This document shows positions 1 to 56,525 of a stretch of 56,525 nucleotides of DNA, in pieces. The notes below the pieces were generated by a model, which saw only the letters and a list, made by a program, of their open reading frames with translations, did not search any database and had not been told where the DNA came from. This DNA is from Chloroflexota bacterium (GTDB lineage Bacteria > Chloroflexota > Dehalococcoidia > SM23-28-2 > HRBIN24). The DNA lies in the NCBI GenBank assembly GCA_030550295.1, contig JAUQPQ010000003.1:1-56525 (forward strand), in the 5' to 3' direction. The first letter of the stretch is position 1. The number at the start of each line of letters is the position of its first letter. The position numbers and the translations under genes are program-made.

Positions 1-1069
1 CGTCCAAGGCGTCATACAGCTCTGGACGGTTTACGTGGGCATGTACCCTTACAGCGTTAACATTGGCTTCCCTTAACAACTGGACGTCGCGGACGATATC
101 TTCCGGGCGGTAGTGGCCCAACCATTGGGTGGGGATGATGTTTGTGCCGCGGACAAATATAGGACGTCCGTTGAGTCGCCACTCCCCGTCCTCAGTGATG
201 CGTAGCTCCCTGATGCCGAACCTCTCCTCTAGATGGTCATAGCTGCCGTCCTCGGTGCGAAGGACAAGTCGGGCTACGTAAAGCTCTGAGAGGCCATGAT
301 CCCACGTCCACCAAAGCCTAGGGGATGACACCGGCAAAAGGAGATGCAGTCGATTCTCTCCTGGCTGGAGAAAGAGCTTTTGCCCTTGAGAGAGCACCTG
401 CTGCCTGTCTGAGAGGGGCCATATCGTCAGGTCGACCTCAGCATACTGCCTTTTAGGGCTATGGACCGATGCCTGGGCCACTACCAGGGATTCCCTCTCC
501 GAGACGGATGCAGGATGGAGGCGAAGCCAGAGGACGTGAGCCTGGGGCACGTACATGAGCTCCACCCGGTTCCAAATCCCACCCGTAGGGCCCTCTTGCC
601 CGTGCTCCAGGTTCCACCCCCCTGGGCGGCAGTCGTGATGGCTGAAAACCCCCTTTATAAGCTGCTTCCTATTAGGCCATTCCTTGCCAGGCTCCTCTTT
701 GGGGCAGTCCACCCTTACTATCAGGACGTTGCTCTGCCCTAACTCCTCACCCAAGCGGAAATGGAAAGGCTGGAAGTAGCCCTCGTGGTGCCCTAAATAT
801 GAGCCGTTAAGCCAGACGTCAGCATAATAATCCACCCCGTGAAATACCAGGTAGACCACCTGATCCCCTTCAGGAGGTGGTGCCGAAAAAGCGTGGCGGA
901 ACACTACCACTCCTGTGTAGTTGGCAAGGCCAGTAAGATGCCAATTGGATGGTACGGGCATCTTGCCCCACGGCCCCGATAGCTCCAGAGGATCGTCGTG
1001 GGGTTGAGCGGTCTGGAACTCCCACTCTCCGCCAAGGTCGATAACTCTTCTATGGTGTGCATTCTGCAT
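1..1069 (-). CDS. Glycoside hydrolase family 2 (beta-mannosidase/beta-galactosidase-like), N-terminal part; runs off the window edge
   Basis: Not in the ORF track. Hand translation from ATG 1069: MQNAHHRRVIDLGGEWEF...FHGVDYYADVWLNGSYLGHHEGYFQPF...PRLWWTWDHG...RFGIREL...LNGRPIFVRGTN...ANVNAVRVHAH...ELYDALD, typical GH2 motifs, open to position 1. Confidence 0.85.
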   Translation of the reverse strand, partial: MQNAHHRRVIDLGGEWEFQTAQPHDDPLELSGPWGKMPVPSNWHLTGLANYTGVVVFRHAFSAPPPEGDQVVYLVFHGVDYYADVWLNGSYLGHHEGYFQPFHFRLGEELGQSNVLIVRVDCPKEEPGKEWPNRKQLIKGVFSHHDCRPGGWNLEHGQEGPTGGIWNRVELMYVPQAHVLWLRLHPASVSERESLVVAQASVHSPKRQYAEVDLTIWPLSDRQQVLSQGQKLFLQPGENRLHLLLPVSSPRLWWTWDHGLSELYVARLVLRTEDGSYDHLEERFGIRELRITEDGEWRLNGRPIFVRGTNIIPTQWLGHYRPEDIVRDVQLLREANVNAVRVHAHVNRPELYDALD

Positions 1070-1144
1070 GGGGCGCCATCATAATAGGGCCTTGGGTCCA
1101 GTGAGTAAAGATGGGAGTTTGAACGTTGACGGCAAGCCTCGATA

Positions 1145-2353
1145 ATGGGTTACATGGTGGCCAATAAAGACGAGATAAAGCTAATAGCATACGTCAACTT
1201 GGGCCATGCTTTAGTCCATGCCCTAGAGGTCACGTACGCTGCCTTGCTTTTACGCATTCAGGCCGATCTGGGTGGCAGAGACGCCTTTATGGGGATGGTC
1301 GCTACCCTCTTTGGCTGGACTTTTGGAGCGACGGCCCTTCCGGCTGGGCTCTTGCTGGACAGATGGGGGGCACGGCGTGTCCTCTTCGTGACGTTCTTGG
1401 GGGCCTGGTCTGCAAGCCTCATGGTAGCGGGAGCTCCCAACTTGGCTGTCTTAGCCTGTGCCATGGCGGCTCTAGGCCTGGCCGTGGGCCTTTACCATCC
1501 TGCTGGCGCTACCCTTATAGCTCAGGGAGTTCAAGAGCGGGGAGTAGCGATGGGCTACCACGGGGTGGCAGGGAATGTGGGCATGGGGATATCACCGGCA
1601 TTGGTGGGGATCATAGCCGACATCTGGAGCTGGCGAGGTGCATATGCCCTACTAGCCTTTTTGGCCTTAGCCTTGGCTGGATGGGCCTTTCTTCTTCCTG
1701 TTCGCTCGATCAGTGCCTCAGCTGGTACCAGTAGCGATAGTTCCCGTTTGCACCCCGTGGGCCGTCTCTCCTGGGCCCTAGCTGCTGTCTATGTGGCCTC
1801 GGTGCTTATGGGCATGGTGTATAGGGGCACTCTCACATTCCTCCCCACCCACATTCACGAAAGGGTGAGCCCCCAGCTTAGTGGCTCGCTCACCACTCTG
1901 GTGCTACTTCTGGGAGGAGTCGGTCAGTTGGCTGGGGGGCTCCTCACCCGCTACCTGAATATGGAGTGGCTGGCGTTGGCAGTAACGGCCATCGCCCTCC
2001 CGCCATTGCTCCTGATGGGAGTAGCCGAAGGAGGGGTTGTGGCTTTTTTGGCAGCGGCGTTCATCTTCACCAACTTCGCCCATCAGCCTATCTTTAACAC
2101 CCTGATCGCTGACTACACGCCAGGCCGGTTCGTAGGGAGGAGCTTTGGCTTGGCCTTCTGGTCGACGTTCGGCATGGGGGCACTAGGAGGGGCGGTAGCC
2201 GGCGTCCTTACAGATAGGTGGGATACGGGAGTGGCCTTTTTGGGTATGGGCGCTCTCTGGGCGCTCGCCGTTGTGGCTACGTCCTTCTTACCGTTACTTG
2301 TACGACGGACGGTCGCCTCCTCGGTAGCCTCAGCCCGTCCTGATGTTCCATAA
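1145..2353 (+). CDS. MFS transporter
   Basis: 402 aa, about 12 hydrophobic segments, motif A-like GLLLDRWGARR. Confidence 0.85.
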   Translation: MGYMVANKDEIKLIAYVNLGHALVHALEVTYAALLLRIQADLGGRDAFMGMVATLFGWTFGATALPAGLLLDRWGARRVLFVTFLGAWSASLMVAGAPNLAVLACAMAALGLAVGLYHPAGATLIAQGVQERGVAMGYHGVAGNVGMGISPALVGIIADIWSWRGAYALLAFLALALAGWAFLLPVRSISASAGTSSDSSRLHPVGRLSWALAAVYVASVLMGMVYRGTLTFLPTHIHERVSPQLSGSLTTLVLLLGGVGQLAGGLLTRYLNMEWLALAVTAIALPPLLLMGVAEGGVVAFLAAAFIFTNFAHQPIFNTLIADYTPGRFVGRSFGLAFWSTFGMGALGGAVAGVLTDRWDTGVAFLGMGALWALAVVATSFLPLLVRRTVASSVASARPDVP

Positions 2354-2368
2354 TCCTGGCAGGAGGTG

Positions 2369-3178
2369 ATGGCGATGGAATGGAAAGAAATTCTATACGA
2401 GAAGGGGGACGATGGCATAGCCATCATAACCCTAAACCGACCTGAGCGCCTCAACGCCTTTACCCGCACCATGTTGGACGAATGGTATGCGGCCCTCCAA
2501 GATGCCCACCTGGACCCGGCGGTAAAGGTGATCATAGTGACGGGCGCAGGAAGGGCCTTCTGTGCGGGAGTGGACTTGAGCACAGGTACCTCAGGGCTTA
2601 TGGACCCCAATCGCACTTTGGTGGAAAACCGGAACTTCTTGCGCGACACGGTGCAGCGAATCCCCCGTCTGGTTGCCCACTTGGACAAGCCCTACATAGC
2701 GGCAGTCAATGGCCCGGCTATGGGGGCGGGGATGGATATGGCCTCCATGGCCGATATCCGCTTCGCCTCGGAGAATGCTCGTTTCGGCATGACGTATGTG
2801 CGAGTGGGTCTCATCCCTGGCGACGGGGGCTGTTGGTACCTGCCGCGCATCGTGGGGATGGCCAAAGCCTTGGAGCTTATCTGGACCGGCGACATTATCG
2901 ATGCCCAAGAGGCGTTGCACATCGGCTACGTGAGCAAGGTGCTGCCACCGGACGAACTGATGCCCTACACTTTGGACTTCGCACGCCGCCTAGCACAGGG
3001 GCCTTCAGTGGCGATACAGCTTTCTAAACGCCTGGCCTATCGAGGCCTTCATATAGATGTTGATGCGGCCCTAGAGGAGGCCCAGGATGCTATGGTCATC
3101 GTCCAGATGACGGAAGATGCTCGCGAGGGGCCCCGTGCCTTTCGTGAGAAGAGGCCGCCCCAGTTCAAGGGGCGCTAA
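2369..3178 (+). CDS. Enoyl-CoA hydratase/isomerase (crotonase superfamily)
   Basis: LNRPERLNA, GRAFCAGVDL, AAVNGPAMGAG, C-terminal EKRPPQFKGR; SD GGAGG upstream. Confidence 0.9.
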   Translation: MAMEWKEILYEKGDDGIAIITLNRPERLNAFTRTMLDEWYAALQDAHLDPAVKVIIVTGAGRAFCAGVDLSTGTSGLMDPNRTLVENRNFLRDTVQRIPRLVAHLDKPYIAAVNGPAMGAGMDMASMADIRFASENARFGMTYVRVGLIPGDGGCWYLPRIVGMAKALELIWTGDIIDAQEALHIGYVSKVLPPDELMPYTLDFARRLAQGPSVAIQLSKRLAYRGLHIDVDAALEEAQDAMVIVQMTEDAREGPRAFREKRPPQFKGR

Positions 3179-4296
3179 GGGGCAGTGCCCAGACGCTGCG
3201 CCAGGGCCTCGCTGGCCCTACGCATCCTTTCTAGTACAGCCTTCGCCTCCTCCCCTTCCAAGGGATAAGGCCGAGCATAGTTCTCGATAATGATGGGCGA
3301 GAACTCGACCTTCACTAGCTGGCGGTCATAGAAGGTATAACGGCCTATGACCCCCACGCGCGTCTCATAGCTCCACATCTGGTCGAATATGAAATTGCCG
3401 TGGGCGTAAACGATGAGCTTACCCTTGTACACCTCCGCTGCCTGCACCCAGTGGGGATGGTTGCCGAGCACCAAGTCGGCCCCAGCCTCTACCGCTAGGT
3501 GTGCTATATCTATGGGGTTGTCTGGGGCGATGCCTGGGGCTGGCTCGGGTATATCCACGTACTCCATCCCCCAGTGGAACGCCACCACTACTACATCGGC
3601 CTGCTGCCTAAGGGAAGATAGCGTCTCCTTAATAAGATCTCGGTCAAAGTATTCTCCTACTCCGTTGAAAGCCACGATGCCGAACCGGAGTCCCCGCACG
3701 TCTATGATGGCAGGGTGCCAGCGGTCGGCCCAGGCCAAATTGTGGGCTTCCAAGAGCGCCTTAGTTCTGGCGATAGCCTGAGGGCCGTAGTCGCCTATGT
3801 GGTTGTTCTCTAAGGTGACCACATCGGTCCCGAGGGCTTTCAAGGCCTCCACAAATCCGGGCCGGCTGCAAAACACGTATCCTGAGGCGTGGTAGGGGCA
3901 CTCCTCGATGAGGGGCGTTTCCATGTTCACGACCGTTATGTCAGCGTCACGGGTGAGGTGCGCCACGTCTCGCACCGTATACAAGAAGTCGTCGCCCCGC
4001 TGCCGAATGACCACATCGACCATGCGCCCCGGCACGACGTCTCCCGTGGCGACTAGCACTCGCACCTTGGACGGATCCATATATACCGAGCCAGAGGTTG
4101 AGGGCGTAAATACGTCACGTATGGATGCGATGGCTGGAGGGGGTGGGAGAGTGGGCGTTACTGTCGGTGTGGATGCAGGGGTATGAGCAACCGTCTGCCA
4201 ATGCACTATTGGGCGACCCTCCGCTTTGCAGGCCATGGCCACCGCTACCAAGAAGCCGGCGAGTAACCAGAGTGGTCTCGGCCTTTGTGGCCCCAT
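3175..4296 (-). CDS. CapA/PgsA-family metallophosphoesterase, probable lipoprotein
   Basis: ATGDV, NMET, LENNHIGDYG, FHWGME, GNHPHWVQ and GNFIFDQ motifs; signal peptide ending AMAC and a Pro/Thr linker. Confidence 0.85.
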   Translation of the reverse strand: MGPQRPRPLWLLAGFLVAVAMACKAEGRPIVHWQTVAHTPASTPTVTPTLPPPPAIASIRDVFTPSTSGSVYMDPSKVRVLVATGDVVPGRMVDVVIRQRGDDFLYTVRDVAHLTRDADITVVNMETPLIEECPYHASGYVFCSRPGFVEALKALGTDVVTLENNHIGDYGPQAIARTKALLEAHNLAWADRWHPAIIDVRGLRFGIVAFNGVGEYFDRDLIKETLSSLRQQADVVVVAFHWGMEYVDIPEPAPGIAPDNPIDIAHLAVEAGADLVLGNHPHWVQAAEVYKGKLIVYAHGNFIFDQMWSYETRVGVIGRYTFYDRQLVKVEFSPIIIENYARPYPLEGEEAKAVLERMRRASEALAQRLGTAP

Positions 4297-4367
4297 CGTT
4301 GGATCAATTGTATACTACAGCTGAACTATGGTGGCGCTGGTATCTAAGCCGTCGGGGGGGTAAGGTC

Positions 4368-5555
4368 ATGGACTTCAGATTTTCGCCCGAGGACGAGGCC
4401 TTCAGGCAAGAGGTGAGGGAGTTCTTGCAGCGGGAGTGGCCACAAGATGAGATAGGCGGGGCGGAAAGCCCTTTGGGTTATGGTGGTGGTCGCGGTCTGG
4501 AAGATATCAAGGCCTTGCAGAAGAAGTTGGCCCAAAAGGGCTGGTTAACCATGGCCTGGCCCAAAGAGTACGGTGGCCAGGGAGCAAGCATCTGGCGCCA
4601 AGTTATCTACAATGAAGAGATGGCCTATCATCGTGCCCCTCAGCAGCTGGGAGTGGGGCCAGACAGAGTAGGGCCCACCATTATGATCTACGGGACGGAG
4701 GATCAGAAGGCCCAGTTCTTGCCACCCATCGCTAAGGCAGAGGTGATCTGGTGTCAGGGTTTCAGCGAGCCTGGGGCAGGGTCAGACTTGGCCTCCCTCC
4801 AGACCACAGCAGTGCTGGAAGGGGACTATTTCGTCATTAATGGGCAAAAGATCTGGACTTCCTTGGCCCATGTGGCTGACTGGATGATCTTGCTGGCCCG
4901 GACCGACCCTGACGCCCCTAAGCACAAGGGGATCTCTTATTTCCTGGTGGATATGAAAACCACGGGGATTACCGTTCGCCCCCTTTACGATATCACGGGG
5001 CGACATGCCTTTAACCAAGTGTTCTTTGACAATGTGCGCGTCCCCAAGTCTCACTTGGTGGGTGAGCTGAATCGGGGATGGTATGTGGCAGCAGCCACCC
5101 TGGACTTTGAACGTTCAGGGATAAACAGGGTCATGGCGGGCATCCGCAGTTACGAGGAGTTGGTGGAATACAGCAAGGAGACCCGTGTGGGCAGCCGTCC
5201 CCTCATCAGCCTACCCAACGTGCGGCATAAGCTGGCCGAGCTAAAGATCGAGTTTGAGGTGGGGCGTATGCTGGCATACAGGGTGGCCTCTATTCAGGCG
5301 GCCGGCCGCATACCTAACCAAGAGGCCTCCGTAAGCAAGCTATTTGGGTCTGAGCTACAGCAGAGGTTGGCGGCGGCTGGAATAAGCATTTTGGGGCTAG
5401 GTGGCGCCCTGAGGCCTGGGAGCAAATGGGCCCCCCTGGCCGGGCGCATCGCTGACTACTATTTAGCTGCAGTGGCTACCACCATCGCTGCTGGCACCTC
5501 TGAGATTATGCGCAACATCATAGCTATCCGGGGCCTAGGCTTGCCCAGGGGGTAG
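4368..5555 (+). CDS. Acyl-CoA dehydrogenase (FadE-like)
   Basis: MDFRFSPEDEAFRQEVR start, WCQGFSEPGAGSDLASL, NGQKIWTS, IAAGTSEIMRNIIA; start moved to ATG 4368. Confidence 0.9.
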   Translation: MDFRFSPEDEAFRQEVREFLQREWPQDEIGGAESPLGYGGGRGLEDIKALQKKLAQKGWLTMAWPKEYGGQGASIWRQVIYNEEMAYHRAPQQLGVGPDRVGPTIMIYGTEDQKAQFLPPIAKAEVIWCQGFSEPGAGSDLASLQTTAVLEGDYFVINGQKIWTSLAHVADWMILLARTDPDAPKHKGISYFLVDMKTTGITVRPLYDITGRHAFNQVFFDNVRVPKSHLVGELNRGWYVAAATLDFERSGINRVMAGIRSYEELVEYSKETRVGSRPLISLPNVRHKLAELKIEFEVGRMLAYRVASIQAAGRIPNQEASVSKLFGSELQQRLAAAGISILGLGGALRPGSKWAPLAGRIADYYLAAVATTIAAGTSEIMRNIIAIRGLGLPRG

Positions 5556-5596
5556 GACCCTCTCCCCAGTCTCTTGCCGGCCTCTGGGTCAGCTCC

Positions 5597-6313
5597 ATGG
5601 CGAAAAACAGGAGAGGATTGACATCGCAGCCTCTTGGTGACCCCATCATCGCATACTTCCGAGACGCCTTTCTCATAGGGGCTGGGGCTACCCACTTGTA
5701 CCTGGTGCGCCATGCTCAATCTATGAGCAATACAGGGGAAGCGAACATTTATGATGATCCTCCCCTGACAGAGGTAGGTATAGAGCAGGCCCGGCGCCTG
5801 GCCAAGCGTCTGAGCTACCAGAGCATTACGGCCATCTACTCTAGCCCCCTTAAGAGGGCCCTTCAGACCGCTCAAATAGTGGCGGAGGCCCTTAGCTTGT
5901 CCGTCCAAGTGGACGAGGGGCTGCGAGAGGTGATCATGGGCAGCCCCACTACCGATGTAAGGAGCCTTATAGGGCCGGAGGCGCTAGAGGCAGCGCGACG
6001 TATCGCTAAGACGTTGCGGTGGGATGCCTTTCCTGGCTCAGAGGGGAGCAGATCCGCCCGCAAGCGAGTAAGGACGGCAATTGACGCCATAGCGCGTAGG
6101 CATCCCAGGGGGCGCATAGTCCTTGTAACCCACGCAGGTGTTATCCAAACGTACGTGAGTATAGTCCTAGGCATAAACAAAGACTTCTTGTTCTATCCCT
6201 TCAACGCGGGCATCACATCGATCAGGGTCAAGGGTCGGCGCCGCGTGCTATGGCGCCTCAACGATGTAGCCCACCTAGACGGCCTTCCCTCCGGCTTTGG
6301 TGGCATATCCTAA
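5597..6313 (+). CDS. Histidine phosphatase (phosphoglycerate mutase family)
   Basis: LYLVRHAQS, SSPLKRALQTA, LRE, LVTHAG, LNDVAHL. Confidence 0.85.
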   Translation: MAKNRRGLTSQPLGDPIIAYFRDAFLIGAGATHLYLVRHAQSMSNTGEANIYDDPPLTEVGIEQARRLAKRLSYQSITAIYSSPLKRALQTAQIVAEALSLSVQVDEGLREVIMGSPTTDVRSLIGPEALEAARRIAKTLRWDAFPGSEGSRSARKRVRTAIDAIARRHPRGRIVLVTHAGVIQTYVSIVLGINKDFLFYPFNAGITSIRVKGRRRVLWRLNDVAHLDGLPSGFGGIS

Positions 6314-7440
6314 AGCAGCCGCCTAACGTCGGTCTTTTCGTAACGTCGCAGCTTCTCCTCGTCTAGCTGGATGCCAAGCCCAGGGCCCTGTGGGACGTGC
6401 ACATAGCCCTGTTGGTCCACCTGGAGGGGTTCAGTAAGCATGAAGTCGCGGATCTCAGGCGTCCAGCACGGAGGTTCTAGAGGGAACTCAAGGAAAGTCA
6501 CTCCTCCTGCCGCTGCCACGTGCATGTTGGCCACCAGGCCTATCCCGTTGGTCCAAGTGTGGGGCGTAAACTCCCGTTTGGCCTGCCTGATCATGAAGGC
6601 GAGGCGGTGGCACGTCCAGATGCCCCCTACGAAGGTGCAATCGGGCTGGTAGACGTCAAGGGAATTATGTTCTAGGTAAGCTGATATCTCCTCTGGGCCG
6701 CGGGCCAGTTCGCCCCCAGCGAGGCGTAGCGAGTTCAAATGTGACCTGAGCTCGGCCAGGCCGTGGTAGTCGAAGGCGTCAAGGGGCTCCTCTAGCCAGT
6801 ACACTCCCATGGCCTCCAGCTCTTTGGCTACCCATATAGCAGTGCGTAAGTCCCACCGGTGCGGCTGCTGATCAGGGGCGATGCGCCATCCCCAGTTAGC
6901 GTCCACCATGATGGTCATGGAATCGCCCACAGAGGTGCGCACCGCCTCCAGCACCTTTAAGTCTTCCCTGGGATCGGCCGAGTGGAAGCGGAGCTTGATG
7001 GCGCGGAACCCAAGAGCTTGGAACTCTTGTACCACGTCCACCCTCTCAGCTGCTGGCCGTAGCTCAGCAGTAGAGGCGTAGGCCAAAAGCCGGGGCTCGC
7101 CACCTCCTAGTAGGCGGTAGATGGGCTCTCCCAAGGCCTTCCCCACGATGTCCCACAGGGCTACCTCCAAAGCCCAAGGCCTACCCACGAAGAAAGAGAA
7201 TGACCGCAGGTTCTCCACGTGACGCACGATGTCCATGGGGTCTTGTCCCACGAGGAGGGCCCCGGCTACGTCCCAGCGCACCGGCACACCCCCTGAGCCT
7301 ACCCCCACAATCCCTTCGTCTGTGTGGACTTCTACCACATGCACTCGGGCGACATGGCTTGGGAAAGGCTGCCAGGTGGGGTGGAAGGCTCGAGGCAGGG
7401 GGAACTCGAAGACCCTAGTCTTTACTTCTGTGACCTTCAC
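6310..7440 (-). CDS. Mandelate racemase/muconate lactonizing (enolase superfamily) enzyme
   Basis: ALWDIVGK, IKLR, MVDAN, WLEEP, AGGE, PH, PGLGI; GTG 7440 follows SD GGAGGT. Confidence 0.88.
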   Translation of the reverse strand: MKVTEVKTRVFEFPLPRAFHPTWQPFPSHVARVHVVEVHTDEGIVGVGSGGVPVRWDVAGALLVGQDPMDIVRHVENLRSFSFFVGRPWALEVALWDIVGKALGEPIYRLLGGGEPRLLAYASTAELRPAAERVDVVQEFQALGFRAIKLRFHSADPREDLKVLEAVRTSVGDSMTIMVDANWGWRIAPDQQPHRWDLRTAIWVAKELEAMGVYWLEEPLDAFDYHGLAELRSHLNSLRLAGGELARGPEEISAYLEHNSLDVYQPDCTFVGGIWTCHRLAFMIRQAKREFTPHTWTNGIGLVANMHVAAAGGVTFLEFPLEPPCWTPEIRDFMLTEPLQVDQQGYVHVPQGPGLGIQLDEEKLRRYEKTDVRRLL

Positions 7441-7535
7441 TGCACCTCCCTGAATCACAGGCCGTTAACTTTAGTAGGCACTTGCTATTCTAAGCGATCC
7501 ACAAGTAATCTGTGGAAGGCAAATGGAGGTGTGCC

Positions 7536-8729
7536 ATGCCTGGCCCGTTGGAAGGGATAAGGGTTCTGGATTTCACCATCGCTCAGCAGGGGCCCTATGC
7601 CACTCTTTTGCTATCCCACATGGGAGCTGAGGTAATTAAGGTAGAGATCCCTGGCCGGGGCGACGTCACCCGGGAGATAGCCCGCGATCGCCGTACCAGG
7701 CTGAGCTACTGCTTTTTGGCTCTCAACCTAGGGAAAAAGAGTGTGACCATCAACTTGAAAAGCGCTAAAGGGCGGCAGCTGGTTCTAGACCTAGTCCAGC
7801 ATTGCGACGTGGTGGTGGAGAACTTCAACCCTGGCGTCATGGAACGGCTGGGGCTAAGTTATGAAACGCTGCGAGCGGTCAACCCGAGGATTATATACGC
7901 CAGTGCATCGGCCTTTGGCACGAAAGGCCCTTGGGGGAAACTCCCCGGGGTAGACCTGTTGGCCCAGGCGATGGGTGGCCTCATGAGCGTTACTGGGTAC
8001 CCAGGAGAGCCTCCCCACCCAGTGGGGGCAGCCGTAGCCGACCACATTGGCGCAGTCACTTTGGCCCTAGGGGTGGTAGCTGCCCTTGTGGCCAGGGAGC
8101 ATACTGGTCAGGGGCAAAAGGTGGAGACGTCCCTCCTAGGAAGCATCATGGCTGCCCAGTCTTGGGAGATCGCCTATTACCTTAACAGTGGGGAATCGCC
8201 TTCAAAGGCGGGGAGGGGCCATAGCCTAGTCCCCCATATTTACGGCGTCTATAGGACGGCCGACGGTTTTCTAGCCATAGGGACGGTGCCTATAGAGCAG
8301 TGGGAGCAGTTCTGTCAGGCCATCGGACTGCCCCACCTGGCCTCAGACCCACGCTTTGCGCGGTTAGGGGAACGTCTACGTCGGTTAGAAGAGCTGCGTC
8401 CTATCCTGGACGACCACTTCTCCCAGCGCCCTACCGAAGAATGGGTAGCGTGTCTTCGGGCCATTGATATCCCGGCTGGCCCAGTGCTGGACTACATCGA
8501 AATGGCTAAAGAGGAACAGGTTCACGCCAACAGGTACCTGGTGCAGATAGAGCACCCGAGGGCGGGGGAGGTAACGGTGGTCAACGTGCCCATACAGTTT
8601 TCGGCTACCCCTGGCTCCATAAAGGGGCCAGAGCCAGAGCTAGGCCAACACACTGAGGAAGTGCTAAGCATCTACCTGGGCCTGTCTGCTGAAGAGATAG
8701 CAACCCTCCGGGCCGATGGCGTTATCTAA
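7536..8729 (+). CDS. Family III CoA-transferase (CaiB/BaiF)
   Basis: GPLEGIRVLDF, GAEVIKVE, NLGKKSV, ENFNPG, catalytic VAD, PELGQHT. Confidence 0.9.
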   Translation: MPGPLEGIRVLDFTIAQQGPYATLLLSHMGAEVIKVEIPGRGDVTREIARDRRTRLSYCFLALNLGKKSVTINLKSAKGRQLVLDLVQHCDVVVENFNPGVMERLGLSYETLRAVNPRIIYASASAFGTKGPWGKLPGVDLLAQAMGGLMSVTGYPGEPPHPVGAAVADHIGAVTLALGVVAALVAREHTGQGQKVETSLLGSIMAAQSWEIAYYLNSGESPSKAGRGHSLVPHIYGVYRTADGFLAIGTVPIEQWEQFCQAIGLPHLASDPRFARLGERLRRLEELRPILDDHFSQRPTEEWVACLRAIDIPAGPVLDYIEMAKEEQVHANRYLVQIEHPRAGEVTVVNVPIQFSATPGSIKGPEPELGQHTEEVLSIYLGLSAEEIATLRADGVI

Positions 8730-10003
8730 GGCGACGTCTCCTCTAATCGTCCCTGATACAGCAAGGGGACGGGGCTAGGGAGAGGGCCCATGACCACCCC
8801 AGCCTCCCTCAATGAGGCTATCTCCTGGTCTGAAAGCCCCAGAAGTTCCCGTAGTATTTCGTCAGTGTGTTCCCCCAGGGCAGGAGGTGGCCCTTTGACA
8901 CCACCAGGAGTGACGGAGAGCTTAACAGGGGTATTGGGCACCTTCAAGCGAAAGCCCTTAGGGTGTTCTACTTCCACAAACATCTCCCTGGCAAGAATTT
9001 GGGGCATCTCGGCTGCCTGGGCGATGTTGTTCAAGGGCCCGCAAGGGATGCCCACCCCTCCCAGCTCCTCCAACCACTCTTGAGTAGTCTTCTGGCGGAA
9101 CGCCTCCGAAAGGATAGGCTCCAGAAGGTGATGATGCCGCGTGCGCAGTGCCGGGGTCTCGAAGCGGGGGTCATCGATGAGGTGAGCTAGACCCAAGAGG
9201 GCCAGCAAGATCTCCCACTGGTTCTCTACCCCCCAGCTGAGGGCGACCACGATCCACCCGTCCTTAGTAGGGAACGCCTGGAAAGGGGTGACCGATGGGT
9301 GCCTGGTCCCTAGGGGGCCAGGGACTTCCCCAGTGGCGAAATAGCGCACAAAGGCGTTTTCTAAAATGGCGATCTGGCAGTCCAGCATGCTTATGTCTAC
9401 CATTTGGCCTCGGCCAGTCCTATCCCTCTCCCTCAGGGCAGCAAGGATGCCGATGGCGGCGAAAAGTCCTGCTGCAATGTCGCCAAGGGAAATGCCTGGC
9501 CGCACCGGGGGGCCATCAGGGTAACCGGTGATGCTCATGATACCGCCCATCCCCTGGACGATGATGTCTAGGGCTGGCTTTTCCCGCCATGGCCCTGTTT
9601 GCCCGAAGCCCGAAACAGCGCAATATACGAGGCGGGGGTTACGCTGGGAGAGCACCTGATAGCCTAGGCCGAGCTTTTCCATCGTCCCAGGGGTGAAGTT
9701 CTCCACCAGAACATCGGCCTTCTCGACGAGGCGCAGGAGGAGCTCTTGGCCTTCCGACCGTTTAAGGTCGATGCATATGCTGCGCTTGCCCCGGTTGATG
9801 GAAAAGAAGTAGGCTGATTCATCGTCTATATAGGGCTCGGTGGTGCGGGCGACATCGCCATAAGGGGTTCGCTCCACCTTTATGACGTCGGCCCCCAAAT
9901 CGCACATGATCATGGTGGCAAAGGGCCCCGCCAATACCCAGCTCAAGTCTAGGACTACCAAGCCTTCGAGGGGCCCTCTTGTAGGACGCCTCTTTTCCCC
10001 CAT
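8726..10003 (-). CDS. Family III CoA-transferase (CaiB/BaiF)
   Basis: GPLEGLVVLDLS, AGPF, NRGKRS, ENFTPG, SLGD, PALGEHT. Confidence 0.9.
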   Translation of the reverse strand: MGEKRRPTRGPLEGLVVLDLSWVLAGPFATMIMCDLGADVIKVERTPYGDVARTTEPYIDDESAYFFSINRGKRSICIDLKRSEGQELLLRLVEKADVLVENFTPGTMEKLGLGYQVLSQRNPRLVYCAVSGFGQTGPWREKPALDIIVQGMGGIMSITGYPDGPPVRPGISLGDIAAGLFAAIGILAALRERDRTGRGQMVDISMLDCQIAILENAFVRYFATGEVPGPLGTRHPSVTPFQAFPTKDGWIVVALSWGVENQWEILLALLGLAHLIDDPRFETPALRTRHHHLLEPILSEAFRQKTTQEWLEELGGVGIPCGPLNNIAQAAEMPQILAREMFVEVEHPKGFRLKVPNTPVKLSVTPGGVKGPPPALGEHTDEILRELLGLSDQEIASLREAGVVMGPLPSPVPLLYQGRLEETSP

Positions 10004-10053
10004 GGCCGCTTATTTATTGTAGCTAGCCATAGGGGCGAACGGTATGGATGCTC

Positions 10054-10332
10054 CTAGGGCTGGGAGGTAGATAGGGTAAGTCTGGGGCCCTCTTCCGTTT
10101 CCTCAGCGTCGATGGTGGCCTCAGCCAGAAGGGCTGCCACATCGGGCGCTACCAAGAGCACGGCCTCTTCGCCACTCCGGTATACCTGGTCCCCTTCCCT
10201 CTCTTGGTCGAAGGCCAACTCGAATCCCCCTCCCCGTTGGACGAGGCGCAATACCTCTTCAGGGGAGCTGGCTAGCTCCAACTTGATCTCTTTTAGGAGC
10301 TCTGCTGCCTTCTCGGTCACTCTTAGCGCCAT
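10054..10332 (-). CDS. Small HesB/IscA-fold-like protein lacking cysteines
   Basis: MALRVTEKAAELLK...VLRL...GFELAFD...GDQV...LLVAPD...ATID pattern resembles the HesB-like fold; no Cys. Confidence 0.55.
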   Translation of the reverse strand: MALRVTEKAAELLKEIKLELASSPEEVLRLVQRGGGFELAFDQEREGDQVYRSGEEAVLLVAPDVAALLAEATIDAEETEEGPRLTLSTSQP

Positions 10333-10649
10333 CTCTTTCTACCTCCTCTCTGAGGGCGACTCTCAACGCCTAGCGCAGGGCGCATTAGGCGGAAGCAGCT
10401 AGAGCAATAGACAGGCCTGTCCTGCCTGGGAAGGAATGGGACTTGCGTAGGGGCCCCACAACGGGAGCAGACGGCATCGTGCAAGGGGCGAGGTTGGGCC
10501 CCCGTGGCAGCCCGTCGCGCCTGGCGGCACTCAGGGCAACGCTTGGGGTCCTGATAGCCGCGGCTTGCGTGGAACTCCTGATCTTCTGCGGAGAAGGTGA
10601 AGACCTTCCCGCACTCGACACAAACTAACTCTCGATCCTGGTACACCAC
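10323..10649 (-). CDS. Zinc-ribbon protein with CxxC-x17-CxxC domain
   Basis: YQDRELVCVECGKVFTFSAEDQEFH...PKRCPECR followed by CSRCG...VPFLPRQDRPVYCSSCF. Confidence 0.85.
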   Translation of the reverse strand: MVYQDRELVCVECGKVFTFSAEDQEFHASRGYQDPKRCPECRQARRAATGAQPRPLHDAVCSRCGAPTQVPFLPRQDRPVYCSSCFRLMRPALGVESRPQRGGRKRWR

Positions 10650-10732
10650 CCGATGACCTCCTTCTTCTCGCTTGCCAGCCTGGTCTAACTTCGGTCATCG
10701 GGTGGAGCTGCAGAGTCAAGCGACCCGATACC
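10646..10732 (-). promoter_or_regulatory. Structured 5' UTR able to sequester the SD end and GTG start of the zinc-ribbon gene
   Basis: Perfect 13-bp inverted repeat 10646-10658 / 10693-10705, plus an alternative partner at 10723-10732. Confidence 0.55.
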
Positions 10733-10758
10733 AGAAGGCTAAACCTGGCTTCTTGCTA

Positions 10759-10787
10759 ATGTTACCATCGTCGGCACGCGTTGGCAA
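10759..10787 (-). promoter_or_regulatory. Sigma70-type promoter for the zinc-ribbon gene
   Basis: Minus strand TTGCCA-17 nt-TAACAT with extended TG. Confidence 0.55.
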
Positions 10788-10869
10788 CCCCATTATTGAT
10801 ATGCTGCATCCCCCAAAAACATGCCTCCCCATCCACCCTCTGCCAACTTATAATCTTACAAGCAACCAG

Positions 10870-11355
10870 ATGAGCGAGGCGTGGGCGGCCAGGGCCATAG
10901 ACCTTCTTGCCCAGAGAGGAGAGACCCTGGCTGTAATGGAGGGGTCGACGGGTGGGCTCCTTTCCCACTTGCTTACCCAGGTACCGGGGGCGTCACGCGT
11001 GTTTTTGGGTGGGGTAGTGGCCTATGGTAACCAACTTAAAGAGCAGGTGGGGGTACCCGGCAAGGTGCTCAAGGCCTTTGGCGCAGTAAGCGAGGAAGCT
11101 GCCCTGGCCATGGCTGAGGCAGCCCAAAGATGGGCAGGCGCTTCAATAGGGCTCGCTGTTACAGGGATCGCTGGCCCGACAGGCGGTAGCGCTGCCAAGC
11201 CCGTGGGCCTGACCTACGTCGCAGCGGTAGGACGGGGCATATCTCTATGCCGGGGTCAAACCTTACTGGGAGACCGCGGTCAGATCAAATATGAATCGGC
11301 CGTTATGGCCATTCGCCTACTCTTGGAGCTGGCTGAAAGGGAGGAGGAGAGATAG
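10870..11355 (+). CDS. CinA C-terminal domain / NMN deamidase (PncC-like)
   Basis: TLAVMEGSTGGLL, PGASRVFLGGVVAYGNQLK, GAVSEE, TGIAGPTGGSAAKPVG. Confidence 0.85.
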   Translation: MSEAWAARAIDLLAQRGETLAVMEGSTGGLLSHLLTQVPGASRVFLGGVVAYGNQLKEQVGVPGKVLKAFGAVSEEAALAMAEAAQRWAGASIGLAVTGIAGPTGGSAAKPVGLTYVAAVGRGISLCRGQTLLGDRGQIKYESAVMAIRLLLELAEREEER

Positions 11356-11846
11356 TGTCGTTGGAATCGACTCTCTTCCGGCGTATTATGTCCCAGTTCC
11401 CAACAGGGGTGACCGTGGTCACCACCCGTGTGGGGGACTACCTTCATGGCAGCACCGTTAACTCCTTTACTTCTGTCTCCCTGGAGCCAATGTTGGTGCT
11501 GGTCTGCTTGGACAAGAAGGGTGACACTCATGAGTTGTTGCTAAAGAGCGGCATCTTCGCTGTCAACATTTTGGCCCAGGAACAAGAAGGCATGTCTCGA
11601 CTTTTCGCTACCAAGGGTGAGGGCCATAGTCACAACCTTGACCAGGTGGCGTACAGGCTAGGAGTCACTGGGGCGCCTATCCTAGAGGGTTGCCTTGCCT
11701 ACCTTGACTGTGTGGTGGCCCACCGCTTTCCTGGCGGGGATCACACCATCTTCATAGGCGAGGTAGTGGATGGGGCCCTAATACGCGAAGCGCCTCCCCT
11801 CGTCTTCTTCCGGGGCAAGTACGTGCGTCTGCTTGAGAGCCCCTAG
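11355..11846 (+). CDS. Flavin reductase family protein
   Basis: [30 protein letters not shown]. Confidence 0.9.
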
Positions 11847-13018
11847 CGCTGCACCACCATGGCGATGCCCTGGCCTCCCCCGATACAAAGGGTGGCGAGG
11901 CCCAGGTGCGCCCCTCGTCGCCTCATCTCGTAGAGAAGGGTGACCAGGATGCGTGCCCCGCTCGCCCCTATGGGGTGGCCCAAGGCTATAGCGCCCCCGT
12001 TGACGTTGACCCGCTCCCAGTCCCAGCCAAGCTCGCGACCTACAGCTAACGATTGGGCAGCGAAGGCTTCATTGGCCTCAATAAGATCCACGTCCCTCAA
12101 GTCTATGCCTGCCTTTTCTAAGGCTTTGCGCGTGGCGGGGACCGGTCCCATCCCCATGATGCGAGGGGGCACGCCGGCGTTAGCATAAGAGCGTACCCAG
12201 GCAAGTGGCTCCAACCCCAACTCCTTAACCTTGCGCCTAGACGCTAGCACTACTGCTGCCGCGCCATCGTTAATGCCGGAGGCGTTGCCGGCTGTGACGG
12301 TGCCGTTGGAAGCGAAGGCGGGACGGAGGCGGGCCAGCTTCTCCGGGCTGGTATCGGGCCGGATATGCTCATCACGATCGACGACACTTGTGCCTTGTCG
12401 GCCCTGGATCTCTACTGGAGTCACCTCTTCGGCAAAGCGCCCCTCCTGCCAGGCTTTGGCAGCCTTCATGTGGCTCTCATATGCGAACCGATCCTGGTCC
12501 TCTCGTGATATTTCGTACTCACGCGCCACATTCTCGGCCGTGTTACCCATGTGACATTGTTCAAAGGCGCACCATAGGCCATCCTTGATCATGTGGTCTA
12601 CCACCTCTCCGTGTCCCATCCGGTAGCCGAAGCGGGCCCTGGGCAGAAGATAGGGGGCATAAGACATGCTTTCCATCCCACCTGCCACAATCACATCGGC
12701 TTCGCCAAGGGCGATAGCTTGCGCTGCGAGCACTACCGCTTTCAGGCCGGAGCCACACACTTTGTTAACAGTGGTCGCGGGGACACTTTCAGGCAGACCA
12801 GCCATCATAGCCGCCTGCCGTGCTGGGTTCATACCCAGCCCCGCCGACAGGACGTTGCCCATTATCACCTCTTCAACCTGATTAGCCTCGATCCCTGCCC
12901 GCCGGATAGCCTCTTTTATGGCTACAGCGCCAAGCTGTGGCGCTGGGACATCGCTCAAACTGCCGCCGAAAGAGCCTATGGGCGTTCTTGCCGCCCCAAC
13001 GATGGCGACTTCCTGCAT
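11843..13018 (-). CDS. phaA: Acetyl-CoA C-acetyltransferase (biosynthetic thiolase)
   Basis: [29 protein letters not shown]. Confidence 0.85.
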
Positions 13019-13046
13019 AACTTCCCCCTGTTTTGCTGTTTTGTCT

Positions 13047-13331
13047 TCATTGTAGCATAGCGTAAATGAAAAGCCCTGCTGCCGCCAGGACAGCCAGCCG
13101 AAGACGACGCGTAAGAGGTACGGGCCGCATACCCAGCAAGATGATCACCGCAGCTATGATGGGTGTAAGGAACACCCTAGCAGGATGCTCTGGCTGAAGG
13201 CCAGCGGCGCCTAAAATGGCGTGTAGGGCTATTGCGCACGCAAAAGATGCTACCGCCAGGAGGACTATCCGGCTGTATCTAGGACGTGTACCTGCCCGCG
13301 CAGGTGGCGGCAGGCCCTTCTTTTCCCTCAT
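13047..13331 (-). CDS. Small hypothetical membrane protein (about 3 TM)
   Basis: 94 aa hydrophobic ORF tightly packed between phaB and phaA on the same strand. Confidence 0.6.
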
Positions 13332-13337
13332 GGCATA

Positions 13338-14084
13338 CTAGCGTAGGTACATGCCCCCATTAATATCAAAGGTGGCACCGGTAATGTAGTCGCCCTCGGC
13401 CACTAGGAAGCGGCATAGCTTGGCCACCTCTTCCGGCCGGCCGAACCTACCCATGGGGATACGGGCTAGCAGGCTCTTCTGAACATCCTCGGGTAGGCTT
13501 GTGACCATATCTGTCTCAATGAAGCCAGGGCAAACGGCGTTCACGGTGATGTTGAAGCGGGCCAGCTCTAAGGCTACAGCTTTGGTGAACCCCACGATCC
13601 CCGCCTTGGCCGCGGCATAGTTGGCTTGCCCTATGTTGCCCATCTGCCCCACGATGGAGGACATGTTGACGATCCTGCCACCGCCCCTCTGGATCATGTG
13701 GGGGACCACAGCCTGGGTGCAGTAGAATATGCTGTCCAGGTCAGTGGCGATCACCTCTCGCCACTCCTCCATGCTCATGCGCCGAAGCGTCCTGTCGCGG
13801 TTGACGCCAGCATTGTTGATGAGGATATCGATCCCACCAAAGGCTTCAACGGTGGCATCAACCAGCTTTTGTACCTCGTCTGGATGGGCTACTCCTGCCT
13901 GTACACATATGGCCTTGTGACCTTGACTGTGAAGCTCCTCAAGCAATTGCTCGGCTAGCTCCTTGTGCTGGTAATAGTTGATGGTCACCTTCGCCTTGTG
14001 AGAGGCTAGCTCCTTAGCTATAGCACGTCCTAGCCCCCGCGAACTCCCAGTGACAATGGCAACCCTATCGGACAGGCACGCCAT
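13338..14084 (-). CDS. phaB: Acetoacetyl-CoA reductase / 3-oxoacyl reductase (SDR)
   Basis: TGSSRGLG, NNAGVNRD, GQANYAAAK, PGFIETDMV, INGGMY; next to a thiolase. Confidence 0.75.
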   Translation of the reverse strand: MACLSDRVAIVTGSSRGLGRAIAKELASHKAKVTINYYQHKELAEQLLEELHSQGHKAICVQAGVAHPDEVQKLVDATVEAFGGIDILINNAGVNRDRTLRRMSMEEWREVIATDLDSIFYCTQAVVPHMIQRGGGRIVNMSSIVGQMGNIGQANYAAAKAGIVGFTKAVALELARFNITVNAVCPGFIETDMVTSLPEDVQKSLLARIPMGRFGRPEEVAKLCRFLVAEGDYITGATFDINGGMYLR

Positions 14085-14184
14085 TTTTGACCCCCTCCAC
14101 TATGTTTCCGCTCCTCCAGCCTATATCAGCGGAGGGAGTTCATTCAAGTTATAAATGAAACCTTAGGTGAGCATTAGGAAGTGT

Positions 14185-15864
14185 TTATATCGCCACGGGG
14201 GGCTGGTACTCGCCGAATATGCGGCGCATGACGCCACATATCTCGCCCAGGGTAGCGTAGGCCTGTACGGCTTCCATGATGGGCGGCATAAGGCTAGCTG
14301 AGTCGTGGCAGGCTTCCTCTAGACGCTTTAGGGCTGCCCTTACTTGGGCCTCGTCACGGTGACGGCGCACTTGCTTCAGCTTCTCCATTTGGGCCTGTTC
14401 GGCCTCCGGGTTGGTACGGAACACCATCTTGGGGCGCTCATTCTCCAGGCAGTACCGGTTCACTCCCACGATGATACGCCTTCCCTCGTCTACAGCTTTC
14501 TGGTGGGCGTAGGCTGCCTCTTGGATCTCTCTCTGCATGTAGCCCGACTCGATAGCTGCCACCGCCCCTCCCATGTCCTCGATCTTGTGCAGGTATTCCC
14601 AGGCCTTCTTCTCTAGCTGGTTGGTGAGCCACTCCACGTAGTAGGAGCCTGCCAGGGGGTCTACTGTATCGGTCACCCCTGTCTCGTAGGCGATGATCTG
14701 CTGAGTTCGCACGGCTATGCGTTGGGCCTCCTCTGTGGGGAGGGAGAGGGCCTCATCGTAACAGGAGAGGGCCAGGGACTGGACACCTCCCAGGACTGTG
14801 GCCAGGGCCTGGATAGCTGCCCGGACGATGTTTAGCTCAGGCTGTTGAGCGGTGAGGGTGGCCCCTCCCGTTTGGACATGCGTACGGAACATCCAGGAGC
14901 GGGGATCCTTAGCGTGGTAGCGCTCCCTCATGATACGGGCCCACATGCGACGCAGGGCCCGGTATTTGGCTATCTCCTCGAAGAAGTTGTTTTGAGTATT
15001 GAAAATCCAGGAGATGCGCGGGGCGAACTCGTCTATGTCTATTCCCCTCTCTAGGACGGCGTCCACATATGCTATGGCATTGGCGAAGGTGAAGGCCATC
15101 TCCTGCACAGCTGTCGCCCCGGCATCGCGGATGTGATAGCCCGATATGCTGATGGCGTTGAACTTGGGCATCTCTTTGGCGCACCAGGCGATGAGGTCGG
15201 CGGCCAGCCGCAGAGAGGGCTTAGGGGGGAATATATAGGTGCCACGCGCCACATATTCTTTCAAGATGTCGTTCTGTACCGTCCCCGATACCTGCGAGAG
15301 GGGAACCCCTTGCTTTCGGGCCACGATAGCGTACATGGCCACTATGACTGCGGCGGGGGCGTTGATGGTCATAGAAGTGCTCACCTTATCCAGAGGGATC
15401 CCGTCGAACAAGGCCTCCATGTCGGCCAACGTGTCGATGGCCACCCCCACCTTGCCCACTTCCCCTCTGGCATGTGGGTCATCGGAGTCATAGCCCAGTT
15501 GGGTAGGTAAGTCAAAGGCTACCGAGAGACCTGGCTGGCCTTCCTGAAGCAAGAACTTAAAGCGCTTGTTGGTTTCCTCGGCCGTCTCGTAGCCGGCGTA
15601 TTGGCGTATGGTCCACAGTCGGGTGCGGTACATGGTAGGGTGGATACCCCGGGTGTACGGGTATTGGCCAGGGAAGCCTATGTCTCTAAGGAAATCGATA
15701 TCGGCGATGTCCAGGGGCGTGTAGATGACCTTCGTCTCGGTGGAGCTGGTGGCGAATTCGGAGTCTTGGCGTTCCCCTCCCTTGCGCAGGGCTTCCTGGA
15801 GGATCGTCTTTTCCCACCGTTCCTGCTCCCGGCGGATGCGCTCCAGCTCTTCCTTGTCTAGCAT
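14185..15864 (-). CDS. B12-dependent acyl-CoA mutase, large (substrate-binding) subunit; candidate ethylmalonyl- or methylmalonyl-CoA mutase
   Basis: [48 protein letters not shown]; no C-terminal DxHxxG cobalamin-binding domain. Confidence 0.9.
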
Positions 15865-15873
15865 TTCATCCTC

Positions 15874-16371
15874 CTAATCTCTCACTTGAGGGAAAGAGTG
15901 GGGTATCCCCACCTCTCTCTTGGGTACCAGGACTGAGCGCCGGAAGCGCATCACTAGTTCCCCGTGCTGGTTGTAGGCTCGAGTCTCCACGCTGACGACC
16001 CCTCTATCAGGGTTAGAGCGGGATTCCCGTTTCTCTAGGACGGTGGTCTCAGAATAGATGGTGTCGCCGTGGAAGACAGGGCGCAGAAACTCGATCTTTT
16101 CAAAGCCTAGGTTGGCGATCGCCTTACCTGAGATGTCACGGACGCTTTGCCCAAGGGCTATATCCACCACCAGGTTGCCCACCACCACGTTGCGTCCGAA
16201 CTGGGTCTTCTTGCCATATTCGGCGTCTATGTGGAGGGGATGGTGGTTCATAGTAAGCATGCAGAAGAGGATGTCGTCCATATCGGTGATGGTACGTCCG
16301 GGCCAGTGCCTATAAGTGGCGCCTACCTCGAAGTCTTCGTAGTAGCGGCCAAACTCGTACGCTTCAGACAT
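15874..16371 (-). CDS. MaoC-family hydratase, probable mesaconyl-CoA hydratase (Streptomyces Mch-like)
   Basis: FGRYYEDFEVGATYRHWPGRTIT, LTMNHHPLH, DISGKAIANL, FHGDTIY resemble the MaoC gene of streptomycete ccr clusters as I recall it; SD GGAGG before ATG 16371. Confidence 0.7.
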   Translation of the reverse strand: MSEAYEFGRYYEDFEVGATYRHWPGRTITDMDDILFCMLTMNHHPLHIDAEYGKKTQFGRNVVVGNLVVDIALGQSVRDISGKAIANLGFEKIEFLRPVFHGDTIYSETTVLEKRESRSNPDRGVVSVETRAYNQHGELVMRFRRSVLVPKREVGIPHSFPQVRD

Positions 16372-16385
16372 GGTATCTACCTCCA

Positions 16386-17558
16386 TCATTCCCCGAACAT
16401 GCGCAGAATGTTGCGGGCGATGACTAAGCGCTGGATCTCGTTTGTGCCCTCGCCGATGAGCATAAGGGGGGTATCGCGGTAGTAGCGCTCTACTCGCATG
16501 TCCTTGGTATAGCCGATGCCGCCATGGATACGGAGGGCCTCAAGGGCCACCTCCTGCGCCACCTCTGAGGCGAAGAGTTTGGCCATGCCGCCCCACAGGT
16601 CGGCCCTCTCGCCACTGTCCTTCTTGGCGGCGGCGGCACGGGTGAGGAGGCGGGCTGCCTCTACCTTTGTGGCCATATCGGCTAGCTTGAGCTGGATAGC
16701 CTGATGCTCGGCGATGGGGCGGCCGAAGGTGACCCGCTGTTTGGCGTACCTTATGGCGTCCTCCAGGGCTGCAGTGGCCACCCCCACCGCCCGGGCCGCC
16801 ACGTTGATCCGCCCCACCTCGATGCCGCTCATGATGTGCAACCAACCCTGCCCCTCTTTCCCCCCAAGGAGATTCGCCTCTGGCACCCGGGCATCTTCGA
16901 AGTAGAATATGGTGGTGTCTATGCCTTTGTACCCCAGTTTCTGGATCTGGCCCCCTACGGTGAGGCCTGGCGTAGACTTCTTCTCTACCAACAAGGCGCT
17001 CATGCCCCTGTAGGGGGGCTCGGCTTCAGGATCGGTTTTGACGAGGACGGCGAATAGATGGCCATATATCCCGTTGGAGACGAACATCTTGGTGCCATTG
17101 AGCACATAGAAGCCATCGTGACGGCGGGCTATCGTCTGGATGGATTGGAGGTCAGAGCCGGCGTTGGGTTCCGTCATACAGATGCCGCAGTGGATTTCGC
17201 CGCTTGCTATGTGGGGCAGAAAGCGCGTCTTCTGGTCCTCGGTGCCGAACTGGCTTATCATCCATGAGACGATGACGCTGCCGTTAATGATGCCGCCCAG
17301 GCTCATCCAGCCGCGGGAAAGCTCCTCCACTATGGCTGCATAGGTTACAAGGGATAGGCCTAGGCCTCCATATTCGGGCGGCACGGCCACCCCAAAAAGG
17401 CCCATCTCTTTCATCTTGCGTACCAGCTCGTGAGGATACTCGTCCCGGTGGTCCAGATCCGAGGCGATGGGTATGACTTCTTTCTCCACGAAGCGGCGCA
17501 CCTGGGCGACGATCATTTGCTCTTCCTCTGAAAGGGTGGCCATGGTGGGCAAAGGCAT
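16386..17558 (-). CDS. Acyl-CoA dehydrogenase, probable methylsuccinyl-CoA dehydrogenase (Streptomyces-type)
   Basis: HRDEYP, EELSRGWMSLGGIIN, KLGYKGIDTT, EVGRINVAAR, KKDSGERADL, LIGEGTNEIQ; SD AAGGAG before ATG 17558; ccr cluster context. Confidence 0.7.
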   Translation of the reverse strand: MPLPTMATLSEEEQMIVAQVRRFVEKEVIPIASDLDHRDEYPHELVRKMKEMGLFGVAVPPEYGGLGLSLVTYAAIVEELSRGWMSLGGIINGSVIVSWMISQFGTEDQKTRFLPHIASGEIHCGICMTEPNAGSDLQSIQTIARRHDGFYVLNGTKMFVSNGIYGHLFAVLVKTDPEAEPPYRGMSALLVEKKSTPGLTVGGQIQKLGYKGIDTTIFYFEDARVPEANLLGGKEGQGWLHIMSGIEVGRINVAARAVGVATAALEDAIRYAKQRVTFGRPIAEHQAIQLKLADMATKVEAARLLTRAAAAKKDSGERADLWGGMAKLFASEVAQEVALEALRIHGGIGYTKDMRVERYYRDTPLMLIGEGTNEIQRLVIARNILRMFGE

Positions 17559-17592
17559 AGCTTGCTCCTTTATTAAAGTTTCTGCTGGCTCC

Positions 17593-17659
17593 AGTGTAAG
17601 GCCACGAGAGGGCCTTGACAAGGGCAGTGCCTTGACCCATCCCCCCTCCCCCCCTACAC
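17593..17659. promoter_or_regulatory. Back-to-back divergent sigma70 promoters between the mcd and mcl candidates
   Basis: Minus: TTGTCA(17621-17616)-17-TACACT(17598-17593). Plus: TTGACC(17632-17637)-16-TACACT(17654-17659). Confidence 0.55.
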
Positions 17660-17693
17660 TGGAGGCCGACAGCACCATATATTAGGAGGCACC

Positions 17694-18722
17694 ATGTTTT
17701 ACCTCGAGAAGCAGAACCGGATGGTAATACCTAGGACGGAGCTCACCTATCCTGCTCATCAGATGCGCTTCCACGAGAACGCGGCCAAGGCCCCTGTAGA
17801 CCACGTCATGGCCGACTTCGAGGACGCTTGTCCCTACGAATACAAAGGAGAGGCAAGCCGTCGAGTAGCTGTGGAGGCGCTAAACACCATCGACTTCGGC
17901 GATAAGGTGGTGACGGTGCGCCCCAACAACATTCGCTCCCCTTACTTCCTAGGGGATCTCCAGGCGGTGATGGTGGGCGCACCAGACCGCTTTCATGGCA
18001 TCGTCCTGCCCAAGGTGTACAGCCCAGAGGACATAGTATACGTTTCCAGCCTTCTGGACGCCCTGGAGAAAGAGGGTGGGTGGACTACGCGCGTCCAGAT
18101 AGAGGCGCTCATCGAGACCCCCCAGGCCTTAGTACGGGCCTATGAGATCGCCACCGCATCGGATCGGATGGCGGGTCTCATCTTTGGCATCGCCGACTTT
18201 GCCGCTTCCATCGGGGCGAAGGAGTATGTGGAGGATCAGCACAAGTATTTCTTGTACCCCAAGCAGGCTGTTGTTGTGGCAGCCAAGGCGGCTGGCCTCC
18301 ATGCCATTGACTGCGTCTACTTCCGTATAGTGCGTAGGGACACCCCTCCTGAGGAGGCGAGGGAGATAGAGGAGGGGCTCAGGCGTAAGAACATGGAGGC
18401 GGCCAATCTGGGGATGGATGGCTCCTGGATAATCCACCCCTCTCAGGCTCAGATAGTTAACGAATGCTATACCCCTAGCGACGAGGAGGTGGAGCGGGCC
18501 CGCAGAGCTATCGAGGCATACTATAAGGCAGGTGGCGGCTCCATCATCAACCCTGAGACAGGAGAGTTCGAGGACGATGCTACTGTTAAGGCCAAGCTGA
18601 TGCTATTGGCCAAGGCCGTGCAGGCAGGCAAGCTCACCAAGGATTATCTGGACGAGCTGGCCCGCCGCTCGGCCGAGATTACAGGCTATAACATTCTCAA
18701 GGTTATGAGGCGGATGGGTTAG
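17694..18722 (+). CDS. CitE/HpcH-family CoA-ester lyase, probable malyl-CoA/beta-methylmalyl-CoA lyase
   Basis: ADFEDA, VRPN, LPKV, ALIETP, FGIADF, AIDCVY, WIIHPSQ; ccr cluster context. Confidence 0.75.
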   Translation: MFYLEKQNRMVIPRTELTYPAHQMRFHENAAKAPVDHVMADFEDACPYEYKGEASRRVAVEALNTIDFGDKVVTVRPNNIRSPYFLGDLQAVMVGAPDRFHGIVLPKVYSPEDIVYVSSLLDALEKEGGWTTRVQIEALIETPQALVRAYEIATASDRMAGLIFGIADFAASIGAKEYVEDQHKYFLYPKQAVVVAAKAAGLHAIDCVYFRIVRRDTPPEEAREIEEGLRRKNMEAANLGMDGSWIIHPSQAQIVNECYTPSDEEVERARRAIEAYYKAGGGSIINPETGEFEDDATVKAKLMLLAKAVQAGKLTKDYLDELARRSAEITGYNILKVMRRMG

Positions 18723-19140
18723 GGGCCGGGTCCAACAAAACTGTGGCCTCACCCGTCAGTACCGGTTGGCCCGCCTGATTGTAACACTCGGTTCGTAGGG
18801 TAACGAGCCTTTTCTCATAGTCTATGGCGGTCACCTCTGCCGTAGCTGTCACTGTGTCCCCTACAAAGACGGGGCGCAGGAAACGTAAACTTTGCCCCAC
18901 GTAGATGACGCAGCTGTGCGGGGCAACCTTGGTGCCCAGGGCAGCCGAGATAAGGCTTGCCGTTAGCATCCCATGGACTACGCAGCGACCGAAGCGAGTG
19001 CCGGCGGCATAGCTTTCATCCAAATGAAGTGGGTTCGTGTCGCCAGTGACCTGAGCGAACAAGCGGACGTCCTCAGAAGTGATGGTCTTTTCTATCTGTA
19101 CTTTCTGGCCCACTTCCACTCCCATAAGCGCCACGGCCAC
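18703..19140 (-). CDS. (R)-specific enoyl-CoA hydratase (MaoC/PhaJ/CroR-like)
   Basis: FAQVTGDTNPLHLD, VVHGML, FLRPVFVGD. Confidence 0.85.
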   Translation of the reverse strand: MAVALMGVEVGQKVQIEKTITSEDVRLFAQVTGDTNPLHLDESYAAGTRFGRCVVHGMLTASLISAALGTKVAPHSCVIYVGQSLRFLRPVFVGDTVTATAEVTAIDYEKRLVTLRTECYNQAGQPVLTGEATVLLDPAPNPSAS

Positions 19141-19153
19141 TACCTCCTTGGCA

Positions 19154-20410
19154 TCAGGGCAGGCCCTTTAGACCAGCCCTTGGCACCCCCACTAGGGCCA
19201 CCATGTTGCCTTCAGGGTGACGATTCTCGTACATCAGCTGGTGGGCAAGCCCTATCTCTTCAAACTTAAAGAGGCGAGAGGCCATGCATGGGTCGACCTT
19301 TCCCTCAATCACTAGCTGGTTGAAGGCGGCGGCCTGCTCATCGTTAGCGAAGTGAGAGCCCTGCAGCCGCTTTTGCCTCATCCACAGGTAGCGCAGATCA
19401 ACTACTGCGTTGTAGCCAGTGGTGCCAGCACAGATGACTACCATCCCACCGGTGTCGCACACAAATATAGAGGTAGGGATGGTGTCTTCCCCAGGATGCT
19501 CGAACACGATGCGTGGGTTCCGCCTTTCGCCTAAGACTTCCCAGATGGCGCGCCCAAAAGCCCGGACGCCCTCCAGCCAGCGGTTATATGCCTCCCGGTC
19601 GCTCCAGTGGGGCATCATGCCCCAGTGATTGAAGTTTTTGCGGTTGATGCACCCTTTGGCCCCCAAACGTATGCAGAAGTCAAACTTCTCCTCAGCTGAT
19701 ACGACAGCTACAGGAATGCCCCCGTGCACTTTAGCGATCTGAATGCCCATAGACCCTAGGCCTCCTGCCCCACCCCACACCAGGACCACGTCGCCAGGCT
19801 GAACGGTGTGGGGAGGCCAGCCCAAAAGCATACGGTAGGCTGTGGCCCCCACCAGGGTGGGGGCAGCTGCTTCCTCCCAAGTGAGATGGGGAGCCTTGGG
19901 TAGGCACTGGTGCGCCTGTACCTTGCAGAACTGGGCGAAGCTCCCCCAGTTGGTCTCGTAGCCCCAAATGCGGGCCGAAGGTGCCATAATGGGGTCTCCC
20001 CCTGCCTTAATGTAGGGGTCCTCCGCGTCCCACCACCCGCAGTGGATTACGACATGGTCCCCCACCTTGACGTTGGTCACCTTTTCCCCTACCGCCCACA
20101 CGATGCCCGAGGCGTCTGACCCACCTATATGGAAATCGGAAGGATCCCCATCTCGTTGCTGAATAGATATGACATCTACCGGCACCCCCAGGGCAGCCCA
20201 TACGTTGTTGTAGTTGATGCCGGCCGCCATCACGTATACCAAGGCCTCGTCCGGCCTTAGGTCTTTAGGTACCTCTACCTTCTCCGTCCTGAAAGCATTG
20301 ATGGGCTCACCAAACCGCTCCCGCCGAATCACCTGTGCATACATGTAACGCGGTATATGCCCCAGCGGAGGCATCTCCCCAATTTCATAGATATCTTTCC
20401 TAACAATCAT
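19154..20410 (-). CDS. ccr: Crotonyl-CoA carboxylase/reductase
   Basis: [58 protein letters not shown]; the Asn, Glu and His CO2-binding positions of carboxylating enoyl reductases appear conserved. Confidence 0.93.
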
Positions 20411-20493
20411 AGATACCTCCTATGAATCGATGGTGTTCCTATAGGTTATTTCCCAGGATAAAGAAGGGGCGTTGGGGGCGTCAAGGGAAGGGA

Positions 20494-21237
20494 TTAGGTA
20501 TGGCCAGTGATGCGGTAGGCAGCCTCTTGGAAGCGGCGGCGGTAATCGTCTTGCTGGCGCAAGGTCTGGTTTACTTCTCCCTCTTGGTGAAGGGGTTCCC
20601 AAGTTCCTAGGGAAAGGTCAAGTATCTGCTTAGCTGCCTTAAGCGCCGGTAGTGAGTGGGCGGCCATCTGGGTGGCGAGGGAAAGGGCGCCTGCCAGCAG
20701 CTCTTCCTGGGGGAGGACGCGGTTGACGAGGCCCATACTTAGAGCCTCTTGGCAGTCTACGGGGCGGGCGGTGTAAATGATCTCCTTGGCTCGGGACAGC
20801 CCCACCAGGCGGGGGAGATAGGCTGCTCCAGTGACTAGGCCGTATTCGGCTCCAGGGAAGCGGAAGCGGACGTTGTGGGAGGCGAGACGGATGTCGCAGT
20901 AGATGGCCAGAAGGGCTCCTGCCCCGTAGGCGTAGCCATTGACGGCGGCGATGACAGGCTTGGGAAAGCGCAACACTTTGATGAGGGTGTTAGCTATCAA
21001 GGGGCCCAGATCGGGCTGGGCCACGGCCTCGGCCATATCGGCGCCGGCACAGAAGGCCTTATCCCCTGCCCCAGTGACCACAAGCACATGGACTGGATCG
21101 TCTTGGGCCAGGGCGTCCAGGGCGGCTGAGAGCTCTTGCGCCATTTGGCGGTCTATGGCGTTGCGGGTGTCGGGGCGGTTGAGGCGTAGGAGGGCCACAT
21201 GGCCCTGCTGTTCGAGTTGAAGACGCTGGTAGTCCAT
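20494..21237 (-). CDS. Crotonase-superfamily protein
   Basis: LNRPDTRNAI, KAFCAGADM, IAAVNGYAYGAG; canonical catalytic Glu residues absent. Confidence 0.85.
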   Translation of the reverse strand: MDYQRLQLEQQGHVALLRLNRPDTRNAIDRQMAQELSAALDALAQDDPVHVLVVTGAGDKAFCAGADMAEAVAQPDLGPLIANTLIKVLRFPKPVIAAVNGYAYGAGALLAIYCDIRLASHNVRFRFPGAEYGLVTGAAYLPRLVGLSRAKEIIYTARPVDCQEALSMGLVNRVLPQEELLAGALSLATQMAAHSLPALKAAKQILDLSLGTWEPLHQEGEVNQTLRQQDDYRRRFQEAAYRITGHT

Positions 21238-21304
21238 TTACGTGCCCGATAAGTAAAGGGCCTTGGGGAGAGAGGGCAACGCCTTCCCCAAGGCCCTATT
21301 GCTC

Positions 21305-22537
21305 CTAAACGGACAGGATGTGGATGCTAAGGGCTGCTGCCTCGCCCCTAACCATGCCGCCCCCGTTCTCGGTGAGGCCCACTTTGGCCCCCTCTACCTG
21401 GCGGGCCCCTGCCTCTCCTCTGAGCTGCCAGAAGATCTCACATATCTGGGCCACGCCGGTGGCGCCTATGGGGTGGCCTTTGGCAAGTAGCCCGCCGCTG
21501 GTATTAACGGGCTGCTTGCCCCCAAGCTTAGTGTAGCCGCTACGGATGAGGGAGGGGCCCTCCCCCTCGGCGCAAAGGCCGAGCTCTTCGTAAATTATGA
21601 GCTCAGCCGGGGCGCTGGCATCGTGCACTTCTATGACGTCCAAGTCCTTGGGGCCGATGCCCGCCTTCTGGTAGGCCAGCTGGGCTGTCTCGGTGGTGAT
21701 GCCCGGCTCCCCAGGAAGCCGGTCGCGACCTGAGGCCAGCACGGAGGCCCTCACATATACCGGCCGGGAAGTAAACTGGCGGGCCTTGTCAGCAGCCACA
21801 AGCACGACCGCTGCTGCCCCATCGCTTATGGGCGAGCACATAAGCCTAGTTAGAGGCTCCACTACGAGGGGGGCGTTGAGGATGTCCTCTATTGTGTACT
21901 CGCCTCCATATTGAGCCTTGGGGTTTAGGGAGCCGTGGTATAGGTTCTTTACCGCAACACGTGCGAAGTCTTCCTTAGTAGCGCCTGTCCTCTCCATATA
22001 ACGGCGGGCGAAGACGGCATAGAAGTCCATGAACATGCTCCGCCGCTCTCCGGCCCCCTCCTCGAAGGTTGGCTGCCTTTCGCTACTCTTCTCCTTGGCC
22101 TCCTTAGCGGCCTTGGCCATCTGCTGTACCCACTCCACGTCCACCGCGGCGCCGATAGCCTGGAAGGATCGCCTTTTATCTTCGTGGGTGAGCTTCTCCA
22201 TCCCTAGCACCAGGGCGATGTCGTACATGCCAGAGGCTACGTAGAGCCAGCCTAGGTGGAAGGCCGTGGAGGAGCTGGCGCAAGCGTTCTCCGTATTTAT
22301 TACAGGTATGCCCCCTATCCCTAGCTCCCTTAGCACCACCTGCCCCCGGATCATCTCTTGGCCGGTGATAAGGCCAGCGGTAGCGTTGCCTACCACTGCC
22401 ACCTGAAGCTTGGACTTGTCTATCCCTGCCGAATCGAGGGCCCCCTGTACCGCTTCCCGTGCCAAATCCTTCAAGCTACGGTCTAGAAACTTCCCAAACT
22501 TGGTCATCCCAGCCCCGATGATGGCTACGTCGCGCAT
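21305..22537 (-). CDS. Thiolase, SCP2/lipid-transfer type
   Basis: ENACASS, CSPISDGAAA, EVHDA, SGGLLAKGHPIGATG, ENGGG. Confidence 0.9.
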   Translation of the reverse strand: MRDVAIIGAGMTKFGKFLDRSLKDLAREAVQGALDSAGIDKSKLQVAVVGNATAGLITGQEMIRGQVVLRELGIGGIPVINTENACASSSTAFHLGWLYVASGMYDIALVLGMEKLTHEDKRRSFQAIGAAVDVEWVQQMAKAAKEAKEKSSERQPTFEEGAGERRSMFMDFYAVFARRYMERTGATKEDFARVAVKNLYHGSLNPKAQYGGEYTIEDILNAPLVVEPLTRLMCSPISDGAAAVVLVAADKARQFTSRPVYVRASVLASGRDRLPGEPGITTETAQLAYQKAGIGPKDLDVIEVHDASAPAELIIYEELGLCAEGEGPSLIRSGYTKLGGKQPVNTSGGLLAKGHPIGATGVAQICEIFWQLRGEAGARQVEGAKVGLTENGGGMVRGEAAALSIHILSV

Positions 22538-22601
22538 AACCTTTCCCTCCTTCTATAAAACCTGCCGTTATTATAGCACAAAGAGCTGGTGGGCCTACGC
22601 G

Positions 22602-23222
22602 TTATTGCTGCCGCCCCACTGCCTGGGAGTATAGCTCCTCCATATCGTCATAAGTGAGGGCGCCGTTATGGACGGCCACCACGATTCCGTTGGCGTTCAG
22701 GAACAGGCTCAGGGGCATTCCTATGCCGTGGTAGGCGGGAAAGAGCGTATCGTCAGGGTCGGCTAAGGCTACTGTAAAGGGGGAGGTGTTCTCAGTGGGC
22801 AGCGCCAACTTTTCGAGAAACCTCCTTGCCCGCTCGGCCGGCTCGGCCCGGTTGATGCCGATGACTATCAGGTCAGGATGGGCTTGGCGGAGGCGGTAAA
22901 TATCAACGAGTTCCCGGGCACACGGCTCGCACCAGCTAGCCCAAAAGTTGAGAAGGACGGGCCTGCCACGAAATTCGGCGAGGGTTACCCTTTTTGTTCC
23001 GTCTAGGGTGGAGGCCTCGAAATTGGGGGCCACTTCTCCTTGCCCGGGCCCCACCTTCAGGGTGGGCGCGCCCTCTGGCAGTGGGGTGAACAACAGCTTA
23101 GCGTTCCTAATCCCCTGCTGGGTGCCCAAATATCCGCTCACTTGCAATAGGCCTAGGACGCCCATTACTAGTGCCATTATCCCCATTATGGCTGCTAGGC
23201 GTCTCAGCATCCCTGAAGGCAT
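22602..23222 (-). CDS. TlpA/ResA-like membrane-anchored thioredoxin
   Basis: N-terminal TM, APNF, LLNFWASWCEPC, GMP; start could be ATG 23210. Confidence 0.85.
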   Translation of the reverse strand: MPSGMLRRLAAIMGIMALVMGVLGLLQVSGYLGTQQGIRNAKLLFTPLPEGAPTLKVGPGQGEVAPNFEASTLDGTKRVTLAEFRGRPVLLNFWASWCEPCARELVDIYRLRQAHPDLIVIGINRAEPAERARRFLEKLALPTENTSPFTVALADPDDTLFPAYHGIGMPLSLFLNANGIVVAVHNGALTYDDMEELYSQAVGRQQ

Positions 23223-23225
23223 GGG

Positions 23226-23981
23226 CTACAACGTGGGCGTTAGTTTGGAAAAAGGCCCCCAGTCAAATAAGCTGTTGAGGTTGATGAGACTATTAGTAAA
23301 GATGAGCACTCCTACCACTACCAAAGTGGCCCCGCTCACATAATTTATCACAGGGGAGATGAGCCTAAGCCACCTATATAGGGGCAGAAGGGCATTAAAG
23401 GCTAGGCCCAGGAGTAGGAAGGGGATGGCTAGCCCCGCTGAGTAGGCCCCTAAGAGGACTGCTGCCTGCGCTACGTTAGCGCCGGATACGGCCAGGGCCA
23501 GGATGGCCCCTAGGGTAGGTCCAATACATGGGCTCCAGCCAGCGGCAAAGGAGCAGCCTACTAGAAAGGAACGTAAGTAGCCCGTTCCACCCTCTATTCC
23601 CAGCCGTTGCTCCCTTTCCAAAAAGGGAATGGTGATAACTCCAGCAAGGTGTAGCCCCAAGGCGATGAGCAAGGAGCCGGCCACCTTCTGCACTATGTCT
23701 TGGTGCTCACGCAAAAAAAAGCCGATTATCCCTAAAGATACCCCAAGGGAGACAAAGACGACGGAGAAGCCAAAGGTAAAACTGAGGGAGTGTAGGAAGG
23801 GGGCATACGCCCTTGCCTTTATCTCTGTGGGGGAGCCATGCTTTCCCCCGGTGATTGGGGTAGTGGAGGTACCAGTAAGGTAAGTCAGATAAGGTGGCAC
23901 AAGAGGTAAGAGGCATGGGGAGAGAAAGGAGAAAAGCCCTGCACCCAGCGCCACTAGCAAACTTATGCCTCCCACTTCCAA
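23226..23981 (-). CDS. ccdA: CcdA (DsbD transmembrane domain) electron transporter
   Basis: SFLSPCLLPLVP and WSPCIGPTLG; TTG 23981 follows SD GGAGG and overlaps the end of the upstream gene. Confidence 0.88.
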   Translation of the reverse strand: MEVGGISLLVALGAGLFSFLSPCLLPLVPPYLTYLTGTSTTPITGGKHGSPTEIKARAYAPFLHSLSFTFGFSVVFVSLGVSLGIIGFFLREHQDIVQKVAGSLLIALGLHLAGVITIPFLEREQRLGIEGGTGYLRSFLVGCSFAAGWSPCIGPTLGAILALAVSGANVAQAAVLLGAYSAGLAIPFLLLGLAFNALLPLYRWLRLISPVINYVSGATLVVVGVLIFTNSLINLNSLFDWGPFSKLTPTL

Positions 23982-26194
23982 TCTGGGATACCTCCTGCCG
24001 GCCAAATTGGCAGCTTTTTAACCAGAAGGTCTACTCGGTTTCCCCAGCGGCGCAGAAAGCGGTAGAAATTTCGTTTGCTTAACCGGTCGCGCTCGTGGGG
24101 GTCTAACCTTTCCCATTCCCAGTGGGTAGATCGGTAAGCAGGAATATCAGGGCAGCATACTGTGCGCCACCCCAGTGCCCTTACCCTGAAGGACAAGTCA
24201 AGGTCTAGGTGACGGTAGAAGCGGAATTTTTCGTCCAAGGGTGTTACTTGCTGGATGACCATCCTTGGTATGAGCATGAGATAACCTTGGAGGGCGTCCA
24301 CGTCGCAGTCCAGTTCTACCTCATAGAAGTGGCGAAGGTCGGCGGTGTAAAGGCCCCAACGGCCCATAATCCCTAGGGTTGGATCTTGGGAGAGGCGTTC
24401 CAGATAGGGTTCCAGGGGCCCAGTGAGCCTTACTGAGCTGTCCAACCACAGGAACCAGCGGCCCTTGGCTTGTCGAAGGGTCACGTTGCGGGCCATAGCC
24501 TCTCCCAGGAAGTGGTCGGCACGGAGCACCCGTACTCGAGGGTCGGTGGCGGCTAGATGTTCCAAGAAGGATACCGTCTCGTCAGTGGAGCCGTTGTCCA
24601 CCAATATGATCTCGTCGTCTTCCCTTAGCCAGGGCAAGAGGCTATCTATGCAAGGCTGGAGGTGAGGCAAGTTGTCCCGGGCCAATAGGCTCACCGTTAT
24701 GCGCTTTTGGGGTGGCTCGTGAAGAAGGGAGGGGACATCGGTGCTACGTGATATGGTGGGGAATTCTTCTTTCCACTTGGGTCTAAGAAGTATGCGAGAG
24801 GTGCGGCGCCCATCGCGCACTTCGTAGCCCCTACCCTCGATTTGGGCCCTTAGGGCGTCTGCATCGGCATATCGGCGCTGACATCGCAAACGGTCTCGAG
24901 CCCTAGCCAGAGAGGCGATATCGGCAGGAAGCTCTACTTTCTCGGGGGGACGGTCCAGGGCCAGCCCTAGCACCGAGTCAAATTCCAGTAAAAGCCTTCT
25001 TTTGGTGGAGCTGGGGAGGCTGGAGCGTGCCACCTCCCAGGCGACGGCCAATGCCCTTGGGAGGGACAGGTCATAACACACTGCCTCCCAAAACATCTTT
25101 CGGAGCTTCTCCGCTTTATCAGGGTCAGGTCGGCCCCTGCTACCAGTTTGGGTATGGAGCTGTAACCTGGAAAGGGCGCGCTGGGAGGCCCGCAGGGCCT
25201 CCCAGGTGAAGTTCATGGGATGCCTGTAGTGGACGGTGGCGCACAGGTAACGGAAGGCTAAGGGATGGAAGCCGCGGGCTTCCAGGTCGGACAGGGTGTA
25301 GACGTTGCCTGTGGACTTGGCCATCTTTAGCCCGTCGACTAAAAGGTGGGCCCCGTGAACCCAATACCGAGCGAAGGGGCTGTCGTAGGCGGCCTCGCTC
25401 TGGGCTATCTCGTCCTCATGGTGAGGGAAGATATTGTCCACTCCTCCGGTGTGGATGTCCAGGTGGGGCCCTAAGTAACGTATTGCCATGGCAGAGCACT
25501 CGATGTGCCAACCGGGGAAGCCATAGCCCCAGGGGCTGAGCCACTTGAGGAGGCGGCCTGGTTCGGCTGCCTTCCATAGGGCAAAGTCCCTAGGGTCTTC
25601 CTTTAGCGGATCGACATCGGAGCGGACTCCTGCTAAAAGCTCTGGGCCTGTCTGCCCAGAAAGCCTTCCGTAGGTGGGGAAGGCGGATACGCGAAAATAG
25701 ACGTTCCCACTGCGCTCATAGGCGTACCCTTTCTCTAGTAGCCGTTCCACCAGCCTTATCATCTCTTCCACGTGTTCTGTGGCCTTAGGATAGTAGTGGG
25801 CAGATAAGATATTGAGACGCCTTTCGTCGCGTAAGAAGGCCTCGGTGTAGAAGTGGGCGATCTCCTGTGGGGTCTTACCCTCGGCGAGGGCGGCAGCGAT
25901 AACCTTGTCATCGCCCCTTTCTAGCTGCTCTTGACGCATGTGTCCTACATCTGTGATGTTCTTGACGTGGATCACCTCGTATCCCAGGGATTCAAGCACC
26001 CTGCGCAGCCAGTCCACCATGAGATATGTGCGCAAGTTGCCGATGTGCGCATACCTGTATACAGTTGGCCCGCACGAATATAGGCGGACGCGCCCTGGTT
26101 CTAAGGGGGTAAAAGGCTCGATACGCCTGGTCAGGGTGTTGAACAGATGGAGAGATGGGGCCGGGACCCGGCCCTCAGGTGATCTCTCAACCGT
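23963..26194 (-). CDS. cysS: Cysteinyl-tRNA synthetase fused to a C-terminal GT2 glycosyltransferase domain
   Basis: The frame stays open upstream of the track start (LHLFNTLTRRIEPF, YSCGPTVY, HIGN). Also NITDV, DFALWK, GWHIECSAM, FPHHEDE, KMAKS, ADALR; then VDNGSTD, ARNVTLRQAKGRWFLWLD, DLDLSFR. No ATG/GTG/TTG upstream of the conserved N-terminus; ACG 26194 proposed as start. Confidence 0.85.
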   Translation of the reverse strand, partial: TVERSPEGRVPAPSLHLFNTLTRRIEPFTPLEPGRVRLYSCGPTVYRYAHIGNLRTYLMVDWLRRVLESLGYEVIHVKNITDVGHMRQEQLERGDDKVIAAALAEGKTPQEIAHFYTEAFLRDERRLNILSAHYYPKATEHVEEMIRLVERLLEKGYAYERSGNVYFRVSAFPTYGRLSGQTGPELLAGVRSDVDPLKEDPRDFALWKAAEPGRLLKWLSPWGYGFPGWHIECSAMAIRYLGPHLDIHTGGVDNIFPHHEDEIAQSEAAYDSPFARYWVHGAHLLVDGLKMAKSTGNVYTLSDLEARGFHPLAFRYLCATVHYRHPMNFTWEALRASQRALSRLQLHTQTGSRGRPDPDKAEKLRKMFWEAVCYDLSLPRALAVAWEVARSSLPSSTKRRLLLEFDSVLGLALDRPPEKVELPADIASLARARDRLRCQRRYADADALRAQIEGRGYEVRDGRRTSRILLRPKWKEEFPTISRSTDVPSLLHEPPQKRITVSLLARDNLPHLQPCIDSLLPWLREDDEIILVDNGSTDETVSFLEHLAATDPRVRVLRADHFLGEAMARNVTLRQAKGRWFLWLDSSVRLTGPLEPYLERLSQDPTLGIMGRWGLYTADLRHFYEVELDCDVDALQGYLMLIPRMVIQQVTPLDEKFRFYRHLDLDLSFRVRALGWRTVCCPDIPAYRSTHWEWERLDPHERDRLSKRNFYRFLRRWGNRVDLLVKKLPIWPAGGIPDWKWEA
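26152..26186 (-). promoter_or_regulatory. Candidate bacterial SECIS element
   Basis: Minus strand GAGATcacctgaGGGCCG-GGTCC-CGGCCCcATCTC directly after UGA; apical loop starts with GGU 18 nt downstream of UGA. Confidence 0.6.
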
Positions 26195-26399
26195 GTTCTC
26201 CCTCCCAGCCTATCTCCACTTCGTCTTCGCCCCAAATGATGATGGGGACAGTAACTGAGTACTGAAGCGCCTCTTCCCACCACTGGGTCTTTCGGTCAAC
26301 CGCCCTCTCCTCTACTTCAAAGCCCCTTGCCCGTAGGTCGGCCACCGCTTTCTGGCTGACGGGGCAGCTAGTAAGTGTATAGACTATAACTTTGCTCAT
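26175..26399 (-). CDS. Glutaredoxin-like probable selenoprotein (CxxS plus C-terminal Sec)
   Basis: VIVYTLTSCPVS, TVPII, EIGWEGEHG-TGA(26189-26187)-GAG-ATC-ACC-TGA; hairpin downstream of the first TGA. Confidence 0.7.
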
Positions 26400-26450
26400 G
26401 GTGCCACCTACCCCTAATGATATCCCGCGTGGTAGGCCGTGTCAGCACGC

Positions 26451-27833
26451 CTACACCCGTATAAGCTTCCAATGTCCCCCTCGGAACCGAAGCCACATGA
26501 GAAAGGCCCTTGTGCTTATGTCTATTACCGCCCCTATCCATGCGCCCGGTGCTCCCAGGCCAGCCTTTATGGCCAGCAGATAAGCCGGCCCTAGCCGTAC
26601 TATCCACGTCCCGAAGGCGGTGATAACCATCACTGAACCAGTATCGCCGGCTCCTCTGAGGCCGCCGCTGAAGGCCAAGTTAGCCCCTAACGCGGGCATG
26701 GCGAAACCGAAAATGAACATGAGCCTACGCCCTAGCTCTACTACCTCTTCGGCCCCCTCACCCGCCACGAAAAGAGATGTTATAGGCCCGCCGAAGAGCA
26801 TAAGGAGGAGCCCCACCGCCCCCATAACGGCTGAGGCGTAAAGGGCAGCCGAATAGACGGCCCTCTCAGCAAAGCGAGGCCTCTTTGCTCCCAGTCCCTG
26901 GCCTACCAGGGCGGCGGAGGCTACACTTATGCCAAAGCCGGCGTTAAAGGCGAGGCTCTGTATTGCCAACGCTACTCCATGGGCAGCAACGGCTGTGGTG
27001 CCTAGCGAGGCCACGATTCTGGTATAAAGCATGAAGGCCAAGTTAAATTGGGCCTGTTCCAGGGCAGTTGGCGCCCCTATACCCAAGATTCGCCACATCT
27101 CGCCTAAATGGGGTTTGGCCTTGGGTGACCACCTGAGCACCAGCCTGCGAGAGGCCAACAAGGCCAATATTAAGACTGCCCCAAGCGAGGCGGCGATAGT
27201 AAATCCTGCCCCAGACCCTACTACCTCGAGGCGTGGGAAGGGACCAGGGCCGTTTATGAGGGCATACGCCATGACGGCATTGATCACGTTCACCAATACC
27301 CCTATCGCCATGGGGGTACGCGTGTCTCCAGCCCCTTGAAGGACGGAGTTGGCTGAGGAGAGCACCGACCAGAAAGGCATGCCAAAGGCTGCCGCCTGCA
27401 GATACTGGGTGCCCAGGCGGCGTGCCTCTGCCTCGGCCCCTAGCATGCCTAAGGCCCAGCGGCTGAAGAACCAAAGGCTTACCATCAGTGCTGCCCCCCA
27501 TACCGATGCCATAGCTAAGGCAGCAGCTACTGCCCTTTCGGCCCTTGTCTGATCTTTGGCCCCCACGCTTCGGGCCACCACAGCGATAGCTCCAACCCCT
27601 ATGGCGTTTATGCCCCCAAAGGCAAACCAGAAGATCTGGGCCCCAAGGCGTAGACCTGCTAAAGCATCCTCCCCTAGATGCCCGACTAAAAAGGTGTCCA
27701 CCAGTTGGACCATGGAATAGCTCACTTGCTGCACCATTACGGGCCAGGCCAGCCGGAACACTGTTCGCCCCAGGCGGGTCTCATCTAGGGCAGCTATAGG
27801 CAGGGCCCTACTCCTGGACGCCGATTCCGTCAT
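26451..27833 (-). CDS. MATE-family efflux transporter/flippase
   Basis: LAWPVM, VDTFLVGHLG, LQGAGDTRTPM, LRGAGDT; about 12 TM. Confidence 0.9.
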   Translation of the reverse strand: MTESASRSRALPIAALDETRLGRTVFRLAWPVMVQQVSYSMVQLVDTFLVGHLGEDALAGLRLGAQIFWFAFGGINAIGVGAIAVVARSVGAKDQTRAERAVAAALAMASVWGAALMVSLWFFSRWALGMLGAEAEARRLGTQYLQAAAFGMPFWSVLSSANSVLQGAGDTRTPMAIGVLVNVINAVMAYALINGPGPFPRLEVVGSGAGFTIAASLGAVLILALLASRRLVLRWSPKAKPHLGEMWRILGIGAPTALEQAQFNLAFMLYTRIVASLGTTAVAAHGVALAIQSLAFNAGFGISVASAALVGQGLGAKRPRFAERAVYSAALYASAVMGAVGLLLMLFGGPITSLFVAGEGAEEVVELGRRLMFIFGFAMPALGANLAFSGGLRGAGDTGSVMVITAFGTWIVRLGPAYLLAIKAGLGAPGAWIGAVIDISTRAFLMWLRFRGGHWKLIRV

Positions 27834-27895
27834 CTCTCTACACACAGTAGGGTATGATGATGGTGGGCCTCAAACTAGAGATAGAGCAAGGAGTC

Positions 27896-28522
27896 ATGGA
27901 GGGCCACAAGTGTTTCGCTGCTATCTATGACTTTCTGATGGCTCGGGCAGAGAAGACTTTCATGCGGGCCATTAGGTCAGAGGTAGTAGGGAAGGCCAGG
28001 GGGCGCACGTTAGAGATCGGTTGCGGGACTGGGGCAAGCTTCCCCTATTATCCCGATCCCTCCGCCGTCACTGCTACCGAGCCTGACCCCTTTATGTTGC
28101 AGCGGGCCCGCCGGCGGGCCCGTCTAATGGGTATCCCTTTGACTATCATCAGGGCCCGTGCCGAGCTCCTCCCCTTCCCAGACTCCTCCTTTGATACGGT
28201 GATCAGCGTTTTCGTTTTCTGCAGCGTGCAAGATGTGCGCCGCTCTTTGGCTGAGGTGCGCCGTGTCCTGAGGTCTCATGGGGAGCTACGGTTTTACGAG
28301 CACGTGCGCTACGACCACCGATGGGGCGCCCTGGCCCAAGACGCTGTCACGCCCTTGTGGCAATGGCTAGGGGGAGGGTGCCATCCTAATCGGGACACGC
28401 CACGCCTGCTTGAGGAGGCAGGTTTTAGGATAGTCCGCTTGGAGGTCTTCAAGCTCGATCCGCCTGTGCCGCCGCTACTTTTTATACGGCCCCAGGTCTT
28501 AGGGGTGGCCCGTCCAGTTTAG
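27896..28522 (+). CDS. Class I SAM-dependent methyltransferase
   Basis: LEIGCGTG, LPFPDSSFD, FCSV, EHV, GGCHPNRDT; SD AAGGAG. Confidence 0.88.
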   Translation: MEGHKCFAAIYDFLMARAEKTFMRAIRSEVVGKARGRTLEIGCGTGASFPYYPDPSAVTATEPDPFMLQRARRRARLMGIPLTIIRARAELLPFPDSSFDTVISVFVFCSVQDVRRSLAEVRRVLRSHGELRFYEHVRYDHRWGALAQDAVTPLWQWLGGGCHPNRDTPRLLEEAGFRIVRLEVFKLDPPVPPLLFIRPQVLGVARPV

Positions 28523-28524
28523 CT

Positions 28525-29346
28525 ATGGGCGGTCTTGTTTTGGTGCTAGGGGCAGGGGGGATCCGCGGCTGGGCCCATGTGGGGGTGCTCAAAGTTCTCC
28601 ACCAGGCCCAGCTGCCCATTCAGGCCATAGTAGGGGCTAGCGCAGGATCCCTCATAGGTGCCCTCTATGCTGCCCACCGTGATGTCGGCCTAATGCTGGA
28701 GGTGGCCTCTTCGGCCAACGTGGCCTCTCTGACGACCTGGTTTCTGGGTGGACTGAAGATAGGGCCTGATGCACCGGGGTTTGGGCGACGCCTTTGGCAG
28801 GCCTACGGCCATCTAGACTTCGGGGAGATGGCCATCGCCTTTAGGGCGGCTGCCCTTGATGTGGCTACAGGCGAGCGGGTGCTCATAGGCTCTGGCAACG
28901 TAGGAAGGGCAGTGGAGGCAAGCATACGCCCGCCTGGGCTCTTGCCCCCTGTGCTTATAGGGGGAAGGCCCCTTGTGGACGGTGGCCTGCACGATACTGT
29001 CCCCACCGCTCTAGCTATAGCTGCCTTTCCCCAACTGACAACGGTAGCGGTGCCGGTGGGTGAGTTCATAGTGTTGCCCAAGGCATTACAGCCTATCTCC
29101 CGGCAGGCGTCCCGCGTGATATGGGGCCTTGGTGTGGATCCTCGATCTCGCATAGGGGGGCTGGCCTTCATGGCCCATCTGTTAAGCCAAGGGAGGCCTC
29201 AGAGGCTACCCCCTCAGGCCTACATCGTCCCTCGACTGCGGGGCATCATGGCCATCCTTCCCTTCCGCATAGAAGAGGCCATCCGGCGCGGTGAGAAGGC
29301 AGCTAGGGCCGCCCTACCTTACCTGCGCCAGCTCTTCCAGGGCTAG
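28525..29346 (+). CDS. Patatin-like phospholipase
   Basis: GAGGIRG, GASAG, DGG motifs. Confidence 0.88.
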   Translation: MGGLVLVLGAGGIRGWAHVGVLKVLHQAQLPIQAIVGASAGSLIGALYAAHRDVGLMLEVASSANVASLTTWFLGGLKIGPDAPGFGRRLWQAYGHLDFGEMAIAFRAAALDVATGERVLIGSGNVGRAVEASIRPPGLLPPVLIGGRPLVDGGLHDTVPTALAIAAFPQLTTVAVPVGEFIVLPKALQPISRQASRVIWGLGVDPRSRIGGLAFMAHLLSQGRPQRLPPQAYIVPRLRGIMAILPFRIEEAIRRGEKAARAALPYLRQLFQG

Positions 29347-29780
29347 GGGCCTCGGGTGGGCAGGATGATCCATGCCCTTCCGGGGGTGGTAATCCCCTCG
29401 CGTTCGTTCTCGGCCCAAACTTCGCATTCGACGTAGTGTTGGCCATCGCGCACGTATTTGTCTACTACCCGCCCCTTGCAGACCATGACGTCGCCTGGCC
29501 GCTGTTGGCGTCGCATCTCGAAGTAGAGCTTCTTAAGGAAGCCTTCGTCCCCCATCCAGTCGGTGATCACTCGCACCAGAGCACCCTGGATGAAGCCGGT
29601 ATTCATAAACAGGTCTGGATGTCCGGCGCGGCGGGCGAACTGGGAATCGAAGTGAAGGGGGTACCAGTCCTGGGTACCGCTGATCTGAAGGAATATGCGC
29701 CGGGTGTTTATTTCAAGGGAGAAGCCGGGCAACTCCTCGCCTACCTGCACATCTTCCCAGTACCTTTGGGGCCTCTTCAT
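29343..29780 (-). CDS. MaoC-family dehydratase subunit
   Basis: WEDVQVGEELP, QDWYPLHFD, ARRAGHPDLFMN. Confidence 0.8.
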   Translation of the reverse strand: MKRPQRYWEDVQVGEELPGFSLEINTRRIFLQISGTQDWYPLHFDSQFARRAGHPDLFMNTGFIQGALVRVITDWMGDEGFLKKLYFEMRRQQRPGDVMVCKGRVVDKYVRDGQHYVECEVWAENEREGITTPGRAWIILPTRGP

Positions 29781-30316
29781 GGCTCCCCTCTCCTTTCCTT
29801 TTCGGCAGCCACCTCTTCAGGGGTGCGATGGAATAGGAGGGTGTTACGCACAACGCATACCAGCTCGCCGTTCTGGTTCCCGATGATGAGCTCGCTTACC
29901 ACCCACACCGCCTCGGGGTCTATGGAGATGGGCCTCTGGAACACATCGGCGATGCGCCGCTTGATAGATAGACGGTCACCCACACGGATAACCTGGAACC
30001 ATTCCACTTCTTGGGAAAGGTTGATGATCCGTTTGCCTGGGGCTGGCACGATGGGCACCAGGGGCTCGAACACAGGGGGCCAAGGGCCGAGGCTGGCGAA
30101 ATAGATGGCCAACCACCCTGATGGAGGGCAGATGACGGCCCCGTATTTGGTCTTCTTTGCGTATTCGGGGTCCAAGAACAGCGGGTTGGTATCCTCCACC
30201 ATGTGGCAGTGGCGGCGAATGGGATCGTGCTCTACCGGATAACGGCCCCACGATTCGGCCGTTTCCATCCCTATGTAGCGGCGTCGCACCTCCTCAATGT
30301 CGTAGCCCTGGGTCAT
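29777..30316 (-). CDS. MaoC-like dehydratase partner (FAS1/MaoC_N type)
   Basis: IRRHCHMVEDTNPLFLDPEYAKKTKYGAVICPP; ATG 30316 after AGGAGGAG; overlaps the next MaoC gene. Confidence 0.75.
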   Translation of the reverse strand: MTQGYDIEEVRRRYIGMETAESWGRYPVEHDPIRRHCHMVEDTNPLFLDPEYAKKTKYGAVICPPSGWLAIYFASLGPWPPVFEPLVPIVPAPGKRIINLSQEVEWFQVIRVGDRLSIKRRIADVFQRPISIDPEAVWVVSELIIGNQNGELVCVVRNTLLFHRTPEEVAAEKERRGEP

Positions 30317-30420
30317 GGGGCTCCTCCTTTCTTCTGCCAGCATTATAACGGCACTTGTGTAGGAGGGGACAAAGGTGGGACAATGTAATTGGGGGCGGAG
30401 CCTACAGAGGAGGGTTGAAA

Positions 30421-31191
30421 ATGCGCGATGAGGCTCCCACCACTTCGCCCGTTACCCGCGTCATTGTCACCACTGCCCGCGTCGTAGCCCGCAAGGACCA
30501 TACGCCCGACTTGATGACCCTGTGGCTGAAGCCCGCTGCGCCTTTCACCTTTCGGCCTGGCCAGTACTGCACCATCGGTCTAGAGGGGATAGAGAGGCCG
30601 TACTCCATCGTCTCTTCTCCCGATGAGCCCTGGTTGGAGCTCTTCATCGAGCTTGTCCCTCATGGCCAACTGACGCCCCGGCTGTGGCGTCTGCGGGTAG
30701 GGGACGAAGTAAGCTTGCGGTCAAAGGCGAAAGGACTTTTTACGATAGATACCAGCTTTCGCCATCACCTCATGGTGGCCACCGTTACAGGGATTGCTCC
30801 CTTTGTGAGCATGATCCGCTACTACATAGGGCGCGGCCTGACAGGGCACCATTTCTACGTCCTCCACGGTGCTAGCTATCACGATGAGCTGGTGTATGAT
30901 GCTGAGCTCTCCCAACTCGCAGAGGCCCGTCCTGATATTCTCCGATACGTACCTACGGTGAGCCGCCCCCACGAGGAGAGGAACCGGTGTTGGCGGGGCC
31001 AGACTGGCAGGGTGAACACCATCGTGGAGGAGTATATCGAGAGGTTTGAGCTGTCCCCCGAAGACACCCTTGTCTATCTGTGTGGCCACGCCGGGATGAT
31101 TAGCGACGTCAAGGGCAGGTTAAAGCCCTACGGCTGGCGTATCAAGGAAGAGCACTTTTTTTGGCCACCTAGACCCTGGAAGCCGCGCTAG
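30421..31191 (+). CDS. Ferredoxin/flavodoxin-NADP+ reductase (bacterial Fpr type)
   Basis: FRPGQY, RPYSIVS, GQLT, ATVTGIAPF, YLCGH. Confidence 0.85.
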   Translation: MRDEAPTTSPVTRVIVTTARVVARKDHTPDLMTLWLKPAAPFTFRPGQYCTIGLEGIERPYSIVSSPDEPWLELFIELVPHGQLTPRLWRLRVGDEVSLRSKAKGLFTIDTSFRHHLMVATVTGIAPFVSMIRYYIGRGLTGHHFYVLHGASYHDELVYDAELSQLAEARPDILRYVPTVSRPHEERNRCWRGQTGRVNTIVEEYIERFELSPEDTLVYLCGHAGMISDVKGRLKPYGWRIKEEHFFWPPRPWKPR

Positions 31192-31991
31192 AGGCCTTCT
31201 ATCTCTCGTAAGAAGGCCAGTAGGGCCTCGTTGAATTGTTGGGGCCTCTCTATTTGGGGCGTGTGGCCACAGTTGGGTATGATGTGTAGCCTGCTGCCAG
31301 GGATGGCACGGTGCATCCTAATAGACGGCTCCAAGAAGGGCTCGTCCTTGTCACCGCATACGATAAGGACGGGGAGGGTTAGGGACCGGAGCTCCTCCAA
31401 TAGGGGCCGTCTGCTGGCGATGGACTGAGCACAATAGATGTACGCCTCCCGGGAGGTCAGGAGGAACTGCTCTTTCCAGACCTGTAAGAACTCAGGCTGG
31501 GCGCGGAGCTCCTCTGCCTGAGGGTTAAGGTTGAGCTGCGCCTCCCACACAGCCTCCATCCCCTTTTCACGGGCTATCTGCACAAGCTTGGCCCTCTCTT
31601 GGACACGTAAGATGCTAGGCGGCTCAGCCGACGTGTCTACGAGCACTAGGGACTTGAGCAGCTGTGGCTGGGAGAGGGCCACCATCTGCGCGATCATGCC
31701 TCCCATGGAATGCCCCACCAGGTGGCACCCATGCAGTCCTAGGTGGTGGATAAGCTGGACTACGTCTTCGGCCATCGCCTCCAGAAGGTAGTCCTCGGGT
31801 TGGGTAGGCTTGGCCGAAAGCCCGTGACCGCGCAGGTCCGGAGACACCAAGCGGAAGTACGGGCGAAGGGCGGGGACGGTAAGGGCCCAGTTGCGCGAAT
31901 TGCCCGTAAATCCGTGGACCAGAACTACTGGCCTCCCCTCCCCAGTCACCCTGTAGTGGATCTCTAGACCGTTGACTGTTGCTAGGGGCAT
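31188..31991 (-). CDS. Alpha/beta hydrolase
   Basis: VHGFTG, DLRGHG, GHSMGG, GDKD, CGH; SD GGAGG before ATG 31991. Confidence 0.9.
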   Translation of the reverse strand: MPLATVNGLEIHYRVTGEGRPVVLVHGFTGNSRNWALTVPALRPYFRLVSPDLRGHGLSAKPTQPEDYLLEAMAEDVVQLIHHLGLHGCHLVGHSMGGMIAQMVALSQPQLLKSLVLVDTSAEPPSILRVQERAKLVQIAREKGMEAVWEAQLNLNPQAEELRAQPEFLQVWKEQFLLTSREAYIYCAQSIASRRPLLEELRSLTLPVLIVCGDKDEPFLEPSIRMHRAIPGSRLHIIPNCGHTPQIERPQQFNEALLAFLREIEGL

Positions 31992-32090
31992 AGTCTCTCC
32001 TCCTGCCGTTAAGGATATACTCCTTATCCATGGCCACCGGCAAGACCTCCTCCCTTTCCCATGAGGCCCAGATTTCACATTATGAGAATG

Positions 32091-32120
32091 TTGACATTCG
32101 CAAACCCTGGCGTGTATTTT
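32091..32120 (+). promoter_or_regulatory. Candidate promoter of the AOR cluster
   Basis: TTGACA-18 nt-TATTTT. Confidence 0.4.
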
Positions 32121-32148
32121 GGGAATGCATTTGTATAAGGGGGACACC

Positions 32149-32610
32149 ATGAAGCTGATCGTGTCTCATCCTGAGAAGTGTGTAGCTTGTCACCTTTGTG
32201 AAGGGGCCTGCTCGTTGAGACATGAGGGTGCATTCGTCCCTGCCAAGACCAGGATCTGGGTACTGGACCTGGTAGACGAGCAGGTATACGGGGCGTTCAC
32301 ATGCTTCCACTGCCCTGATGCTCCTTGTCTCACCAATTGTCCTACCTATGCCATAAGCCGCGATCCGGAAACGGGCCGCGTGTACGTTAGGGAGGAAAAG
32401 TGTATCGGCTGTAAGATGTGCCTCGTGGCTTGCCCCTTTGGGGTGATGGGCTATCACTTGGACAAGCATGTAGCGCAGAACTGCGACTTGTGCGAGGGCG
32501 ATCCCCAATGCGTGAAAATATGCATCTACGGGGCCCTAGAATACGCAGATAAAGAGCCCTTGCCCTGGGCGACGCGCATGGAAAGGGCTGAGAGCGGGAT
32601 CTTGGTATGA
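32149..32610 (+). CDS. 4Fe-4S dicluster/polyferredoxin subunit (AorA-like)
   Basis: CVACHLCEGAC, CFHCPDAPCLTNCP, CIGCKMCLVACP, CDLC...CVKIC. Confidence 0.9.
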   Translation: MKLIVSHPEKCVACHLCEGACSLRHEGAFVPAKTRIWVLDLVDEQVYGAFTCFHCPDAPCLTNCPTYAISRDPETGRVYVREEKCIGCKMCLVACPFGVMGYHLDKHVAQNCDLCEGDPQCVKICIYGALEYADKEPLPWATRMERAESGILV

Positions 32611-32621
32611 AGGAGGGCGGC

Positions 32622-34445
32622 ATGACGTCCGGATGGGCAGGTCAGGTGCTAAGGGTTAACCTCACCCGGGGGGAGATCACTAAAGAGCCCCTGCGCATGG
32701 ACTGGGCCAGGGCCTACATTGGCGGTAGGGGACTAGGTACGAAATACCTGTACGAAGAGATAGATCCTAGGTGCGATCCCTTAGGCCCCTCAAACAAGGT
32801 CATCTTCGCCACGGGGCCCCTTACGGGCACTTACGCCCCCACTGGAGGCCGCTATATGGTTCTGTGTAAGAGCCCCCTTACCGATGCCATCGCCTGCTCC
32901 AATTCGGGTGGCTACTGGGGGCCTGAGCTGAAGTTCGCTGGTTACGACATGGTCATCTTAGAGGGCCAGTCGCCTCGCCCCGTGTACATTTGGATCCACA
33001 ACGATCACGTCGAGATAAGGGACGCCTCTCACGTCTGGGGTAAGACCACTGCCGAAACGGAGGACATCTTACGCGCTGAGACCGACCCACAGGCGCGGGT
33101 GGCAGGAATCGGCCCGGCTGGAGAAAACATGTGCCGTGTGGCCTGCGTCATAAACGACAAATCTCGGGCTGCTGGACGCTCTGGGGTGGGCGCGGCCATG
33201 GGGGCGAAACGGGTGAAGGCCATCGTGGTGAGGGGCACGGGGGCGGTACGGGTGGCTGACCCTGTCCGCTTTTCTCAGGTGGTGATGGACTCCCTCCAGA
33301 TAGTAGCCCAATCGCCAGTGACGTCGGCGGCATTAAGGGGTCTAGGCACTGCCTCCACGGTTGGTTTCACTAATGCCGTGGGGATCTTGCCTACGCGCAA
33401 CTTCCAGCAGGGGCAGTTTGAGGGTGCAAACGCTATCTCCGGTCAGGCCATCGCCCAGTCGGTGCTGGTGCGTAATAAGGGGTGCTACTCCTGCCCAATA
33501 GGATGTGCCAGGGTTACTGAGATCAAAGGCCCTTCCAAATGGCAGGGGAAGGGAGAAGGCCCCGAATACGAGACGATCTTTGGCGTGGGCAGCGACTGTG
33601 GAGTAGGCGACCTCAACGCCATCCTTTACGCCAACTACCTCTGTAACCTCTACGCCGTAGACACCATCTCCGCCGGTGCCACCATCGCTACGGCCATGGA
33701 GCTGGCGGAGAAAGGCTACATCCCCGAGGAGGACCTGGCCGAGTTGCCCTTCGAGCTAAAGTTTGGCAACGCCGATGCCGTGATAGGCTGCCTAGAGCTA
33801 ATGGCATACAGGCGGGGCAAGTTTGGCAACCTTTTGGCCGAGGGAGGATATCGTCTGGCCGAGTACTATGGCCACCCCGAGCTCTTCATGGGCGTAAAGA
33901 AGCAAGAGTTTGCCGCTTATGACCCCAGGGGAGCCAAAGGCATGGGCCTCGGCTACGCTACGTCCAACCGGGGCGCCTGTCACCTAAGAGGCTATTCTAT
34001 GAGCGTCGAGTGGTTTGCTCCCCCCGATCAGCGTCTTGACCCCTTCAGCATCGAGGGGAAGGCAGCTGTTCAGAAGATGTTGCAGGACGCCGCCGCTAGT
34101 GTCGACTCTAGCGGCGTTTGTACCTTCGTCACCTTTGCCCTGACGCCCGACAAGATCTGCGCCCTCTACAACGCCGCCACTGGGGAGACCCTTACCTTAG
34201 AAGACTGGGCCCTCACCGGCGAACGCATCTGGAACATAGAGCGCCTGTTCAACATAGGTGCTGGGCTGGGGCGAAAGGACGACACCCTGCCTCCCAGGAT
34301 GCTGAACGAGCCTTTGACGGGTGGTGCCGTCCCGGGGCAAGTGGTAGAGCTGGAACCTATGCTAGAAGAGTACTATCGCCTACGGGGCTGGGACGAGGAG
34401 GGTCGCCCTACCCAGGAGACTTTGGCCCGATTGGGCCTAGCGTAG
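32622..34445 (+). CDS. Tungsten-dependent aldehyde oxidoreductase catalytic subunit (AOR family)
   Basis: KSPLTD, GRSGVGAAMGAK, CYSCPIGC, EYET, DTISAG, RGACH, GVCTF, EYYRLRGWD. Confidence 0.92.
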   Translation: MTSGWAGQVLRVNLTRGEITKEPLRMDWARAYIGGRGLGTKYLYEEIDPRCDPLGPSNKVIFATGPLTGTYAPTGGRYMVLCKSPLTDAIACSNSGGYWGPELKFAGYDMVILEGQSPRPVYIWIHNDHVEIRDASHVWGKTTAETEDILRAETDPQARVAGIGPAGENMCRVACVINDKSRAAGRSGVGAAMGAKRVKAIVVRGTGAVRVADPVRFSQVVMDSLQIVAQSPVTSAALRGLGTASTVGFTNAVGILPTRNFQQGQFEGANAISGQAIAQSVLVRNKGCYSCPIGCARVTEIKGPSKWQGKGEGPEYETIFGVGSDCGVGDLNAILYANYLCNLYAVDTISAGATIATAMELAEKGYIPEEDLAELPFELKFGNADAVIGCLELMAYRRGKFGNLLAEGGYRLAEYYGHPELFMGVKKQEFAAYDPRGAKGMGLGYATSNRGACHLRGYSMSVEWFAPPDQRLDPFSIEGKAAVQKMLQDAAASVDSSGVCTFVTFALTPDKICALYNAATGETLTLEDWALTGERIWNIERLFNIGAGLGRKDDTLPPRMLNEPLTGGAVPGQVVELEPMLEEYYRLRGWDEEGRPTQETLARLGLA

Positions 34446-34455
34446 GAGGTAAGAG

Positions 34456-35730
34456 GTGGCCAGGTACGTCATCTTGGGAGCTTCTGCCGCAGGCCTTGCG
34501 GCCTTAGAGGCCATCAGGGAACGGGATCCGGACGGGGAGATTGTGATGGTCTCTAAGGAGCCCCCGCCATGTTATTCGCGGGTGGCCCTTCCCTACTTAT
34601 TGGCCGGGGAAAAGAACTTGGGCCAAATCACCCTCCGGGCAGACGACTACTTCCGGGCCAAGAGGGTGGAAACGATCTGGGGCAAAGGGGCTGTAGCGCT
34701 GGATGCTCAGGCCCGACAGGTTAGGCTAGAAGATGGCCAGAATCTCCCCTATGACAAGCTACTTATCGCTACTGGCTCTCGACCACGCATCCCCCCCATC
34801 CAGGGCATCGAGGAAGCTGACGTATGCTACCACTGGACCTTGGCCGATGCCCGCAAGATCGAGGAAAAGGCGCAAAAGGCGCGGGACTGCTTCGTCATCG
34901 GTGCTGGCTTTATAAGCCTGCTCACCATCAACGCCCTCGTCAAGAGATCATCCCTTAAGTTCACCGTGGTAGAGGTGGCGGGACGGGTGATGCCCCAGCT
35001 CTTGGACCAGGGCGGCGCTAGCCTCCTAGAGGAGGTGATGCGGCGCCAGGGCATAGAGCTTCTCCTAAACGACACTGCCGCCTCGGTGGAACGAAGGGGA
35101 GATGGACGCTACAGCATACGATTGTCCAGCGGTAGGACGTACGAAGCAGATATAGTCATCTGCGGCACAGGGGTGGAGCCAAACATCGAGTTCCTCCGAG
35201 GATCAAACCTAGACATAGGACGCGGGATACGTACGAGTGAACGCCAGGAGACTAATTTGCCTGGGGTCTACGCCGCAGGCGACTGCGCTGAGACGCGTGA
35301 CTTCCAGACAGGGGCACCCGTCATCCACGCCATCTGGCCCACAGCTGTGGAGCAGGGGCAAGTAGCAGGGGCCAACATGGCAGGCGACAACCTTTCATAC
35401 CCAGGGAGCCTCAGCTGGAACGTGACGGAGCTGTTCGGCCTCACCTGTGCGTCCATTGGGGAGTTCCAAGAGAGGCCGGGCCTAGAGCCCATCGTCATGG
35501 AGGACCGGGCAGTGGGCCTGTATCGGAAGATCTTGCTGGATAGCGAGGGGAAGGCGGCAGGGGTCGTGCTGGTGGGCCGCCCCAGCGATGCTCAGGAGTT
35601 GGGGGTTTTGCAGGCAGCGATCCGCAGAGGAACCAAACTAGCGCGCTGGAAGGATCACCTGGCCCACGATCGTGCTGCCTTTGGGCTGATCGCGTTCGAT
35701 GCCCTGCGGGCGGGGCTAGCTAAGCGGTAG
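34456..35730 (+). CDS. FAD/NAD-dependent oxidoreductase (AorC-like)
   Basis: ILGASAAG, YDKLLIATGS, IGAGFI, YAAGDC, AGANMAG. Confidence 0.85.
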   Translation: MARYVILGASAAGLAALEAIRERDPDGEIVMVSKEPPPCYSRVALPYLLAGEKNLGQITLRADDYFRAKRVETIWGKGAVALDAQARQVRLEDGQNLPYDKLLIATGSRPRIPPIQGIEEADVCYHWTLADARKIEEKAQKARDCFVIGAGFISLLTINALVKRSSLKFTVVEVAGRVMPQLLDQGGASLLEEVMRRQGIELLLNDTAASVERRGDGRYSIRLSSGRTYEADIVICGTGVEPNIEFLRGSNLDIGRGIRTSERQETNLPGVYAAGDCAETRDFQTGAPVIHAIWPTAVEQGQVAGANMAGDNLSYPGSLSWNVTELFGLTCASIGEFQERPGLEPIVMEDRAVGLYRKILLDSEGKAAGVVLVGRPSDAQELGVLQAAIRRGTKLARWKDHLAHDRAAFGLIAFDALRAGLAKR

Positions 35731-35732
35731 CC

Positions 35733-35975
35733 ATGAAGGTGACGATAGAGCTGCAGGCCTATCTAGACCGATATTCGCCCGTAGGTGACCCCCACTTCCA
35801 GGTGGATTTACCCAACGGCGCCACTGTAGAAGGCCTCTTGCGCCACCTGGGCATTCCAGATGATATGGCCCAGGTGATCATCGTTAACAACCAGAACGTA
35901 GGCTTCGAGCATCCCCTAAAAGAGGGGGATCACGTTATCCTGATACCGCCCCTGGCAGGCGGTGGCCAAGGCTAG
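35733..35975 (+). CDS. MoaD/ThiS sulfur carrier
   Basis: Ubiquitin-like pattern ending LKEGDHVILIPPLAGG followed by GQG. Confidence 0.85.
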   Translation: MKVTIELQAYLDRYSPVGDPHFQVDLPNGATVEGLLRHLGIPDDMAQVIIVNNQNVGFEHPLKEGDHVILIPPLAGGGQG

Positions 35976-36280
35976 CGCACCAGGTAAATATCGCCCCCCT
36001 CCACCTTCAGGGTGTAGGTGGGTATAGGGCGCGATGGAGGAGGGGCTGCAACTTCCCCAGTCTTTACGTTGAACTGGCCACGGTGCCATGGGCACTCCAC
36101 CACCTCACCTTTCAATTCCCCCTCTGCTAATGGCCCTCCCCGGTGGGTACACTTGTTGGCGAAGGCGAAGAATTGCCCTCCTATGTTTGCCACAACCACC
36201 TCTTCCCCCTCAACCTCCACCAGCTTCATTTCGCCCGGAGGGATTTCCGCTGTGGAGGCTATCTTGATCTCTTGGGCCAT
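35972..36280 (-). CDS. Rieske [2Fe-2S] ferredoxin
   Basis: CTH...CPWH. Confidence 0.9.
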   Translation of the reverse strand: MAQEIKIASTAEIPPGEMKLVEVEGEEVVVANIGGQFFAFANKCTHRGGPLAEGELKGEVVECPWHRGQFNVKTGEVAAPPPSRPIPTYTLKVEGGDIYLVR

Positions 36281-36404
36281 GACGAACCTCCTGCGCCTTA
36301 GGCTAAGATTGAAGTCAGTAAAAATTATACGGCCCCCCTCATGGCAAACGGAACGGATTGCCTGAAAATATAGGCGTCCTTAAGATGCCTAAGGGGGTGA
36401 GAGA

Positions 36405-37253
36405 GTGGCCTTCTCTACGGTGCTCCTGGAGATAAATGGGCCTATAGCCCGCATAACCCTTAACCGCCCCGAGCGCCTCAACGCTATCAACCGCCAGATG
36501 ATCAGGGAATTGGCAGAAGCTATATCGACTGCCAATGCCGATGGCCAGGTCAAAGTGATCATCCTTTCGGGGGCGGGGAGGGCCTTCTGTGCAGGCTACG
36601 ACCTACAATGGGCCACCGCCACGGAAGAGGAGACGCAAGAGGCGAGGGGTGGTGTATGGGATCCCGTGGCCGATTACCTGGCCATGTGGCAGAACGTGCG
36701 CACCTTTATGGCCCTTTGGGAGTCCCCCAAACCTACCATCGCCCAAGTCCATGGCTGGTGCGTTGGTGGCGGCACCGATTTGGCCCTCTGCTGCGACCTC
36801 ATCTTTGTAGCCGAGGATGCCCAGATAGGTTATCCTCCTGCCCGCGTCTGGGGGCAGCCTACAACGGTGATGTGGGTATATCGTCTGGGCCTTGAACACG
36901 CCAAAAGGCTTATGCTTTCTGGTCAGCCCTTGTCTGGGAAGGAGGCAGTTCAAGTTGGGTTGGCATCCGCTGCCTTCCCACCTTCTCAGCTTGCCCAAGG
37001 AGTAGAAGCCTATGCCCACCGTTTGGCCACTATACCCCTAAGCCAGCTGGTGATGAGCAAGCTCTTAGTCAACCAGGCGTATGAGAACATGGGGCTGCGC
37101 ACCACCCAAATCTTGGGCACATTCATGGACGGTATCGCCCGTCATACCCCGGAGGGGATCGACTGGCGCCGGACCGTGATCAAGGAGGGGCTAAGAGAGG
37201 CGCTACGCCGTCGCGATGAGCCCTTTGGTGACTACTCCTTCTCCCGTCGTTAG
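36405..37253 (+). CDS. Crotonase-superfamily enoyl-CoA hydratase-like protein
   Basis: LNRPERLNAI, FCAGYDL, VHGWCVGGG, IGYPPARVWG. Confidence 0.88.
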   Translation: MAFSTVLLEINGPIARITLNRPERLNAINRQMIRELAEAISTANADGQVKVIILSGAGRAFCAGYDLQWATATEEETQEARGGVWDPVADYLAMWQNVRTFMALWESPKPTIAQVHGWCVGGGTDLALCCDLIFVAEDAQIGYPPARVWGQPTTVMWVYRLGLEHAKRLMLSGQPLSGKEAVQVGLASAAFPPSQLAQGVEAYAHRLATIPLSQLVMSKLLVNQAYENMGLRTTQILGTFMDGIARHTPEGIDWRRTVIKEGLREALRRRDEPFGDYSFSRR

Positions 37254-37539
37254 GCTGTAGGGTCCCTTATAGCTTCGCCACCAGCGCCTATCATGGGTTG
37301 CCATCTGCCTTGGTGGGGGCTAACGCTTTGCTATTTTATGAAAGCCATCGAGGCCCTAGGCTTGTTGAGGGATTATGGGCCATCTCTTTCTGGCTAGCTA
37401 GTTGCCGTCACGTTTAACCGCGGTACTCTCAAGCAACGTTATGCGCGAGAGATGAGAGAAGGTGATCTTCATGGCCCAAGGACGACCCTTTTATGATGTG
37501 GGGAACTGATCCGCCAACAACGCTCAGCAGTGGCCTGGG

Positions 37540-37569
37540 TTGCAGCCGGACGCTATGACGTGCTAAGGT
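37540..37569 (+). promoter_or_regulatory. Candidate pyr operon promoter
   Basis: TTGCAG-18 nt-TAAGGT with extended TG, just upstream of the PyrR site. Confidence 0.4.
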
Positions 37570-37596
37570 AATAAAGAGACGCCTGCCCCTGTTCGA

Positions 37597-37628
37597 CCTT
37601 TAAGTCGGTCCTGTGAGGCCGACAAGGG
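37597..37628 (+). promoter_or_regulatory. PyrR binding RNA element
   Basis: CCTTTAA-GTCG-GTCCTGTGAGGC-CGAC-AAGGG matches the CUUUAA plus RUCCNGNGAGGY pattern, upstream of pyrR. Confidence 0.85.
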
Positions 37629-37646
37629 AGACGGGGAATTTGATAG

Positions 37647-39284
<1,638 letters not shown>

Positions 39285-39288
<4 letters not shown>

Positions 39289-40601
39289 GTTCCATCGCTA
39301 TCCGTGGCGGCCACATCCTGGATCCCTCTCAGGGTCTGGACATCGTGGCTGATCTCCTAATCGTCGAAGGGCGCATCGCCGCTGTCGGGCCTGATGCGGG
39401 TGCCGATGTTCGTGAGGTCATCGACGCCTCGGGCCTTCTGGTGCTGCCCGGGCTGGTAGACATCCACTGTCACTTACGAGAGCCAGGCCTGGAACATAAA
39501 GAGACCATTGAGACAGGCGCTTTGGCTGCCGTGCGCGGAGGTTTCACCACCGTCTGCTGTATGCCCAATACTGAGCCTCCATTGGACAGTGCCCCAACAA
39601 TTAGGTGGCTACAGGGGAGGGTCTCCCAAGTGGGGCTAGTGCGCGTTTTGCCCATCGCCTGCGTAACAAGGGGACGACGCGGAAAAGAACTTGCAGACCT
39701 GATCGAGCTGGCCGAGGCAGGGGCTGTGGCCTTCAGCGACGATGGTGAGCCAGTGGCCGAGCCACAACTTTTGCGTCTTGCCCTCCAATATGCCTCGGTC
39801 CTTGGCCTTCCCATCGTCGAGCACTGTGAGGATAAGTCCCTCAGCGCTGGCGGCGTCATGCACGAGGGGTGGGTAGCAACCCGCTTAGGCCTAAAAGGGA
39901 TCCCCCCAGCTGCCGAAGAGGCAGCTGTCGCCCGCGCCATCGCCCTGTGTGCAGAAACGGGAGGCCGTTTGCACCTTGCCCACATCAGCACGGCCGGCTC
40001 TGTGGGCTGGTTACGGTTGGCCAAGGCTCAAGGGATCCCCATAAGCGCCGAGGTTACCCCCCACCACCTCTGCCTCACTCACGAAATCATCATGGGCGAG
40101 GGAGGGGTTCCTGGTGGACTCCTCTACGATACCAATGCCAAGGTAAACCCTCCCCTACGCCCTCGTGCCGATGCTGACGCCTGCGTAGCAGCCTTGGCTG
40201 AGGGCGCCATAGACTGTATAGCTACCGACCATGCCCCACACTCAGTCGAGGAGAAGCTGTGCGAGTTCGATTTGGCTGCCTTTGGCATCTCCAGCCTGGA
40301 GACGGCTTTGGCCCTTTGCCTCTCGCTAGTACATCAGGGCCGTGTGTCCCTTGGGCGGCTGATAGAGGCTATGACTATAGGGCCAGTGCGGGCGCTAGGG
40401 CTTCACCGCCATGTGCCCGGACTAGGTACGCTGGCGGTGGGTGCACCAGGGGACGTAACCATCGTCGACCCTGAGAGGGAGTGGAGGGTTGAGCCGGACT
40501 GTTTCGCAAGTAAGGGGAAGAATACCCCCCTGGCTGGGCGTACCTTGCGGGGGAAGGTGGTGTGCACCATATACGGTGGCAAGGTGGTATGGAAAGAATG
40601 A
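39285..40601 (+). CDS. pyrC: Dihydroorotase
   Basis: DIHCHLREPG, MPNT, EVTPHH, KVNPPLR, ATDHAPH. Confidence 0.95.
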
Positions 40602-41707
40602 GGCGAAGGGCCTTCTTAGTCCTAGAGGATGGCACCGTCTTCACAGGACGGCCCTTTGGCGCCATAGGCCAGGCCTATGGCGAGGTGGTCTTCTCCACAG
40701 CTATGACCGGCTACCAGGAGATGCTTACCGACCCCTCCTATGCTGGCCAGATTCTGGTGCTTACCTACCCGTTGGTGGGTAACTACGGGATCAACCGCCA
40801 AGATGTGGAGTCATCGCGTATCCAAGTGCGGGCCCTAGTGGTGCGGGACGCGTGTAGCATTCCTTCTCACTGGGCCTCAGAGATGACCCTTCACGAGTAC
40901 CTCGCCTCTCAGGGGGTGCCTGGCCTAGAAGGGGTTGACACCCGTGCCCTGACCAGACGCCTCCGCATTCATGGCGTCATGATGGGTGCCATCGCCATTG
41001 ATGAATCGCCCGAGGAGGCGCTGGCTCGGCTGCGATCCATGCCGCGCTATGGCACCACCGATCTGGTCAAGGAGGTCACTGCGAAAGAAGGATACCTGTG
41101 GCCCGAGCCGGCTGCACCCCGCTATCACGTTGTGGTGGTGGACGCTGGCGTAAAGTTCAACATTATGCGCCTATTGAGAGAGAGGGGCTGCCGTGTCACC
41201 GTGGTGCCCGCCACCACTTCAACTGAAGGGCTGCAGACTCTTGCCCCTGACGGCCTTCTCCTCTCCCCGGGGCCTGGTGATCCTGCCCTGCTGGACTACC
41301 TTGTGGAGGCGGTGCGGCCTCTTCTGGGGAAGGTGCCGGTGCTGGGCATCTGCCTAGGCCATCAGGTCATCGGTCGTGCCTTCGGCGGGCGTACCTTTAA
41401 GCTCAAGTTTGGCCACCGGGGAGCGAACCACCCAGTGAAGGATCTGCTCTCTGGGCGAGTGTTTATCACCTCCCAGAACCACGGATATGCTGTCGACCCC
41501 GAGGGCCTACGAGACGGCATCCAGGTGTGGCAGGTGCATCTGAACGACGGTACCGTAGAGGGGCTTTACCATCCGGAGCTGCCCATTATAACCATCCAGT
41601 ACCATGCCGAGGCCTCTCCAGGCCCTCTCGACAACACGTACGTCTTCGACACTTTCCTGGAGATGATGCGGTCTTGGAAGGGGGGAAGATGGGAACCCTT
41701 AAGGTGA
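40598..41707 (+). CDS. carA: Carbamoyl-phosphate synthase small subunit
   Basis: TGYQE, TDPSY, GICLGHQ, HRGANHPV, QYHAEASPGP; ATGA overlap with pyrC. Confidence 0.95.
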   Translation: MRRRAFLVLEDGTVFTGRPFGAIGQAYGEVVFSTAMTGYQEMLTDPSYAGQILVLTYPLVGNYGINRQDVESSRIQVRALVVRDACSIPSHWASEMTLHEYLASQGVPGLEGVDTRALTRRLRIHGVMMGAIAIDESPEEALARLRSMPRYGTTDLVKEVTAKEGYLWPEPAAPRYHVVVVDAGVKFNIMRLLRERGCRVTVVPATTSTEGLQTLAPDGLLLSPGPGDPALLDYLVEAVRPLLGKVPVLGICLGHQVIGRAFGGRTFKLKFGHRGANHPVKDLLSGRVFITSQNHGYAVDPEGLRDGIQVWQVHLNDGTVEGLYHPELPIITIQYHAEASPGPLDNTYVFDTFLEMMRSWKGGRWEPLR

Positions 41708-42147
41708 GAAAGGCCACGGTAGCCGATGCCCCAGCCATCGCCCATATCGCCGAGGAGATCGTGCGGGAATTGGGGCCCGAGGCATCGGCCCTTGAAGCCC
41801 CCGTAACCCCAGAGGCCATAGCTAGGCGGATACGCAGCTATCAAGGGAAAGGCGCCATGTTCGTTGCCATGCTGGGGAGGAGGCGGATAGGGTTCGCTGC
41901 CCTGGAGCCTGCCTCCGGCGAGAAGGAGACCTTAGTTTTGGGAGTATGGGTTCTTGCTCCCTACCGCCGACAAGGAATAGGTACCCAATTGGCCTTGGCT
42001 GCTATAGAGAAGGCCAGGTCACTGGGGGCGCATCGCTTGCGTGGCACCATACCCCAGGGGAACGAGCCTGCCCTTAGCTTCTTCGGTGAGTTGGGAGCCC
42101 TGGCCCAGGCAGTCGCTGGTGGCATGGCATACGAGCTCCCCATCTGA
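41689..42147 (+). CDS. GNAT family N-acetyltransferase
   Basis: VRKATVAD, V...YRRQGIGT, NEPALSFF. Confidence 0.8.
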   Translation: MGTLKVRKATVADAPAIAHIAEEIVRELGPEASALEAPVTPEAIARRIRSYQGKGAMFVAMLGRRRIGFAALEPASGEKETLVLGVWVLAPYRRQGIGTQLALAAIEKARSLGAHRLRGTIPQGNEPALSFFGELGALAQAVAGGMAYELPI

Positions 42148-42198
42148 AAGAAAAGAAGGCTGCGTTATGAAAAGGCGGCAAATACCCAGGTGCAGGAG

Positions 42199-45100
42199 AT
42201 GGCGGGAGAGGTATCTAAGGTCCTAATAATCGGCTCGGGGCCTATAGTCATCGGGCAGGCGGCCGAGTTCGATTACTCAGGTTCTCAGGCCTGCCGCGCC
42301 TTGCGGGAAGAGGGGGTGCATACTGTCCTGGTTAACCCCAACCCAGCCACCATAATGACCGATGAGGGGATCGCCGATACGGTCTATATAGAGCCCCTCA
42401 CTGTTGAGGTGCTGGAGCGCATTATCGCCCGGGAGCGGCCCGATGGCCTGCTGCCCACATTGGGGGGCCAGGTAGGTTTGAACTTGGCCGTTGCCCTTGC
42501 CGATGCTGGCATCTTAGACCGCTACGGCGTCCGAGTCTTGGGAACGCCCATAGAGTCCATCCGTAAGGCCGAGGACAGGGAGCTCTTCAAGAGGCTTTTG
42601 GACGAGATAGGCGAACCGCGCCCCGAGAGCGCCACCATCACCTCACTAGAAGAGGCGCGACAGGTAGCCAAAGAGCTAGGCCTACCTCTAGTGGTCCGCC
42701 CAGCCTACACCTTAGGGGGCACAGGAGGAGGGATCGCTCACAACTTAGAGCAGCTAGAGCGTATCGTTGCCATCGGCCTGAGGGCCTCCCCCATCGGCCA
42801 GGTCTTGCTGGAGCGGTGCCTCCTAGGATGGAAAGAGATCGAATATGAAGTGATCCGTGACAGGGCCGACAATTGCATCACCGTCTGCAACATGGAGAAC
42901 CTAGACCCCATGGGCGTCCACACGGGCGATAGCATCGTGGTGGCCCCCAGCCAGACCCTGACCGATAAGGAGTACCATATGCTGCGCTCCGCCGCCATCA
43001 AGATCATACGGGCCCTGGGAGTTGAGGGAGGGTGCAATATCCAGTTCGCCTTGGCTCCCCGCCAACAGATAGCGCCCTGGGCCTTGCGCCCCGATGGCCG
43101 CCCTCCCTATTACGTTATAGAAGTGAACCCTAGGGTCTCACGCAGCTCTGCCCTGGCTTCCAAGGCCACCGGCTACCCCATTGCCCGAGTCGCTGCCAAG
43201 ATCGCTGTGGGCCGCCGCCTCGATGAGATAGCCAATAAGGTGACAGGGAAGACTACAGCTGCCTTTGAGCCAGCCCTCGACTACGTAGTGGTCAAGATAC
43301 CCCGCTGGCCCTTCGATAAGTTCCCTTTGGGGGAAAGAGCCATAGGCACTCAAATGAAGTCAACGGGCGAGGTTATGGCTATCGCCCGCACCTTCCAGCA
43401 GGCCCTACAGAAGGCGGTCCGCTCATTGGAGTTGGGAGGACGCACCATCCTTTGGGAGGACCCCTCGTGGGAAGAGGAAGAACTGAGGGAGCTCATCTCT
43501 ACCCCCAACGATTTGCGTCTGTGGGCCTTGATGGCTGCCCTCCGTCGGGAGTACCGGCCCATGGAACTGGCCCAAATCTCTGGCATAGACCCCTGGTTCT
43601 TGGAGGAGATGGCGGAGTTGGTGGCCATGGAGAGGCGGCTCTTGACCGAGCCCCTTACGCCCCAGCTGCTTCGCGCGGCCAAGAATCTGGGCTTCTCCGA
43701 TAAGGACATAGCCACTCTGGCCGACCTTCTACCGGAACAGGTAAGGGAGATGCGCCTCCGCTACGGCATAAGGCCGGTCTACAAGATGGTAGATACCTGC
43801 GCTGCCGAGTTCGAGGCTGCCACCCCCTACTTCTATAGCACATATGAGGAGGACGAAAGGGCCGAGAACGAGGCCCTACCTCTAGAAGGGCCCAAGGCGG
43901 TCGTCTTAGGATCAGGGCCTATACGCATCGGCCAGGGGATAGAGTTCGATTATTGCTCCGTGCACACTGTCTGGGCCCTCCAGGAACAGGGCTACAAGGC
44001 CATCATCTTGAACTGCAACCCTGAAACTGTCTCTACCGACTTCGATACTAGCGACCGGCTCTATTTTGAGCCCCTCGGCGAGGAGGAAGTGCGCGACGTT
44101 TTGGAGAACGAGGCAGGAGAGAACAGCCCACCACCAGCCATTGTCCAGTTTGGAGGGCAGACAGCCATCAACCTGGCAGGCCCCTTAGCTAGGTATGGCC
44201 TATCCCTCTTGGGTTCTACCGCTGAGGCTATAGACCGAGCCGAAGATAGGGCGTCTTTCGAGGCCCTTTTGGACGAGCTGGGCATCCCCCAGCCTCCCGG
44301 TGGCACCGTCCAGTCCCTTGTGGAGGCCCTCCGCGTGGCCGATGCTCTGGGCTATCCAGTGTTGGTGCGCCCAAGCTATGTTCTTGGGGGCAGGGCTATG
44401 GAGATTGTGGAGGGCCCTAACCAGCTCACCTATTTCGTACAAGAAGCGGCTCACGCTGGCCAGGGACGCCCTATTCGTATCGACAAATATCTGGAAGGGG
44501 TGGAGGTGGAAGTTGATGCCATCTTCGATGGCGTCGATGTCCTTATCCCCGGCATCATGGAGCATATAGAGAGGGCTGGGGTACACTCGGGGGACTCTAT
44601 GGCCGTCTATCCCCCCCTGAGCCTCAGCCGGGCAGAGGTGGATACGGTAGTGGACTATACACGGCGCTTGGCCTTGGCCTTAGGCCTAAAGGGGCTCCTT
44701 AACATCCAGTTCGTCATCACCAGGCGACAAGGCAGCTATACCGTGTATGTGCTAGAGGTGAACCCCCGGGCCAGCCGCACCGTCCCCTTTATCTCCAAGG
44801 CCACAGGGGTCCCCATTGTGCGTCTGGCGGTAGGTGCCCTGTTGGGTAAGACCCTGCCCCAGATGGGTTATCCCTATGGCCTCTGGCCTCAACGGAGGTT
44901 GGTGGCGGTGAAGGCCCCCGTCTTCTCCATGTCCAAGCTCTCAGGGGTGGACACCTACTTGGGGCCCGAAATGAAGTCCACAGGCGAAGTGATGGGGATA
45001 GATAGCACTTTTGAGGCTGCCCTGGCTAAGGCGCTTTTGGCCGCCGACATGGCCTTACCGCCAAGGGGCGCCGTCCTCCTTTCCCTTGCCGACCAAACGA

Positions 45101-45468
45101 AGGCTGAAGCTATCCCTGTGATTCAAAGGTTGGCTGAGAGGGGCTATAAACTCTACGCTACTGAGGGTACCGCGGCTTTAATACGGCGCCTAGGCCTGGA
45201 GGTGGCCGAGGTGACCAAGAGGCTCAACGAGGGCCATCCTAACGTGGTGGACATCATCCAGCAGGGGCTGGTAGACGTAGTCATTAATACGCCTGAGGGC
45301 TCCCAGACCGCTACCATTAAGGACGGCTTCTACATACGCCGGGCAGCTGTAGAAAAGCGCATCCCCTGCTTCACGTCCATCGACACAGCCAAGGCCGCTG
45401 TGGAGGCCTTGCTTGTGGGCCCTGACCAGTTCTCCGCCTTTCCCGTCCACGAGTACCGACAATGGTAA
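42199..45468 (+). CDS. carB: Carbamoyl-phosphate synthase large subunit
   Basis: [34 protein letters not shown], second half [16 protein letters not shown]-terminal MGS domain. Confidence 0.97.
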
Positions 45469-46247
45469 CCTCAGAGTTGCGGCTTGAAGAGGCAGTCGTC
45501 GTATCGCAGGAGGAGGTGTGCCAGGATACCTACCTCCTATGGCTTTCTTGTCCTCCTTTGGCCAAGGGTGCAGCACCTGGCAGGTTCGTCATGTTGCTAT
45601 GTGGCGAAGGTTTTGACCCATTATTGCCCCGCCCCATGAGTTACCATCGGTTCCGGCAGGTGGGGGGAGAAACGCAGTGGGCCATCTTGTACGACGTACG
45701 GGGGCGTGGCACTAGGTGGCTATCGCAGAGGCGTCCAGGGGACCACATTTGGGCTTTTGGCCCTTTAGGTCGCGGATTCGCTCCTGAAAGGGGGGCTACC
45801 AACCTACTGCTGATAGCAGGCGGGCTAGGCATCGCCCCCATCATCGCCCTTGCTGATGCGGCTCTGGCCCAGGGCCGCACGGTCACTTTGCTGTATGGTG
45901 CCAAGACGGCCTCTAAACTTTTGCCTCCCTCTTACTTCCCTACGGATTTGGAGATCGTTTTTGCCACCGAGGATGGCAGCCACGGCCATCACGGCCTAGT
46001 CACCGATTTGGTCCCTTCCTTCCTCCCCTGGGCCCATCAGGCGTTCGTCTGCGGGCCCACTGGAATGTACAGGGAGCTGGCTAACGTCCTTCGAGGGGTG
46101 TCCAGCACGGCCAAGGTGCAGGTGCTCATGGAAGAGCACATGGCGTGCGGCACGGGCATCTGCTACGGCTGCACCACCTTCACCCGCAAAGGTCCGCGTT
46201 TGGTGTGCCGTGATGGCCCCTGCTTTGCCCTGGAAGACCTGTACTGA
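45462..46247 (+). CDS. pyrK: Dihydroorotate dehydrogenase electron transfer subunit
   Basis: [35 protein letters not shown]...VCRDGP. Confidence 0.92.
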
Positions 46248-46309
46248 AACTGGAAAAAGGGCGGCTTCTCTTGTATATTCTGGACAGAACATATTCAAGG
46301 GAGGGTGCC

Positions 46310-47155
46310 ATGGCTGCCCAAGTAGTGCGTGTGGGAAACGTGGAGATAGTAGGACTTATAGACCTCGTTTTCCCCTTAGACTACGCCATACTTTTCCCCG
46401 GGCGCGATGTCCAGGCGATCATGGCCTTCCAAGACGTCTACCCCCAATCGTACACGCCCGACGGACGCTATCAGACATACGCCTCCTGCTATGTCGTCCG
46501 CTCAGGTGGGAAAACGGTGTTGGTGGATACGGGGCTTGGGCCTAACGTCCCCTCTTTCTTGGGCGGAGGCCGTGGCCGCCTGCTGGAGGAGCTATCTAGT
46601 AACGGGATAAGTCCTGAAGACGTGGACGTGGTAGTGTGTACCCATCTGCACCTGGATCACACGGGCTGGAATGCGCGCGAGGAAGGGGGAGTTCGAGGCC
46701 CTACCTTCCCCCGAGCACGCTACTACCTCCCTAGGGCCGACTGGGAACACTTCACCGCTCCTGAACGGATAGATGGGGCTGCAGGGCGAAGCAACCTACT
46801 TCCCCTACAGGAGGCAGGGGTGATGGAGCTTTTCTCTGGTGAGGTGACCCTGGCCGAAGGTGTAACCACTTTGCCCACCCCTGGCCACACGCCGGGCCAT
46901 TCCAGCATCCTCATCTCGTCTCAGGGGGAGCGGGCCCTTATCGCCGGGGATTTGGTGAACCACCCCCTCCAGATAGAAAAGGTGGATTGGTCATCGGCCT
47001 TTGATACCGATCCTGCGCAGGCGGCGGAGACGCGCCGGCGCATCTTAGACTTTGTAGAGAGCGAGGGTCTACGTGTGGCCTTTGGTCACCTGCCGCCACC
47101 TAATATGGGCCGCCTTATCCGTCTAGAGGGAAGACGAGTGCTGAGGGCGTTGTGA
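46310..47155 (+). CDS. Metallo-beta-lactamase fold hydrolase
   Basis: VDTG, THLHLDH, GHTPGH, GD, GH; SD GGAGG. Confidence 0.9.
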   Translation: MAAQVVRVGNVEIVGLIDLVFPLDYAILFPGRDVQAIMAFQDVYPQSYTPDGRYQTYASCYVVRSGGKTVLVDTGLGPNVPSFLGGGRGRLLEELSSNGISPEDVDVVVCTHLHLDHTGWNAREEGGVRGPTFPRARYYLPRADWEHFTAPERIDGAAGRSNLLPLQEAGVMELFSGEVTLAEGVTTLPTPGHTPGHSSILISSQGERALIAGDLVNHPLQIEKVDWSSAFDTDPAQAAETRRRILDFVESEGLRVAFGHLPPPNMGRLIRLEGRRVLRAL

Positions 47156-47161
47156 CCGCCC

Positions 47162-48259
47162 CTAATCCTTTTGCTGGGAAGGTGGCTCCTGGGCTAGGAA
47201 GTGCTGAATACTGACCTTCGCCGCCACCTTCTGGGCGATGGCCATAATCACCTGCGATACAGGTGAGTCAGGTTCGGCCTCCAGTATGGGTACGCCCCTG
47301 TCGGCCCCCTCCCTAACCTTGGGATCGAGGGGGATAGCACCGAGGTAGTCAATCCCCACCTCCTGACACACCTTCTCTACCAGGCCGTGACCAAAGATGT
47401 CCACCCTGCCGCCACAGTGGGGGCAGATAAAGTAGCTCATGTTCTCTATCGCCCCCAAGATGGGTACGTGCAGCTTCTCGAAAAAGGAGACAGCCTTTAG
47501 GGCGTCCTCCACTGAGACCGCATTGGGGGTGGTGACGATGACCACTCCCGTGACGGTGGCGTCTTGGGCTAGGCTCATGGAAGCGTCGCTGGTGCCCGGG
47601 GGCAAGTCCACCACTAGATAGTCCAGCTCTCCCTCCTCGCCCCAGGGGATGTCGTGGAGAAGTTGCCTTATGCCAGTGCCGATGAGTGGGCCCCGCCAGA
47701 TAACGGCGGTGCCTGGAGGCAGAAGGAAGCCAAGGGAGACTGCCCGTAGGCCATATCTCTCCACAATGGAGAGCCCCTTATCTGCCTGGAAGCCTGGGGG
47801 GAGACCCAGCATGGTGGGCACATTGGGACCTGTGAGATCGGCGTCCAAAAGCCCCACCCTGGCGCCGTAGTTGCGGAGGGCGAGGGCCAAGTTTACGGCT
47901 ACAGTGCTCTTGCCTACTCCTCCCTTGTTGGAAGCGACAGCTATGAGGTTACGCACGCCAGCTACCGGCCTGGGCCCGCGAAAGCCTGTAGGGCGCACGT
48001 TGGCCTTCATCTCCACTTCCACGCTGGCCACCCCCGGCAAGGCGAGGATCGCTTCTTGGGCCTGACGACGCATCTCCTCCCGAACGGGGCATGCCGGCGT
48101 AGTGAGGGTGATGGATACCTTTACCTGGTCGCCGCACAGGGCGATGTCCTCTAAAGATACAAAGCCAAGGGAGACGATATCGCGGCCCAAGTCAGGGTCG
48201 TGCACCTGCCGGAGCGCCTCCAGTACCGCTTCCTTAGTCAACTTTTTGTCCCCGTCCAA
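47162..48259 (-). CDS. mrp: Mrp/ApbC/NBP35 Fe-S carrier ATPase with N-terminal DUF59 domain
   Basis: DPDLGRDIVSLG, TPACP, NKGGVGKST, DLPPGT, ENMS...CPHC. Confidence 0.9.
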   Translation of the reverse strand: MDGDKKLTKEAVLEALRQVHDPDLGRDIVSLGFVSLEDIALCGDQVKVSITLTTPACPVREEMRRQAQEAILALPGVASVEVEMKANVRPTGFRGPRPVAGVRNLIAVASNKGGVGKSTVAVNLALALRNYGARVGLLDADLTGPNVPTMLGLPPGFQADKGLSIVERYGLRAVSLGFLLPPGTAVIWRGPLIGTGIRQLLHDIPWGEEGELDYLVVDLPPGTSDASMSLAQDATVTGVVIVTTPNAVSVEDALKAVSFFEKLHVPILGAIENMSYFICPHCGGRVDIFGHGLVEKVCQEVGIDYLGAIPLDPKVREGADRGVPILEAEPDSPVSQVIMAIAQKVAAKVSIQHFLAQEPPSQQKD

Positions 48260-48287
48260 GGTTCTGCTTACCTCCCACTATGATCTG

Positions 48288-48929
48288 TCACGGATCCACC
48301 ACAAACCTGCAGGCGTTGCTCCCTTCGCTGATGCGCTCAACACAGCGGACCGGGTGGCCCAATAGTCTGGCCAGAAGGTTGGTGTGCCACTCGCACACCG
48401 CCCGATAACTCTCGGCCACTTTGGGGAAAAGGCAGTTGTAGTCCACCATTTCGTACCTTGAGCCCACCCTACGCCACTCAACCATGGACCCTTGCTCCCG
48501 CAAGATCTGAGATACCAGCTTTACGCGCGCCCCCAGCCCCTTCCCCTCCAAGGCCCAAAAGTAACCAGAAGCTAGCCTGTCTAAGGCACGGGAAAGGACT
48601 AAGGCCTGCTTCTGCCTGGCATCTAGGCCCTGCAACTCGGCAGGGCTCAACTCGCCCACTACTTCAAGCAGCAGTAAAACTAACCACTCATAGCGCTTGG
48701 GATAGGTTTCATGTCCGGCAGGGGCGAGACGATACACATGACGGGGCCTCCCCGCAGGCCCCTTCTCTTGCCTCACCTCTACTAAACCATCCCTCTGTAA
48801 GGATATGAGATGTTGCCGCAGGGTGGCCCTCGCCAAACACATCCAATGGACTAGGTCATCTAAAGTGGCTGCCCCCCTGCGCTTCAGATGATCTAAAATC
48901 TGCCTCTTGGTAGGATGTATCACCCCCAT
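48288..48929 (-). CDS. SufR-like winged-HTH transcriptional regulator with C-terminal Cys
   Basis: RQHLISLQRDGLV, GRPRHVYRL, YPKRY, NCLF...VCEWH...CRF. Confidence 0.75.
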   Translation of the reverse strand: MGVIHPTKRQILDHLKRRGAATLDDLVHWMCLARATLRQHLISLQRDGLVEVRQEKGPAGRPRHVYRLAPAGHETYPKRYEWLVLLLLEVVGELSPAELQGLDARQKQALVLSRALDRLASGYFWALEGKGLGARVKLVSQILREQGSMVEWRRVGSRYEMVDYNCLFPKVAESYRAVCEWHTNLLARLLGHPVRCVERISEGSNACRFVVDP

Positions 48930-49013
48930 CCCTCTGCAGTATAACACTCCCCACCCCGGGAAAGGAATGTTATGACAATTCACGCATCGTTAATGGTAGA
49001 AACCACAAGCTCC

Positions 49014-49042
49014 TTGACAAGGCGCGGGGGGCTAAGTATAAT
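49014..49042 (+). promoter_or_regulatory. Perfect-consensus sigma70 promoter
   Basis: TTGACA(49014-49019)-17 nt-TATAAT(49037-49042). Confidence 0.8.
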
Positions 49043-49136
49043 GTGCCGTGATGGTGAAATATGTAACAAAGCCGAAACGTGGAGGGTGTTGTAGCGCTTG
49101 TGGTCGAAGGGATATCTATTTATGGAGGTGGTGGAG

Positions 49137-49418
49137 ATGAGTGGGGCCTTGTTAGAGGAGGGAGCCGAGGCCCTGCCAGGTGAGCGGCAGTGTCGGCACC
49201 ACTGGGTCATTGCTACCCCCAATGGGACGATGAGCGTTGGGCGGTGTCGGCGCTGTGGGGCAGTACGGGAGTTCCGCAACTCTACTCCCGAGTCCTACTA
49301 CTGGGGCGAGGAGCCATCGGCAGACTCGTGGCTAAGGCCTGCTCGATCCATAGAAGGGGCTGACGAGGACTATTCTACGGCGAGCCAAAGCGGCGCCGGG
49401 ATGAGTATAGCCCTGTAA
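49137..49418 (+). CDS. Small hypothetical protein with putative Zn finger (CxHHW...CxxC)
   Basis: CRHHWVIATPNG...GRCRRCGAVREFRNS; SD GGAGGT 7 nt before ATG 49137. Confidence 0.7.
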   Translation: MSGALLEEGAEALPGERQCRHHWVIATPNGTMSVGRCRRCGAVREFRNSTPESYYWGEEPSADSWLRPARSIEGADEDYSTASQSGAGMSIAL

Positions 49419-49527
49419 GGGCCTCTATTAGCTGGCCTGTAGAACCTTTTTGCCCTTGGTTACTACCGCTAACAGAATCGTCGCCTCCGCTTAGCACGGT
49501 GGTGGCGGCGGTATACTAGGCCTTGAG

Positions 49528-50451
49528 GTGAACATAGCGGTAGAGATTGGGGGCCGGGGCAAAAGGGGGCTTTTGCTTTCCAACCCCGTTATGGTGGCCT
49601 CGGGCTGTTTTGGCAACGGGATTGAGTTCCGCCGCCTCTTCGATATAGACAGGCTTGGGGCTATCGTTAGTAAAGGGATTACCCTTAGGCCTCGTCAAGG
49701 CAACCCGCAGCCCCGCTTAGTGGAGACGCCGGCTGGCCTTATCAACTCCATAGGGCTCCAGAACATTGGCGTGGGGAGGGTAATTAAGGAGCTGGCACCC
49801 ATCTGGGCCACATGGCGAGTGCCGGTGGTAGCCAATATCGCTGGCGAGAGCGTCGAAGAGTACGCCTCTTTAGCGGCGCAGCTGGACGGTACGCCTGGGG
49901 TGAGCGCCCTAGAGCTAAATATCAGCTGCCCCAATGTGGAGAATGGCCTAGAATTCGCCTGTCATCCGCCCTTGGCGGCAGAGGTAACGGCAGCAGTGCG
50001 ACGTTGCACTGCCCTGCCGGTCATCGTCAAGCTCAGCCCGGTAGCACCTAACTTGGTGGCGGTAGCCCAGGCAGTGGTGGAAGCAGGAGCTGACGCCCTC
50101 ACCATCGCCAATACGTACCCTGCCTTGGCTATCGATATCTGGAGCGCTCGCCCGGTGCCAAGTTTCGGTGGGGGGCTTTCGGGCCCTGCCATCAAGCCCC
50201 TGACTCTGAGGCTAGTGTCTGAGGTAGCTAGAGAGCAACTAGGAGTGCCTATCATAGGGTGTGGCGGTATCTCCACCTGGCAGGACGCTGTGGAATATCT
50301 GATGGCCGGGGCCAGTGCTGTGCAGGTGGGTACCATTACTTTCCGCAACCCTAGAGCACCGTTGGAAGTGTTGGAAGGGCTAGAAAGCTTCTTGCAGCAG
50401 CAGGGGATAGAAGACCTGTCCCAGATAGTTGGGGCTGCCCTAGGGTCATAA
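49528..50451 (+). CDS. pyrD: Dihydroorotate dehydrogenase B, catalytic subunit
   Basis: NPVMVASG, NSIGLQN, ELNISCPN, KLSP, GGLSGPAIKP. Confidence 0.95.
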   Translation: MNIAVEIGGRGKRGLLLSNPVMVASGCFGNGIEFRRLFDIDRLGAIVSKGITLRPRQGNPQPRLVETPAGLINSIGLQNIGVGRVIKELAPIWATWRVPVVANIAGESVEEYASLAAQLDGTPGVSALELNISCPNVENGLEFACHPPLAAEVTAAVRRCTALPVIVKLSPVAPNLVAVAQAVVEAGADALTIANTYPALAIDIWSARPVPSFGGGLSGPAIKPLTLRLVSEVAREQLGVPIIGCGGISTWQDAVEYLMAGASAVQVGTITFRNPRAPLEVLEGLESFLQQQGIEDLSQIVGAALGS

Positions 50452-50454
50452 AAA

Positions 50455-50706
50455 ATGAGAGTACCAGGCCAGGGAGAAGAGGAGCCATCTTTCCGATGGG
50501 CGGACATCTTTCACCTTACAAAGGCTATCTTTTCCATACTCTTCTGGCCTCTTGTGGCTTTGTTGGCGTTAATGATAGCTATAGGTGGGGTTACAGTAGC
50601 TTTCAGCGTGCACTGGGTATGGGGGGTAACGGCCATGGCCCTTATAGGTGTGGGGGTGGCGGTATGGGGATGGCTGGACGCTAACAGGCGTTCTAGAGAG
50701 CCGTGA
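50455..50706 (+). CDS. Small hypothetical membrane protein (2 TM)
   Basis: 83 aa, two long hydrophobic stretches, 3 nt after pyrD. Confidence 0.6.
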   Translation: MRVPGQGEEEPSFRWADIFHLTKAIFSILFWPLVALLALMIAIGGVTVAFSVHWVWGVTAMALIGVGVAVWGWLDANRRSREP

Positions 50707-50731
50707 GATGCGCTTCTAGGGAGTAGGCCTT

Positions 50732-51421
50732 GTGTATACTGGAGACGCCGTGGTAGCGACCGGAGTAGCTGAAAGGTTGGCGCTGGTAAAAGAGAGGATC
50801 GCCCGTGCTTGCCTCAGGGTAGGCAGGTCTCCCCAGGAAGTGACTATAGTAGCGGTGGGGAAAGGGTTCCCCCCTGAGGCGTTAAAAGAGGCCTGGGAGG
50901 CGGGTATACGCCACTTCGGGGAGAACCGAGTACAAGAGGCGGAGGCTAAAAGGCCGCATCTCGCCTCTCTTCCCGTAGTTTGGCATATGGTAGGACACCT
51001 CCAGCGCAATAAGGTGAAAAAGGCCCTTGCCCTTTTCCACTCCATCGACAGTGTGGACTCTTTTCCTTTGGCCCAAGAGATAAGTCGGCGGGCCCAAAGT
51101 AAGGTTCCCGTGTTGTTGGAGGTAAACGTAGCCGGCGAACCGTCCAAGTTTGGGTTCTCCCCCCAAGAGGTACTGGAGGTGGCTGAGCGGATCGCCTCTC
51201 TACCTAACTTGGACGTGCAAGGCCTTATGACGGTGGCGCCAATGGCACAGGACTCGGAGGAGGTGCGACCCGTGTTCCGACGCCTCAGAGAGCTGGCCCA
51301 TGCCCTAGGGCTGAGGGAGCTCTCCATGGGTATGAGCGATGACTTTGAGGTGGCCATAGAAGAGGGGGCCACCATGGTGCGTCTAGGAAGGGCCATCTTT
51401 GGGCCCCGCAAAGTAGGGTAG
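50732..51421 (+). CDS. yggS: PLP homeostasis protein
   Basis: [40 protein letters not shown]. Confidence 0.93.
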
Positions 51422-51426
51422 TAAAG

Positions 51427-52245
51427 ATGAAGGTGGCCATAATAGGCGGTGGAGTTATGGGGGAGGCCCTTGTGGCCTCGGTGCTACGCCGGGGCCTCGT
51501 TTCCCCAGCAGAATTGACGGTATGTGAAATCGTGGCCCAGAAGCGGGAACACCTGGCCGCTACTTACGGTGTAAAAGTAGGCCATGACGCCGCTGAGGCC
51601 GTTAGGGGGGCCGACGTGGTGGTGCTCGCCGTCAAGCCCCAAGAGTTCCCTACTGTGGCTGCATCCCTGAAGGGGCAGCTGCAGCCAAAACAGGCGGTGC
51701 TATCCATCATGGCTGGCGTCAAGCTGGCAACCATAAAGGGCTCCATTGGCTACAGCCGTGTGGTCAGGGCGATGCCTAACACCCCTGCCCGCATAGGCGC
51801 TGGCGTCACCGTTTGGGTTGCTGCGCCCGAGGTGGAAACTCCTCAGAAGGAGATGGTGCGAAATATCCTGGGTTGCCTTGGGGCGGAAGTGGAGGCCCCT
51901 GAAGAGAAACTGGTGGATATGGCGACAGCTGTAAGTGGCAGTGGACCCGGATTCATCTTTCTACTCATGGAAGCATTAGTGGATGGGGCCGTCCACATAG
52001 GGATGCCCCGTCCCATGGCTACTGCCCTGGCCATCCATACCTTTTTGGGCAGCGCCCTCTACGCCCAAAAGGCGGATGCCTCTTTGGCGGAACTGCGAGG
52101 CCAAGTGGTTTCTCCAGGGGGGACTACATCAGCTGGGCTATTGGCCCTAGAAAAAGCGGGAGTAAGGGCAGCCATCATAGAAGCAGTGGCCCACGCCTAC
52201 CGTCGTGCCCTGGAACTGGGAGGGGAGCAGCCATTGGGGTCCTAG
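51427..52245 (+). CDS. proC: Pyrroline-5-carboxylate reductase
   Basis: [33 protein letters not shown]. Confidence 0.95.
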
Positions 52246-52487
52246 TAGCTATTATCCAGGGTGTGGCCCAAGCCCTTACCTTGGCCATCGTTCTCAGGGC
52301 CCTGATCTCATGGTTCCCCTTAGATCCCCGCAACCCTGTGGTGACCTTCTTACATGACATCACCGAGCCCATTCTGGCCCCAATAAGGCAGGTAGTGCCC
52401 CGCCTAGGGATGCTGGACCTATCTCCGCTGGTGGCCATTATCCTTATTCAGGTGGTAGCCAACTTAGCGATAAGGGCCCTAATATGA
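52233..52487 (+). CDS. yggT: YggT family membrane protein
   Basis: RALISWF...TEPILAPIR...LDLSPLVA; start may be ATT 52233, or GTG 52263 as in the track. Confidence 0.85.
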   Translation: MGVLVAIIQGVAQALTLAIVLRALISWFPLDPRNPVVTFLHDITEPILAPIRQVVPRLGMLDLSPLVAIILIQVVANLAIRALI

Positions 52488-52516
52488 TTGCCCCCGCAGG
52501 CCCAACATGTTATCAT
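52488..52516 (+). promoter_or_regulatory. Candidate recA promoter
   Basis: TTGCCC-17 nt-TATCAT with extended TG. Confidence 0.55.
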
Positions 52517-52550
52517 GCCCTTGCCGGTAAGGGAGAAGGTGAGTGAGCTT

Positions 52551-53600
52551 ATGCCTCAGCAAGAGAGGTTGCGTGCTCTAGAGCTGGCCATCGGCCAGAT
52601 TGAGAAAGAGTTTGGGAAGGGGGCCATTATGCGCCTGGGGGAGGCGGGGGCCAAGTTAGCTGTAGAGGCCATCCCCACGGGATCACTGGCTCTAGACCTC
52701 GCTTTAGGAGTAGGGGGGATACCACGGGGCAGGATAACGGAGATCTTCGGCCCTGAGATGTCGGGCAAGTCGACGTTGGCCCTCAGCGTAGTGGCCCAGG
52801 CCCAGAAAGCAGGTGGCATCGCCGCTTTTATCGATGCTGAGCATGCCCTGGACCCCAACTTTGCTGCTGCCATGGGCATTAAGGTAGAAGACCTCCTAGT
52901 ATCTCAGCCCGACACCGGGGAGCAGGCGTTAGAGATAGCCGAGGCGTTGGTCAGGTCCAACGCCGTAGATGTCATAGTGGTCGATTCGGTGGCTGCCCTC
53001 GTCCCTAAAGCGGAACTGGAGGGGGAGATGGGGGAGTCGATGCCTGGGCTTCAGGCTCGTCTCATGTCCCAGGCCTTGCGCAAGCTGACGGCGACCATCG
53101 CTCGCACCCGTACCGCGGTCATCTTCATAAACCAGCTACGTGAGAAAATAGGCGTAATCTTCGGCAGCCCAGAGGTGACCCCTGGTGGACGGGCCCTGAA
53201 GTTCTACGCCTCTGTACGCATCGATTTGCGACGTGTGGAGGCCATAAAGGTGGGCAACGAGATCATCGGCAACAGGGTAAGGGCGAAGGTGGTCAAAAAC
53301 AAGGTGGCCCCTCCCTTCCGAACGGCCGAGTTCGAGATCATATTCCAGGGGCCCAAAGTGGGCATAAGCTGGGAGAGCGATATCCTAGACCTGGGCACCG
53401 CTCTAGGCCTCATCCGCAAACAGGGGGCCTTCTACTCCTACGGGGAGATCCGCCTGGGGCAGGGAAGGGAACAGGCCAAAGAATACCTGCGCCAAAATCC
53501 TCAGTTGGCCCAAGGCTTGGAGCAACAAATCCGACAAAAGGCCTCTGAAGCGTTGCCCGTGCTCACCTTTGCCCCCGCCCCAGAGGCGGAGCCAATATAG
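52551..53600 (+). CDS. recA: Recombinase A
   Basis: [42 protein letters not shown]. Confidence 0.98.
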
Positions 53601-53644
53601 ACCCGGGCCGGAGCCTTTTTTAAAATCATTCTAAAGAAGCTGCC

Positions 53645-54820
53645 ATGGATAGAACCCAGCGAAACCTGTGGATCGCTTTTCTGGGCGAGGCTAAGGCCAA
53701 CCGCATGTATCTGGCCTATGCCCTCAAGGCGCTGGAAGAGGGGCATCCGGAGGTAGCAGCCGCCTTTATGGAGGCTGCCGGCGCAGAGACGATACACGCC
53801 CTTAGCCACTTGCGGGCCTTAGGGGAAATAGGCTCCACTCTAGAGAACCTCGTGGCTGTTACTGAAGGCGAGGCCTATGAGATGGAGATCATGTACCCCA
53901 AGTTCATATCCGAGGCGGAGGCTGATGGCCGGCCCGACGCTGCTGCCAGCTTTCGTCTGGCCTTAGAGGGGGAGCGGGAGCACTTGCGACGCTTTCAGGT
54001 TGCCCTTAGGCTTTTGGAGGAGAAAACGGGCCAAAAAGCCCCCCGCATCTCTCCCCCTTCGCCCCACACCGCGCCTGCCGCCGAGACCGTCCCTCCCAAG
54101 GTAATCCCTCATAGTGAAGGGGCAATCAAGGAGGTGCACAGCGAAAAATCGCGCATCGCTGCCCTCACCCGTCTGCGGGAGGTGGTGTTTGGAGCCCAAG
54201 ACGGACTGGTTACGGCCGCCACAGTAGCACCTGCCGTGGCAGCCGCTACCGAGTCTCAGGCCACCGTCTTGCTGGCAGGCCTGGCCGCCATCCTTGGGGG
54301 AACCCTGTCCATGAGCGCAGGCAGCTTTCTGGGCTCTAGGGCGGAGCGCCAGGTGCAAGAGTCTGAGCTGGCCCGGGAGGCATGGGAAATAGAGCACAAG
54401 CCAGAAGAGGAGATGGCGGAGCTAGTAGAGATCTACCGCCTGGAAGGCTTCTCCCTGGACGAGGCCAGGCAGATGGCCGAACGGGTGGCTGCCGACAAGG
54501 CCTTGTGGCTTAAGACGATGGCCGAGAAGGAGCTAGGTATCAGCCCCGAGGTGATGCCAGAGCCCACCAAAGATGCCCTAGTCATGGGGATCTCGTACCT
54601 CTTAGGTGGGATCATGCCCCTTATAGCCTTCTTCTTCGGGGCGGAAGGGCCGTCTATCGTCGCCTCCATCCTCACGGCCGCCGCTGTCCTTTTCCTCGTG
54701 GGGGCAGTGAAGGGGAGACTGGTGCGCCGGAACCCCATCATCGCAGGCGCTGAGGTGATGGCCATAGGGGGAGGCGTGGCCACCATCGCCTACTCCCTGG
54801 GGCGCATAGCCCCCGTTTAG
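53645..54820 (+). CDS. Rubrerythrin-domain / VIT1-CCC1 iron transporter fusion
   Basis: N-terminal GEAKANRMY...AETIHA...GEAYE...MYP...EREH diiron bundle; Pro-rich linker; VFGAQDGL, SMSAGSFL, E-rich loop, ELG and C-terminal TM helices. Confidence 0.85.
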   Translation: MDRTQRNLWIAFLGEAKANRMYLAYALKALEEGHPEVAAAFMEAAGAETIHALSHLRALGEIGSTLENLVAVTEGEAYEMEIMYPKFISEAEADGRPDAAASFRLALEGEREHLRRFQVALRLLEEKTGQKAPRISPPSPHTAPAAETVPPKVIPHSEGAIKEVHSEKSRIAALTRLREVVFGAQDGLVTAATVAPAVAAATESQATVLLAGLAAILGGTLSMSAGSFLGSRAERQVQESELAREAWEIEHKPEEEMAELVEIYRLEGFSLDEARQMAERVAADKALWLKTMAEKELGISPEVMPEPTKDALVMGISYLLGGIMPLIAFFFGAEGPSIVASILTAAAVLFLVGAVKGRLVRRNPIIAGAEVMAIGGGVATIAYSLGRIAPV

Positions 54821-54874
54821 GCGAAAAAATTATAAACAATTTCTATAGCTTCTCTCCTTATCCTTCGATTGCCG

Positions 54875-54903
54875 TTGACGGCCCTTTCTAGGGGCGGTAA
54901 GAT
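54875..54903 (+). promoter_or_regulatory. Candidate rny promoter
   Basis: TTGACG-17 nt-TAAGAT. Confidence 0.6.
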
Positions 54904-54974
54904 GAAAAACAGGGGGCCGAACCTTAACAGGCCAGGAATATAGCAGAGCAACCGAGAAGGGAAGTGAGGTAGTT

Positions 54975-56507
54975 ATGCTTGGGACGATCATGTTGGTCAT
55001 TTTGGCCCTTCTCGGCGTAGTGGGTGGCGTATTCTTGGGCGCTTTAATTCAGTACTGGCTCACCCGGAGCAAGATGATCAGCGCCCAGCAGACTGCTGCC
55101 CGTATCCTTACCGAGGCCGAGAGGCGCCATAGGGAGATGATCATAGAGGCAAGGGAAGAGGCGGTAAGGGTAAAAACCCAGGCGGAACAGGAGCTACGGG
55201 AACGACGTGAGGAGATACAGAGGCTAGAGAGACGTCTACTACAGAAAGAAGAACACCTGGAGCAGAAGCTGGAGAACCTGGAGAGGAAAGAGCAGGCGCT
55301 AGCCCAAAAGAGCGCCGAACTGGAACAACTAAGAGCCCAAATGGCCCAACTTTACGAGGAGCGGCTCCAGGAGCTCCAGCGGGTGACTGGCCTCACCATC
55401 CAAGAGGCTAGGCAGCTCCTCCTCTCAGAGGTGGAGCGCGACATTAGGGAAGAGGCGAACCGCCGCATATACGAGGCAGAACAGCAGATAAAAGAGGAGG
55501 CCCAGGAAAGGGCACGAAAGATCCTGGTGACGGCCATGCAGCGCCTCACCAGCGACGTCGTGTCCCAGGCCACCGCCTCTGTAGTGCCCTTGCCGTCCGA
55601 AGATATAAAGGGCCGCATTATCGGCCGCGAAGGCCGCAATATTAGGGCCTTAGAACACCTAACAGGGGTGGACGTCATCATCGACGACACCCCTGACGCG
55701 GTTACCCTTTCCTCCTTTGACCCTGTGCGTAGGGAGATCGCCAGGATCGCCCTCACTAACCTTATAAGCGATGGCCGCATCCACCCTGCCCGTATTGAAG
55801 AGATGGTGGAGCGGGCGCGCAAGGAGGTAGAAGCAGCCATCTGGGAGGCAGGTCAACAGGCAGCCATAGAGGCCCATTGCCCTGGCCTCCACCCTGAGAT
55901 CATCAAGCTGCTGGGGCGCCTGAAATACCGATACTCCTATGGCCAGAACCAACTGAAGCATGCAATAGAGACGGCCCACCTGGCTGCCCTCATCGCCCAC
56001 GAGCTGGGGGCTGATGCCCAGGTAGCGCGCCTGGGAGGCCTCCTTCACGACATAGGCAAGGCTGTGGACCACGAGGTGGAGGGCACCCATGCCCGCATAG
56101 GGGCAGAGATTGCTAGCCGTTATGGTTTGCCTCCGGCGGTGGTGCACTGTATTGAGGCTCACCACGAGGAGGTGGAGCCACGCACCGTAGAAGCTATCAT
56201 CACCATCGTGGCCGATGCTCTTAGCGGCAGCCGCCCAGGGGCGAGGCGGGAGTCACTGGAACAGTATCTTAGACGGCTAGAGGCTCTGGAGAGCATGGCT
56301 TACTCCCTGCCAGGGGTGGAGAAGGCTTATGCTGTGCAGGCCGGACGGGAGATCCGCGTCATCGTCAAGCCAGAGGAGATAGACGACCTTGGCGCCGTTC
56401 GCCTAGCCAGAGAGCTAAGTCGTAAGATACAGGAGAACCTACAATACCCAGGCCAGATCAAGGTCACCGTTATCCGGGAGAAGCGGGCGGTGGAGTACGC
56501 TCGCTGA
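54975..56507 (+). CDS. rny: Ribonuclease Y
   Basis: N-terminal TM, coiled coil, KH domain [15 protein letters not shown] domain [17 protein letters not shown]. Confidence 0.97.
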
Positions 56508-56525
56508 GGGGTCATGAGAGGGGGG

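Follow-up and report, generated by a model that had tools for sequence, protein, structure and literature searches.

The ethylmalonyl-CoA (EMC) pathway of Rhodobacter, Paracoccus and Methylobacterium proceeds through PhaA, PhaB, CroR, Ccr, Epi, Ecm/MeaA, Mcd, Mch, Mcl1 and Mcl2. An EMC pathway has already been proposed for Binatota (PMC8262859), and in Chloroflexus, which belongs to the same phylum as the organism under study and has the 3-hydroxypropionate bi-cycle, the malyl-CoA lyase (MCL) is trifunctional and cleaves citramalyl-CoA too (PMC3832036). The window analysed here is a stretch of 56,525 nucleotides from an uncultured Dehalococcoidia bacterium (GCA_030550295.1 JAUQPQ010000003.1:1-56525), and at positions 11843-20410 it holds an 8.6-kb cluster of eight pathway genes and one small conserved membrane ORF, found by ORF listing, Pfam and NCBIfam searches, which return the coordinates given for the eight genes in the original prediction. 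The cluster has the reaction-type order and the enzyme families of the alphaproteobacterial pathway, and since its eight genes, in tight operons, correspond one by one to EMC steps, we consider it probable, as judged from sequence comparison, that it encodes a variant EMC pathway for acetyl-CoA assimilation. If this reading is true, acetyl-CoA and CO2 would yield glyoxylate and propionyl-CoA by means of a single 8.6-kb gene set.

All genes of the cluster lie on the (-) strand except that of the lyase, which is on the (+) strand. The ORF listing evidences an overlap of 4 bases between the gene of the 171-aa MaoC hydratase (MaoC171) and the stop of the acyl-CoA dehydrogenase (ACAD), a gap of 9 bases between MaoC171 and the mutase, and 14 bases between Ccr and the gene of a 145-aa MaoC protein. 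This grouping exceeds chance, as the whole set recurs in the same-genus genome G001 and in G009, from another family of the order, and its ACAD-MaoC171-mutase core is found again in 11 of the 41 related genomes.

The enzymes proposed for crotonyl-CoA formation belong to well-defined families. The thiolase, an acetyl-CoA C-acetyltransferase for the PhaA-type step (11843..13018, -; Thiolase_N 364 bits, Thiolase_C 185 bits), scores 530 bits on TIGR01930 against a cut-off of 240.55, finds only itself when searched against the genome (E<=1e-10), and has orthologues within the clusters of G001 (86%) and G009 (78%). The SDR 3-oxoacyl reductase (13338..14084, -; adh_short 215 bits) is probably an (R)-specific acetoacetyl-CoA reductase of the PhaB-type step: it passes the FabG model TIGR01830 (302.3 versus 297.75) and falls below the cut-offs of the acetoacetyl-CoA reductase models (PRK12935, 307 versus 418; another, 288.6 versus 302.1). 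In G001, G009, G012, G021, L066 and L086, too, the gene after the mutase orthologue is an SDR. Directly downstream of the SDR lies the hydrophobic ORF of 94 aa (13047..13331, -), to which no function is assigned and which was absent from the earlier list of cluster genes; Pfam and NCBIfam searches give no family for it, and a 103-aa ORF of G009, also right after the SDR, is 39% identical (E 2e-16). The 145-aa MaoC protein (18703..19140, -; MaoC_dehydratas 95.8 bits) is a candidate (R)-specific enoyl-CoA hydratase for the crotonyl-CoA-forming step, with homologues after Ccr in L025/G009, L031, L033, L037, L066, L086 and L101, and none found in the G001 cluster.

Crotonyl-CoA carboxylase/reductase (Ccr; 19154..20410, -) reaches 566.2 bits on TIGR01751 against a cut-off of 378.55. 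Among solved structures it matches 9kva (577 bits), AntE (560) and the M. extorquens Ccr 4gi2 (492), with which it shares a clade, and all four CO2-pocket positions of KsCcr are kept, namely Asn81, Phe170 (here Tyr, as in 4gi2), Glu171 and His365. Clearly, a score above a curated cut-off together with the conserved pocket identifies a genuine Ccr at the sequence level, and both observations argue for the variant EMC pathway. Beyond the cluster, a crotonase-type enoyl-CoA hydratase (20494-21237, -; ECH_1 177 bits) and an SCP-x-type thiolase-like protein (21305-22537, -; Thiolase_C_1 133 bits) are conserved neighbours, the pair adjoining Ccr in G001 and G002 and being present in the G009 cluster; in G005 the thiolase-like gene is there without the hydratase.

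A more complex scenario resulted from the analysis of the acyl-CoA mutase large subunit (14185..15864, -; MM_CoA_mutase 751 bits), which lacks a B12 domain and is proposed to act as an ethylmalonyl-CoA mutase analogue. Split mutases such as the archaeal and bacterial methylmalonyl-CoA mutases (MCM), IcmAB and HcmAB likewise have a large subunit of about 560 aa devoid of this domain, and HcmA (4r3u, 568 bits) is the top match among solved structures. The window's mutase keeps the carboxylate pair of MCM, Tyr within RQYAG and Arg within ARGTYIF, at positions taken in HCM and ICM by Ile or Phe and by Gln. QSLALSC (hence ALSC type) stands at the QSLHTNS of MCM, and THVQT replaces FHTQT. The altered motif, which by residue numbering presumably lines the substrate pocket, is invariant in 27/27 orthologues and in 119 of the best 120 database matches. 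Nine columns fully separate 28 mutase orthologues from seven MCM-type sequences, three of them within the altered motif; Paracoccus MeaA departs from MCM at the same three columns, with a Leu in common at one, and in a separate alignment it shares with the window's mutase a Val between His328 and Gln330. The protein is 58% identical to the MCM-type copy of the same genome, 47% to ScpA of Paracoccus and 41% to MeaA, values that place it closer to MCM and count against the EMC reading, and in a quick tree its clade is separate from MeaA and joins split MCM and ICM. By these comparisons it derives from methylmalonyl-CoA mutase, as the large subunit of a split enzyme, and lies outside the MeaA/Ecm clade.

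One might take it for a second methylmalonyl-CoA mutase of propionate or succinate metabolism, the genome having no ethylmalonyl-CoA mutase and Ccr serving outside assimilation, for example in extender-unit supply or reductant removal. The conserved Tyr and Arg, the identity to the MCM-type copy, the fact that NCBIfam places the protein above cut-off only on the generic N-terminal-domain model TIGR00641, and database names, in which every named member of the ALSC subfamily is called methylmalonyl-CoA mutase, agree with this. We nevertheless hold it to be quite improbable, as an MCM-type copy with intact QSLHTNS already lies next to the epimerase in this genome, the changes are fixed in an otherwise invariant motif, the mutase is present in 24 of the 25 genomes with Ccr, and the neighbour of its orthologues is always a MaoC, ACAD or CitE-type gene and not a carboxylase or epimerase. 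A role as ethylmalonyl-CoA mutase is favoured by the retained Tyr/Arg pair alongside the invariantly changed motif, by the five mutase large subunits of the source genome (G000), none of which is MeaA-type, and by the alternative occurrence of the two types: Dehalococcoidia have ALSC without MeaA, whereas the four Binatota-like genomes searched that carry a lyase-ACAD-MaoC-Ccr module have MeaA without ALSC.

The ACAD (16386..17678, -; three ACAD domains in Pfam) is a proposed methylsuccinyl-CoA dehydrogenase analogue. Its N-terminal 40-45 residues have no counterpart in relatives or PDB matches, and translation probably begins at Met41 or at Met46 (near 17558 or 17543). The protein keeps the carboxylate-binding Arg421 of Mcd, within an AARAVGVA motif as in Mcd, and has Ile285, Lys376, Gly534 and Glu535. 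In five ordinary ACADs from outside the cluster, position 421 is Gln, Gly, Leu or Val and position 285 is Phe or Tyr (4/5) or Gln (1/5), so that the combination of Arg421 with a non-aromatic 285 sets the window's enzyme apart from ordinary ACADs and supports the EMC reading. Several observations count against an Mcd role. Position 252 is Gly in place of the Arg252 that is essential in PdMCD; with 41% identity to Mcd and 44% to an ordinary ACAD of Paracoccus, the protein is no closer to the former; and the best PDB match and nearest solved relative, the mycobacterial FadE3 (4iv6, 433 bits, as compared with 273 and 198 for Mcd 6es9 and 8ciw), whose function is unassigned, bears the same signature.

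The proposed mesaconyl-CoA hydratase, MaoC171 (15874..16389, -), has a single domain and matches Pfam MC_hydratase with 77.7 bits, covering only positions 15-168 of the 353 in the model. In the PDB it best matches beta-methylmalyl-CoA dehydratase 8hgn and the Chloroflexus enzyme 4e3e, aligning to both halves of each. Its top NCBIfam model is the itaconyl-CoA hydratase RipB/Ich (164 bits, cut-off 340), which counts against the EMC role. The CitE/HpcH-type lyase (17694..18722, +; HpcH_HpaI 112 bits), a putative beta-methylmalyl-CoA/L-malyl-CoA lyase, is the genome's only HpcH_HpaI match. It has equivalents of all six catalytic or Mg residues of MCLR (Glu44, Asp45, Arg76, Glu141, Asp168 and Asp299), with Asp and not Glu at the lid position, and malyl-CoA lyases head its PDB matches (5ugr 123, 4l9y 118 and 4l7z 102 bits; CLYBL 80, RipC 60). 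This proximity and the conserved residues support the EMC reading.

The lower half of the cluster could instead break down C5-dicarboxylates (itaconate, mesaconate or methylsuccinate), a CoA-transferase activating the substrate, ACAD and MaoC171 leading to citramalyl-CoA and the lyase releasing acetyl-CoA and pyruvate, with Ccr, thiolase and reductase merely adjacent, in butyrate/PHB-type metabolism or as a redox sink. In itaconate degradation (Ict, Ich/RipB, Ccl/RipC) a MaoC hydratase lies near a CitE-type lyase, as here, and besides the RipB/Ich match the lyase matches the RipC/Ccl model (115 bits), both scores being however far under the cut-offs (375 for the latter). Two family-III CoA-transferases lie 2-4 kb upstream (7512-8729, +, and 8726-10003, -; CoA_transf_3 414 and 450 bits), one with 324 bits to succinyl-CoA:mesaconate CoA-transferase; every NCBIfam equivalog is below cut-off, and malyl-CoA or C5-dicarboxylate CoA transfer is a possible function. 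They do not accompany the cluster elsewhere, the matches found close to Ccr at other loci reaching only 34-43%. The G009 version of the cluster contains a PrpD/MmgE-family gene, which would suit such a breakdown. We regard C5-dicarboxylate breakdown as unlikely: the lyase resembles malyl-CoA lyases more than CLYBL or RipC, itaconate degradation has no place for the B12 mutase, ACAD and Ccr to which these genes are coupled, the dicarboxyl-type mutase being translationally coupled to MaoC171 and ACAD, and it leaves unexplained why 20 Binatota-like loci have the same lyase and MaoC next to Ccr and an ACAD of the Mcd type.

The lyase also bears on a route in which Ccr, mutase and ACAD act as proposed, followed by an intramolecular CoA shift, so that hydratase and lyase would yield acetyl-CoA and pyruvate, with a net conversion of acetyl-CoA and CO2 into pyruvate and no glyoxylate. 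The HpcH_HpaI search of the genome found no second CitE-type gene that could serve as malyl-CoA thioesterase, which counts against the EMC reading, and neither this enzyme nor malate synthase was found for glyoxylate use; the family of the nearby CoA-transferases includes mesaconyl-CoA C1-C4 transferase, and the citramalyl-CoA cleavage reported for Chloroflexus MCL provides a precedent. Such a pyruvate-forming route is in our view very unlikely, considering that the mesaconyl-CoA isomerase model TIGR04253 gives 116 bits against a cut-off of 725, that the CoA-transferases are not syntenic in relatives, and that the succinyl-CoA-synthetase-like pair observed next to the lyase in related clusters fits malyl-CoA and malate better.

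The remainder of the genome, which is 95.7% complete, agrees with the variant EMC pathway. There are no matches to isocitrate lyase, and malate synthase appears only as a weak match on the window's lyase. The window lacks the epimerase, the B12-binding subunit and the carboxylase, as the original prediction noted; the genome encodes elsewhere an epimerase (135 bits versus a cut-off of 115), three B12-binding subunits, two carboxyltransferases and MeaB. No B12 small subunit lies within the cluster, which counts against the EMC reading. Besides the ALSC-type and the MCM-type copy, G000 has one ICM-type mutase (Phe/Gln) and two with their own B12 subunit. A nearly complete genome with these accessory genes and no matches to glyoxylate-cycle enzymes supports the EMC reading.

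We have also compared 41 related genomes, counting mutase orthologues at 69% identity or more and Ccr above the model cut-off. Ccr is present in 25 and the mutase in 26; 24 have both, one has Ccr alone and two the mutase alone, a co-occurrence that supports the EMC reading. ACAD and MaoC171 orthologues were found in only 11/41 and the lyase in 8/41 as against 25/41 for Ccr, and family f4, as well as two of the three genus g3 genomes, has an unlinked Ccr; both observations count against it. Relatives keep the genes as a unit in only part of the order, and 7/41 genomes have all five key genes.

In the proposed pathway, two acetyl-CoA would be converted to crotonyl-CoA by the thiolase, the SDR reductase and the 145-aa MaoC hydratase, and Ccr would carry out the reductive carboxylation to ethylmalonyl-CoA, to be inverted by the epimerase encoded elsewhere. 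The window's mutase, with a B12-binding small subunit and MeaB from elsewhere, would form methylsuccinyl-CoA, which the short ACAD would oxidize to mesaconyl-CoA; hydration by MaoC171 would give beta-methylmalyl-CoA, and the lyase would cleave it to glyoxylate and propionyl-CoA, the same enzyme probably condensing glyoxylate with acetyl-CoA to malyl-CoA. Propionyl-CoA would proceed via carboxylase, epimerase and MCM-type mutase, all encoded elsewhere in the genome. The substrates of all steps after Ccr, the partner small subunit and the release of malyl-CoA are those that we infer. Gene content, order and genome context support the variant pathway suggested originally; the matches to Ecm, Mcd, Mch and Mcl stand at the family level, and these four proteins are, by sequence, not orthologues of the characterised enzymes.

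The divergence is evident against the known systems. The Chloroflexus bi-cycle lacks Ccr, and its comparison with the window covers Mch (4e3e) and Mcl (4l7z), which rank high among the solved structures matching MaoC171 and the lyase, though with weak scores (103 and 102 bits), Mch being double-domain and MaoC171 single. In the alphaproteobacterial pathway MeaA is fused, Mcd has a 170-residue N-terminal extension and three arginines, and the hydratase has two MaoC domains, whereas here the mutase is split and MCM-derived, the ACAD has no extension and one of the three arginines, the hydratase has one domain, and the lyase is only ~30% similar to Mcl1 and other malyl-CoA lyases, with no Mcl2-type thioesterase found. 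Four of the cluster's enzymes are thereby non-textbook, and the pathway would escape standard annotation. The Binatota-like module, in which Ccr, a short MaoC, an Mcd-type ACAD and the lyase are direct neighbours in 20 of 80 loci fetched, shares the one-domain hydratase and the lyase type with the window (identities of 60-67% for the lyase, 44-49% for MaoC171 and 70-75% for Ccr). Its ACADs (22/22) carry the Mcd signature Ser248, Arg252, Ala285, Phe287, Arg421 and Phe534, unlike that of the window, and the MeaA-type mutase of the four genomes searched has ~700 aa, broken into two frames in one of them; thiolase, reductase and mutase lie outside this module and inside the Dehalococcoidia cluster. 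As in the alphaproteobacterial systems, epimerase, MeaB, MCM-type mutase and carboxyltransferases are present in the genome, and whereas ccr, meaA and mcd of Paracoccus ferrooxidans are at least 14 kb apart, all eight genes are clustered here.

The original prediction had described an eight-gene, near-complete ethylmalonyl-CoA (EMC) pathway cluster between positions 11843 and 20410, and both the list of open reading frames and the family scans return the same gene content. On the minus strand these are a thiolase (11843–13018), an SDR reductase (13338–14084), the large subunit of an acyl-CoA mutase devoid of a B12 domain (14185–15864), a MaoC hydratase of 171 residues (MaoC171, 15874–16389), an acyl-CoA dehydrogenase (ACAD, 16386–17678), a second MaoC hydratase of 145 residues (18703–19140) and a crotonyl-CoA carboxylase/reductase (Ccr, 19154–20410), with a CitE/HpcH lyase on the plus strand (17694–18722). 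Two conserved neighbours follow Ccr, a crotonase-type hydratase (20494–21237) and an SCP-x-type thiolase-like gene (21305–22537). The stop of the ACAD and the start of MaoC171 overlap by 4 bases and 9 bases separate the end of MaoC171 from the mutase, and these three genes very probably form a single transcript. Scans for promoters and terminators performed no better than shuffled sequences (5 versus 4.1 and 8 versus 7.8, respectively).

Other reading frames in and around the cluster deserve mention. Between the SDR reductase and the thiolase lies a hydrophobic frame of 94 residues without family assignment (13047–13331, minus strand), which has 39% identity (E 2e-16) with a frame at the same position in G009, a genome from another family of the order, and which may encode a small membrane protein belonging to the operon. 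Further along, at 23963–26035 on the minus strand, a frame of 690 residues combines a cysteinyl-tRNA-synthetase-type catalytic domain (residues 2–285, which also give a weak MshC-like match) with a family-2 glycosyltransferase domain (residues 458–573); it may be a genuine fusion with a part in making low-molecular-weight thiols, or a reading frame that merges two genes, and a CysRS-like gene is also present in the G009 cluster. The upstream region (2366–10003) holds many acyl-CoA genes, among them a crotonase (2366–3178), a pimeloyl-CoA-dehydrogenase-like ACAD (4125–5555), an enolase-superfamily gene (6310–7458) and a pair of family-III CoA-transferases with a 4-base overlap at their ends (7512–8729, plus strand, and 8726–10003, minus strand).

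The carboxylating step is the one most directly recognised. Ccr scores 566.2 bits on the NCBIfam equivalog TIGR01751 (ECR), above the curated cut-off of 378.55, and 492 bits against the Ccr of M. extorquens (4gi2), and its nearest public relatives are metagenome-assembled genomes labelled Dehalococcoidia or Chloroflexota. The CO2 pocket of the K. setae enzyme (KsCcr) comprises Asn81, Phe170, Glu171 and His365, according to PMC6628652; aligned to 6na3 (chain numbering +2), the window Ccr has Asn, Tyr, Glu and His at these positions. Tyrosine at the Phe170 position is also found in 4gi2 and is counted as water-shielding in the same paper. We thus take the window enzyme, as predicted from these alignments, to be a true carboxylating Ccr.

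A more complex scenario resulted from the analysis of the mutase. With 559 residues and no B12 domain it departs from the MeaA clade, whose members have a fused B12 domain and about 650 residues. The reference sequences ('protein meaA', scpA and an Mcd orthologue) all come from a Paracoccus ferrooxidans replicon that also carries ccrA, and no Ecm was found in the Ccr neighbourhoods of three plasmid records. The window mutase is 41% identical to Paracoccus MeaA, 47% to ScpA and 58% to the methylmalonyl-CoA mutase (MCM) type of its own genome (G000), and in a quick maximum-likelihood tree of 49 sequences 26 mutases of its type fall in one group, with four MeaA-type sequences apart (SH-aLRT 100). 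Judged from its sequence, it is not a MeaA orthologue. It keeps the Tyr of RQYAG and the Arg of ARGTYIF, a pair suited to dicarboxyl-CoA substrates, and among its best 120 database matches the Tyr is present in 120 and the Arg in 119. From the literature on MCM and on isobutyryl- and 2-hydroxyisobutyryl-CoA mutases (ICM and HCM), we take these to be the carboxylate-binding, substrate-specifying residues of MCM and Ecm. Although its best solved match is HcmA (568 bits), this function was excluded, the two positions being Ile and Gln in HcmA; more generally, an identity as 2-hydroxyisobutyryl- or isobutyryl-CoA mutase was rejected, as Tyr and Arg stand where HCM and ICM have Ile or Phe together with Gln.

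What sets this mutase apart from MCM is found elsewhere in the chain, where it has THVQT and [13 protein letters not shown] instead of the FHTQT and GGTQSLHTNS.DE of MCM. The QSLHTNS motif is replaced by QSLALSC, after which we name the ALSC type, and Paracoccus MeaA likewise departs from it, having RAVQLPA in its place and no His-Thr-Asn motif (RAVQLPAWNE). Indeed, MeaA and the window mutase have in common Leu for the Thr of MCM and Val between the conserved His328 and Gln330. Ecm signature sequences were reportedly defined by Erb and colleagues in 2008. Glu370 of bacterial MCM touches the adenosyl group, and the Glu of the DEAL that follows the altered motif should, we assume, be its equivalent; we infer that the motif is located in the substrate pocket. 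All 27 orthologues, taken from related genomes and further Chloroflexota loci, carry the alteration, as do 119 of the 120 best database matches, all of which are at least 72% identical, and nine alignment columns alone, three of them within the motif, perfectly separate 28 orthologues from 7 MCM-type sequences.

By profile search, G000, of which the window is contig C62, has five MM_CoA_mutase large subunits and three B12-binding small subunits, along with a single MeaB and a single epimerase above cut-off. When the five large subunits are aligned, the C92 copy, which precedes the epimerase, shows the MCM pattern (RQYAG, ARGTYIF and QSLHTNS), and the C46 copy that of ICM, with Phe and Gln as its two specificity residues. 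Besides these and the copy of the window there are two divergent ones, on C44 and C51, which come with a small subunit apiece. The former keeps Tyr and Arg, with extra residues inserted ahead of the Tyr, has GFGTGGVPWDE where QSLHTNS would be, and adjoins, besides its B12 subunit, a gene of the PrpD/MmgE family; the latter has RVLAGEG and no recognisable Arg motif. All named members among the 120 best matches of the window mutase are labelled only 'methylmalonyl-CoA mutase', and a redundant MCM would indeed be expected to carry the Tyr/Arg pair; set beside the fixed QSLALSC and the separate MCM-type copy, we regard such redundancy as quite improbable.

In respect to the dehydrogenase, the hallmarks of PdMCD are a ~170-residue N-terminal extension, a cluster of Arg252, Arg376 and Arg421, and Ala285 replacing a conserved aromatic residue (PMC5798300). 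The Mcd orthologue of Paracoccus ferrooxidans matches at 14 of 14 checked residues in PdMCD numbering. The N-terminal extension is absent from the window ACAD: the reading frame has 430 residues and its start lies 15 bases from that of the divergent lyase, but the first 40–45 residues have no counterpart in relatives or solved structures, so that the true start is probably Met41 or Met46, the probable protein has 385–390 residues, and the orthologues have 386–413. The arginine cluster is reduced to one arginine and a lysine (Gly252, Lys376, Arg421). In sequence terms, therefore, two defining features of Mcd are missing. On the other hand, position 285 is non-aromatic (Ile, or Leu in some orthologues), the catalytic Glu535 is kept, and Gly534 stands at a position that is aromatic in most ACADs. 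The Dehalococcoidia orthologues, the window protein included, have in common Gly or Thr at 252, Lys376, Arg421 (within AARAVGVA, like that of Mcd), a residue 285 that is Ile or Leu, Gly534, Glu535 and no extension; in the same alignment, five ordinary ACADs from outside the cluster have Gln, Gly, Leu or Val at 421 and, in four of the five, Phe or Tyr at 285 (Gln in the fifth). The nearest solved relative, FadE3 of M. smegmatis (433 bits), has the same residue signature. We have also considered a truncated Mcd, an identity rejected because the window ACAD has 41% identity with Mcd, no more than the 44% it has with an ordinary Paracoccus ACAD. The predicted carboxylate-binding arginine and widened C2 pocket would suit methylsuccinyl-CoA.

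The proposed mesaconyl-CoA hydratase is also of reduced size. MaoC171 matches the Pfam family MC_hydratase (PF19315) with 77.7 bits against a gathering threshold of 26.5, covering only positions 15–168 of the 353 of the profile, and is a single domain of 171 residues rather than the two fused MaoC domains (~350 residues) of the characterised form. In fact, either half of the double-domain beta-methylmalyl-CoA dehydratase 8hgn can be aligned with it, as can either half of Chloroflexus 4e3e. Among NCBIfam models it scores highest on that for itaconyl-CoA hydratase, RipB/Ich, with 164 bits, under the cut-off of 340.

For the lyase, the catalytic and Mg-binding residues of the R. sphaeroides enzyme MCLR are Glu44, Asp45, Arg76, Glu141, Asp168 and Asp299, the last being Glu in the thioesterase clade (PMC3832036). 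Aligned with 4l9y (chain numbering +21), the window lyase keeps all six, the lid residue being Asp; since these residues are common to the whole CitE-like superfamily, they evidence catalytic competence and not specificity. The protein has 342 residues and aligns up to chain residue 330 of 339 in 4l9y, so that it has the C-terminal lid domain. The curated models were all missed (haloarchaeal malyl-CoA lyase, 77.7 versus 500; citE, 136.8 versus 443; RipC, 115.3 versus 375). Its top solved relatives are malyl-CoA lyases (123, 118 and 102 bits), ahead of CLYBL (80) and RipC (60). A pathway ending in acetyl-CoA and pyruvate is in our estimate very unlikely.

The epimerase, the B12-binding subunit and the propionyl-CoA carboxylase, which had been noted as absent from the window, are all found elsewhere in G000; each accessory function is therefore present in the genome. 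The epimerase (135.4 bits, cut-off 114.95) is on C92 with the MCM-type mutase, MeaB is on C95, and two acyl-CoA carboxyltransferases are candidates for the propionyl-CoA carboxylase step. The large subunit and epimerase of C92 (11657–12028) and an epimerase-like fragment, B12 small subunit and MeaB on C95 (9977–11770) are placed at contig ends, which are probably one MCM locus split by assembly. No glyoxylate cycle was recognised in G000 (1.58 Mb in 127 contigs, 95.7% complete, 2.6% contaminated), where isocitrate lyase gave 0 matches and the malate synthase domain a single 24-bit match, on the window's lyase. The same lyase is the single HpcH_HpaI match of the genome, in which an Mcl2-type malyl-CoA thioesterase was not found. 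Malyl-CoA might instead be released by a CoA-transferase from the family-III genes at 7512–10003, or by an unrelated thioesterase.

Four relatives have a succinyl-CoA-synthetase-like gene or beta/alpha pair near their lyase or CitE-like genes, in the loci L110 (G009, 6259–8562), L171 (G021, 11962–14421), L169 (G035, 13374–14591) and L170 (G015, 4530–6113). The G009 pair falls short of cut-off on the succinate-CoA ligase model as well as on that of malate-CoA ligase, and the gene or pair may encode malyl-CoA synthetase or some other dicarboxylate-CoA ligase. As a release route in G000 it was rejected, since the matches there are weak (31% and 45% identity) and presumably correspond to the ordinary succinyl-CoA synthetase.

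We have surveyed 41 genomes of the same order, G000 included, which are kin, so that the counts are not independent. Ccr is above cut-off in 25 of them and an orthologue of the mutase (69–100% identity, the next best being 61%) is present in 26; both occur together in 24, Ccr only in one (G023, 83% complete), the mutase only in two (G012 and G034) and neither in 14. ACAD and MaoC171 orthologues are each found in 11/41 and the lyase (at least 67% identity) in 8/41, and all five genes in seven genomes, the six of family f1 plus G009. The expectation that the genes stay together in relatives holds in part: the whole cluster is kept in G001, of the same genus, and, rearranged, in G009, but synteny varies across the order. 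In genus g3 the trio of ACAD, MaoC171 and mutase is kept, the lyase is on another contig in all three genomes, and Ccr is unlinked in G003 and G004 and about 2.5 kb from the trio in G005. Elsewhere the mutase orthologue neighbours an ACAD and a 300-residue CitE-like gene (G035), a CitE-like gene (G015), or the lyase orthologue and an SDR (G021). The reading of a module for C5-dicarboxylate breakdown next to Ccr genes with no relation to it seems to us unlikely: the RipB/Ich match of MaoC171 speaks for it, but that score is under its cut-off, and the lyase is nearer to malyl-CoA lyases than to CLYBL or RipC.

In G012 the mutase orthologue comes after a Ccr-like reductase, CitE-like lyase, ACAD and MaoC, and before an SDR, in one row. 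The reductase that heads it (362 residues; locus L168, 6597–7682, plus strand), in a genome without true Ccr, reaches ~275 bits on TIGR01751 against the cut-off of 378, is devoid of the Ccr-specific insertion, and in the CO2 pocket retains Asn, Phe and His but has Gln for Glu171.

Overall, these results suggest that the cluster is probably a variant ethylmalonyl-CoA pathway. Most secure are the function of Ccr and the functional link between Ccr, the ALSC mutase subfamily and the ACAD, MaoC and lyase genes; the individual substrate assignments are each only somewhat favoured. We give even chances to the stronger proposal that Dehalococcoidia have an EMC pathway whose two most specialised enzymes arose independently, the mutase from a split MCM via QSLHTNS to QSLALSC, and the dehydrogenase as an extension-less ACAD of ordinary size binding the carboxylate by Arg421 and Lys376. 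If true, the pathway would extend beyond Proteobacteria, Actinobacteria and Binatota to Dehalococcoidia, with a second, independently evolved ethylmalonyl-CoA mutase and methylsuccinyl-CoA dehydrogenase, and the few fixed differences from MCM and ordinary ACADs would point to specificity-determining residues. CO2-co-fixing acetate assimilation would then have been systematically missed in this abundant subsurface and aquatic class, because the mutase and the ACAD are annotated as generic MCM and ACAD, and callers that look for MeaA, Mcd and Mch would take the pathway in this form for incomplete. The split mutase, the dehydrogenase without Mcd extension and the half-size hydratase could also be used in synthetic Ccr-based CO2-fixation cycles. 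Among the titles and abstract openings covered, no description of the EMC pathway in Chloroflexi, Chloroflexota or Dehalococcoidia was found.

A parallel comes from Binatota-like genomes; an EMC pathway has been proposed for Binatota (PMC8262859). Among the best 80 Ccr loci from species genomes, homologues of the lyase, ACAD and MaoC171 lie beside Ccr in 21, of which 20 carry the labels Binatia, Binatus, delta- or other proteobacteria, and the remaining one is from Chloroflexi, namely the G009 locus. Unlike the window ACAD, those of the Binatota-like loci have the Mcd signature (22/22), and in all four Binatota-like genomes searched, mutases of MCM, ICM and MeaA type are present, the last with RTYAG (~700 residues, in two frames in one genome), and none of ALSC type. 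Binatota-like genomes thus have canonical Ecm and Mcd, whereas Dehalococcoidia have the ALSC mutase and a short ACAD, and therefore the same lyase and short hydratase are differently paired, the pattern expected of non-orthologous replacement within one pathway. The EMC pathway and all the enzyme families involved are already known; new would be the combination, in one compact Dehalococcoidia cluster, of a candidate ethylmalonyl-CoA mutase that is split, derived from MCM and fixed for QSLALSC, and a candidate methylsuccinyl-CoA dehydrogenase of the usual ACAD size.

Follow-up and report, generated by a model that had tools for sequence, protein, structure and literature searches.

The window analysed here, a stretch of 56,525 nucleotides from a Chloroflexota bacterium, encodes a large subunit of an adenosylcobalamin-dependent acyl-CoA mutase in which two pocket motifs of methylmalonyl-CoA mutase (MCM) are altered, and the question raised by this locus is which acyl-CoA the enzyme rearranges. 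An earlier note on this DNA had suggested an independently evolved ethylmalonyl-CoA mutase (Ecm), or a dual Ecm/MCM. The established ethylmalonyl-CoA mutase, Ecm/MeaA, reportedly described by Erb et al. in 2008, is of the fused type and is found in Rhodobacter, Methylobacterium, Paracoccus and Streptomyces. A full-text literature search turned up no account of a split Ecm, nor of an ethylmalonyl-CoA pathway in Chloroflexota; the mutases ActD and MatB are a conceptual precedent. On the basis of gene context and distribution, the enzyme is likely a non-canonical split ethylmalonyl-CoA mutase. The gene neighbours and distribution indicate that it carries out the ethylmalonyl-CoA mutase step of acetate assimilation in hot-spring and wastewater Chloroflexota that are without the textbook enzyme. 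The gene is as follows.

14185..15864, minus strand: large (substrate-binding) subunit of a split adenosylcobalamin acyl-CoA mutase, termed ALS type; proposed ethylmalonyl-CoA mutase (PF01642, TIGR00641, clade, co-occurrence with crotonyl-CoA carboxylase/reductase, Ccr)

The open reading frame translates into 559 residues without an internal stop and, in profile searches, is covered end to end by PF01642 (751 bits, cut-off 22.1) and matched by TIGR00641 (771 bits, cut-off 303.8). The same searches found no B12-binding domain (PF02310) in the protein and, in the genome, placed this domain only on three other contigs. The ALS mutase shares architecture, length and fold family with the split MCM large subunits of thermophiles and archaea. 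It is 58% identical to the canonical-motif split MCM of the same genome, and identity to MeaA is 42%. The equivalog model NF006944 (cut-off 876 bits) fits fused enzymes, and both proteins score below it, the ALS mutase with 653 bits and the split MCM with 676. Among solved structures, the best match is HcmA (4r3u, 568 bits), followed by the MCMs 2XIJ and 1REQ. In the approximately 3% of RNA run X15 that was scanned, 0 reads fell on the locus. Among contigs from an RNA library (X14), 10 short stretches are nearly identical in sequence, and one of these falls within the mutase gene, a weak observation and no proof of transcription.

Four motifs of the protein are as follows.

15592..15606, minus strand: RQYAG, residues 87-91, with the equivalent of Propionibacterium (P.) shermanii Tyr89, dicarboxylate type (alignment; 120/120 homologues)
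15241..15261, minus strand: KEYVARG, residues 202-208, with the equivalent of Arg207, carboxylate-binding type (alignment)
15001..15021, minus strand: PRISWIF, residues 282-288, replacing PRLSFF(W/F); F286W and F287I in P. shermanii numbering (HMMER alignment)
14761..14781, minus strand: QSLALSC, residues 362-368, replacing QSLHTNS; H364A, T365L, N366S and S367C (HMMER alignment)

The first two motifs are of the MCM type. Both were named in the earlier note, which described a split large subunit, and the Tyr and Arg at the Tyr89 and Arg207 positions bear out its view that the enzyme is neither ICM- nor HCM-type; KEYVARG[TA]Y is found in 118/120 best homologues. Equivalents of Tyr243-His244 (GYHIRD), His328 and Gln330 are retained as well, and wherever the comparison can be made, the radical-chemistry and carboxylate-binding residues are identical to those of split MCMs. 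The retained Tyr, Arg and His would hold the free carboxylate and the thioester, as in MCM. The other two motifs lie where the earlier note had placed them and were flagged there as departures, and they are real ones, since in HMMER alignments the solved MCMs and HcmA carry rqyag or rqiag, RLSFF(W/F) and QSLHTN(S/G) at the corresponding places. Nor are they chance, since QS[LIM]AL[SA]C recurs in 119/120 best database homologues and in 55/56 clade members (80 genome loci examined). At the PRISWIF site, Trp and Ile are present in 29/29 clade rows, as opposed to two Phe in 15/15 split MCM rows. Altogether, the clade is set apart from these 15 split MCM rows by 12 positions that are fixed differently, with HTNS to ALSC and FF to WI among them, and 8 of the 12 are within three active-site strand motifs. 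From motif position and the structures of MCM, the changed residues 286, 287 and 364-367 presumably line the acyl pocket. Judging from the sequence, we read the HTN to ALS and FF to WI changes, on neighbouring barrel strands, as ones that would make room for an extra methyl group.

The His-Thr-Asn triad reads HTN in human MCM, P. shermanii MCM and HcmA, and HTN or HVN in 15/15 split MCM rows. Escherichia coli ScpA has His and Asn at the first and third places, and eight ICM-like rows have HT followed by Asn (six rows) or Asp (two rows). MeaA-type Ecm also alters the triad: in the fused sequences from related genomes, HTN becomes QLP, or QLPA over four places (5/5 rows), so that T365L is common to MeaA and the ALS mutase. 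The features RTYAGH and QLP, which the earlier note had given for canonical Ecm, are thus found in the MeaA-type sequences examined. Both enzymes keep the Tyr and Arg, and both are proposed to catalyse the same reaction at the same place after Ccr. The two also differ. A single MeaA chain of about 650 residues contains the B12 domain as well as the mutase domain, whereas the ALS mutase is split; MeaA has FRTYAGH, RYGVQV (His328Gly) and QLPA, whereas the ALS mutase has RQYAGY, RTHVQT (His kept) and ALSC together with SWI.

In a maximum-likelihood tree, the sequences of the QSLALS type (ALS) form a starred clade that is distinct from MeaA, and the five MeaA rows group on their own (100, starred) on a stem of 2.61. 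An AU test does not reject a single clade of ALS and MeaA (p 0.254), so independent origin is not claimed as shown. Two further proteins of this genome have very long branches, and their placements, own_C51 inside the ALS clade and own_C44 beside MeaA and ScpA, are unreliable. A sister-like variant, QS[ML]AICS, occurs in Bacillota and Syntrophales. NCBIfam has no Ecm-specific model, and MeaA was therefore identified from the Atlas ('protein meaA', 0.97) and from 62-63% identity to annotated meaA records.

The genome contains five PF01642 genes. A canonical-motif MCM is encoded beside an epimerase on contig C92; the C46 paralogue is ICM-like, with Phe in the place of Tyr89 and Gln in that of Arg207; and the C44 paralogue is Gly-rich at the pocket positions. 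A MeaA-type gene, the canonical ecm whose presence elsewhere would have told against the note's proposal, was not found by profile search and motif inspection of the five genes in this genome, which is 95.7% complete. A single orphan B12-binding small subunit is encoded, on contig C95, where it adjoins the chaperone MeaB and carries GLDGHDRG (DxHxxG motif); we infer that the ALS large subunit pairs with it.

Around the mutase gene, the window encodes candidates for most of an acetyl-CoA assimilation route.

7512-8729, plus strand, and 8726-10003, minus strand: two family III CoA-transferases, possibly linked (PF02515; all NCBIfam equivalogs below cut-off)
11843..13018, minus strand: acetyl-CoA C-acetyltransferase, PhaA-type thiolase (Thiolase_N/C; NF004206, 578 bits)
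13338..14084, minus strand: PhaB/FabG-type SDR, proposed acetoacetyl-CoA reductase (profile matches)
15874..16389, minus strand: single MaoC hot-dog protein of 171 residues, proposed mesaconyl-CoA hydratase, Mch-like at half size (PF19315 MC_hydratase, 77.7 bits)
16386..17678, minus strand: acyl-CoA dehydrogenase (ACAD), proposed non-canonical methylsuccinyl-CoA dehydrogenase (Pfam ACAD domains)
17694..18722, plus strand: CitE/HpcH-type lyase, proposed beta-methylmalyl-CoA/malyl-CoA lyase (PF03328)
18703..19140, minus strand: PhaJ-like (R)-specific enoyl-CoA hydratase of 145 residues, proposed to form crotonyl-CoA (PhaJ 1iq6, 115.6 bits; NF006045, 126 bits)
19154..20410, minus strand: crotonyl-CoA carboxylase/reductase, Ccr (TIGR01751, 566 bits, cut-off 378.55)
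20494-21237, minus strand: crotonase-family protein, upstream of ccr (profile match)
21305-22537, minus strand: SCP-x-type thiolase, upstream of ccr (profile match)

Ccr matches the solved enzymes 9kva, AntE and 4gi2 (ECRs) with 492-577 bits, and the PhaJ-like gene follows ccr by 13 nucleotides on the same strand. The lyase has the malyl-CoA/beta-methylmalyl-CoA lyases 5ugr, 4l9y and 4l7z as its best solved relatives, and the MaoC protein has beta-methylmalyl-CoA dehydratases 8hgn and 4e3e, which it matches in their N-terminal halves. The ACAD and MaoC genes, which overlap by 4 nucleotides, are directly upstream of the mutase gene on the same strand, so the arrangement described in the earlier note, a mutase directly downstream of mcd and mch candidates, stands; the ACAD, however, is no orthologue of known Mcd, being closer to short-chain ACADs and to FadE3 (4iv6, 433 bits, the best solved match) than to Mcd (6es9, only 273 bits). 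Its true start is probably codon 41, at about 17558, which is preceded by an SD-like AAGGAG and would give 390 instead of 430 residues. The open reading frame at 13047-13331 (94 residues) has no family match, was not found in related loci and is probably not a gene.

In the proposed pathway, the thiolase, the PhaB-like reductase and the PhaJ-like hydratase would supply crotonyl-CoA, which Ccr would carboxylate. Inversion at C2 would fall to the C92 epimerase, whose gene neighbours that of the canonical MCM, and the ALS mutase and its presumed C95 partner would rearrange (2R)-ethylmalonyl-CoA into (2S)-methylsuccinyl-CoA. From there, the ACAD, the Mch-like hydratase of half size and the Mcl-like lyase would lead to glyoxylate and propionyl-CoA. 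An ethylmalonyl-CoA pathway of this kind would be assembled largely from non-canonical parts.

The coupling of the ALS mutase to Ccr and to the lower pathway extends beyond this window, in gene context as well as in co-occurrence. Neighbours were counted, for the gene queries used, at 56 ALS-clade loci and at 21 loci with HTN or HVN. The commonest neighbours of the clade among these queries are the lyase-like gene (24/56), the PhaB-like SDR (22/56) and MaoC (22/56). Ccr is present within 10 kb of the mutase at 14/56 clade loci versus 0/21 HTN/HVN loci. Ccr and ACAD are upstream of the mutase in 11 Anaerolineae/Caldilineales loci, Ccr directly adjoins the mutase in family f33, and Ccr is near the mutase in a Thermoleophilia metagenome-assembled genome. 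The order Ccr(-CBS)-ACAD-DUF6986-mutase-hot-dog is annotated in two loci of other lineages.

Genomes were also searched for the motif at the DNA level. A first pattern missed AGY serine codons, scoring genome G015 as negative although its locus L038 reads QSIALSC, and a looser pattern was then used; controls gave 0 with both. In a sample of 301 genomes of the organism's own class, 74 have Ccr, comprising 59 with the motif, 6 with MeaA, 0 with both and 9 with neither; all 6 MeaA genomes of the sample are Ccr-positive and motif-negative. In a sample of 151 genomes of the Anaerolineae class, 9 have Ccr and exactly the same 9 have the motif, with MeaA in 0/151. In four of these Ccr-positive genomes (G301, G302, G304 and G305), every PF01642 match reaches at least 670 bits, which leaves no MeaA-, C44- or C51-type alternative. 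The earlier note had proposed looking for such co-occurrence in genomes without ecm, and across the 301 and 151 genomes the QSLALS clade does accompany ccr in genomes without MeaA and never occurs together with MeaA; both mutases are thus found in Ccr-positive genomes and are mutually exclusive. The counts, in which one genome (G244) is unpublished, include related genomes, so Fisher's p overstates the case. Among 47 genomes positive by the first, stricter pattern, the mutase and Ccr are within 15 kb of each other in only 8.

The association is incomplete in the other direction: in the class sample, 81 genomes carry the motif, and in 22 of these no Ccr exceeds the cut-off. These comprise 16/16 genomes of one genus, g16, which keeps the order lyase-ACAD-MaoC-mutase-SDR-thiolase, and 6 others. 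They carry no more than a short MDR related to Ccr (267-300 bits, cut-off 378) in which, by motif-level comparison, WGYE becomes WGFQ; for KsCcr, four CO2-pocket residues have been described (PMC6628652). A mutase without bona fide Ccr would suit an enzyme for another substituted malonyl- or succinyl-CoA, such as a longer alkylmalonyl-CoA or a C5-C6 dicarboxylate, or one that runs catabolically from methylsuccinyl-CoA to ethylmalonyl-CoA. Family III CoA-transferases near the mutase, in the window and at 5/56 clade loci, fit such a role, as does the QS[ML]AICS variant, which has no Ccr nearby in its Bacillota and Syntrophales loci. A precedent is provided by ActD and MatB of the actinonin and matlystatin clusters, which Leipoldt et al. 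2017 (PMC5719088) present as split large subunits of the HCM subclass that act after CCR and an epimerase, with a small subunit that can be encoded elsewhere in the genome. In that account, they differ from the ALS mutase in being proposed for hexylmalonyl-CoA in actinomycete secondary metabolism (PMC5719088). We nevertheless consider another substrate or a catabolic direction unlikely. The clustered PhaA, PhaB and PhaJ are C4-specific types, the Mch- and Mcl-like proteins suit intermediates of C5 size, the co-occurrence with Ccr and the exclusion of MeaA point to MeaA's reaction, and the Ala-Leu-Ser changes are modest, unlike the Gly-rich pocket of the C44 paralogue.

Less probable still, to the point of being quite doubtful, is a second MCM that duplicates the first or is regulated in another way, or an enzyme with both MCM and Ecm activity. 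The kept Tyr, Arg and His and the identity to the genome's own MCM would suit such an enzyme, and propionyl-CoA, as the pathway product, needs an MCM downstream. A canonical-motif MCM is, however, already present next to the epimerase, and G015 likewise has both the MCM type and the ALS type. Against this assignment are also the 12 differently fixed positions and the gene neighbours, which for the ALS clade are ethylmalonyl-CoA pathway genes: the small subunit, Epi or MeaB adjoin the mutase at 0/56 clade loci, whereas the small subunit adjoins it at 16/21 HTN/HVN loci. In addition, the distribution of the clade tracks Ccr rather than MCM. All computational checks proposed in the earlier note favour its Ecm reading, with its claim of independence not proven by the AU test and its dual Ecm/MCM option without supporting evidence.

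An HCM/RCM-like mutase of 2-hydroxyisobutyryl-CoA and 3-hydroxybutyryl-CoA, feeding the adjacent SDR and thiolase, is rejected as having next to no likelihood: HcmA is the best solved match and a PhaB-like SDR and thiolase are among the commonest neighbours, but the canonical MCM of the genome matches HcmA best too, and better (591 bits), so that the score reflects only the split subclass, and at the positions of Tyr89, Arg207 and Asp117(Hcm), which we take to be the HCM determinants, HcmA carries Ile (rqIag), Gln (aQkey) and Asp (stDfd), whereas the ALS mutase is of the MCM type there, with Tyr, Arg and Ala.

With a split ethylmalonyl-CoA mutase as the preferred reading, a broader proposal can be made that we regard as evenly balanced between right and wrong. 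In it, a complete ethylmalonyl-CoA pathway would exist in Chloroflexota and at least one Thermoleophilia lineage, with up to four of its five signature steps falling to enzymes that are non-orthologous or changed in format: Ecm would be the split ALS type, a short ACAD would stand in for Mcd and a single hot-dog protein for Mch, and a lyase of the CitE or DUF6986 type would take the Mcl step. The mutase would descend from a split MCM and would have acquired its ethylmalonyl-CoA specificity independently of MeaA, with convergence at the same places in the pocket (Thr365Leu shared, 364 and 366 different). If these enzymes are indeed non-orthologous, annotation pipelines keyed to MeaA would miss the pathway in abundant hot-spring, subsurface and wastewater bacteria.

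If the assignment is true, the B12-dependent step of this pathway would have a second solution that differs in structure from the first, and the ALS mutase would explain how Ccr-positive Chloroflexota without MeaA could complete the pathway. Since one and the same triad has been changed differently in MeaA and in the ALS clade, the pair would constitute a natural experiment on the retuning of acyl-CoA mutase pockets, and a split Ecm derived from a thermophile could be of use in synthetic CO2-fixation cycles built on Ccr and Ecm. Metabolic reconstructions would change for Dehalococcoidia and Anaerolineae that are abundant and uncultured, Ca. Amarolinea of wastewater plants among them.

The open reading frame at 14185-15864 on the minus strand encodes a 559-residue acyl-CoA mutase large subunit that matches PF01642 (751 bits) and TIGR00641 (771 bits) end to end. 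In a profile search of the genome, the B12-binding domain PF02310 was restricted to three other contigs and was absent from this protein. The motifs that the earlier note read as a remodelled pocket are located where it had placed them:

RQYAG, residues 87-91
KEYVARG, residues 202-208
PRISWIF, residues 282-288 (window 15001-15021)
QSLALSC, residues 362-368 (window 14761-14781)

HMMER alignments to solved structures show RLSFF(W/F) and QSLHTN(S/G) at the last two sites in human methylmalonyl-CoA mutase (MCM), P. shermanii MCM, and HcmA. Numbered as in P. shermanii (Tyr89 as anchor, chain index plus 1), the target carries F286W, F287I, W288F, H364A, T365L, N366S, and S367C, and retains Tyr89, Arg207, Tyr243-His244, His328, and Gln330. 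The HTN triad is kept in enzymes for four-carbon acyl groups, as HTN in MCMs and HcmA and as HTN or HTD in isobutyryl-CoA mutase (ICM)-like rows; judging by motif position and what is known of MCM structures, the altered triad residues probably wall the pocket near the migrating carbon. RNA support for the target is weak. One contig of the X14 RNA library omits 132 nt of the gene (window 14703-14836; 44 codons, in frame), spanning QSLALSC; with an anchor of only 20 letters at one end, it most likely represents a chimera or another organism.

The minus-strand order is acyl-CoA dehydrogenase (ACAD), MaoC protein, mutase, SDR, and thiolase; a divergent lyase on the plus strand is followed by further minus-strand genes:

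11843-13018, minus: PhaA-type thiolase
13338-14084, minus: PhaB/FabG-type SDR
15874-16389, minus: MaoC protein, 171 aa; nearest solved, the N-terminal half of beta-methylmalyl-CoA dehydratase/mesaconyl-CoA hydratase (8hgn, 4e3e)
16386-17678, minus: ACAD; nearest solved, FadE3 and short-chain ACADs, with methylsuccinyl-CoA dehydrogenase (Mcd) at just 273 bits
17694-18722, plus: CitE/HpcH lyase; nearest solved, malyl-CoA/beta-methylmalyl-CoA lyases 5ugr, 4l9y, and 4l7z
18703-19140, minus: hot-dog protein, 145 aa; nearest solved, PhaJ (1iq6)
19154-20410, minus: crotonyl-CoA carboxylase/reductase (Ccr), TIGR01751 566 bits against a cut-off of 378.55; nearest solved, ECRs
after Ccr, minus: crotonase, then SCP-x thiolase

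The ACAD probably starts at codon 41 (ATG), near 17558, because AAGGAG precedes this codon, homologues have 386 aa, and the longest reading frame begins only 15 nt from the divergent lyase. The mcd and mch candidates proposed beside the mutase are present as adjacent ACAD and MaoC genes, but the ACAD is not an Mcd orthologue, nor is the half-size hydratase an orthologue of mesaconyl-CoA hydratase. From the neighbour matches, an 11-kb stretch therefore holds candidates for all steps of the ethylmalonyl-CoA pathway except the epimerase (contig C92) and the mutase small subunit (C95). Elsewhere in the window, an unusual 690-aa reading frame (23963-26035, minus) fuses a class-I Cys-tRNA-synthetase-type catalytic domain with a family-2 glycosyltransferase domain and is possibly a thiol-cofactor ligase. 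At 32119-35730 (plus), a 4Fe-4S protein, a tungsten-type aldehyde:ferredoxin oxidoreductase, and a pyridine-nucleotide-disulfide oxidoreductase form an ordinary AOR module.

The names attached to the nearest homologues and the runs containing this DNA indicate an uncultured Chloroflexota from hot springs, probably of Dehalococcoidia. The 1.58-Mb genome (127 contigs, rated 95.7% complete) encodes five PF01642 proteins, here named by contig:

C92: canonical MCM motifs RQYAG, IARGTY, RLSFFF, and QSLHTNS; followed by a glyoxalase-type epimerase
C46: ICM-like, RQFSG and IAQKEF
C62: the target
C51 and C44: divergent, each with an adjacent small subunit of its own

The target is 58% identical to the genome's MCM, 56% to the ICM-like paralogue, 45% to ScpA, and 42% to MeaA, the fused canonical ethylmalonyl-CoA mutase (Ecm). 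The sole unattached small subunit, containing GLDGHDRG, adjoins MeaB on C95. A canonical ecm elsewhere in the genome would have spoken against the proposal of the earlier note; none of the five proteins has a B12-domain fusion or reads as MeaA-like, and a MeaA query found no match at E<=1e-180. The C44 paralogue (L012:9569-11290, minus) has an inserted loop ahead of the Tyr motif and a Gly-rich GFGTGGVPW in place of the HTN strand. It lies in a cluster (L012, about 2330-13923) with its small subunit, an ACAD, a PrpD/MmgE-like protein, a DUF35 protein and SCP-x thiolase, two SDRs, a crotonase, and a radical-SAM/PDZ protein, and looks like a separate, uncharacterised specificity class. The C51 paralogue (L011:2220-4244) has neither the Tyr motif (RVLAG) nor the Arg motif, reads QAVEVCA at the HTN strand, and is flanked by its small subunit, an ACAD, a crotonase, and an MFS transporter.

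Of the 120 best homologues (identity 72-100%), 119 carry the signature QS[LIM]AL[SA]C; every named homologue belongs to a Chloroflexota or Dehalococcoidia MAG, with no annotation beyond methylmalonyl-CoA mutase family. Among 80 loci fetched from species-representative genomes, 56 belong to this "ALS type" clade (55 assigned by motif, L090 by the tree), 3 are variants, and 21 read HTN/HVN. The clade spans Dehalococcoidia, Anaerolineae, Caldilineales, Ca. Amarolinea aalborgensis, and one Thermoleophilia MAG. Against the consensus residues of 15 rows of split MCM, it differs at twelve positions that are constant in at least 90% of its 29 aligned rows: P170, D247, I284, W286, I287, Y301, L304, T328, A365, S367, C368, and F482; eight fall in the three strand motifs. 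The variants, QS[ML]AICS (L078, L083, and L091; Bacillota and Syntrophales MAGs), share W286 and I287 with the clade, have no Ccr nearby, and may represent another specificity.

In two Ccr-positive relatives (G056 and G251), the mutase is fused to a C-terminal B12 domain in a single protein of ~650 aa, for which the nearest Atlas clusters carry the name "protein meaA" (0.97). Over its full length it is 62-63% identical to the annotated meaA of Ruegeria sp. TM1040 and to matching stretches without annotation in records of Paracoccus denitrificans, Methylobacterium, and Streptomyces. The Ecm features named in the earlier note, RTYAGH and QLP, are present in these sequences: MeaA rows read FRTYAGH, RYGVQV, and QLPA, corresponding to His328Gly, Ser329Val, His364Gln, Thr365Leu, Asn366Pro, and Ser367Ala. 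Gln, Pro, and Ala at 364, 366, and 367 occur in all five MeaA rows of the clade table, which omits position 365; Leu365 and the remaining motifs were read only in the two Chloroflexota MeaA rows. Thus, MeaA and the target clade alter the same triad with different residues, with Thr365Leu in common.

In a 63-row IQ-TREE phylogeny (quick search), the ALS rows cluster in a single starred group (99), apart from the rows of split MCM, ICM-like, and AIC type. The C51 paralogue is placed inside this group on a very long branch, a placement that is not trusted. The five MeaA rows group in a clade of their own (100, starred; stem 2.61) beside E. coli ScpA and the C44 paralogue, with long branches flagged. 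The independent evolution suggested in the earlier note agrees with these separate clades, but an AU test does not reject ALS and MeaA held together (lnL difference 12.1, p 0.254), and because of this an origin of the ALS clade independent of MeaA is put no higher than likely.

The sample from the window's class comprises 301 genomes: 74 have Ccr over cut-off, 81 have the motif (degenerate DNA pattern; reversed-pattern controls all 0), and 6 have MeaA. Ccr and motif occur together in 59, Ccr only in 15, motif only in 22, and neither in 205. The expected co-occurrence of the clade with ccr in genomes lacking ecm is thus observed: 59 of the 74 Ccr genomes carry the motif, none of them with MeaA (58 of 73 without the unpublished G244). 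All six MeaA genomes are among the 15 with Ccr only, and none has the motif. The other nine have neither motif nor MeaA; three of them are 81-88% complete, and one, G019, has no mutase at all. Family f19 includes 12 ALS and 4 MeaA genomes and family f41 includes 11 and 2; the two types replace each other within families. In 151 genomes of the class centred on Ca. Amarolinea, Ccr and motif each occur in 9, the identical nine, and MeaA in none; genomes in both samples are related, and p-values are not to be taken literally.

Of the 56 clade loci, many of which are on short contigs, 14 have Ccr within 10 kb of the mutase, 24 have lyase-like genes, 22 MaoC, 20 ACAD, 22 the SDR, and 15 the thiolase. 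A B12 small subunit is nearby in 0 of 56, compared with 16 of the 21 HTN/HVN loci. Ccr-ACAD lies 5' of the mutase in 11 loci, Ccr abuts the mutase in family f33, and the Thermoleophilia MAG groups a Ccr-like gene (48% identity), mutase, MaoC, and ACAD. Two annotated Anaerolineae-type loci have the order Ccr(-CBS fusion)-ACAD-DUF6986 (lyase-like TIM barrel)-mutase, with a hot-dog protein next in one. The C-terminal CBS domains fused to Ccr in these operons (L075:4784-7081 and L080:4426-6309) hint that nucleotides or ligands regulate the carboxylase. Between ACAD and mutase, the lyase slot is filled by a full-length DUF6986 protein (583 bits; L075:8477-9928 and L080:7508-8962), and the window's own lyase matches DUF6986 weakly, which suggests that DUF6986 is a malyl-CoA-lyase-like family.

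Against an Ecm role stand the 22 motif-positive genomes without a bona fide Ccr, as do the non-orthologous ACAD and half-size hydratase and the weak RNA support. Sixteen of the 22 belong to one genus, g16, which despite this retains MaoC-lyase-ACAD-MaoC-mutase-SDR-thiolase. In three other Ccr-less genomes, a short MDR of 347-386 aa lies directly upstream of the mutase (L016:4942-5985, L017:7762-8922, and L020:6059-7129), and a 55%-identical copy is found elsewhere in all five g16 genomes tested. Its top family is TIGR01751, below cut-off (267-300 bits); it keeps N-x-N-x-x-W and GSH, has WGFQ for WGYE and a Cys-rich zinc-site motif, lacks the Ccr insertion, and may be an unrecognised enoyl-CoA reductase or carboxylase.

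Full-text literature searches returned no account of a split Ecm, nor of the pathway in Chloroflexota. The nearest precedent, likened to the target by published description, is ActD/MatB. In PMC5719088, these split mutases are assigned to the "HCM subclass", and gene deletions and labelling led to the proposal that they turn hexylmalonyl-CoA into pentylsuccinyl-CoA following the CCR and epimerase steps; for one of the clusters, the small subunit is encoded elsewhere. Proteins of the target type are annotated everywhere as generic methylmalonyl-CoA mutase. The most economical reading of the sequence and genomic evidence is that the target is quite probably the Ecm of a Chloroflexota-type ethylmalonyl-CoA pathway; it would represent a known enzyme activity in a variant that is new in sequence and architecture.

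Follow-up and report, generated by a model that had tools for sequence, protein, structure and literature searches.

Enzymes that transfer a sugar or an amino acid to a nucleoside in the anticodon loop of a specific tRNA are already described, and provide a precedent for the proteins discussed here. GluQRS is a paralogue of the aminoacyl-tRNA synthetases that transfers an amino acid onto such a nucleoside, and B3GNTL1 belongs to glycosyltransferase family GT2. In the available text of PMC11755703, B3GNTL1 (QTGAL) and QTMAN are presented as tRNA-queuosine glycosyltransferases. These precedents are, however, eukaryotic or queuosine-acting, and are compared with the present system by description and not by sequence. 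To our knowledge, none of the three has the anticodon-binding domain of an aminoacyl-tRNA synthetase fused to its transferase, tRNA-Cys (GCA) is not a queuosine tRNA, and few enzyme domains are joined permanently to a module that reads the anticodon of a single tRNA. Our literature search found no glycosyltransferase tied to a tRNA anticodon reader.

Further described systems resemble other parts of the locus. MshC is a paralogue of cysteinyl-tRNA synthetase (CysRS) that is not known to have an anticodon-binding domain, and CcdA together with ResA or TlpA belongs to system II cytochrome c maturation. The UXX-star families of small selenoproteins (NF041212, NF041114 and NF041211) are listed in the review PMC13188914, the available text of which gives their function as, at most, possible metal binding.

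Here we describe a locus encoding a whole CysRS fused to a GT2 domain, found in a 56,525-nucleotide stretch of Chloroflexota DNA (hereafter the window). The main new result is that this GT2 domain has short homologues, whose N-terminal part is the CysRS anticodon-binding domain.

Organization of the locus

Open reading frames of the window, assigned with Pfam and NCBIfam profiles, give five co-directional genes on the minus strand at 22602-27845, and all five that a preliminary description of this DNA had reported are present where it had placed them:

26451..27845, minus strand: MATE-family transporter, 464 amino acids from GTG 27845 (alternative ATG 27833)
26417..26445, minus strand: Sigma-70-like promoter match, CTGACA-17-TATCAT, between MATE and Grx, 10 of 12 positions matching
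26175..26399, minus strand: glutaredoxin (Grx)-like predicted selenoprotein, 74 amino acids; active-site C12 (CPVS); selenocysteine (Sec) codon TGA 26187-26189; stop TGA 26175-26177
26150..26188, minus strand: SECIS-like stem-loop; inner stem GGGCCGG/CCGGCCC at 26158-26174 with loop GUC, outer stem GAGAGA/UCUCUC
23963..26146, minus strand: CysRS-GT2 fusion, 727 amino acids counted from CTG 26146; stop TAA 23963-23965
24776..24928, minus strand: predicted CysRS anticodon-binding domain in the fusion, about residues 407-457
24011..24709, minus strand: GT2 domain (GT-A fold), from PF00535 and an AlphaFold2 model
23226..24005, minus strand: CcdA (DsbD_TM) thiol-disulfide electron conduit; likelier start TTG 23981 after GGAGG
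22602..23222, minus strand: predicted membrane-anchored TlpA/ResA-like thioredoxin, WCEPC; PF00578 and PF08534

The MATE stop and the Grx start are separated by 51 nt, the second Grx stop (26175) and the conserved CysRS N-terminus (26146) by 28 nt, and the CcdA stop and the TlpA start by 3 nt, and the candidate CcdA starts at 24005, 23981 and 23975 fall within the 3′-terminal part of the fusion gene. As promoter-like sites of the CTGACA-17-TATCAT type are no more numerous in the region than chance would give (two against 2.2 expected), the match between MATE and Grx is treated as a lead only.

The synthetase half of the fusion

The fusion matches both PF01406 (334.9 bits) and PF00535 (67.9 bits, gathering cut-off 23.3), and its best 120 homologues, which are 671-752 amino acids long, all have both domains. 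It scores 420 bits against TIGR00435 (cut-off 340), covering model positions 1-459 of 466, and aligns over its full synthetase length with canonical CysRS, being 39% identical over 472 columns to the 459-amino-acid enzyme encoded on contig C19 of the same genome. Shared with the canonical enzymes are the HIGH-type motif HIGN, KMAKS and four zinc ligands, with a predicted C-terminal anticodon-binding domain. HIGN, KMAKS and residues C25, C217, H242 and E246, which we take to be the zinc ligands from alignment to the E. coli CysS numbering, are invariant across 40 fusions, as are R421, A429, D430, R433 and R444 of the anticodon-binding domain. In the window's fusion this domain falls below the PF23493 cut-off (18.1 bits against 23); many homologues carry PF23493 in precomputed domain annotation, the region aligns with the C-terminus of canonical CysRS, and R23, R27, A35, D36, G46 and D51 (positions of alignment A4) are invariant among the fusion, 13 short forms and the canonical enzyme. 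Because the catalytic, zinc-binding and anticodon-domain residues are invariant and the TIGR00435 score lies above its cut-off, the synthetase half is predicted to be catalytically intact and to read tRNA.

The fusion differs from canonical CysRS in an 11-residue insertion (GHMRQEQLERG) after NITDV, in a C-terminal GT2 domain of about 270 residues and in being an extra copy, and members of the window's clade also lack a canonical start codon. In our sample of the phylum, fusion-bearing genomes have two or three PF01406 matches each, the only exceptions being two genomes of 76% and 57% completeness, and judged by sequence the fusion is an extra paralogue beside the canonical cysS. The closest relatives without a GT2 domain, at 38-49% identity, are CysRS genes found in Clostridia, Actinomycetota, Patescibacteria and elsewhere. 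When genome contigs were searched with the whole fusion, the WHIECSAM pattern drew ordinary CysRS genes from many phyla and clear fusions were returned only at loci L054, L055 and L081; a further locus, L063, matches fusion residues 1-637 at 38% identity. tRNA-Cys is encoded by a single gene that is 87-97% identical whether or not a relative carries the fusion, a comparison that is uninformative given equal conservation in both groups.

The GT2 domain and its short homologues

The AlphaFold2 model of the GT2 domain (pLDDT 90.6, pTM 0.88) has a complete GT-A fold. Its best structural match is ppGalNAc-T2 (Z 21.0, rmsd 3.0 Å over 227 residues), with other GT2 enzymes at Z 17.5-19.3; the ppGalNAc-transferases rank first, but they stand only about 2-3 Z units from many GT2 enzymes, and neighbours so close in Z allow no acceptor to be inferred. 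The arrangement of the domains relative to each other is modelled with only moderate confidence (pTM 0.79, linker pLDDT 66). Motifs VVDNGS, ADHxLG, LD(S/T)S and RFYRHLDLD are found in the GT2 domain, 19 positions of which are invariant in 38 sequences of 38-64% identity. At the DxD site the invariant D113 is followed by S/T-S and not by x-D, so that the site reads D-(S/T)-S; at least 90% of sequences retain E117, and H217 and H219 are nearly invariant or invariant.

Among 11 short forms that were fetched, PF23493 was detected in seven, in two of them above its cut-off, and two further short forms match residues 406-456 of the window's fusion in tblastn. Both PF23493 and PF00535 are annotated in 53 of the 120 short homologues listed, some of them on contigs of 51-186 kb, and the ESM Atlas holds clusters of 110 and 73 members named for an anticodon-binding plus GT2 architecture. 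Genomes with only the short form also encode an unfused CysRS, 54-58% identical to the synthetase half of the window's protein. Since the first Asp of VVDNGS and the ADH motif are missing from most short forms, these may not bind nucleotide sugar in the way predicted for the fusion. A search for longer proteins returned only generic giant multi-glycosyltransferase proteins and no triple fusion, an empty result that is weak evidence.

The GT2 family is therefore found joined either to a whole CysRS or to the anticodon-binding domain alone, from which we infer a glycosyltransferase that would act on tRNA-Cys or on the cysteine attached to it; as the tie to the tRNA-reading domain persists without the synthetase core, tRNA-Cys is a likelier partner than a free sugar. 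If the transferase does act on tRNA-Cys, the outcome would be either bacterial tRNA glycosylation or a tRNA-scaffolded route to a cysteine-sugar metabolite.

The fusion might instead be a second CysRS for housekeeping or times of stress, bearing a GT2-like appendage that is non-catalytic or regulatory (a nucleotide-sugar sensor, for example), with the other genes being neighbours by descent. This would fit the TIGR00435 score above cut-off, the CysRS identity of the closest unfused relatives, the degenerate DxD site, the short forms without the first Asp, and the neighbourhoods of unrelated housekeeping genes in other classes, where the fusion lies near TGT, YqeY and EF-G (twice each) and near DnaN and a class II aminoacyl-tRNA synthetase (once each). 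We consider it unlikely, however, in view of the 19 invariant GT2 positions, the complete GT-A fold of the model and the free-standing anticodon-binding plus GT2 proteins, which are hard to explain as the appendage of a synthetase.

The glutaredoxin-like selenoprotein

The Grx-like open reading frame of 70 amino acids matches PF00462 (29.7 bits). Its putative Sec codon, an in-frame TGA, is followed by GAG ATC ACC TGA, so that the C-terminus would read G-U-E-I-T-stop. At this one codon 19 of 22 genome loci have TGA and three have TGC or TGT, and in metagenomes TGA is found in 77 of 80 loci, TGT in two and TTA in one; the E-I-T-stop that follows is conserved among the orthologues. By a strict criterion, a hairpin follows the UGA in 45 of 76 distinct TGA-bearing sequences, compared with 4.6% of shuffles and none of five sequences without TGA, and the hairpin-bearing set has 30 distinct stem arms that co-vary. 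The fold z-score of the single sequence is only -1.56, and an Rfam search around the hairpin gave no significant family. The genome encodes tRNA-Sec, SelA, SelB and SelD. With Sec/Cys alternation, a conserved E-I-T-stop, a co-varying hairpin and complete Sec machinery, the gene is predicted to encode a true selenoprotein, which bears out the Sec that the preliminary description had read into it. The redox pair is probably formed by C12 and U71.

Like the UXX-star proteins, this is a Grx-fold protein of about 70 amino acids with Sec a few residues before the stop codon and a SECIS element beyond it. It differs in that its Sec lies four residues from the end instead of three (U-x-x-x-stop against U-x-x-stop), and the usual active site is C-x-x-S or C-x-x-C. 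Its score against NF041212 ('Uxx-star') is 46.7 bits, below the cut-off of 66, and it adds a U-x-x-x-stop variant to the UXX-star families.

Translation of the fusion

The fusion reading frame has no ATG, GTG or TTG upstream of the HIGN motif, and the listed TTG at 26035 falls within the catalytic domain. A canonical start is absent from the window's locus and six related loci, seven of the 94 examined. Assembly error was rejected as the cause, the same lack being seen at these seven loci in different genomes and metagenomes. A programmed +1 frameshift joining Grx to CysRS was also rejected, as the frame offset varies among loci and most have an ATG or GTG of their own. The fusion of the window's clade would start within the SECIS hairpin or immediately behind it, and this position, together with the missing start codon, suggests that its translation is probably coupled to reading of the Grx frame. 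The fusion may thus illustrate how decoding of Sec in one gene can be required for translating the next.

Conservation of the neighbourhood

The grouping of MATE, Grx and CysRS-GT2 is kept only within one Chloroflexota order, where Grx lies directly before the fusion in 20 of 20 loci and MATE lies upstream of Grx in 18 of the 20; in 20 loci from other classes neither a MATE gene beside the fusion nor a Grx gene near it was found. Grx occurs without the fusion in nine of 60 relatives (two of the nine at contig ends) and in seven of the 78 metagenome loci where Grx is followed by 200 nt or more, and is not a dedicated partner of the fusion.

CcdA scores 40.1 bits against PF02683 (DsbD_TM; cut-off 27.1) and is the only match to this family in the genome. 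The thioredoxin-like protein scores 54.8 bits against PF00578 and 54.5 against PF08534, placing it in the AhpC-TSA and Redoxin families, with equivalog scores of 69 bits against a cut-off of 170 for ResA (NF002854) and 49.7 against 230 for TlpA. The pair shares with system II a DsbD_TM core with two SPC motifs (here LSPCLLP and WSPCIGP) and a predicted membrane-anchored CxxC thioredoxin, and another contig of the genome, C5, encodes ccsA, resB and a ResA-like gene (the ccsA-resA-ccsB cluster). It differs from system II in that it is not adjacent to ccs genes and its TlpA/ResA scores lie far below the equivalog cut-offs. CcdA and TlpA adjoin the fusion in four of five same-family loci and in one of 15 other loci of the order (L139), and in metagenomes they directly follow it only at loci of close relatives; at L148 they stay with a thiolase gene, 5 kb from the fusion. 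Because this adjacency is nearly restricted to the family, and the CcdA is the sole one of a genome with ccsA-resA-ccsB elsewhere, CcdA-TlpA are ordinary neighbours and a unit separate from Grx(Sec) and CysRS-GT2.

The preliminary description had taken the five genes as a single thiol/selenium system. Its theme survives in the Sec-containing Grx and the cysteine-activating enzyme; the single five-gene unit does not, the gene order not being conserved. It had itself allowed for an order that is not conserved and for CcdA/TlpA tracking with cytochrome c maturation genes: the former is what was found, while CcdA-TlpA are not adjacent to ccs genes, these being on C5. Its remark that no cytochrome c or ccs/ccm genes are adjacent held, with none detected by Pfam among the 49 further open reading frames of the window.

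All five genes might also act together in making an envelope product, cysteinylated or glycosylated, and in exporting it, with MATE as its flippase and CcdA/TlpA keeping a thiol reduced outside. Co-directional genes with tight spacing, in the window and in four of five same-family loci, would agree with this, as would a weak MurJ match of the MATE protein (26.0 bits, cut-off 27.4). That protein, however, matches the efflux family TIGR00797 (262.1 bits, cut-off 147.4; PF01554, 197 bits), 14 of 20 same-order loci, and the metagenome loci outside close relatives, do not have CcdA/TlpA adjacent, the window's CcdA is the only one in a genome with ccsA-resA-ccsB elsewhere, and the fusion is not known to have a transmembrane region or a feature of lipid carriers, all of which makes an envelope pathway highly improbable.

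We instead propose two juxtaposed units in place of one pathway, a proposal for which we judge the case to be evenly balanced. The first would comprise Grx(Sec) and CysRS-GT2, with MATE upstream. Its CysRS-GT2 would be a second cysteinyl-tRNA synthetase in which the anticodon-binding domain, followed by a GT-A glycosyltransferase, holds the transferase on tRNA-Cys; the synthetase half would supply Cys-tRNA-Cys in cis, and a sugar would be put on a tRNA-Cys nucleoside or on the cysteine that the tRNA carries. The second unit, CcdA-TlpA, would be the genome's general export of reducing power, most likely serving the system II cytochrome c maturation encoded on C5.

A possible cysteine-sugar thiol

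The msh, bsh and gsh genes, which the preliminary description had left to be checked, were looked for, and the genome (95.7% complete) has no recognisable genes for glutathione, mycothiol or bacillithiol, with no GCS2, GSH synthetase, BshC or MshA/MshC match above cut-off; its best MshA match scores 110.2 bits against 462.5. Our literature search found nothing on a Chloroflexota thiol. The preliminary description had drawn an analogy with mycothiol synthesis, and the fusion does resemble MshC in being a CysRS paralogue predicted to activate cysteine, in a genome without another known thiol pathway. The analogy fails, however, at the MshC model TIGR03447, against which the fusion scores 222.7 bits (cut-off 485.1), less than the canonical CysRS of the same genome (302.6), and at the anticodon-binding domain, which is kept; nor was an MshA or MshB context found.

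It is decidedly unlikely, in our estimation, that the CysRS half works as MshC does, without tRNA, ligating cysteine to an amino-sugar made by the GT2 domain to give a cytosolic thiol that Grx(Sec) would recycle and MATE might export. Such a pathway would make sense of the predicted intact cysteine-activating site, the glycosyltransferase within the same polypeptide, the lack of matches to known thiol genes and the Grx gene directly before the fusion throughout the order. Against it stand the TIGR03447 scores, the retained and invariant anticodon-binding domain, which the GT2 domain keeps even where the catalytic core is absent, and the deacetylase, none being encoded in the cluster and the sole PIG-L gene lying on contig C7 among unrelated genes.

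As no glutathione, mycothiol or bacillithiol genes were found, a new cysteine-sugar thiol may be made on tRNA. Extending our proposal of a transferase held on tRNA-Cys, the fusion and short forms would be tRNA-Cys-dependent glycosyltransferases, a reading that we offer tentatively and hold to be somewhat doubtful. Cysteine would be loaded by the fused synthetase, glycosylated on the tRNA and then freed as a cysteine-sugar compound, with S51-type hydrolases performing the release where they occur. Such a compound could fill the place of the missing low-molecular-weight thiol in these Chloroflexota; alternatively, it would be a nucleoside in the anticodon arm of tRNA-Cys that receives the sugar. 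For the enzyme to be made in the window's clade, the upstream Grx frame would have to be decoded with selenocysteine. The cysteine-sugar route, if true, bears on the protective thiol of organisms without glutathione, mycothiol or bacillithiol. No S51 hydrolase was detected in the window's genome by tblastn. An S51 gene adjoins the fusion in only three loci, where it is free-standing and has no PF23493 match at E<=1, and we treat the S51 link as no more than a lead.

The family made up of CysRS-GT2 fusions and short forms is large, with clusters that number in the hundreds for Chloroflexota and a few others from Actinomycetota, and its members are currently named simply "cysteine--tRNA ligase" or "glycosyltransferase".

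The CysRS-GT2 locus

The window, contig C62, belongs to a Chloroflexota genome of 1.58 Mb that is 95.7% complete, and on its minus strand, between 22602 and 27845, five genes run in one direction. They are listed here with the assignments given by Pfam and NCBIfam.

26451-27845, minus strand: MATE transporter
26175-26399, minus strand: Grx-like open reading frame (Grx), 70 aa to its first TGA
23963-26146, minus strand: long ORF in which a CysRS catalytic domain is followed by a C-terminal GT2 domain (CysRS-GT2, the fusion)
23226-24005, minus strand: DsbD_TM/CcdA protein (CcdA)
22602-23222, minus strand: thioredoxin-like protein (TlpA), membrane-anchored and bearing the motif WCEPC

All five genes named in the preliminary description are thus present, as judged from the ORFs and their Pfam and NCBIfam scores, and the tight spacing it reported is borne out from the sequence. 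It was also right that no cytochrome c or ccs/ccm gene is adjacent, as Pfam finds none among 49 other ORFs of the window, where it shows genes of acyl-CoA metabolism and pyrimidine synthesis, recA and the like. Divergent from the MATE gene lie a methyltransferase and a patatin-like gene (27854-29346), a pair that accompanies the cluster within the window's family and for part of its order.

An additional cysteinyl-tRNA synthetase

The genome also encodes a canonical CysRS of 459 aa on contig C19; the two synthetases share 39% identity from end to end, their C-terminal anticodon-binding domains included. On the NCBIfam cysS model the fusion exceeds the cut-off. The earlier analogy with MshC finds no support in that family's model, where the fusion falls far under the cut-off and is outscored by the canonical CysRS. 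Its nearest unfused relatives are CysRS genes from many other phyla (38-49% identity). Homologues carry the label Chloroflexota or Dehalococcoidia in their sources. The best 120 homologues are 671-752 aa long and all contain both PF01406 and PF00535; in 40 of them the zinc ligands, the HIGN and KMAKS motifs and five anticodon-domain residues are invariant. Among 60 relatives, each fusion-bearing genome contains a further CysRS some 460-500 aa long and many contain a third paralogue of around 400 aa, and across 400 genomes of the phylum the fusion-bearing ones have 2-3 PF01406 matches each, except two incomplete genomes (G251, 76% complete, and G039, 57% complete). Given the canonical enzyme and the invariance of the catalytic, zinc and anticodon residues, the fusion is an extra CysRS that is apparently active and reads tRNA.

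Several further CysRS features were seen. The canonical gene on C19 adjoins a hexapeptide-repeat ORF, a candidate serine acetyltransferase. Many same-order relatives (G408-G458) carry a third CysRS-family gene, absent from the window's genome, whose open frame, some 395-460 aa long, spans model positions 3-291 and is MshC-like in length; one example, G421:C4:67669-68568, lies at the start of the related locus L148. In genome G454 (C1:1046084-1048435) the fusion beside Grx looks degraded, with a TGA within the GT2 match and a TAG within the CysRS match.

A glycosyltransferase tied to the tRNA-Cys reader

The GT-A domain family of the fusion is tied to a reader of tRNA-Cys. When the phylum was searched with the GT2 domain, strong matches fell into open frames of two sizes: among 95 rows at E <= 1.5e-28, counted by hand, about 48 have a frame of 700 aa or more and about 44 one of 256-560 aa. 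The latter include a short form, a free-standing protein in which the CysRS anticodon-binding domain (PF23493) is joined to GT2 without the synthetase core. Eleven short frames were examined and gave seven Pfam matches to PF23493 at the N-terminus, above the cut-off of 23 in L237 (28.2 bits) and L240 (32.0 bits) and under it, at 20.7-22.8 bits, in L238, L239, L241 and L243, with the seventh in the 424-aa ORF of L241 (residues 124-157). The N-termini of L234 and L236 align by tblastn with residues 406-456 of the window's fusion, and L235, L242 and L244 gave no anticodon-binding domain match.

A database query with fusion residues 395-727 brought up 377 proteins no longer than 398 aa (E <= 1e-10), and among the best 120 of them 53 contain PF23493, nearly all with PF00535 too. 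These relatives are typically 300-330 aa long and cover 84-95% of the query. Some sit on contigs of 51-186 kb and so are whole genes; of the others, many derive from contigs of 1-3 kb. The short forms start exactly at the anticodon-binding domain, six residues of which are invariant in the fusion, 13 short forms and canonical CysRS. In the ESM Atlas, where fusion clusters have 61-216 members, one automatically named anticodon-domain and GT2 cluster has 110 members (PF23493 in 84%, Chloroflexota) and a second has 73 (PF23493 in 60%, Actinomycetota most common). Where the short form occurs without the fusion (G009, G341 and G160), the genome encodes CysRS separately, at 54-58% identity to the synthetase half in the window, and G333 has a split CysRS copy 1.3 kb from its short form. 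An AlphaFold2 model of residues 395-727 has a pLDDT of 90.9 and a pTM of 0.79, with a weaker linker (pLDDT 66).

The GT2 domain itself is modelled as a complete GT-A fold (pLDDT 90.6). Its top structural matches are polypeptide GalNAc-transferases (Z 21.0, rmsd 3.0 Å, 227 residues), and since other GT2 enzymes score Z 17.5-19.3 the acceptor is not readable from the fold; searched by sequence, solved structures give generic matches. Across 38 sequences 19 positions never vary, and the DxD motif takes the form D-(S/T)-S. In most short forms the first Asp of VVDNGS and the ADH motif are missing, which seriously weakens the case for a catalytic mechanism common to both forms.

A Grx-like selenoprotein

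The Grx contains selenocysteine (Sec). Its 70-aa ORF ends in TGA, followed by GAG ATC ACC TGA, which puts Sec four residues from the C-terminal end, and the other conserved site is a cysteine, C12, within C-x-x-S or C-x-x-C. Of 22 related genome loci, 19 have TGA at the Sec position and three have TGC or TGT (L142, L145 and L081), and the three codons and the stop that follow are conserved; 80 metagenome loci, retrieved by a search with the Grx alignment, have TGA in 77, TGT in two and TTA in one. The genome encodes tRNA-Sec, SelD, SelA and SelB. The SelD gene (G000:C60:4487-5416; 366 bits against a cut-off of 125) has a TGA in frame, so that SelD is likely a selenoprotein itself.

A GC-rich hairpin begins 15-17 nt past the UGA. 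Under a strict definition (a stem of 5 bp or more with no interruption, and a GU-containing loop of 3-7 nt that starts 18-29 nt past the UGA), it is found in 45 of the 76 distinct sequences with TGA and in none of five non-TGA sequences, the rate in shuffles being 4.6%. There are 30 distinct stem arms, and the 31 TGA-bearing sequences outside the definition mostly form a hairpin that is bulged or whose loop lacks U. The window's own hairpin has a folding z-score of only -1.56, and the region has no match in Rfam. The best NCBIfam match of Grx, below its cut-off (46.7 against 66), is the 'Uxx-star' Grx-like family; UXX-star families are catalogued without known function in the accessible part of a review (PMC13188914). 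In two metagenome loci with a Cys-form Grx encoded by TGT (L203 and L206), E-I-T is followed by W-G instead of a stop and the ORF continues, with neither MATE nor fusion nearby.

Translation start of the fusion

The fusion frame is open from the TAG at 26210-26212, with no ATG, GTG or TTG ahead of the HIGN motif. Such a start is missing before the conserved N-terminus in seven of 94 loci, namely the window (26146-26212), L135, L136, L138, L154, L157 and L160, all from the clade in which a 44-nt spacer is filled by the SECIS-like hairpin. The hairpin loop holds GTG in sister loci and GTC in the window, and the database gene call for a near-identical protein (P0001) begins at an internal Met. 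Translation may start at a near-cognate CTG at 26146, or by reinitiation coupled to the Grx ORF. A programmed frameshift joining Grx and fusion is unlikely, because the frame offset between them varies among loci.

Conservation of the neighbourhood

It had been proposed that the five genes form one thiol/selenium system. The selenoprotein and the fusion in that proposal are real; a unit of all five genes finds no support, the adjacency of CcdA/TlpA being lost outside close relatives. In the 20 loci from the same order, Grx is always immediately 5' of the fusion and MATE is 5' of Grx in 18. CcdA and TlpA directly follow the fusion in four of five same-family loci (L134, L135, L136 and L138); in L139 CcdA does so and TlpA lies about 1.1 kb on, beyond an intervening stretch, and in L148 the pair is 5 kb from the fusion, beside a thiolase gene. 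The remaining 14 of the 20 lack them. A CysRS begins 44 to 115 nt after Grx in 71 of the 80 metagenome loci and is missing in seven (L176, L187, L197, L203, L213, L226 and L228), the downstream DNA being too short to judge in two; L154-L163 and L199 are the only ones of the 80 with CcdA/TlpA immediately behind.

More distantly, L054 and L081 (CopCD upstream) have different flanks and still carry Grx 5' of the fusion. At 20 loci in the phylum's other classes, one of them from an unpublished genome (G344), tblastn and a Grx HMM found no MATE, Grx, CcdA or TlpA near the fusion, whose neighbours there are unrelated housekeeping genes by Pfam. Of the 60 relatives, 49 have Grx and 40 have the GT2 of the fusion, each of these 40 with Grx as well; nine have Grx without the fusion (G456 and G459 at contig ends) and 11 have neither, counts that are descriptive only because the relatives are not independent. 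Grx is a frequent neighbour of the fusion, not a dedicated partner.

Other neighbours recur. Two genomes from a single genus have a queuine tRNA-ribosyltransferase (TGT) gene divergent from the fusion (L048:11626-12942 and L052:6153-7580). A free-standing Peptidase_S51 gene lies directly 3' on the same strand in L045:8107-8964 (G385) and L053:7017-7793 (G174), and divergently upstream in L046:7003-7590 (G344, unpublished); none of the three matches PF23493 at E <= 1, and tblastn finds no S51 gene in the window's genome.

CcdA and TlpA form a unit separate from Grx and the fusion. The CcdA of the window is the sole PF02683 match in the genome, and three consecutive genes on contig C5 encode a CcsA-type protein, a ResA-like thioredoxin (PF00578, 112 bits) and ResB. 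The simplest reading, by analogy with system II cytochrome c maturation, is that CcdA would feed the C5 ccs/res products and TlpA. The CXXCH motif occurs in 12 ORFs, none with two motifs, and any cytochromes among them are putative.

A possible role on tRNA-Cys

The family to which the fusion belongs, large and unstudied, most likely works on tRNA-Cys. The glycosyltransferase half would be held on tRNA-Cys, and its sugar acceptor could be one of the nucleosides of this tRNA or the cysteine that it carries as an ester. That the fusion keeps its synthetase active site so strictly, beside a canonical CysRS, suggests that charging in cis matters, which would favour the cysteine cargo; the position of GT2 right behind the anticodon reader would favour the anticodon arm.

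A cysteine-sugar thiol built on tRNA is possible, as searches of the genome for GCS2, GSH synthetase and BshC found none of them, and those for MshA and MshC gave nothing above cut-off. In literature outside subscription journals, no work was found linking cysteinyl-tRNA synthetase, glycosyltransferase and Chloroflexi, and the matches on a CysRS paralog with a glycosyltransferase were unrelated. Among the matches listed there for low-molecular-weight thiols and Chloroflexi, most dealing with mercury and other metals, none concerned a thiol of Chloroflexota, going by titles and abstracts.

In one family (L234-L239, from G209, G329, G225, G233, G030 and G138) the short gene stands in a conserved row of ManC-like nucleotidyl transferase, gamma-glutamyltranspeptidase (present in three of the six), short gene and oligoendopeptidase F, an order that hints at a GDP-mannose donor and at gamma-glutamyl or cysteine metabolism.

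What the first reader, a model, noticed from the sequence alone, without database searches (positions are those of the whole stretch)
23963..26194. Cysteinyl-tRNA synthetase fused in frame to a GT2 glycosyltransferase domain
Seen: a complete CysRS (CGPTVY, HIGN, WHIEC, HHEDE Zn ligands, KMAKS, anticodon-type R...ADALR...D helix) continues without a stop into a roughly 230-aa GT-A fold domain (about 24705-24020: VDNGSTD, ARN, WLDSS in place of DxD, DLDLSFR). This is not an aaRS architecture I know to be characterised. Unlike MshC it keeps the anticodon-binding region. Inference: channelling of Cys-AMP or Cys-tRNA to a sugar product, S-glycosylation, or tRNA-directed glycosylation.
Basis: partly seen in the sequence, partly recalled or inferred. 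Interest (0 to 1): 0.85.

Follow-up and report, generated by a model that had tools for sequence, protein, structure and literature searches.

The report
Cysteinyl-tRNA synthetase–glycosyltransferase fusion family
A second cysteinyl-tRNA synthetase gene in this hot-spring bacterium really is fused to a conserved sugar-transferase-like domain, and relatives that keep only the tRNA anticodon reader plus that domain point to an uncharacterised enzyme that works on or with cysteine tRNA.

Summary
On the minus strand, one open frame (26209..23966, stop 23965-23963) encodes a complete CysRS followed in frame by a GT-A/GT2-like domain. The CysRS has HIGN, WHIEC, HHEDE and KMAKS, and scores 420 bits on TIGR00435 against a cut-off of 340. 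Contigs from three other public runs show no indel across the junction.

The fusion is not housekeeping: the genome has a separate cysS on another contig.

It is a conserved family. 115 of the 120 best database relatives carry both domains, and 104 of 401 sampled Chloroflexota genomes carry a member. The commonest form is a roughly 300-aa protein: only the CysRS anticodon-binding domain plus the same GT-like domain. The residues matching E. coli anticodon contacts R427, D436 and R439 are kept: invariant in long forms, 83, 84 and 80 (R or K) of 84 in short forms.

The GT domain is as conserved as the CysRS part but never has DxD (D-[T/S/A/V]-S in 98 of 98 long forms).

Best reading, not shown: a tRNA-Cys-directed GT-like enzyme. 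Its chemistry is unknown.

Next to it lies a glutaredoxin-like selenoprotein (UGA plus hairpin). That linkage is specific to this order. I found no publication on the fusion.

The parts
23963..26209 (-). Open frame of the CysRS-GT fusion: 748 codons plus the stop at 23965-23963. The upstream in-frame stop is TAG at 26212-26210.
   Evidence: Pfam and NCBIfam; independent contigs without indels
26144..26146 (-). Probable non-canonical CTG start codon, one codon before F-N-T-L-T. No in-frame ATG, GTG or TTG lies upstream of the HIGN motif.
   Evidence: The same-genus relative L016 has GTG where the window has GTC (26167-26165). Of the family's other loci, L017/L018/L020 have CTG in the same region; L019 has an ATG in another frame. 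Contigs of three other runs cover the region and none differs there. The start itself is inferred.
25181..26113 (-). CysRS class I catalytic domain (residues 33-343) with CGPTVY, HIGN, WHIEC, HHEDE and KMAKS.
   Evidence: PF01406, E 6e-100; these motifs invariant in 99 long forms; model matches 1u0b_B, TM 0.87 normalised to the target
24806..24934 (-). CysRS anticodon-binding domain (residues about 426-468). R442, Y447, D451 and R454 correspond to E. coli R427, W432, D436 and R439.
   Evidence: CysS_C, 18 bits; R, D, R invariant in 98/98 other long forms; short form residues 9-49 map to E. coli 415-455; passages of PMC13449415 naming the four anticodon-domain residues
24005..24715 (-). GT-A fold, GT2-like domain (residues about 499-735).
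   Evidence: PF00535 67.8 bits, PF13641; nearest solved folds are ppGalNAc-T2 and other GT-A enzymes; many invariant columns
24434..24442 (-). D590-S591-S592, at the position of the DxD metal and donor motif of GT-A enzymes.
   Evidence: aligns to D-S-D of GalT1 and chondroitin synthase; first D 98/98; middle residue T91, A3, S2, V2; third residue S 98/98 in long forms
26175..26399 (-). Glutaredoxin-like gene of the UXX-star type, directly upstream. The active site is CPVS. An in-frame UGA (26189-26187) is read as selenocysteine, followed by E-I-T and the true stop at 26177-26175.
   Evidence: 20 of 21 loci have TGA there, and L026 has TGC (Cys). selA, selB, selD and tRNA-Sec are in the genome.
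26158..26174 (-). SECIS-like GC-rich hairpin: 7-bp stem and 3-nt loop, starting 16 nt into the UGA-led stretch.
   Evidence: All 20 UGA loci have a GC-rich hairpin (mostly 6-7 bp), with different stem sequences, starting about 16-20 nt from the U of the UGA. It is absent at that position in the Cys locus L026.
26451..27845 (-). MATE family efflux transporter, first gene of the conserved string.
   Evidence: TIGR00797, 262 bits; upstream in 17 of 21 loci of this order
22602..24005 (-). CcdA/DsbD-type membrane thiol-disulfide transporter (23226-24005) and a TlpA/redoxin-like protein (22602-23222), downstream.
   Evidence: Both lie directly downstream in 4 of 21 loci and a few genes downstream in L030; TlpA alone is also present in L020. 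They stay next to the Grx gene where the fusion is missing (L199, L200).

Best explanation
The gene encodes a genuine, expressed-as-one-chain paralogue. It is a complete and apparently active cysteinyl-tRNA synthetase of a distinct subtype, called 'type B' here. Its C-terminal tRNA-Cys anticodon-binding domain (ABD) continues into a GT-A (GT2-like) domain. The unit that evolution keeps together is ABD plus GT-like domain, not CysRS plus GT.

The most likely mechanism has three steps. (1) The ABD docks on the GCA anticodon of tRNA-Cys. (2) The GT-like domain follows the ABD after a short linker that the model folds with fair confidence, so it should sit at the anticodon end of the bound tRNA. 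(3) There it transfers a group, most likely a sugar from a nucleotide-sugar bound at a non-DxD donor site, to tRNA-Cys, probably in the anticodon arm. In the long form this is coupled in one polypeptide with charging of the same tRNA. Routine charging is done by the separate cysS.

Shown: the architecture, its conservation, the second cysS, the conserved anticodon-contact residues, the GT-A fold, and the invariant non-DxD motif. Inferred: tRNA binding by the ABD in this context, the position of the GT domain relative to the bound tRNA, any catalysis by the GT domain, the donor, and the acceptor atom.
For: (1) One frame and two domains, with no indel in contigs from three other runs.

(2) 115 of the 120 best relatives found with the GT part carry both PF01406 and PF00535, at 45-67% identity in the GT part.

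(3) The catalytic CysRS motifs are invariant in 99 long forms. The model superposes on the tRNA-bound E. coli enzyme 1u0b_B (TM 0.87, 476 columns).

(4) Short forms of about 300 aa consist of CysS_C plus the same GT-like domain, start with M, and lie on contigs of 29-200 kb. They make up 96 of the best 150 representatives at 50% identity. At least 577 species genomes encode a relative.

(5) The residues matching E. coli R427, W432, D436 and R439 are conserved. Passages of PMC13449415 name these as the anticodon-domain residues. Counts are R 98/98 and 83/84, aromatic 96/98 and 84/84, D 98/98 and 84/84, and R/K 98/98 and 80/84 in long and short forms respectively.

(6) The GT domain is under strong constraint, with tens of invariant columns, and has a GT-A fold.

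(7) The columns shared by long and short forms are rich in Arg, Lys and Tyr: an RR pair, R658, and the E-R-D-R-L-S-K-R-N-F-Y-R helix. This fits phosphate or RNA binding.

(8) 22 of 23 fusion-bearing genomes of this order also have a stand-alone full-length cysS. The exception is 84% complete. Five of five genomes from other families show the same.

(9) There is precedent for enzymes acting on the anticodon of a specific tRNA. GluQRS, an aaRS paralogue, is described in passages of PMC9437257. QTGAL and QTMAN are queuosine-34 glycosyltransferases (abstracts listed).
Against: No activity was tested.

The DxD motif is missing in every long form. In short forms the first-strand Asp of V-D-N-G is mostly lost (D in 17 of 84) and even the first D of the DxD position is kept in only 48 of 84. 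A classical Mn/UDP-sugar mechanism is therefore doubtful for much of the family.

tRNA-Cys genes are essentially the same in genomes with and without the fusion, with one copy recovered per genome in the 30 fetched loci. No acceptor feature stands out.

I know of no glycosylated nucleoside in a bacterial tRNA-Cys (this is recall, not a search).

The spatial relation of the GT site to the anticodon could not be measured, because the tools give no model coordinates.

Gene neighbourhoods differ between lineages and name no pathway.
Confidence: 0.4

Rival explanations
1. Cys-tRNA-dependent cysteinyl transferase. The GT-like domain binds an amino-sugar or glycoside acceptor. It takes the activated cysteine from Cys-tRNA-Cys, which the fused CysRS makes in situ in long forms and the cell's CysRS makes for short forms. 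The product is a cysteinyl-sugar, a route to a low-molecular-weight thiol analogous to MshC chemistry but dependent on tRNA.
For: The CysRS part is fully intact and kept in hundreds of long forms, which is easiest to explain if charged tRNA is the substrate. The ABD-only form could use the cellular Cys-tRNA pool. Degeneration of the donor-site motifs fits a domain that no longer uses an NDP-sugar as donor. In this order the gene sits in a thiol/selenol-redox string: Grx-like selenoprotein, CcdA and TlpA.
Against: No aminoacyl-tRNA transferase with a GT-A fold is known to me (recall). The GT domain follows the ABD, at the end of the tRNA far from the 3' end that carries the amino acid. The redox neighbours are specific to this order: 0 of 80 short-form loci and 0 of 20 loci from other families have them. 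They also persist where the fusion is missing. The model of the long form is compact (pTM 0.81), so no flexible tether that could reach the acceptor end is apparent.
Confidence: 0.2
2. An ordinary second CysRS whose appended GT-like domain is no longer an enzyme. It would be an extra tRNA-binding, chaperoning or regulatory module. The short ABD-GT proteins would be tRNA-Cys-binding factors without catalysis.
For: The canonical DxD is absent everywhere in long forms and the donor-site residues are poorly kept in short forms. The family-wide conserved columns are basic and aromatic. Type-B CysRS serves as the only stand-alone full-length CysRS in at least two genomes, G151 and G385, so the fused CysRS is probably a working synthetase.
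Against: In long forms the putative donor site is invariant in 98 of 98 (E514, N520-G521, D546-H547, N556, D571-x-S573; D519 in 97 of 98). That constraint is hard to explain without a bound ligand. The candidate base residues (L-D-L-D) and a conserved His pair also persist in long forms.
Confidence: 0.2
3. The GT domain glycosylates something other than tRNA: a protein such as the neighbouring UXX-star-type selenoprotein, a lipid or a small molecule. The CysRS/ABD part would only sense or be regulated by tRNA-Cys, or co-localise the enzyme.
For: The nearest solved folds are polypeptide GalNAc-transferases and other GT-A enzymes acting on non-RNA acceptors. The nearest curated HMM is the small-molecule glycosyltransferase MftF, though far below its cut-off. 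In this order the fusion gene starts within about 30 nt of the selenoprotein gene's stop in all 21 loci.
Against: The selenoprotein link is absent outside this order. The selenoprotein gene occurs without the fusion in 7 of 18 fusion-negative relatives. This reading does not explain why the anticodon-contact residues stay invariant in proteins that have lost the whole synthetase body.
Confidence: 0.15
4. Artefact: two separate genes joined by an assembly or sequencing error, or a decaying pseudogene.
For: There is no canonical start codon in the window. One relative, G009, has the GT match in a separate 224-aa open frame.
Against: The same fused frame is found in 115 of 120 database relatives, in 21 loci of this order and in 17 of 20 loci of other families. 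Contigs of three other runs show no indels. Both halves have invariant catalytic motifs.
Confidence: 0.01

Closest known systems
Canonical bacterial cysteinyl-tRNA synthetase (E. coli CysRS, PDB 1LI5/1U0B)
   Same: It is full length and passes the TIGR00435 cut-off. It has the HIGH-type and KMSKS-type motifs, the Cys/Cys/His/Glu zinc-site motifs, and an anticodon-binding domain with the R, aromatic, D and R contact residues. The model superposes on the tRNA-bound structure.
   Different: It carries about 280 extra C-terminal residues forming a GT-A domain. It belongs to a separate clade ('type B', closest to NF011108) from this genome's stand-alone CysRS, with 100% SH-aLRT support for the split. 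It coexists with a housekeeping cysS.
MshC (cysteine:GlcN-Ins ligase of mycothiol synthesis)
   Same: It is a CysRS paralogue used outside translation whose chemistry joins cysteine to a sugar. The catalytic domains are similar (223 bits; folds 8hfn and 3c8z match).
   Different: MshC lacks the anticodon-binding domain and has no GT domain. The fusion scores below the MshC cut-off (223 against 485) and above the cysS cut-off. A separate truncated, MshC-like paralogue exists in many Chloroflexota but not in this genome.
GluQRS/YadB and the vertebrate queuosine glycosyltransferases QTGAL and QTMAN
   Same: These enzymes act on the anticodon nucleotide of one specific tRNA. GluQRS is an aaRS paralogue. 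QTGAL and QTMAN add sugars to queuosine-34 (passages of PMC9437257; abstracts listed).
   Different: [quoted passage not shown] QTGAL and QTMAN act on queuosine, which tRNA-Cys (GCA) does not carry. No sequence relation to either was tested here. That QTGAL belongs to the GT2/GT-A class is my recall.
CysRS* of Desulfobacterales (Mukai et al. 2017, as described in PMC9437257)
   Same: It is a non-canonical CysRS paralogue linked genetically to selenocysteine decoding (passage read). Here too a CysRS paralogue sits next to a UGA-containing gene.
   Different: CysRS* lacks the anticodon-binding domain and travels with extra selB and selC copies. The fusion keeps the domain, and I found one tRNA-Sec and one selB over cut-off in this genome. 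The selenoprotein link is specific to this order.
GT2 glycosyltransferases (Pfam PF00535). The nearest curated model is MftF; the nearest solved folds are ppGalNAc-T2, WrtF and GalT1.
   Same: It scores above the Pfam cut-off, has a GT-A fold, and keeps the V-D-N-G first-strand motif and an acidic L-D-L-D motif in long forms.
   Different: D-[T/S/A/V]-S replaces DxD in all long forms. It reaches only 46-58 bits on MftF (cut-off 280). It is always preceded by a CysRS anticodon-binding domain.

Membership tests
Cysteine--tRNA ligase (TIGR00435 / PF01406) | Whole-protein HMM score above the curated cut-off, covering the full model | tested here: met
   420 bits against 340, model positions 1-459 of 466; PF01406 E 6e-100
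Cysteine--tRNA ligase (TIGR00435 / PF01406) | Class I signature motifs (HIGH-type, KMSKS-type) and the zinc/cysteine-site motifs | tested here: met
   HIGN, KMAKS, CGPTVY, WHIEC and HHEDE are present and invariant or nearly so in 99 long forms. HIGN also occurs in the solved Borrelia enzyme 3sp1. The assignment as zinc ligands is by motif, from recall.
Cysteine--tRNA ligase (TIGR00435 / PF01406) | Anticodon-binding domain with the residues that contact GCA | tested here: met
   R442, Y447, D451 and R454 correspond to E. coli R427, W432, D436 and R439. The Pfam CysS_C hit itself is below cut-off in this protein (18 against 23) but is recorded for many relatives.
Cysteine--tRNA ligase (TIGR00435 / PF01406) | Charges tRNA-Cys with cysteine | not testable with these tools
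   Needs ATP-PPi exchange and aminoacylation assays.
MshC (TIGR03447) | HMM score above cut-off; no anticodon-binding domain | tested here: not met
   223 bits against 485; the anticodon-binding domain is present
Glycosyltransferase family 2, GT-A fold (PF00535) | Pfam score above the gathering cut-off, and GT-A fold | tested here: met
   67.8 bits against 23.3. AlphaFold models have pLDDT 87. The best non-CysRS Foldseek hits are GT-A enzymes at E 1e-10 to 1e-12.
Glycosyltransferase family 2, GT-A fold (PF00535) | DxD (or DxH) metal and donor-binding motif | tested here: not met
   D-S-S in the window aligns to D-S-D of solved GT2 enzymes. The third residue is S in 98 of 98 long forms and D in only 9 of 84 short forms.
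Glycosyltransferase family 2, GT-A fold (PF00535) | Transfers a sugar from a nucleotide-sugar | not testable with these tools
   Needs binding and transfer assays.
tRNA-modifying glycosyltransferases (QTGAL/QTMAN type) | Acceptor is queuosine-34 of a GUN-anticodon tRNA | tested here: not met
   The tethered domain is the tRNA-Cys (GCA) reader, and the genome's tRNA-Cys has G34-C35-A36. This excludes membership, not a similar mode of action.
UXX-star glutaredoxin-like selenoproteins (NF041212), for the upstream gene | HMM score above cut-off; U-x-x-stop C-terminus | tested here: not met
   48.4 bits against 66. The tail is U-E-I-T-stop, one residue longer than U-x-x-stop.
UXX-star glutaredoxin-like selenoproteins (NF041212), for the upstream gene | In-frame UGA with a Cys-containing orthologue, a downstream hairpin and Sec machinery | tested here: met
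   There are 20 TGA loci and 1 TGC locus. Hairpins with differing stems are present. selA, selB, selD and tRNA-Sec are present. The TGC genome, G037, is one of two relatives without a selA match.

The most novel reading that the evidence does not exclude
The ABD-GT module would be the first bacterial RNA glycosyltransferase family. In this reading a GT-A enzyme is aimed at one tRNA by a borrowed synthetase anticodon reader. It places a sugar, or uses a non-DxD site to place another group, on the anticodon arm of tRNA-Cys. In the long form this modification is coupled to charging in a single chain.
Probability: 0.3. Interest if true: 0.9.

Novelty: new variant of a known kind. Interest (0 to 1): 0.72.

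Why it matters
Synthetase paralogues and fusions have repeatedly led to new biochemistry, for example MshC, GluQRS and CysRS*. Here a whole, active-looking CysRS, or in most relatives only its anticodon reader, is joined to a strongly conserved GT-A domain with an unusual donor site. About a quarter of sampled Chloroflexota genomes carry a member, and the family holds several hundred sequence clusters.

If the domain acts on tRNA-Cys, this would be a new kind of tRNA modification enzyme in bacteria. It would also be a clear example of domain borrowing for substrate targeting. If instead it uses Cys-tRNA as a cysteine donor, it would be a new fold for aminoacyl-tRNA transferases and a possible route to an unknown thiol.

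Either way the hypothesis is directly testable with recombinant protein, tRNA-Cys and nucleotide-sugars. There is also a practical annotation point. Pipelines call these genes 'cysteine--tRNA ligase' or 'glycosyltransferase', truncate the N-terminus where the start is CTG, and cut the neighbouring selenoprotein at its UGA.

Tried and rejected
(1) Complex prediction of the G037 fusion with its natural Cys-form Grx-like neighbour returned 'no answer', score 0.00. This is not evidence either way.

(2) Expression. No RNA holder was listed for the stretch. The one metatranscriptome laid (X15, about 3% of it read) put 0 reads on it, so there was no test.

(3) tRNA-Cys comparison between genomes with the fusion (17 sequences) and without it (13 sequences) showed no distinguishing nucleotide.

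(4) Link to the selenocysteine trait. selA is found in 39 of 41 relatives regardless of the fusion, so there is no correlation.

(5) Link to the truncated MshC-like CysRS paralogue. It co-occurs with the fusion in this order (13 of 23 fusion-bearing genomes against 0 of 18 without). It lies 6-15 kb from the short form in 5 of 5 Limnocylindria-type genomes. However, the phylum-wide MshC-model search was not discriminating at my threshold (282 of 401 genomes hit, including single-CysRS genomes). Strong hits also occur in a family with 0 of 17 ABD-GT genes. In the tree the truncated clade groups with type A CysRS, not with the fusions. I therefore rejected the 'split enzyme' idea.

(6) Programmed -1 frameshift joining the Grx-like ORF to the fusion. 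I rejected this because the relative frame differs among loci and several have stops in between.

(7) RNAalifold on the post-UGA stretch found no consensus because the hairpins were misaligned. Per-sequence folds were used instead.

(8) Rfam search of 21000-29000 and a promoter/terminator scan gave nothing relevant or above chance.

(9) Neighbourhoods of short forms and of long forms in other families gave no shared pathway.

(10) Two giant multi-GT2 proteins among the profile hits are generic GT2 repeats.

(11) Haft & Tolstoy 2025 (mSystems), cited for the UXX-star families, is not held. It may describe this neighbourhood. Supplements of papers were not consulted.

(12) The search of earlier findings returned nothing for this place.

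Full report
OBSERVATION

On the minus strand a single frame is open from 26209 to 23966, with the stop at 23965-23963 and an upstream in-frame TAG at 26212-26210.

Pfam finds the class I CysRS catalytic domain (residues 33-343, E 6e-100), a weak CysS_C anticodon-binding hit (426-468, 18 bits against a 23-bit cut-off), and Glycos_transf_2 (516-631, E 1e-18). NCBIfam's cysS equivalog model is passed at 420 bits against 340, over positions 1-459 of 466. MshC is not passed, at 223 bits against 485.

The junction is not an assembly error. Logan contigs of three other public runs, all hot-spring metagenomes, lie on 23900-26450 with 0-2 differing letters and no inserted or deleted letters. One 2145-base piece covers 24274-26418 (run X10) and one covers 24209-25522 (run X7).

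START CODON

No in-frame ATG, GTG or TTG exists before the TTG inside H-I-G-N-L at 26035. This is why ORF listing and the public gene call (685 aa) truncate the protein.

The same-genus relative has GTG where the window has GTC (26167-26165). Three genomes of the sister genus also lack a canonical start and have CTG just upstream of the conserved (Y/F)-N-T-L-T. Contigs of three other runs cover this region and none differs there.

I take CTG at 26146-26144 as the probable start. This is an inference.

NOT THE HOUSEKEEPING ENZYME

The genome is 1.58 Mb in 127 contigs and 95.7% complete. It has a second, stand-alone cysS on contig C19 that scores higher (482 bits, 461-aa frame). It has one tRNA-Cys (GCA).

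Among 41 genomes of the same order, 23 carry the fusion. By family the counts are f1 6/6 including the window, f2 1/1, f4 15/19, f5 1/1, f3 0/1 and f6 0/13. Of those 23, 22 also have a stand-alone full-length cysS. The exception, G033, is 84% complete. Five of five genomes from four other Chloroflexota families show the same pattern.

A maximum-likelihood tree was built from 49 CysRS domains (quick search, SH-aLRT support only, midpoint root). It splits with 100% support into two groups. 'Type A' holds most stand-alone enzymes plus a clade of truncated paralogues. 'Type B' holds all 29 fusion domains, the stand-alone enzymes of two genomes of family f47, and one CysRS that lies tail-to-tail with a short GT gene. 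The fused CysRS is therefore a distinct and probably functional synthetase type. It is not a decayed copy of the housekeeping gene.

A CONSERVED FAMILY WHOSE CORE IS ABD PLUS GT

A search with only the GT part returned 271 proteins. Of the 120 listed, 115 carry both PF01406 and PF00535. They are about 670-750 aa long and 45-67% identical in the GT part. Where sources name them, the names are Dehalococcoidia or Chloroflexota 'cysteine--tRNA ligase'.

In an alignment of 99 long forms the CysRS signature motifs are invariant, and so are dozens of GT-domain columns.

The decisive observation came from searching shorter proteins. Many proteins of about 300 aa, starting with M and lying on contigs of 29-200 kb, consist of the CysRS C-terminal anticodon-binding domain followed by the same GT-like domain at 36-41% identity.

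A profile of 15 such proteins finds 493 clusters (50% identity) at E<=1e-30 among 1.84 billion representatives. I classified the best 150 as follows:
- 96 are short ABD+GT forms, 86 of which begin with M.
- 30 are GT-only or N-terminally cut.
- 11 are long forms.
- 9 are intermediates.
- 4 are short forms without a detectable ABD.

A scan of one genome per species found at least 577 genomes encoding a relative. The best 80 are mostly titled Candidatus Limnocylindria or Chloroflexota.

In an even sample of the phylum, 104 of 401 genomes and 58 of 218 genera have a member at E<=1e-25. Both forms occur, and some genomes of family f47 have both. This tally includes one genome, G384, that the tool flags as unpublished. 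No sequence from it is used.

Of 20 loci from other families with long open frames that I fetched, 17 have CysRS and GT collinear, 2 are short forms, and 1 has a short GT gene convergent with a type-B cysS.

ESM Atlas clusters are automatically named 'Cysteinyl-tRNA ligase anticodon binding/Glycosyl transferase family 2', with Chloroflexota or Actinomycetota as the commonest taxa. This is a lead only. The architecture is thus visible in databases.

My literature searches found no paper on it. Two reviews of aaRS paralogues that I searched by term list CysRS* and MshC, but no glycosyltransferase fusion (passages only).

THE ANTICODON READER IS INTACT

phmmer aligns short-form residues 9-49 to E. 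coli CysRS residues 415-455. Passages of PMC13449415 name R427, W432, D436 and R439 as the anticodon-domain residues of E. coli CysRS, with R427 bonding to G34.

The corresponding positions are R21, W26, D30 and R33 in short form P0185, and R442, Y447, D451 and R454 in the window protein. Their conservation across 98 other long forms and 84 short representatives is:
- First Arg: 98/98 long, 83/84 short.
- Aromatic residue: 96/98 long, 84/84 short.
- Asp: 98/98 long, 84/84 short.
- Second Arg (or Lys): 98/98 long, 80/84 short.

Proteins that have lost the whole synthetase body still keep the residues that read GCA. This is the main reason to think the GT-like domain works on or with tRNA-Cys.

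THE GT-LIKE DOMAIN

AlphaFold models are confident. The long form has pLDDT 87 and pTM 0.81. The short form has pLDDT 87 and pTM 0.84.

The long form's best PDB match is the tRNA-bound E. coli CysRS 1u0b_B, with TM 0.87 normalised to the target. The GT part of both models matches GT-A enzymes best: ppGalNAc-T2, the WrtF fucosyltransferase and a Leptospira GT2, at 14-19% identity.

Sequence alignment to solved GT2 enzymes puts W-L-D-S-S opposite their D-S-D. In long forms the motif is D-[T/S/A/V]-S without exception. The first D and the third-position S are each 98/98. The upstream donor-site residues are invariant or nearly so (D519 is 97/98), as are L-D-L-D and a His pair near the C-terminus.

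In short forms much of the donor site is not kept. The Asp of V-D-N-G is present in 17 of 84, the first D of the DxD position in 48 of 84, and a third-position D in 9 of 84. The alignment of such diverse short forms is noisy, so these numbers are approximate.

What is shared family-wide is an Arg/Lys/Tyr-rich set: an RR pair, R658, and the E-R-D-R-L-S-K-R-N-F-Y-R helix.

The domain is therefore constrained and probably binds a ligand in long forms. It fails the DxD test for a classical GT2. The nearest curated HMM is MftF, at 46-58 bits against a cut-off of 280.

CONTEXT

In this order all 21 loci examined have a 70-aa glutaredoxin-like ORF directly upstream on the same strand. 17 of 21 have a MATE transporter before that. 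CcdA and TlpA-like genes both follow directly in 4 of 21; in L030 they lie a few genes downstream, and L020 has TlpA alone.

The Grx-like ORF does not end at its TGA. The next twelve bases (E-I-T/S then a stop, in nearly all loci) and a GC-rich hairpin are conserved beyond it in 20 of 20 TGA loci. One genome, G037, has TGC (Cys) there and lacks the hairpin at that position.

The genome has selA, selB, selD (itself with an in-frame TGA) and tRNA-Sec. G037 is one of only two relatives without a selA match.

NCBIfam places the protein nearest the 'Uxx-star glutaredoxin-like (seleno)protein' subfamily, but below cut-off at 48 bits against 66, and with one extra tail residue. A 2026 review lists these families and offers no function beyond possible metal or substrate binding (passages of PMC13188914).

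This linkage is specific to this order:
- 0 of 80 short-form loci and 0 of 20 loci of other families have Grx, MATE, CcdA or TlpA homologues within the flanks.
- 7 of 18 fusion-negative relatives still have the Grx-like gene.
- One of these, G027, keeps MATE-Grx-CcdA-TlpA with the fusion missing.
- Two genomes of one genus without the fusion have Arg at the Sec position.

I therefore treat the redox string as a co-transcribed neighbour in this lineage, not as the key to the fusion's function.

Short forms in Limnocylindria-type genomes are followed by a roughly 100-aa protein with an H-E-x-x-H motif, and preceded divergently by an HTH protein and a rhomboid. Long forms elsewhere have varied neighbours: peptidase S51, YqeY and a LON substrate-binding domain protein.

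MECHANISM

Shown:
- Two intact-looking modules lie in one chain.
- A separate housekeeping cysS exists.
- The family-wide unit is ABD plus GT-like domain.
- The anticodon-contact residues are conserved.
- The fold is GT-A with an invariant non-DxD site.

Inferred:
- The ABD docks on the GCA anticodon.
- The GT domain sits at the anticodon end. It directly follows the ABD, and the linker is modelled with fair confidence, with block pLDDT of 78-93.
- It modifies tRNA-Cys there, with charging coupled in the long form.

I give this 0.4. The rivals are:
- A Cys-tRNA-dependent cysteinyl transfer to a sugar acceptor (0.2).
- A non-catalytic tRNA-binding appendage on a second CysRS (0.2).
- A GT acting on a non-tRNA acceptor, with the tRNA reader as sensor (0.15).
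- Artefact (0.01).

Against the preferred reading: there is no assay. The donor motifs are degenerate in short forms. tRNA-Cys genes are identical in genomes with and without the gene. I had no access to model coordinates to check geometry.

VERDICT

It is an unstudied, phylum-wide protein family. Databases already hold it under generic names. Its function is open and directly testable.

I rate it a new variant of a known kind (synthetase paralogues and fusions, and tRNA-directed modification enzymes), with interest 0.72.

Noticed in passing
window 26399..26158 (-): The 70-aa glutaredoxin-like ORF upstream is a selenoprotein gene cut short by annotation. An in-frame UGA (26189-26187) is followed by E-I-T, the true stop (26177-26175) and a SECIS-like hairpin. 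It is a below-cut-off relative of NCBIfam's Uxx-star family, with a U-x-x-x-stop tail.
   Followed up: yes
window 26209..26035 (-): The fusion gene has no canonical start codon. The probable start is CTG at 26146-26144, lying just after the SECIS-like hairpin of the upstream gene. Within the family, the three genomes of the sister genus also lack ATG, GTG or TTG there, while the other two have GTG or ATG. This may mean CUG initiation or termination-reinitiation coupling.
   Followed up: partly
e.g. L030:2643-3725 (+); G021, G009 and many others; not found in G000: A third CysRS-family gene of about 400 aa lacks the anticodon-binding domain. It scores 372 bits on cysS and 344 bits on MshC (below the 485 cut-off). 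It is common in Chloroflexota and lies 6-15 kb from the short ABD-GT gene in 5 of 5 Limnocylindria-type genomes. Its role is unknown; it could be an MshC-like ligase or a CysRS*-like enzyme.
   Followed up: partly
L051:8918-9214 (+) and 21 other short-form loci: A roughly 100-aa protein with an H-E-x-x-H motif and no Pfam hit follows the short ABD-GT gene, overlapping or abutting its stop, in Limnocylindria-type genomes.
   Followed up: partly
L201 and L202 (G029, G031): In one genus that lacks the fusion, the Grx-like protein has Arg (CGG/CGC) at the selenocysteine position and a changed tail (G-E-Q-G-R-E-I-A).
   Followed up: no
L177 (G317) 7399-9728: A short-form GT gene lies tail-to-tail with a type-B cysS gene, so the two are adjacent but not fused.
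   Followed up: no
G009:C85:15272-17300 (L131): In this relative the GT match sits in a separate 224-aa open frame behind the CysRS part. This could be a frameshift or an assembly error.
   Followed up: no
G000:C60:4487-5416: The selD gene of this genome carries one in-frame TGA, so SelD itself is probably a selenoprotein.
   Followed up: no
window 21256-21298: There is an Rfam hit to HIV_FS2 on both strands, below its gathering score (32.6 against 44 bits). It lies between the enoyl-CoA hydratase and thiolase genes. It is most likely just a palindromic hairpin.
   Followed up: no
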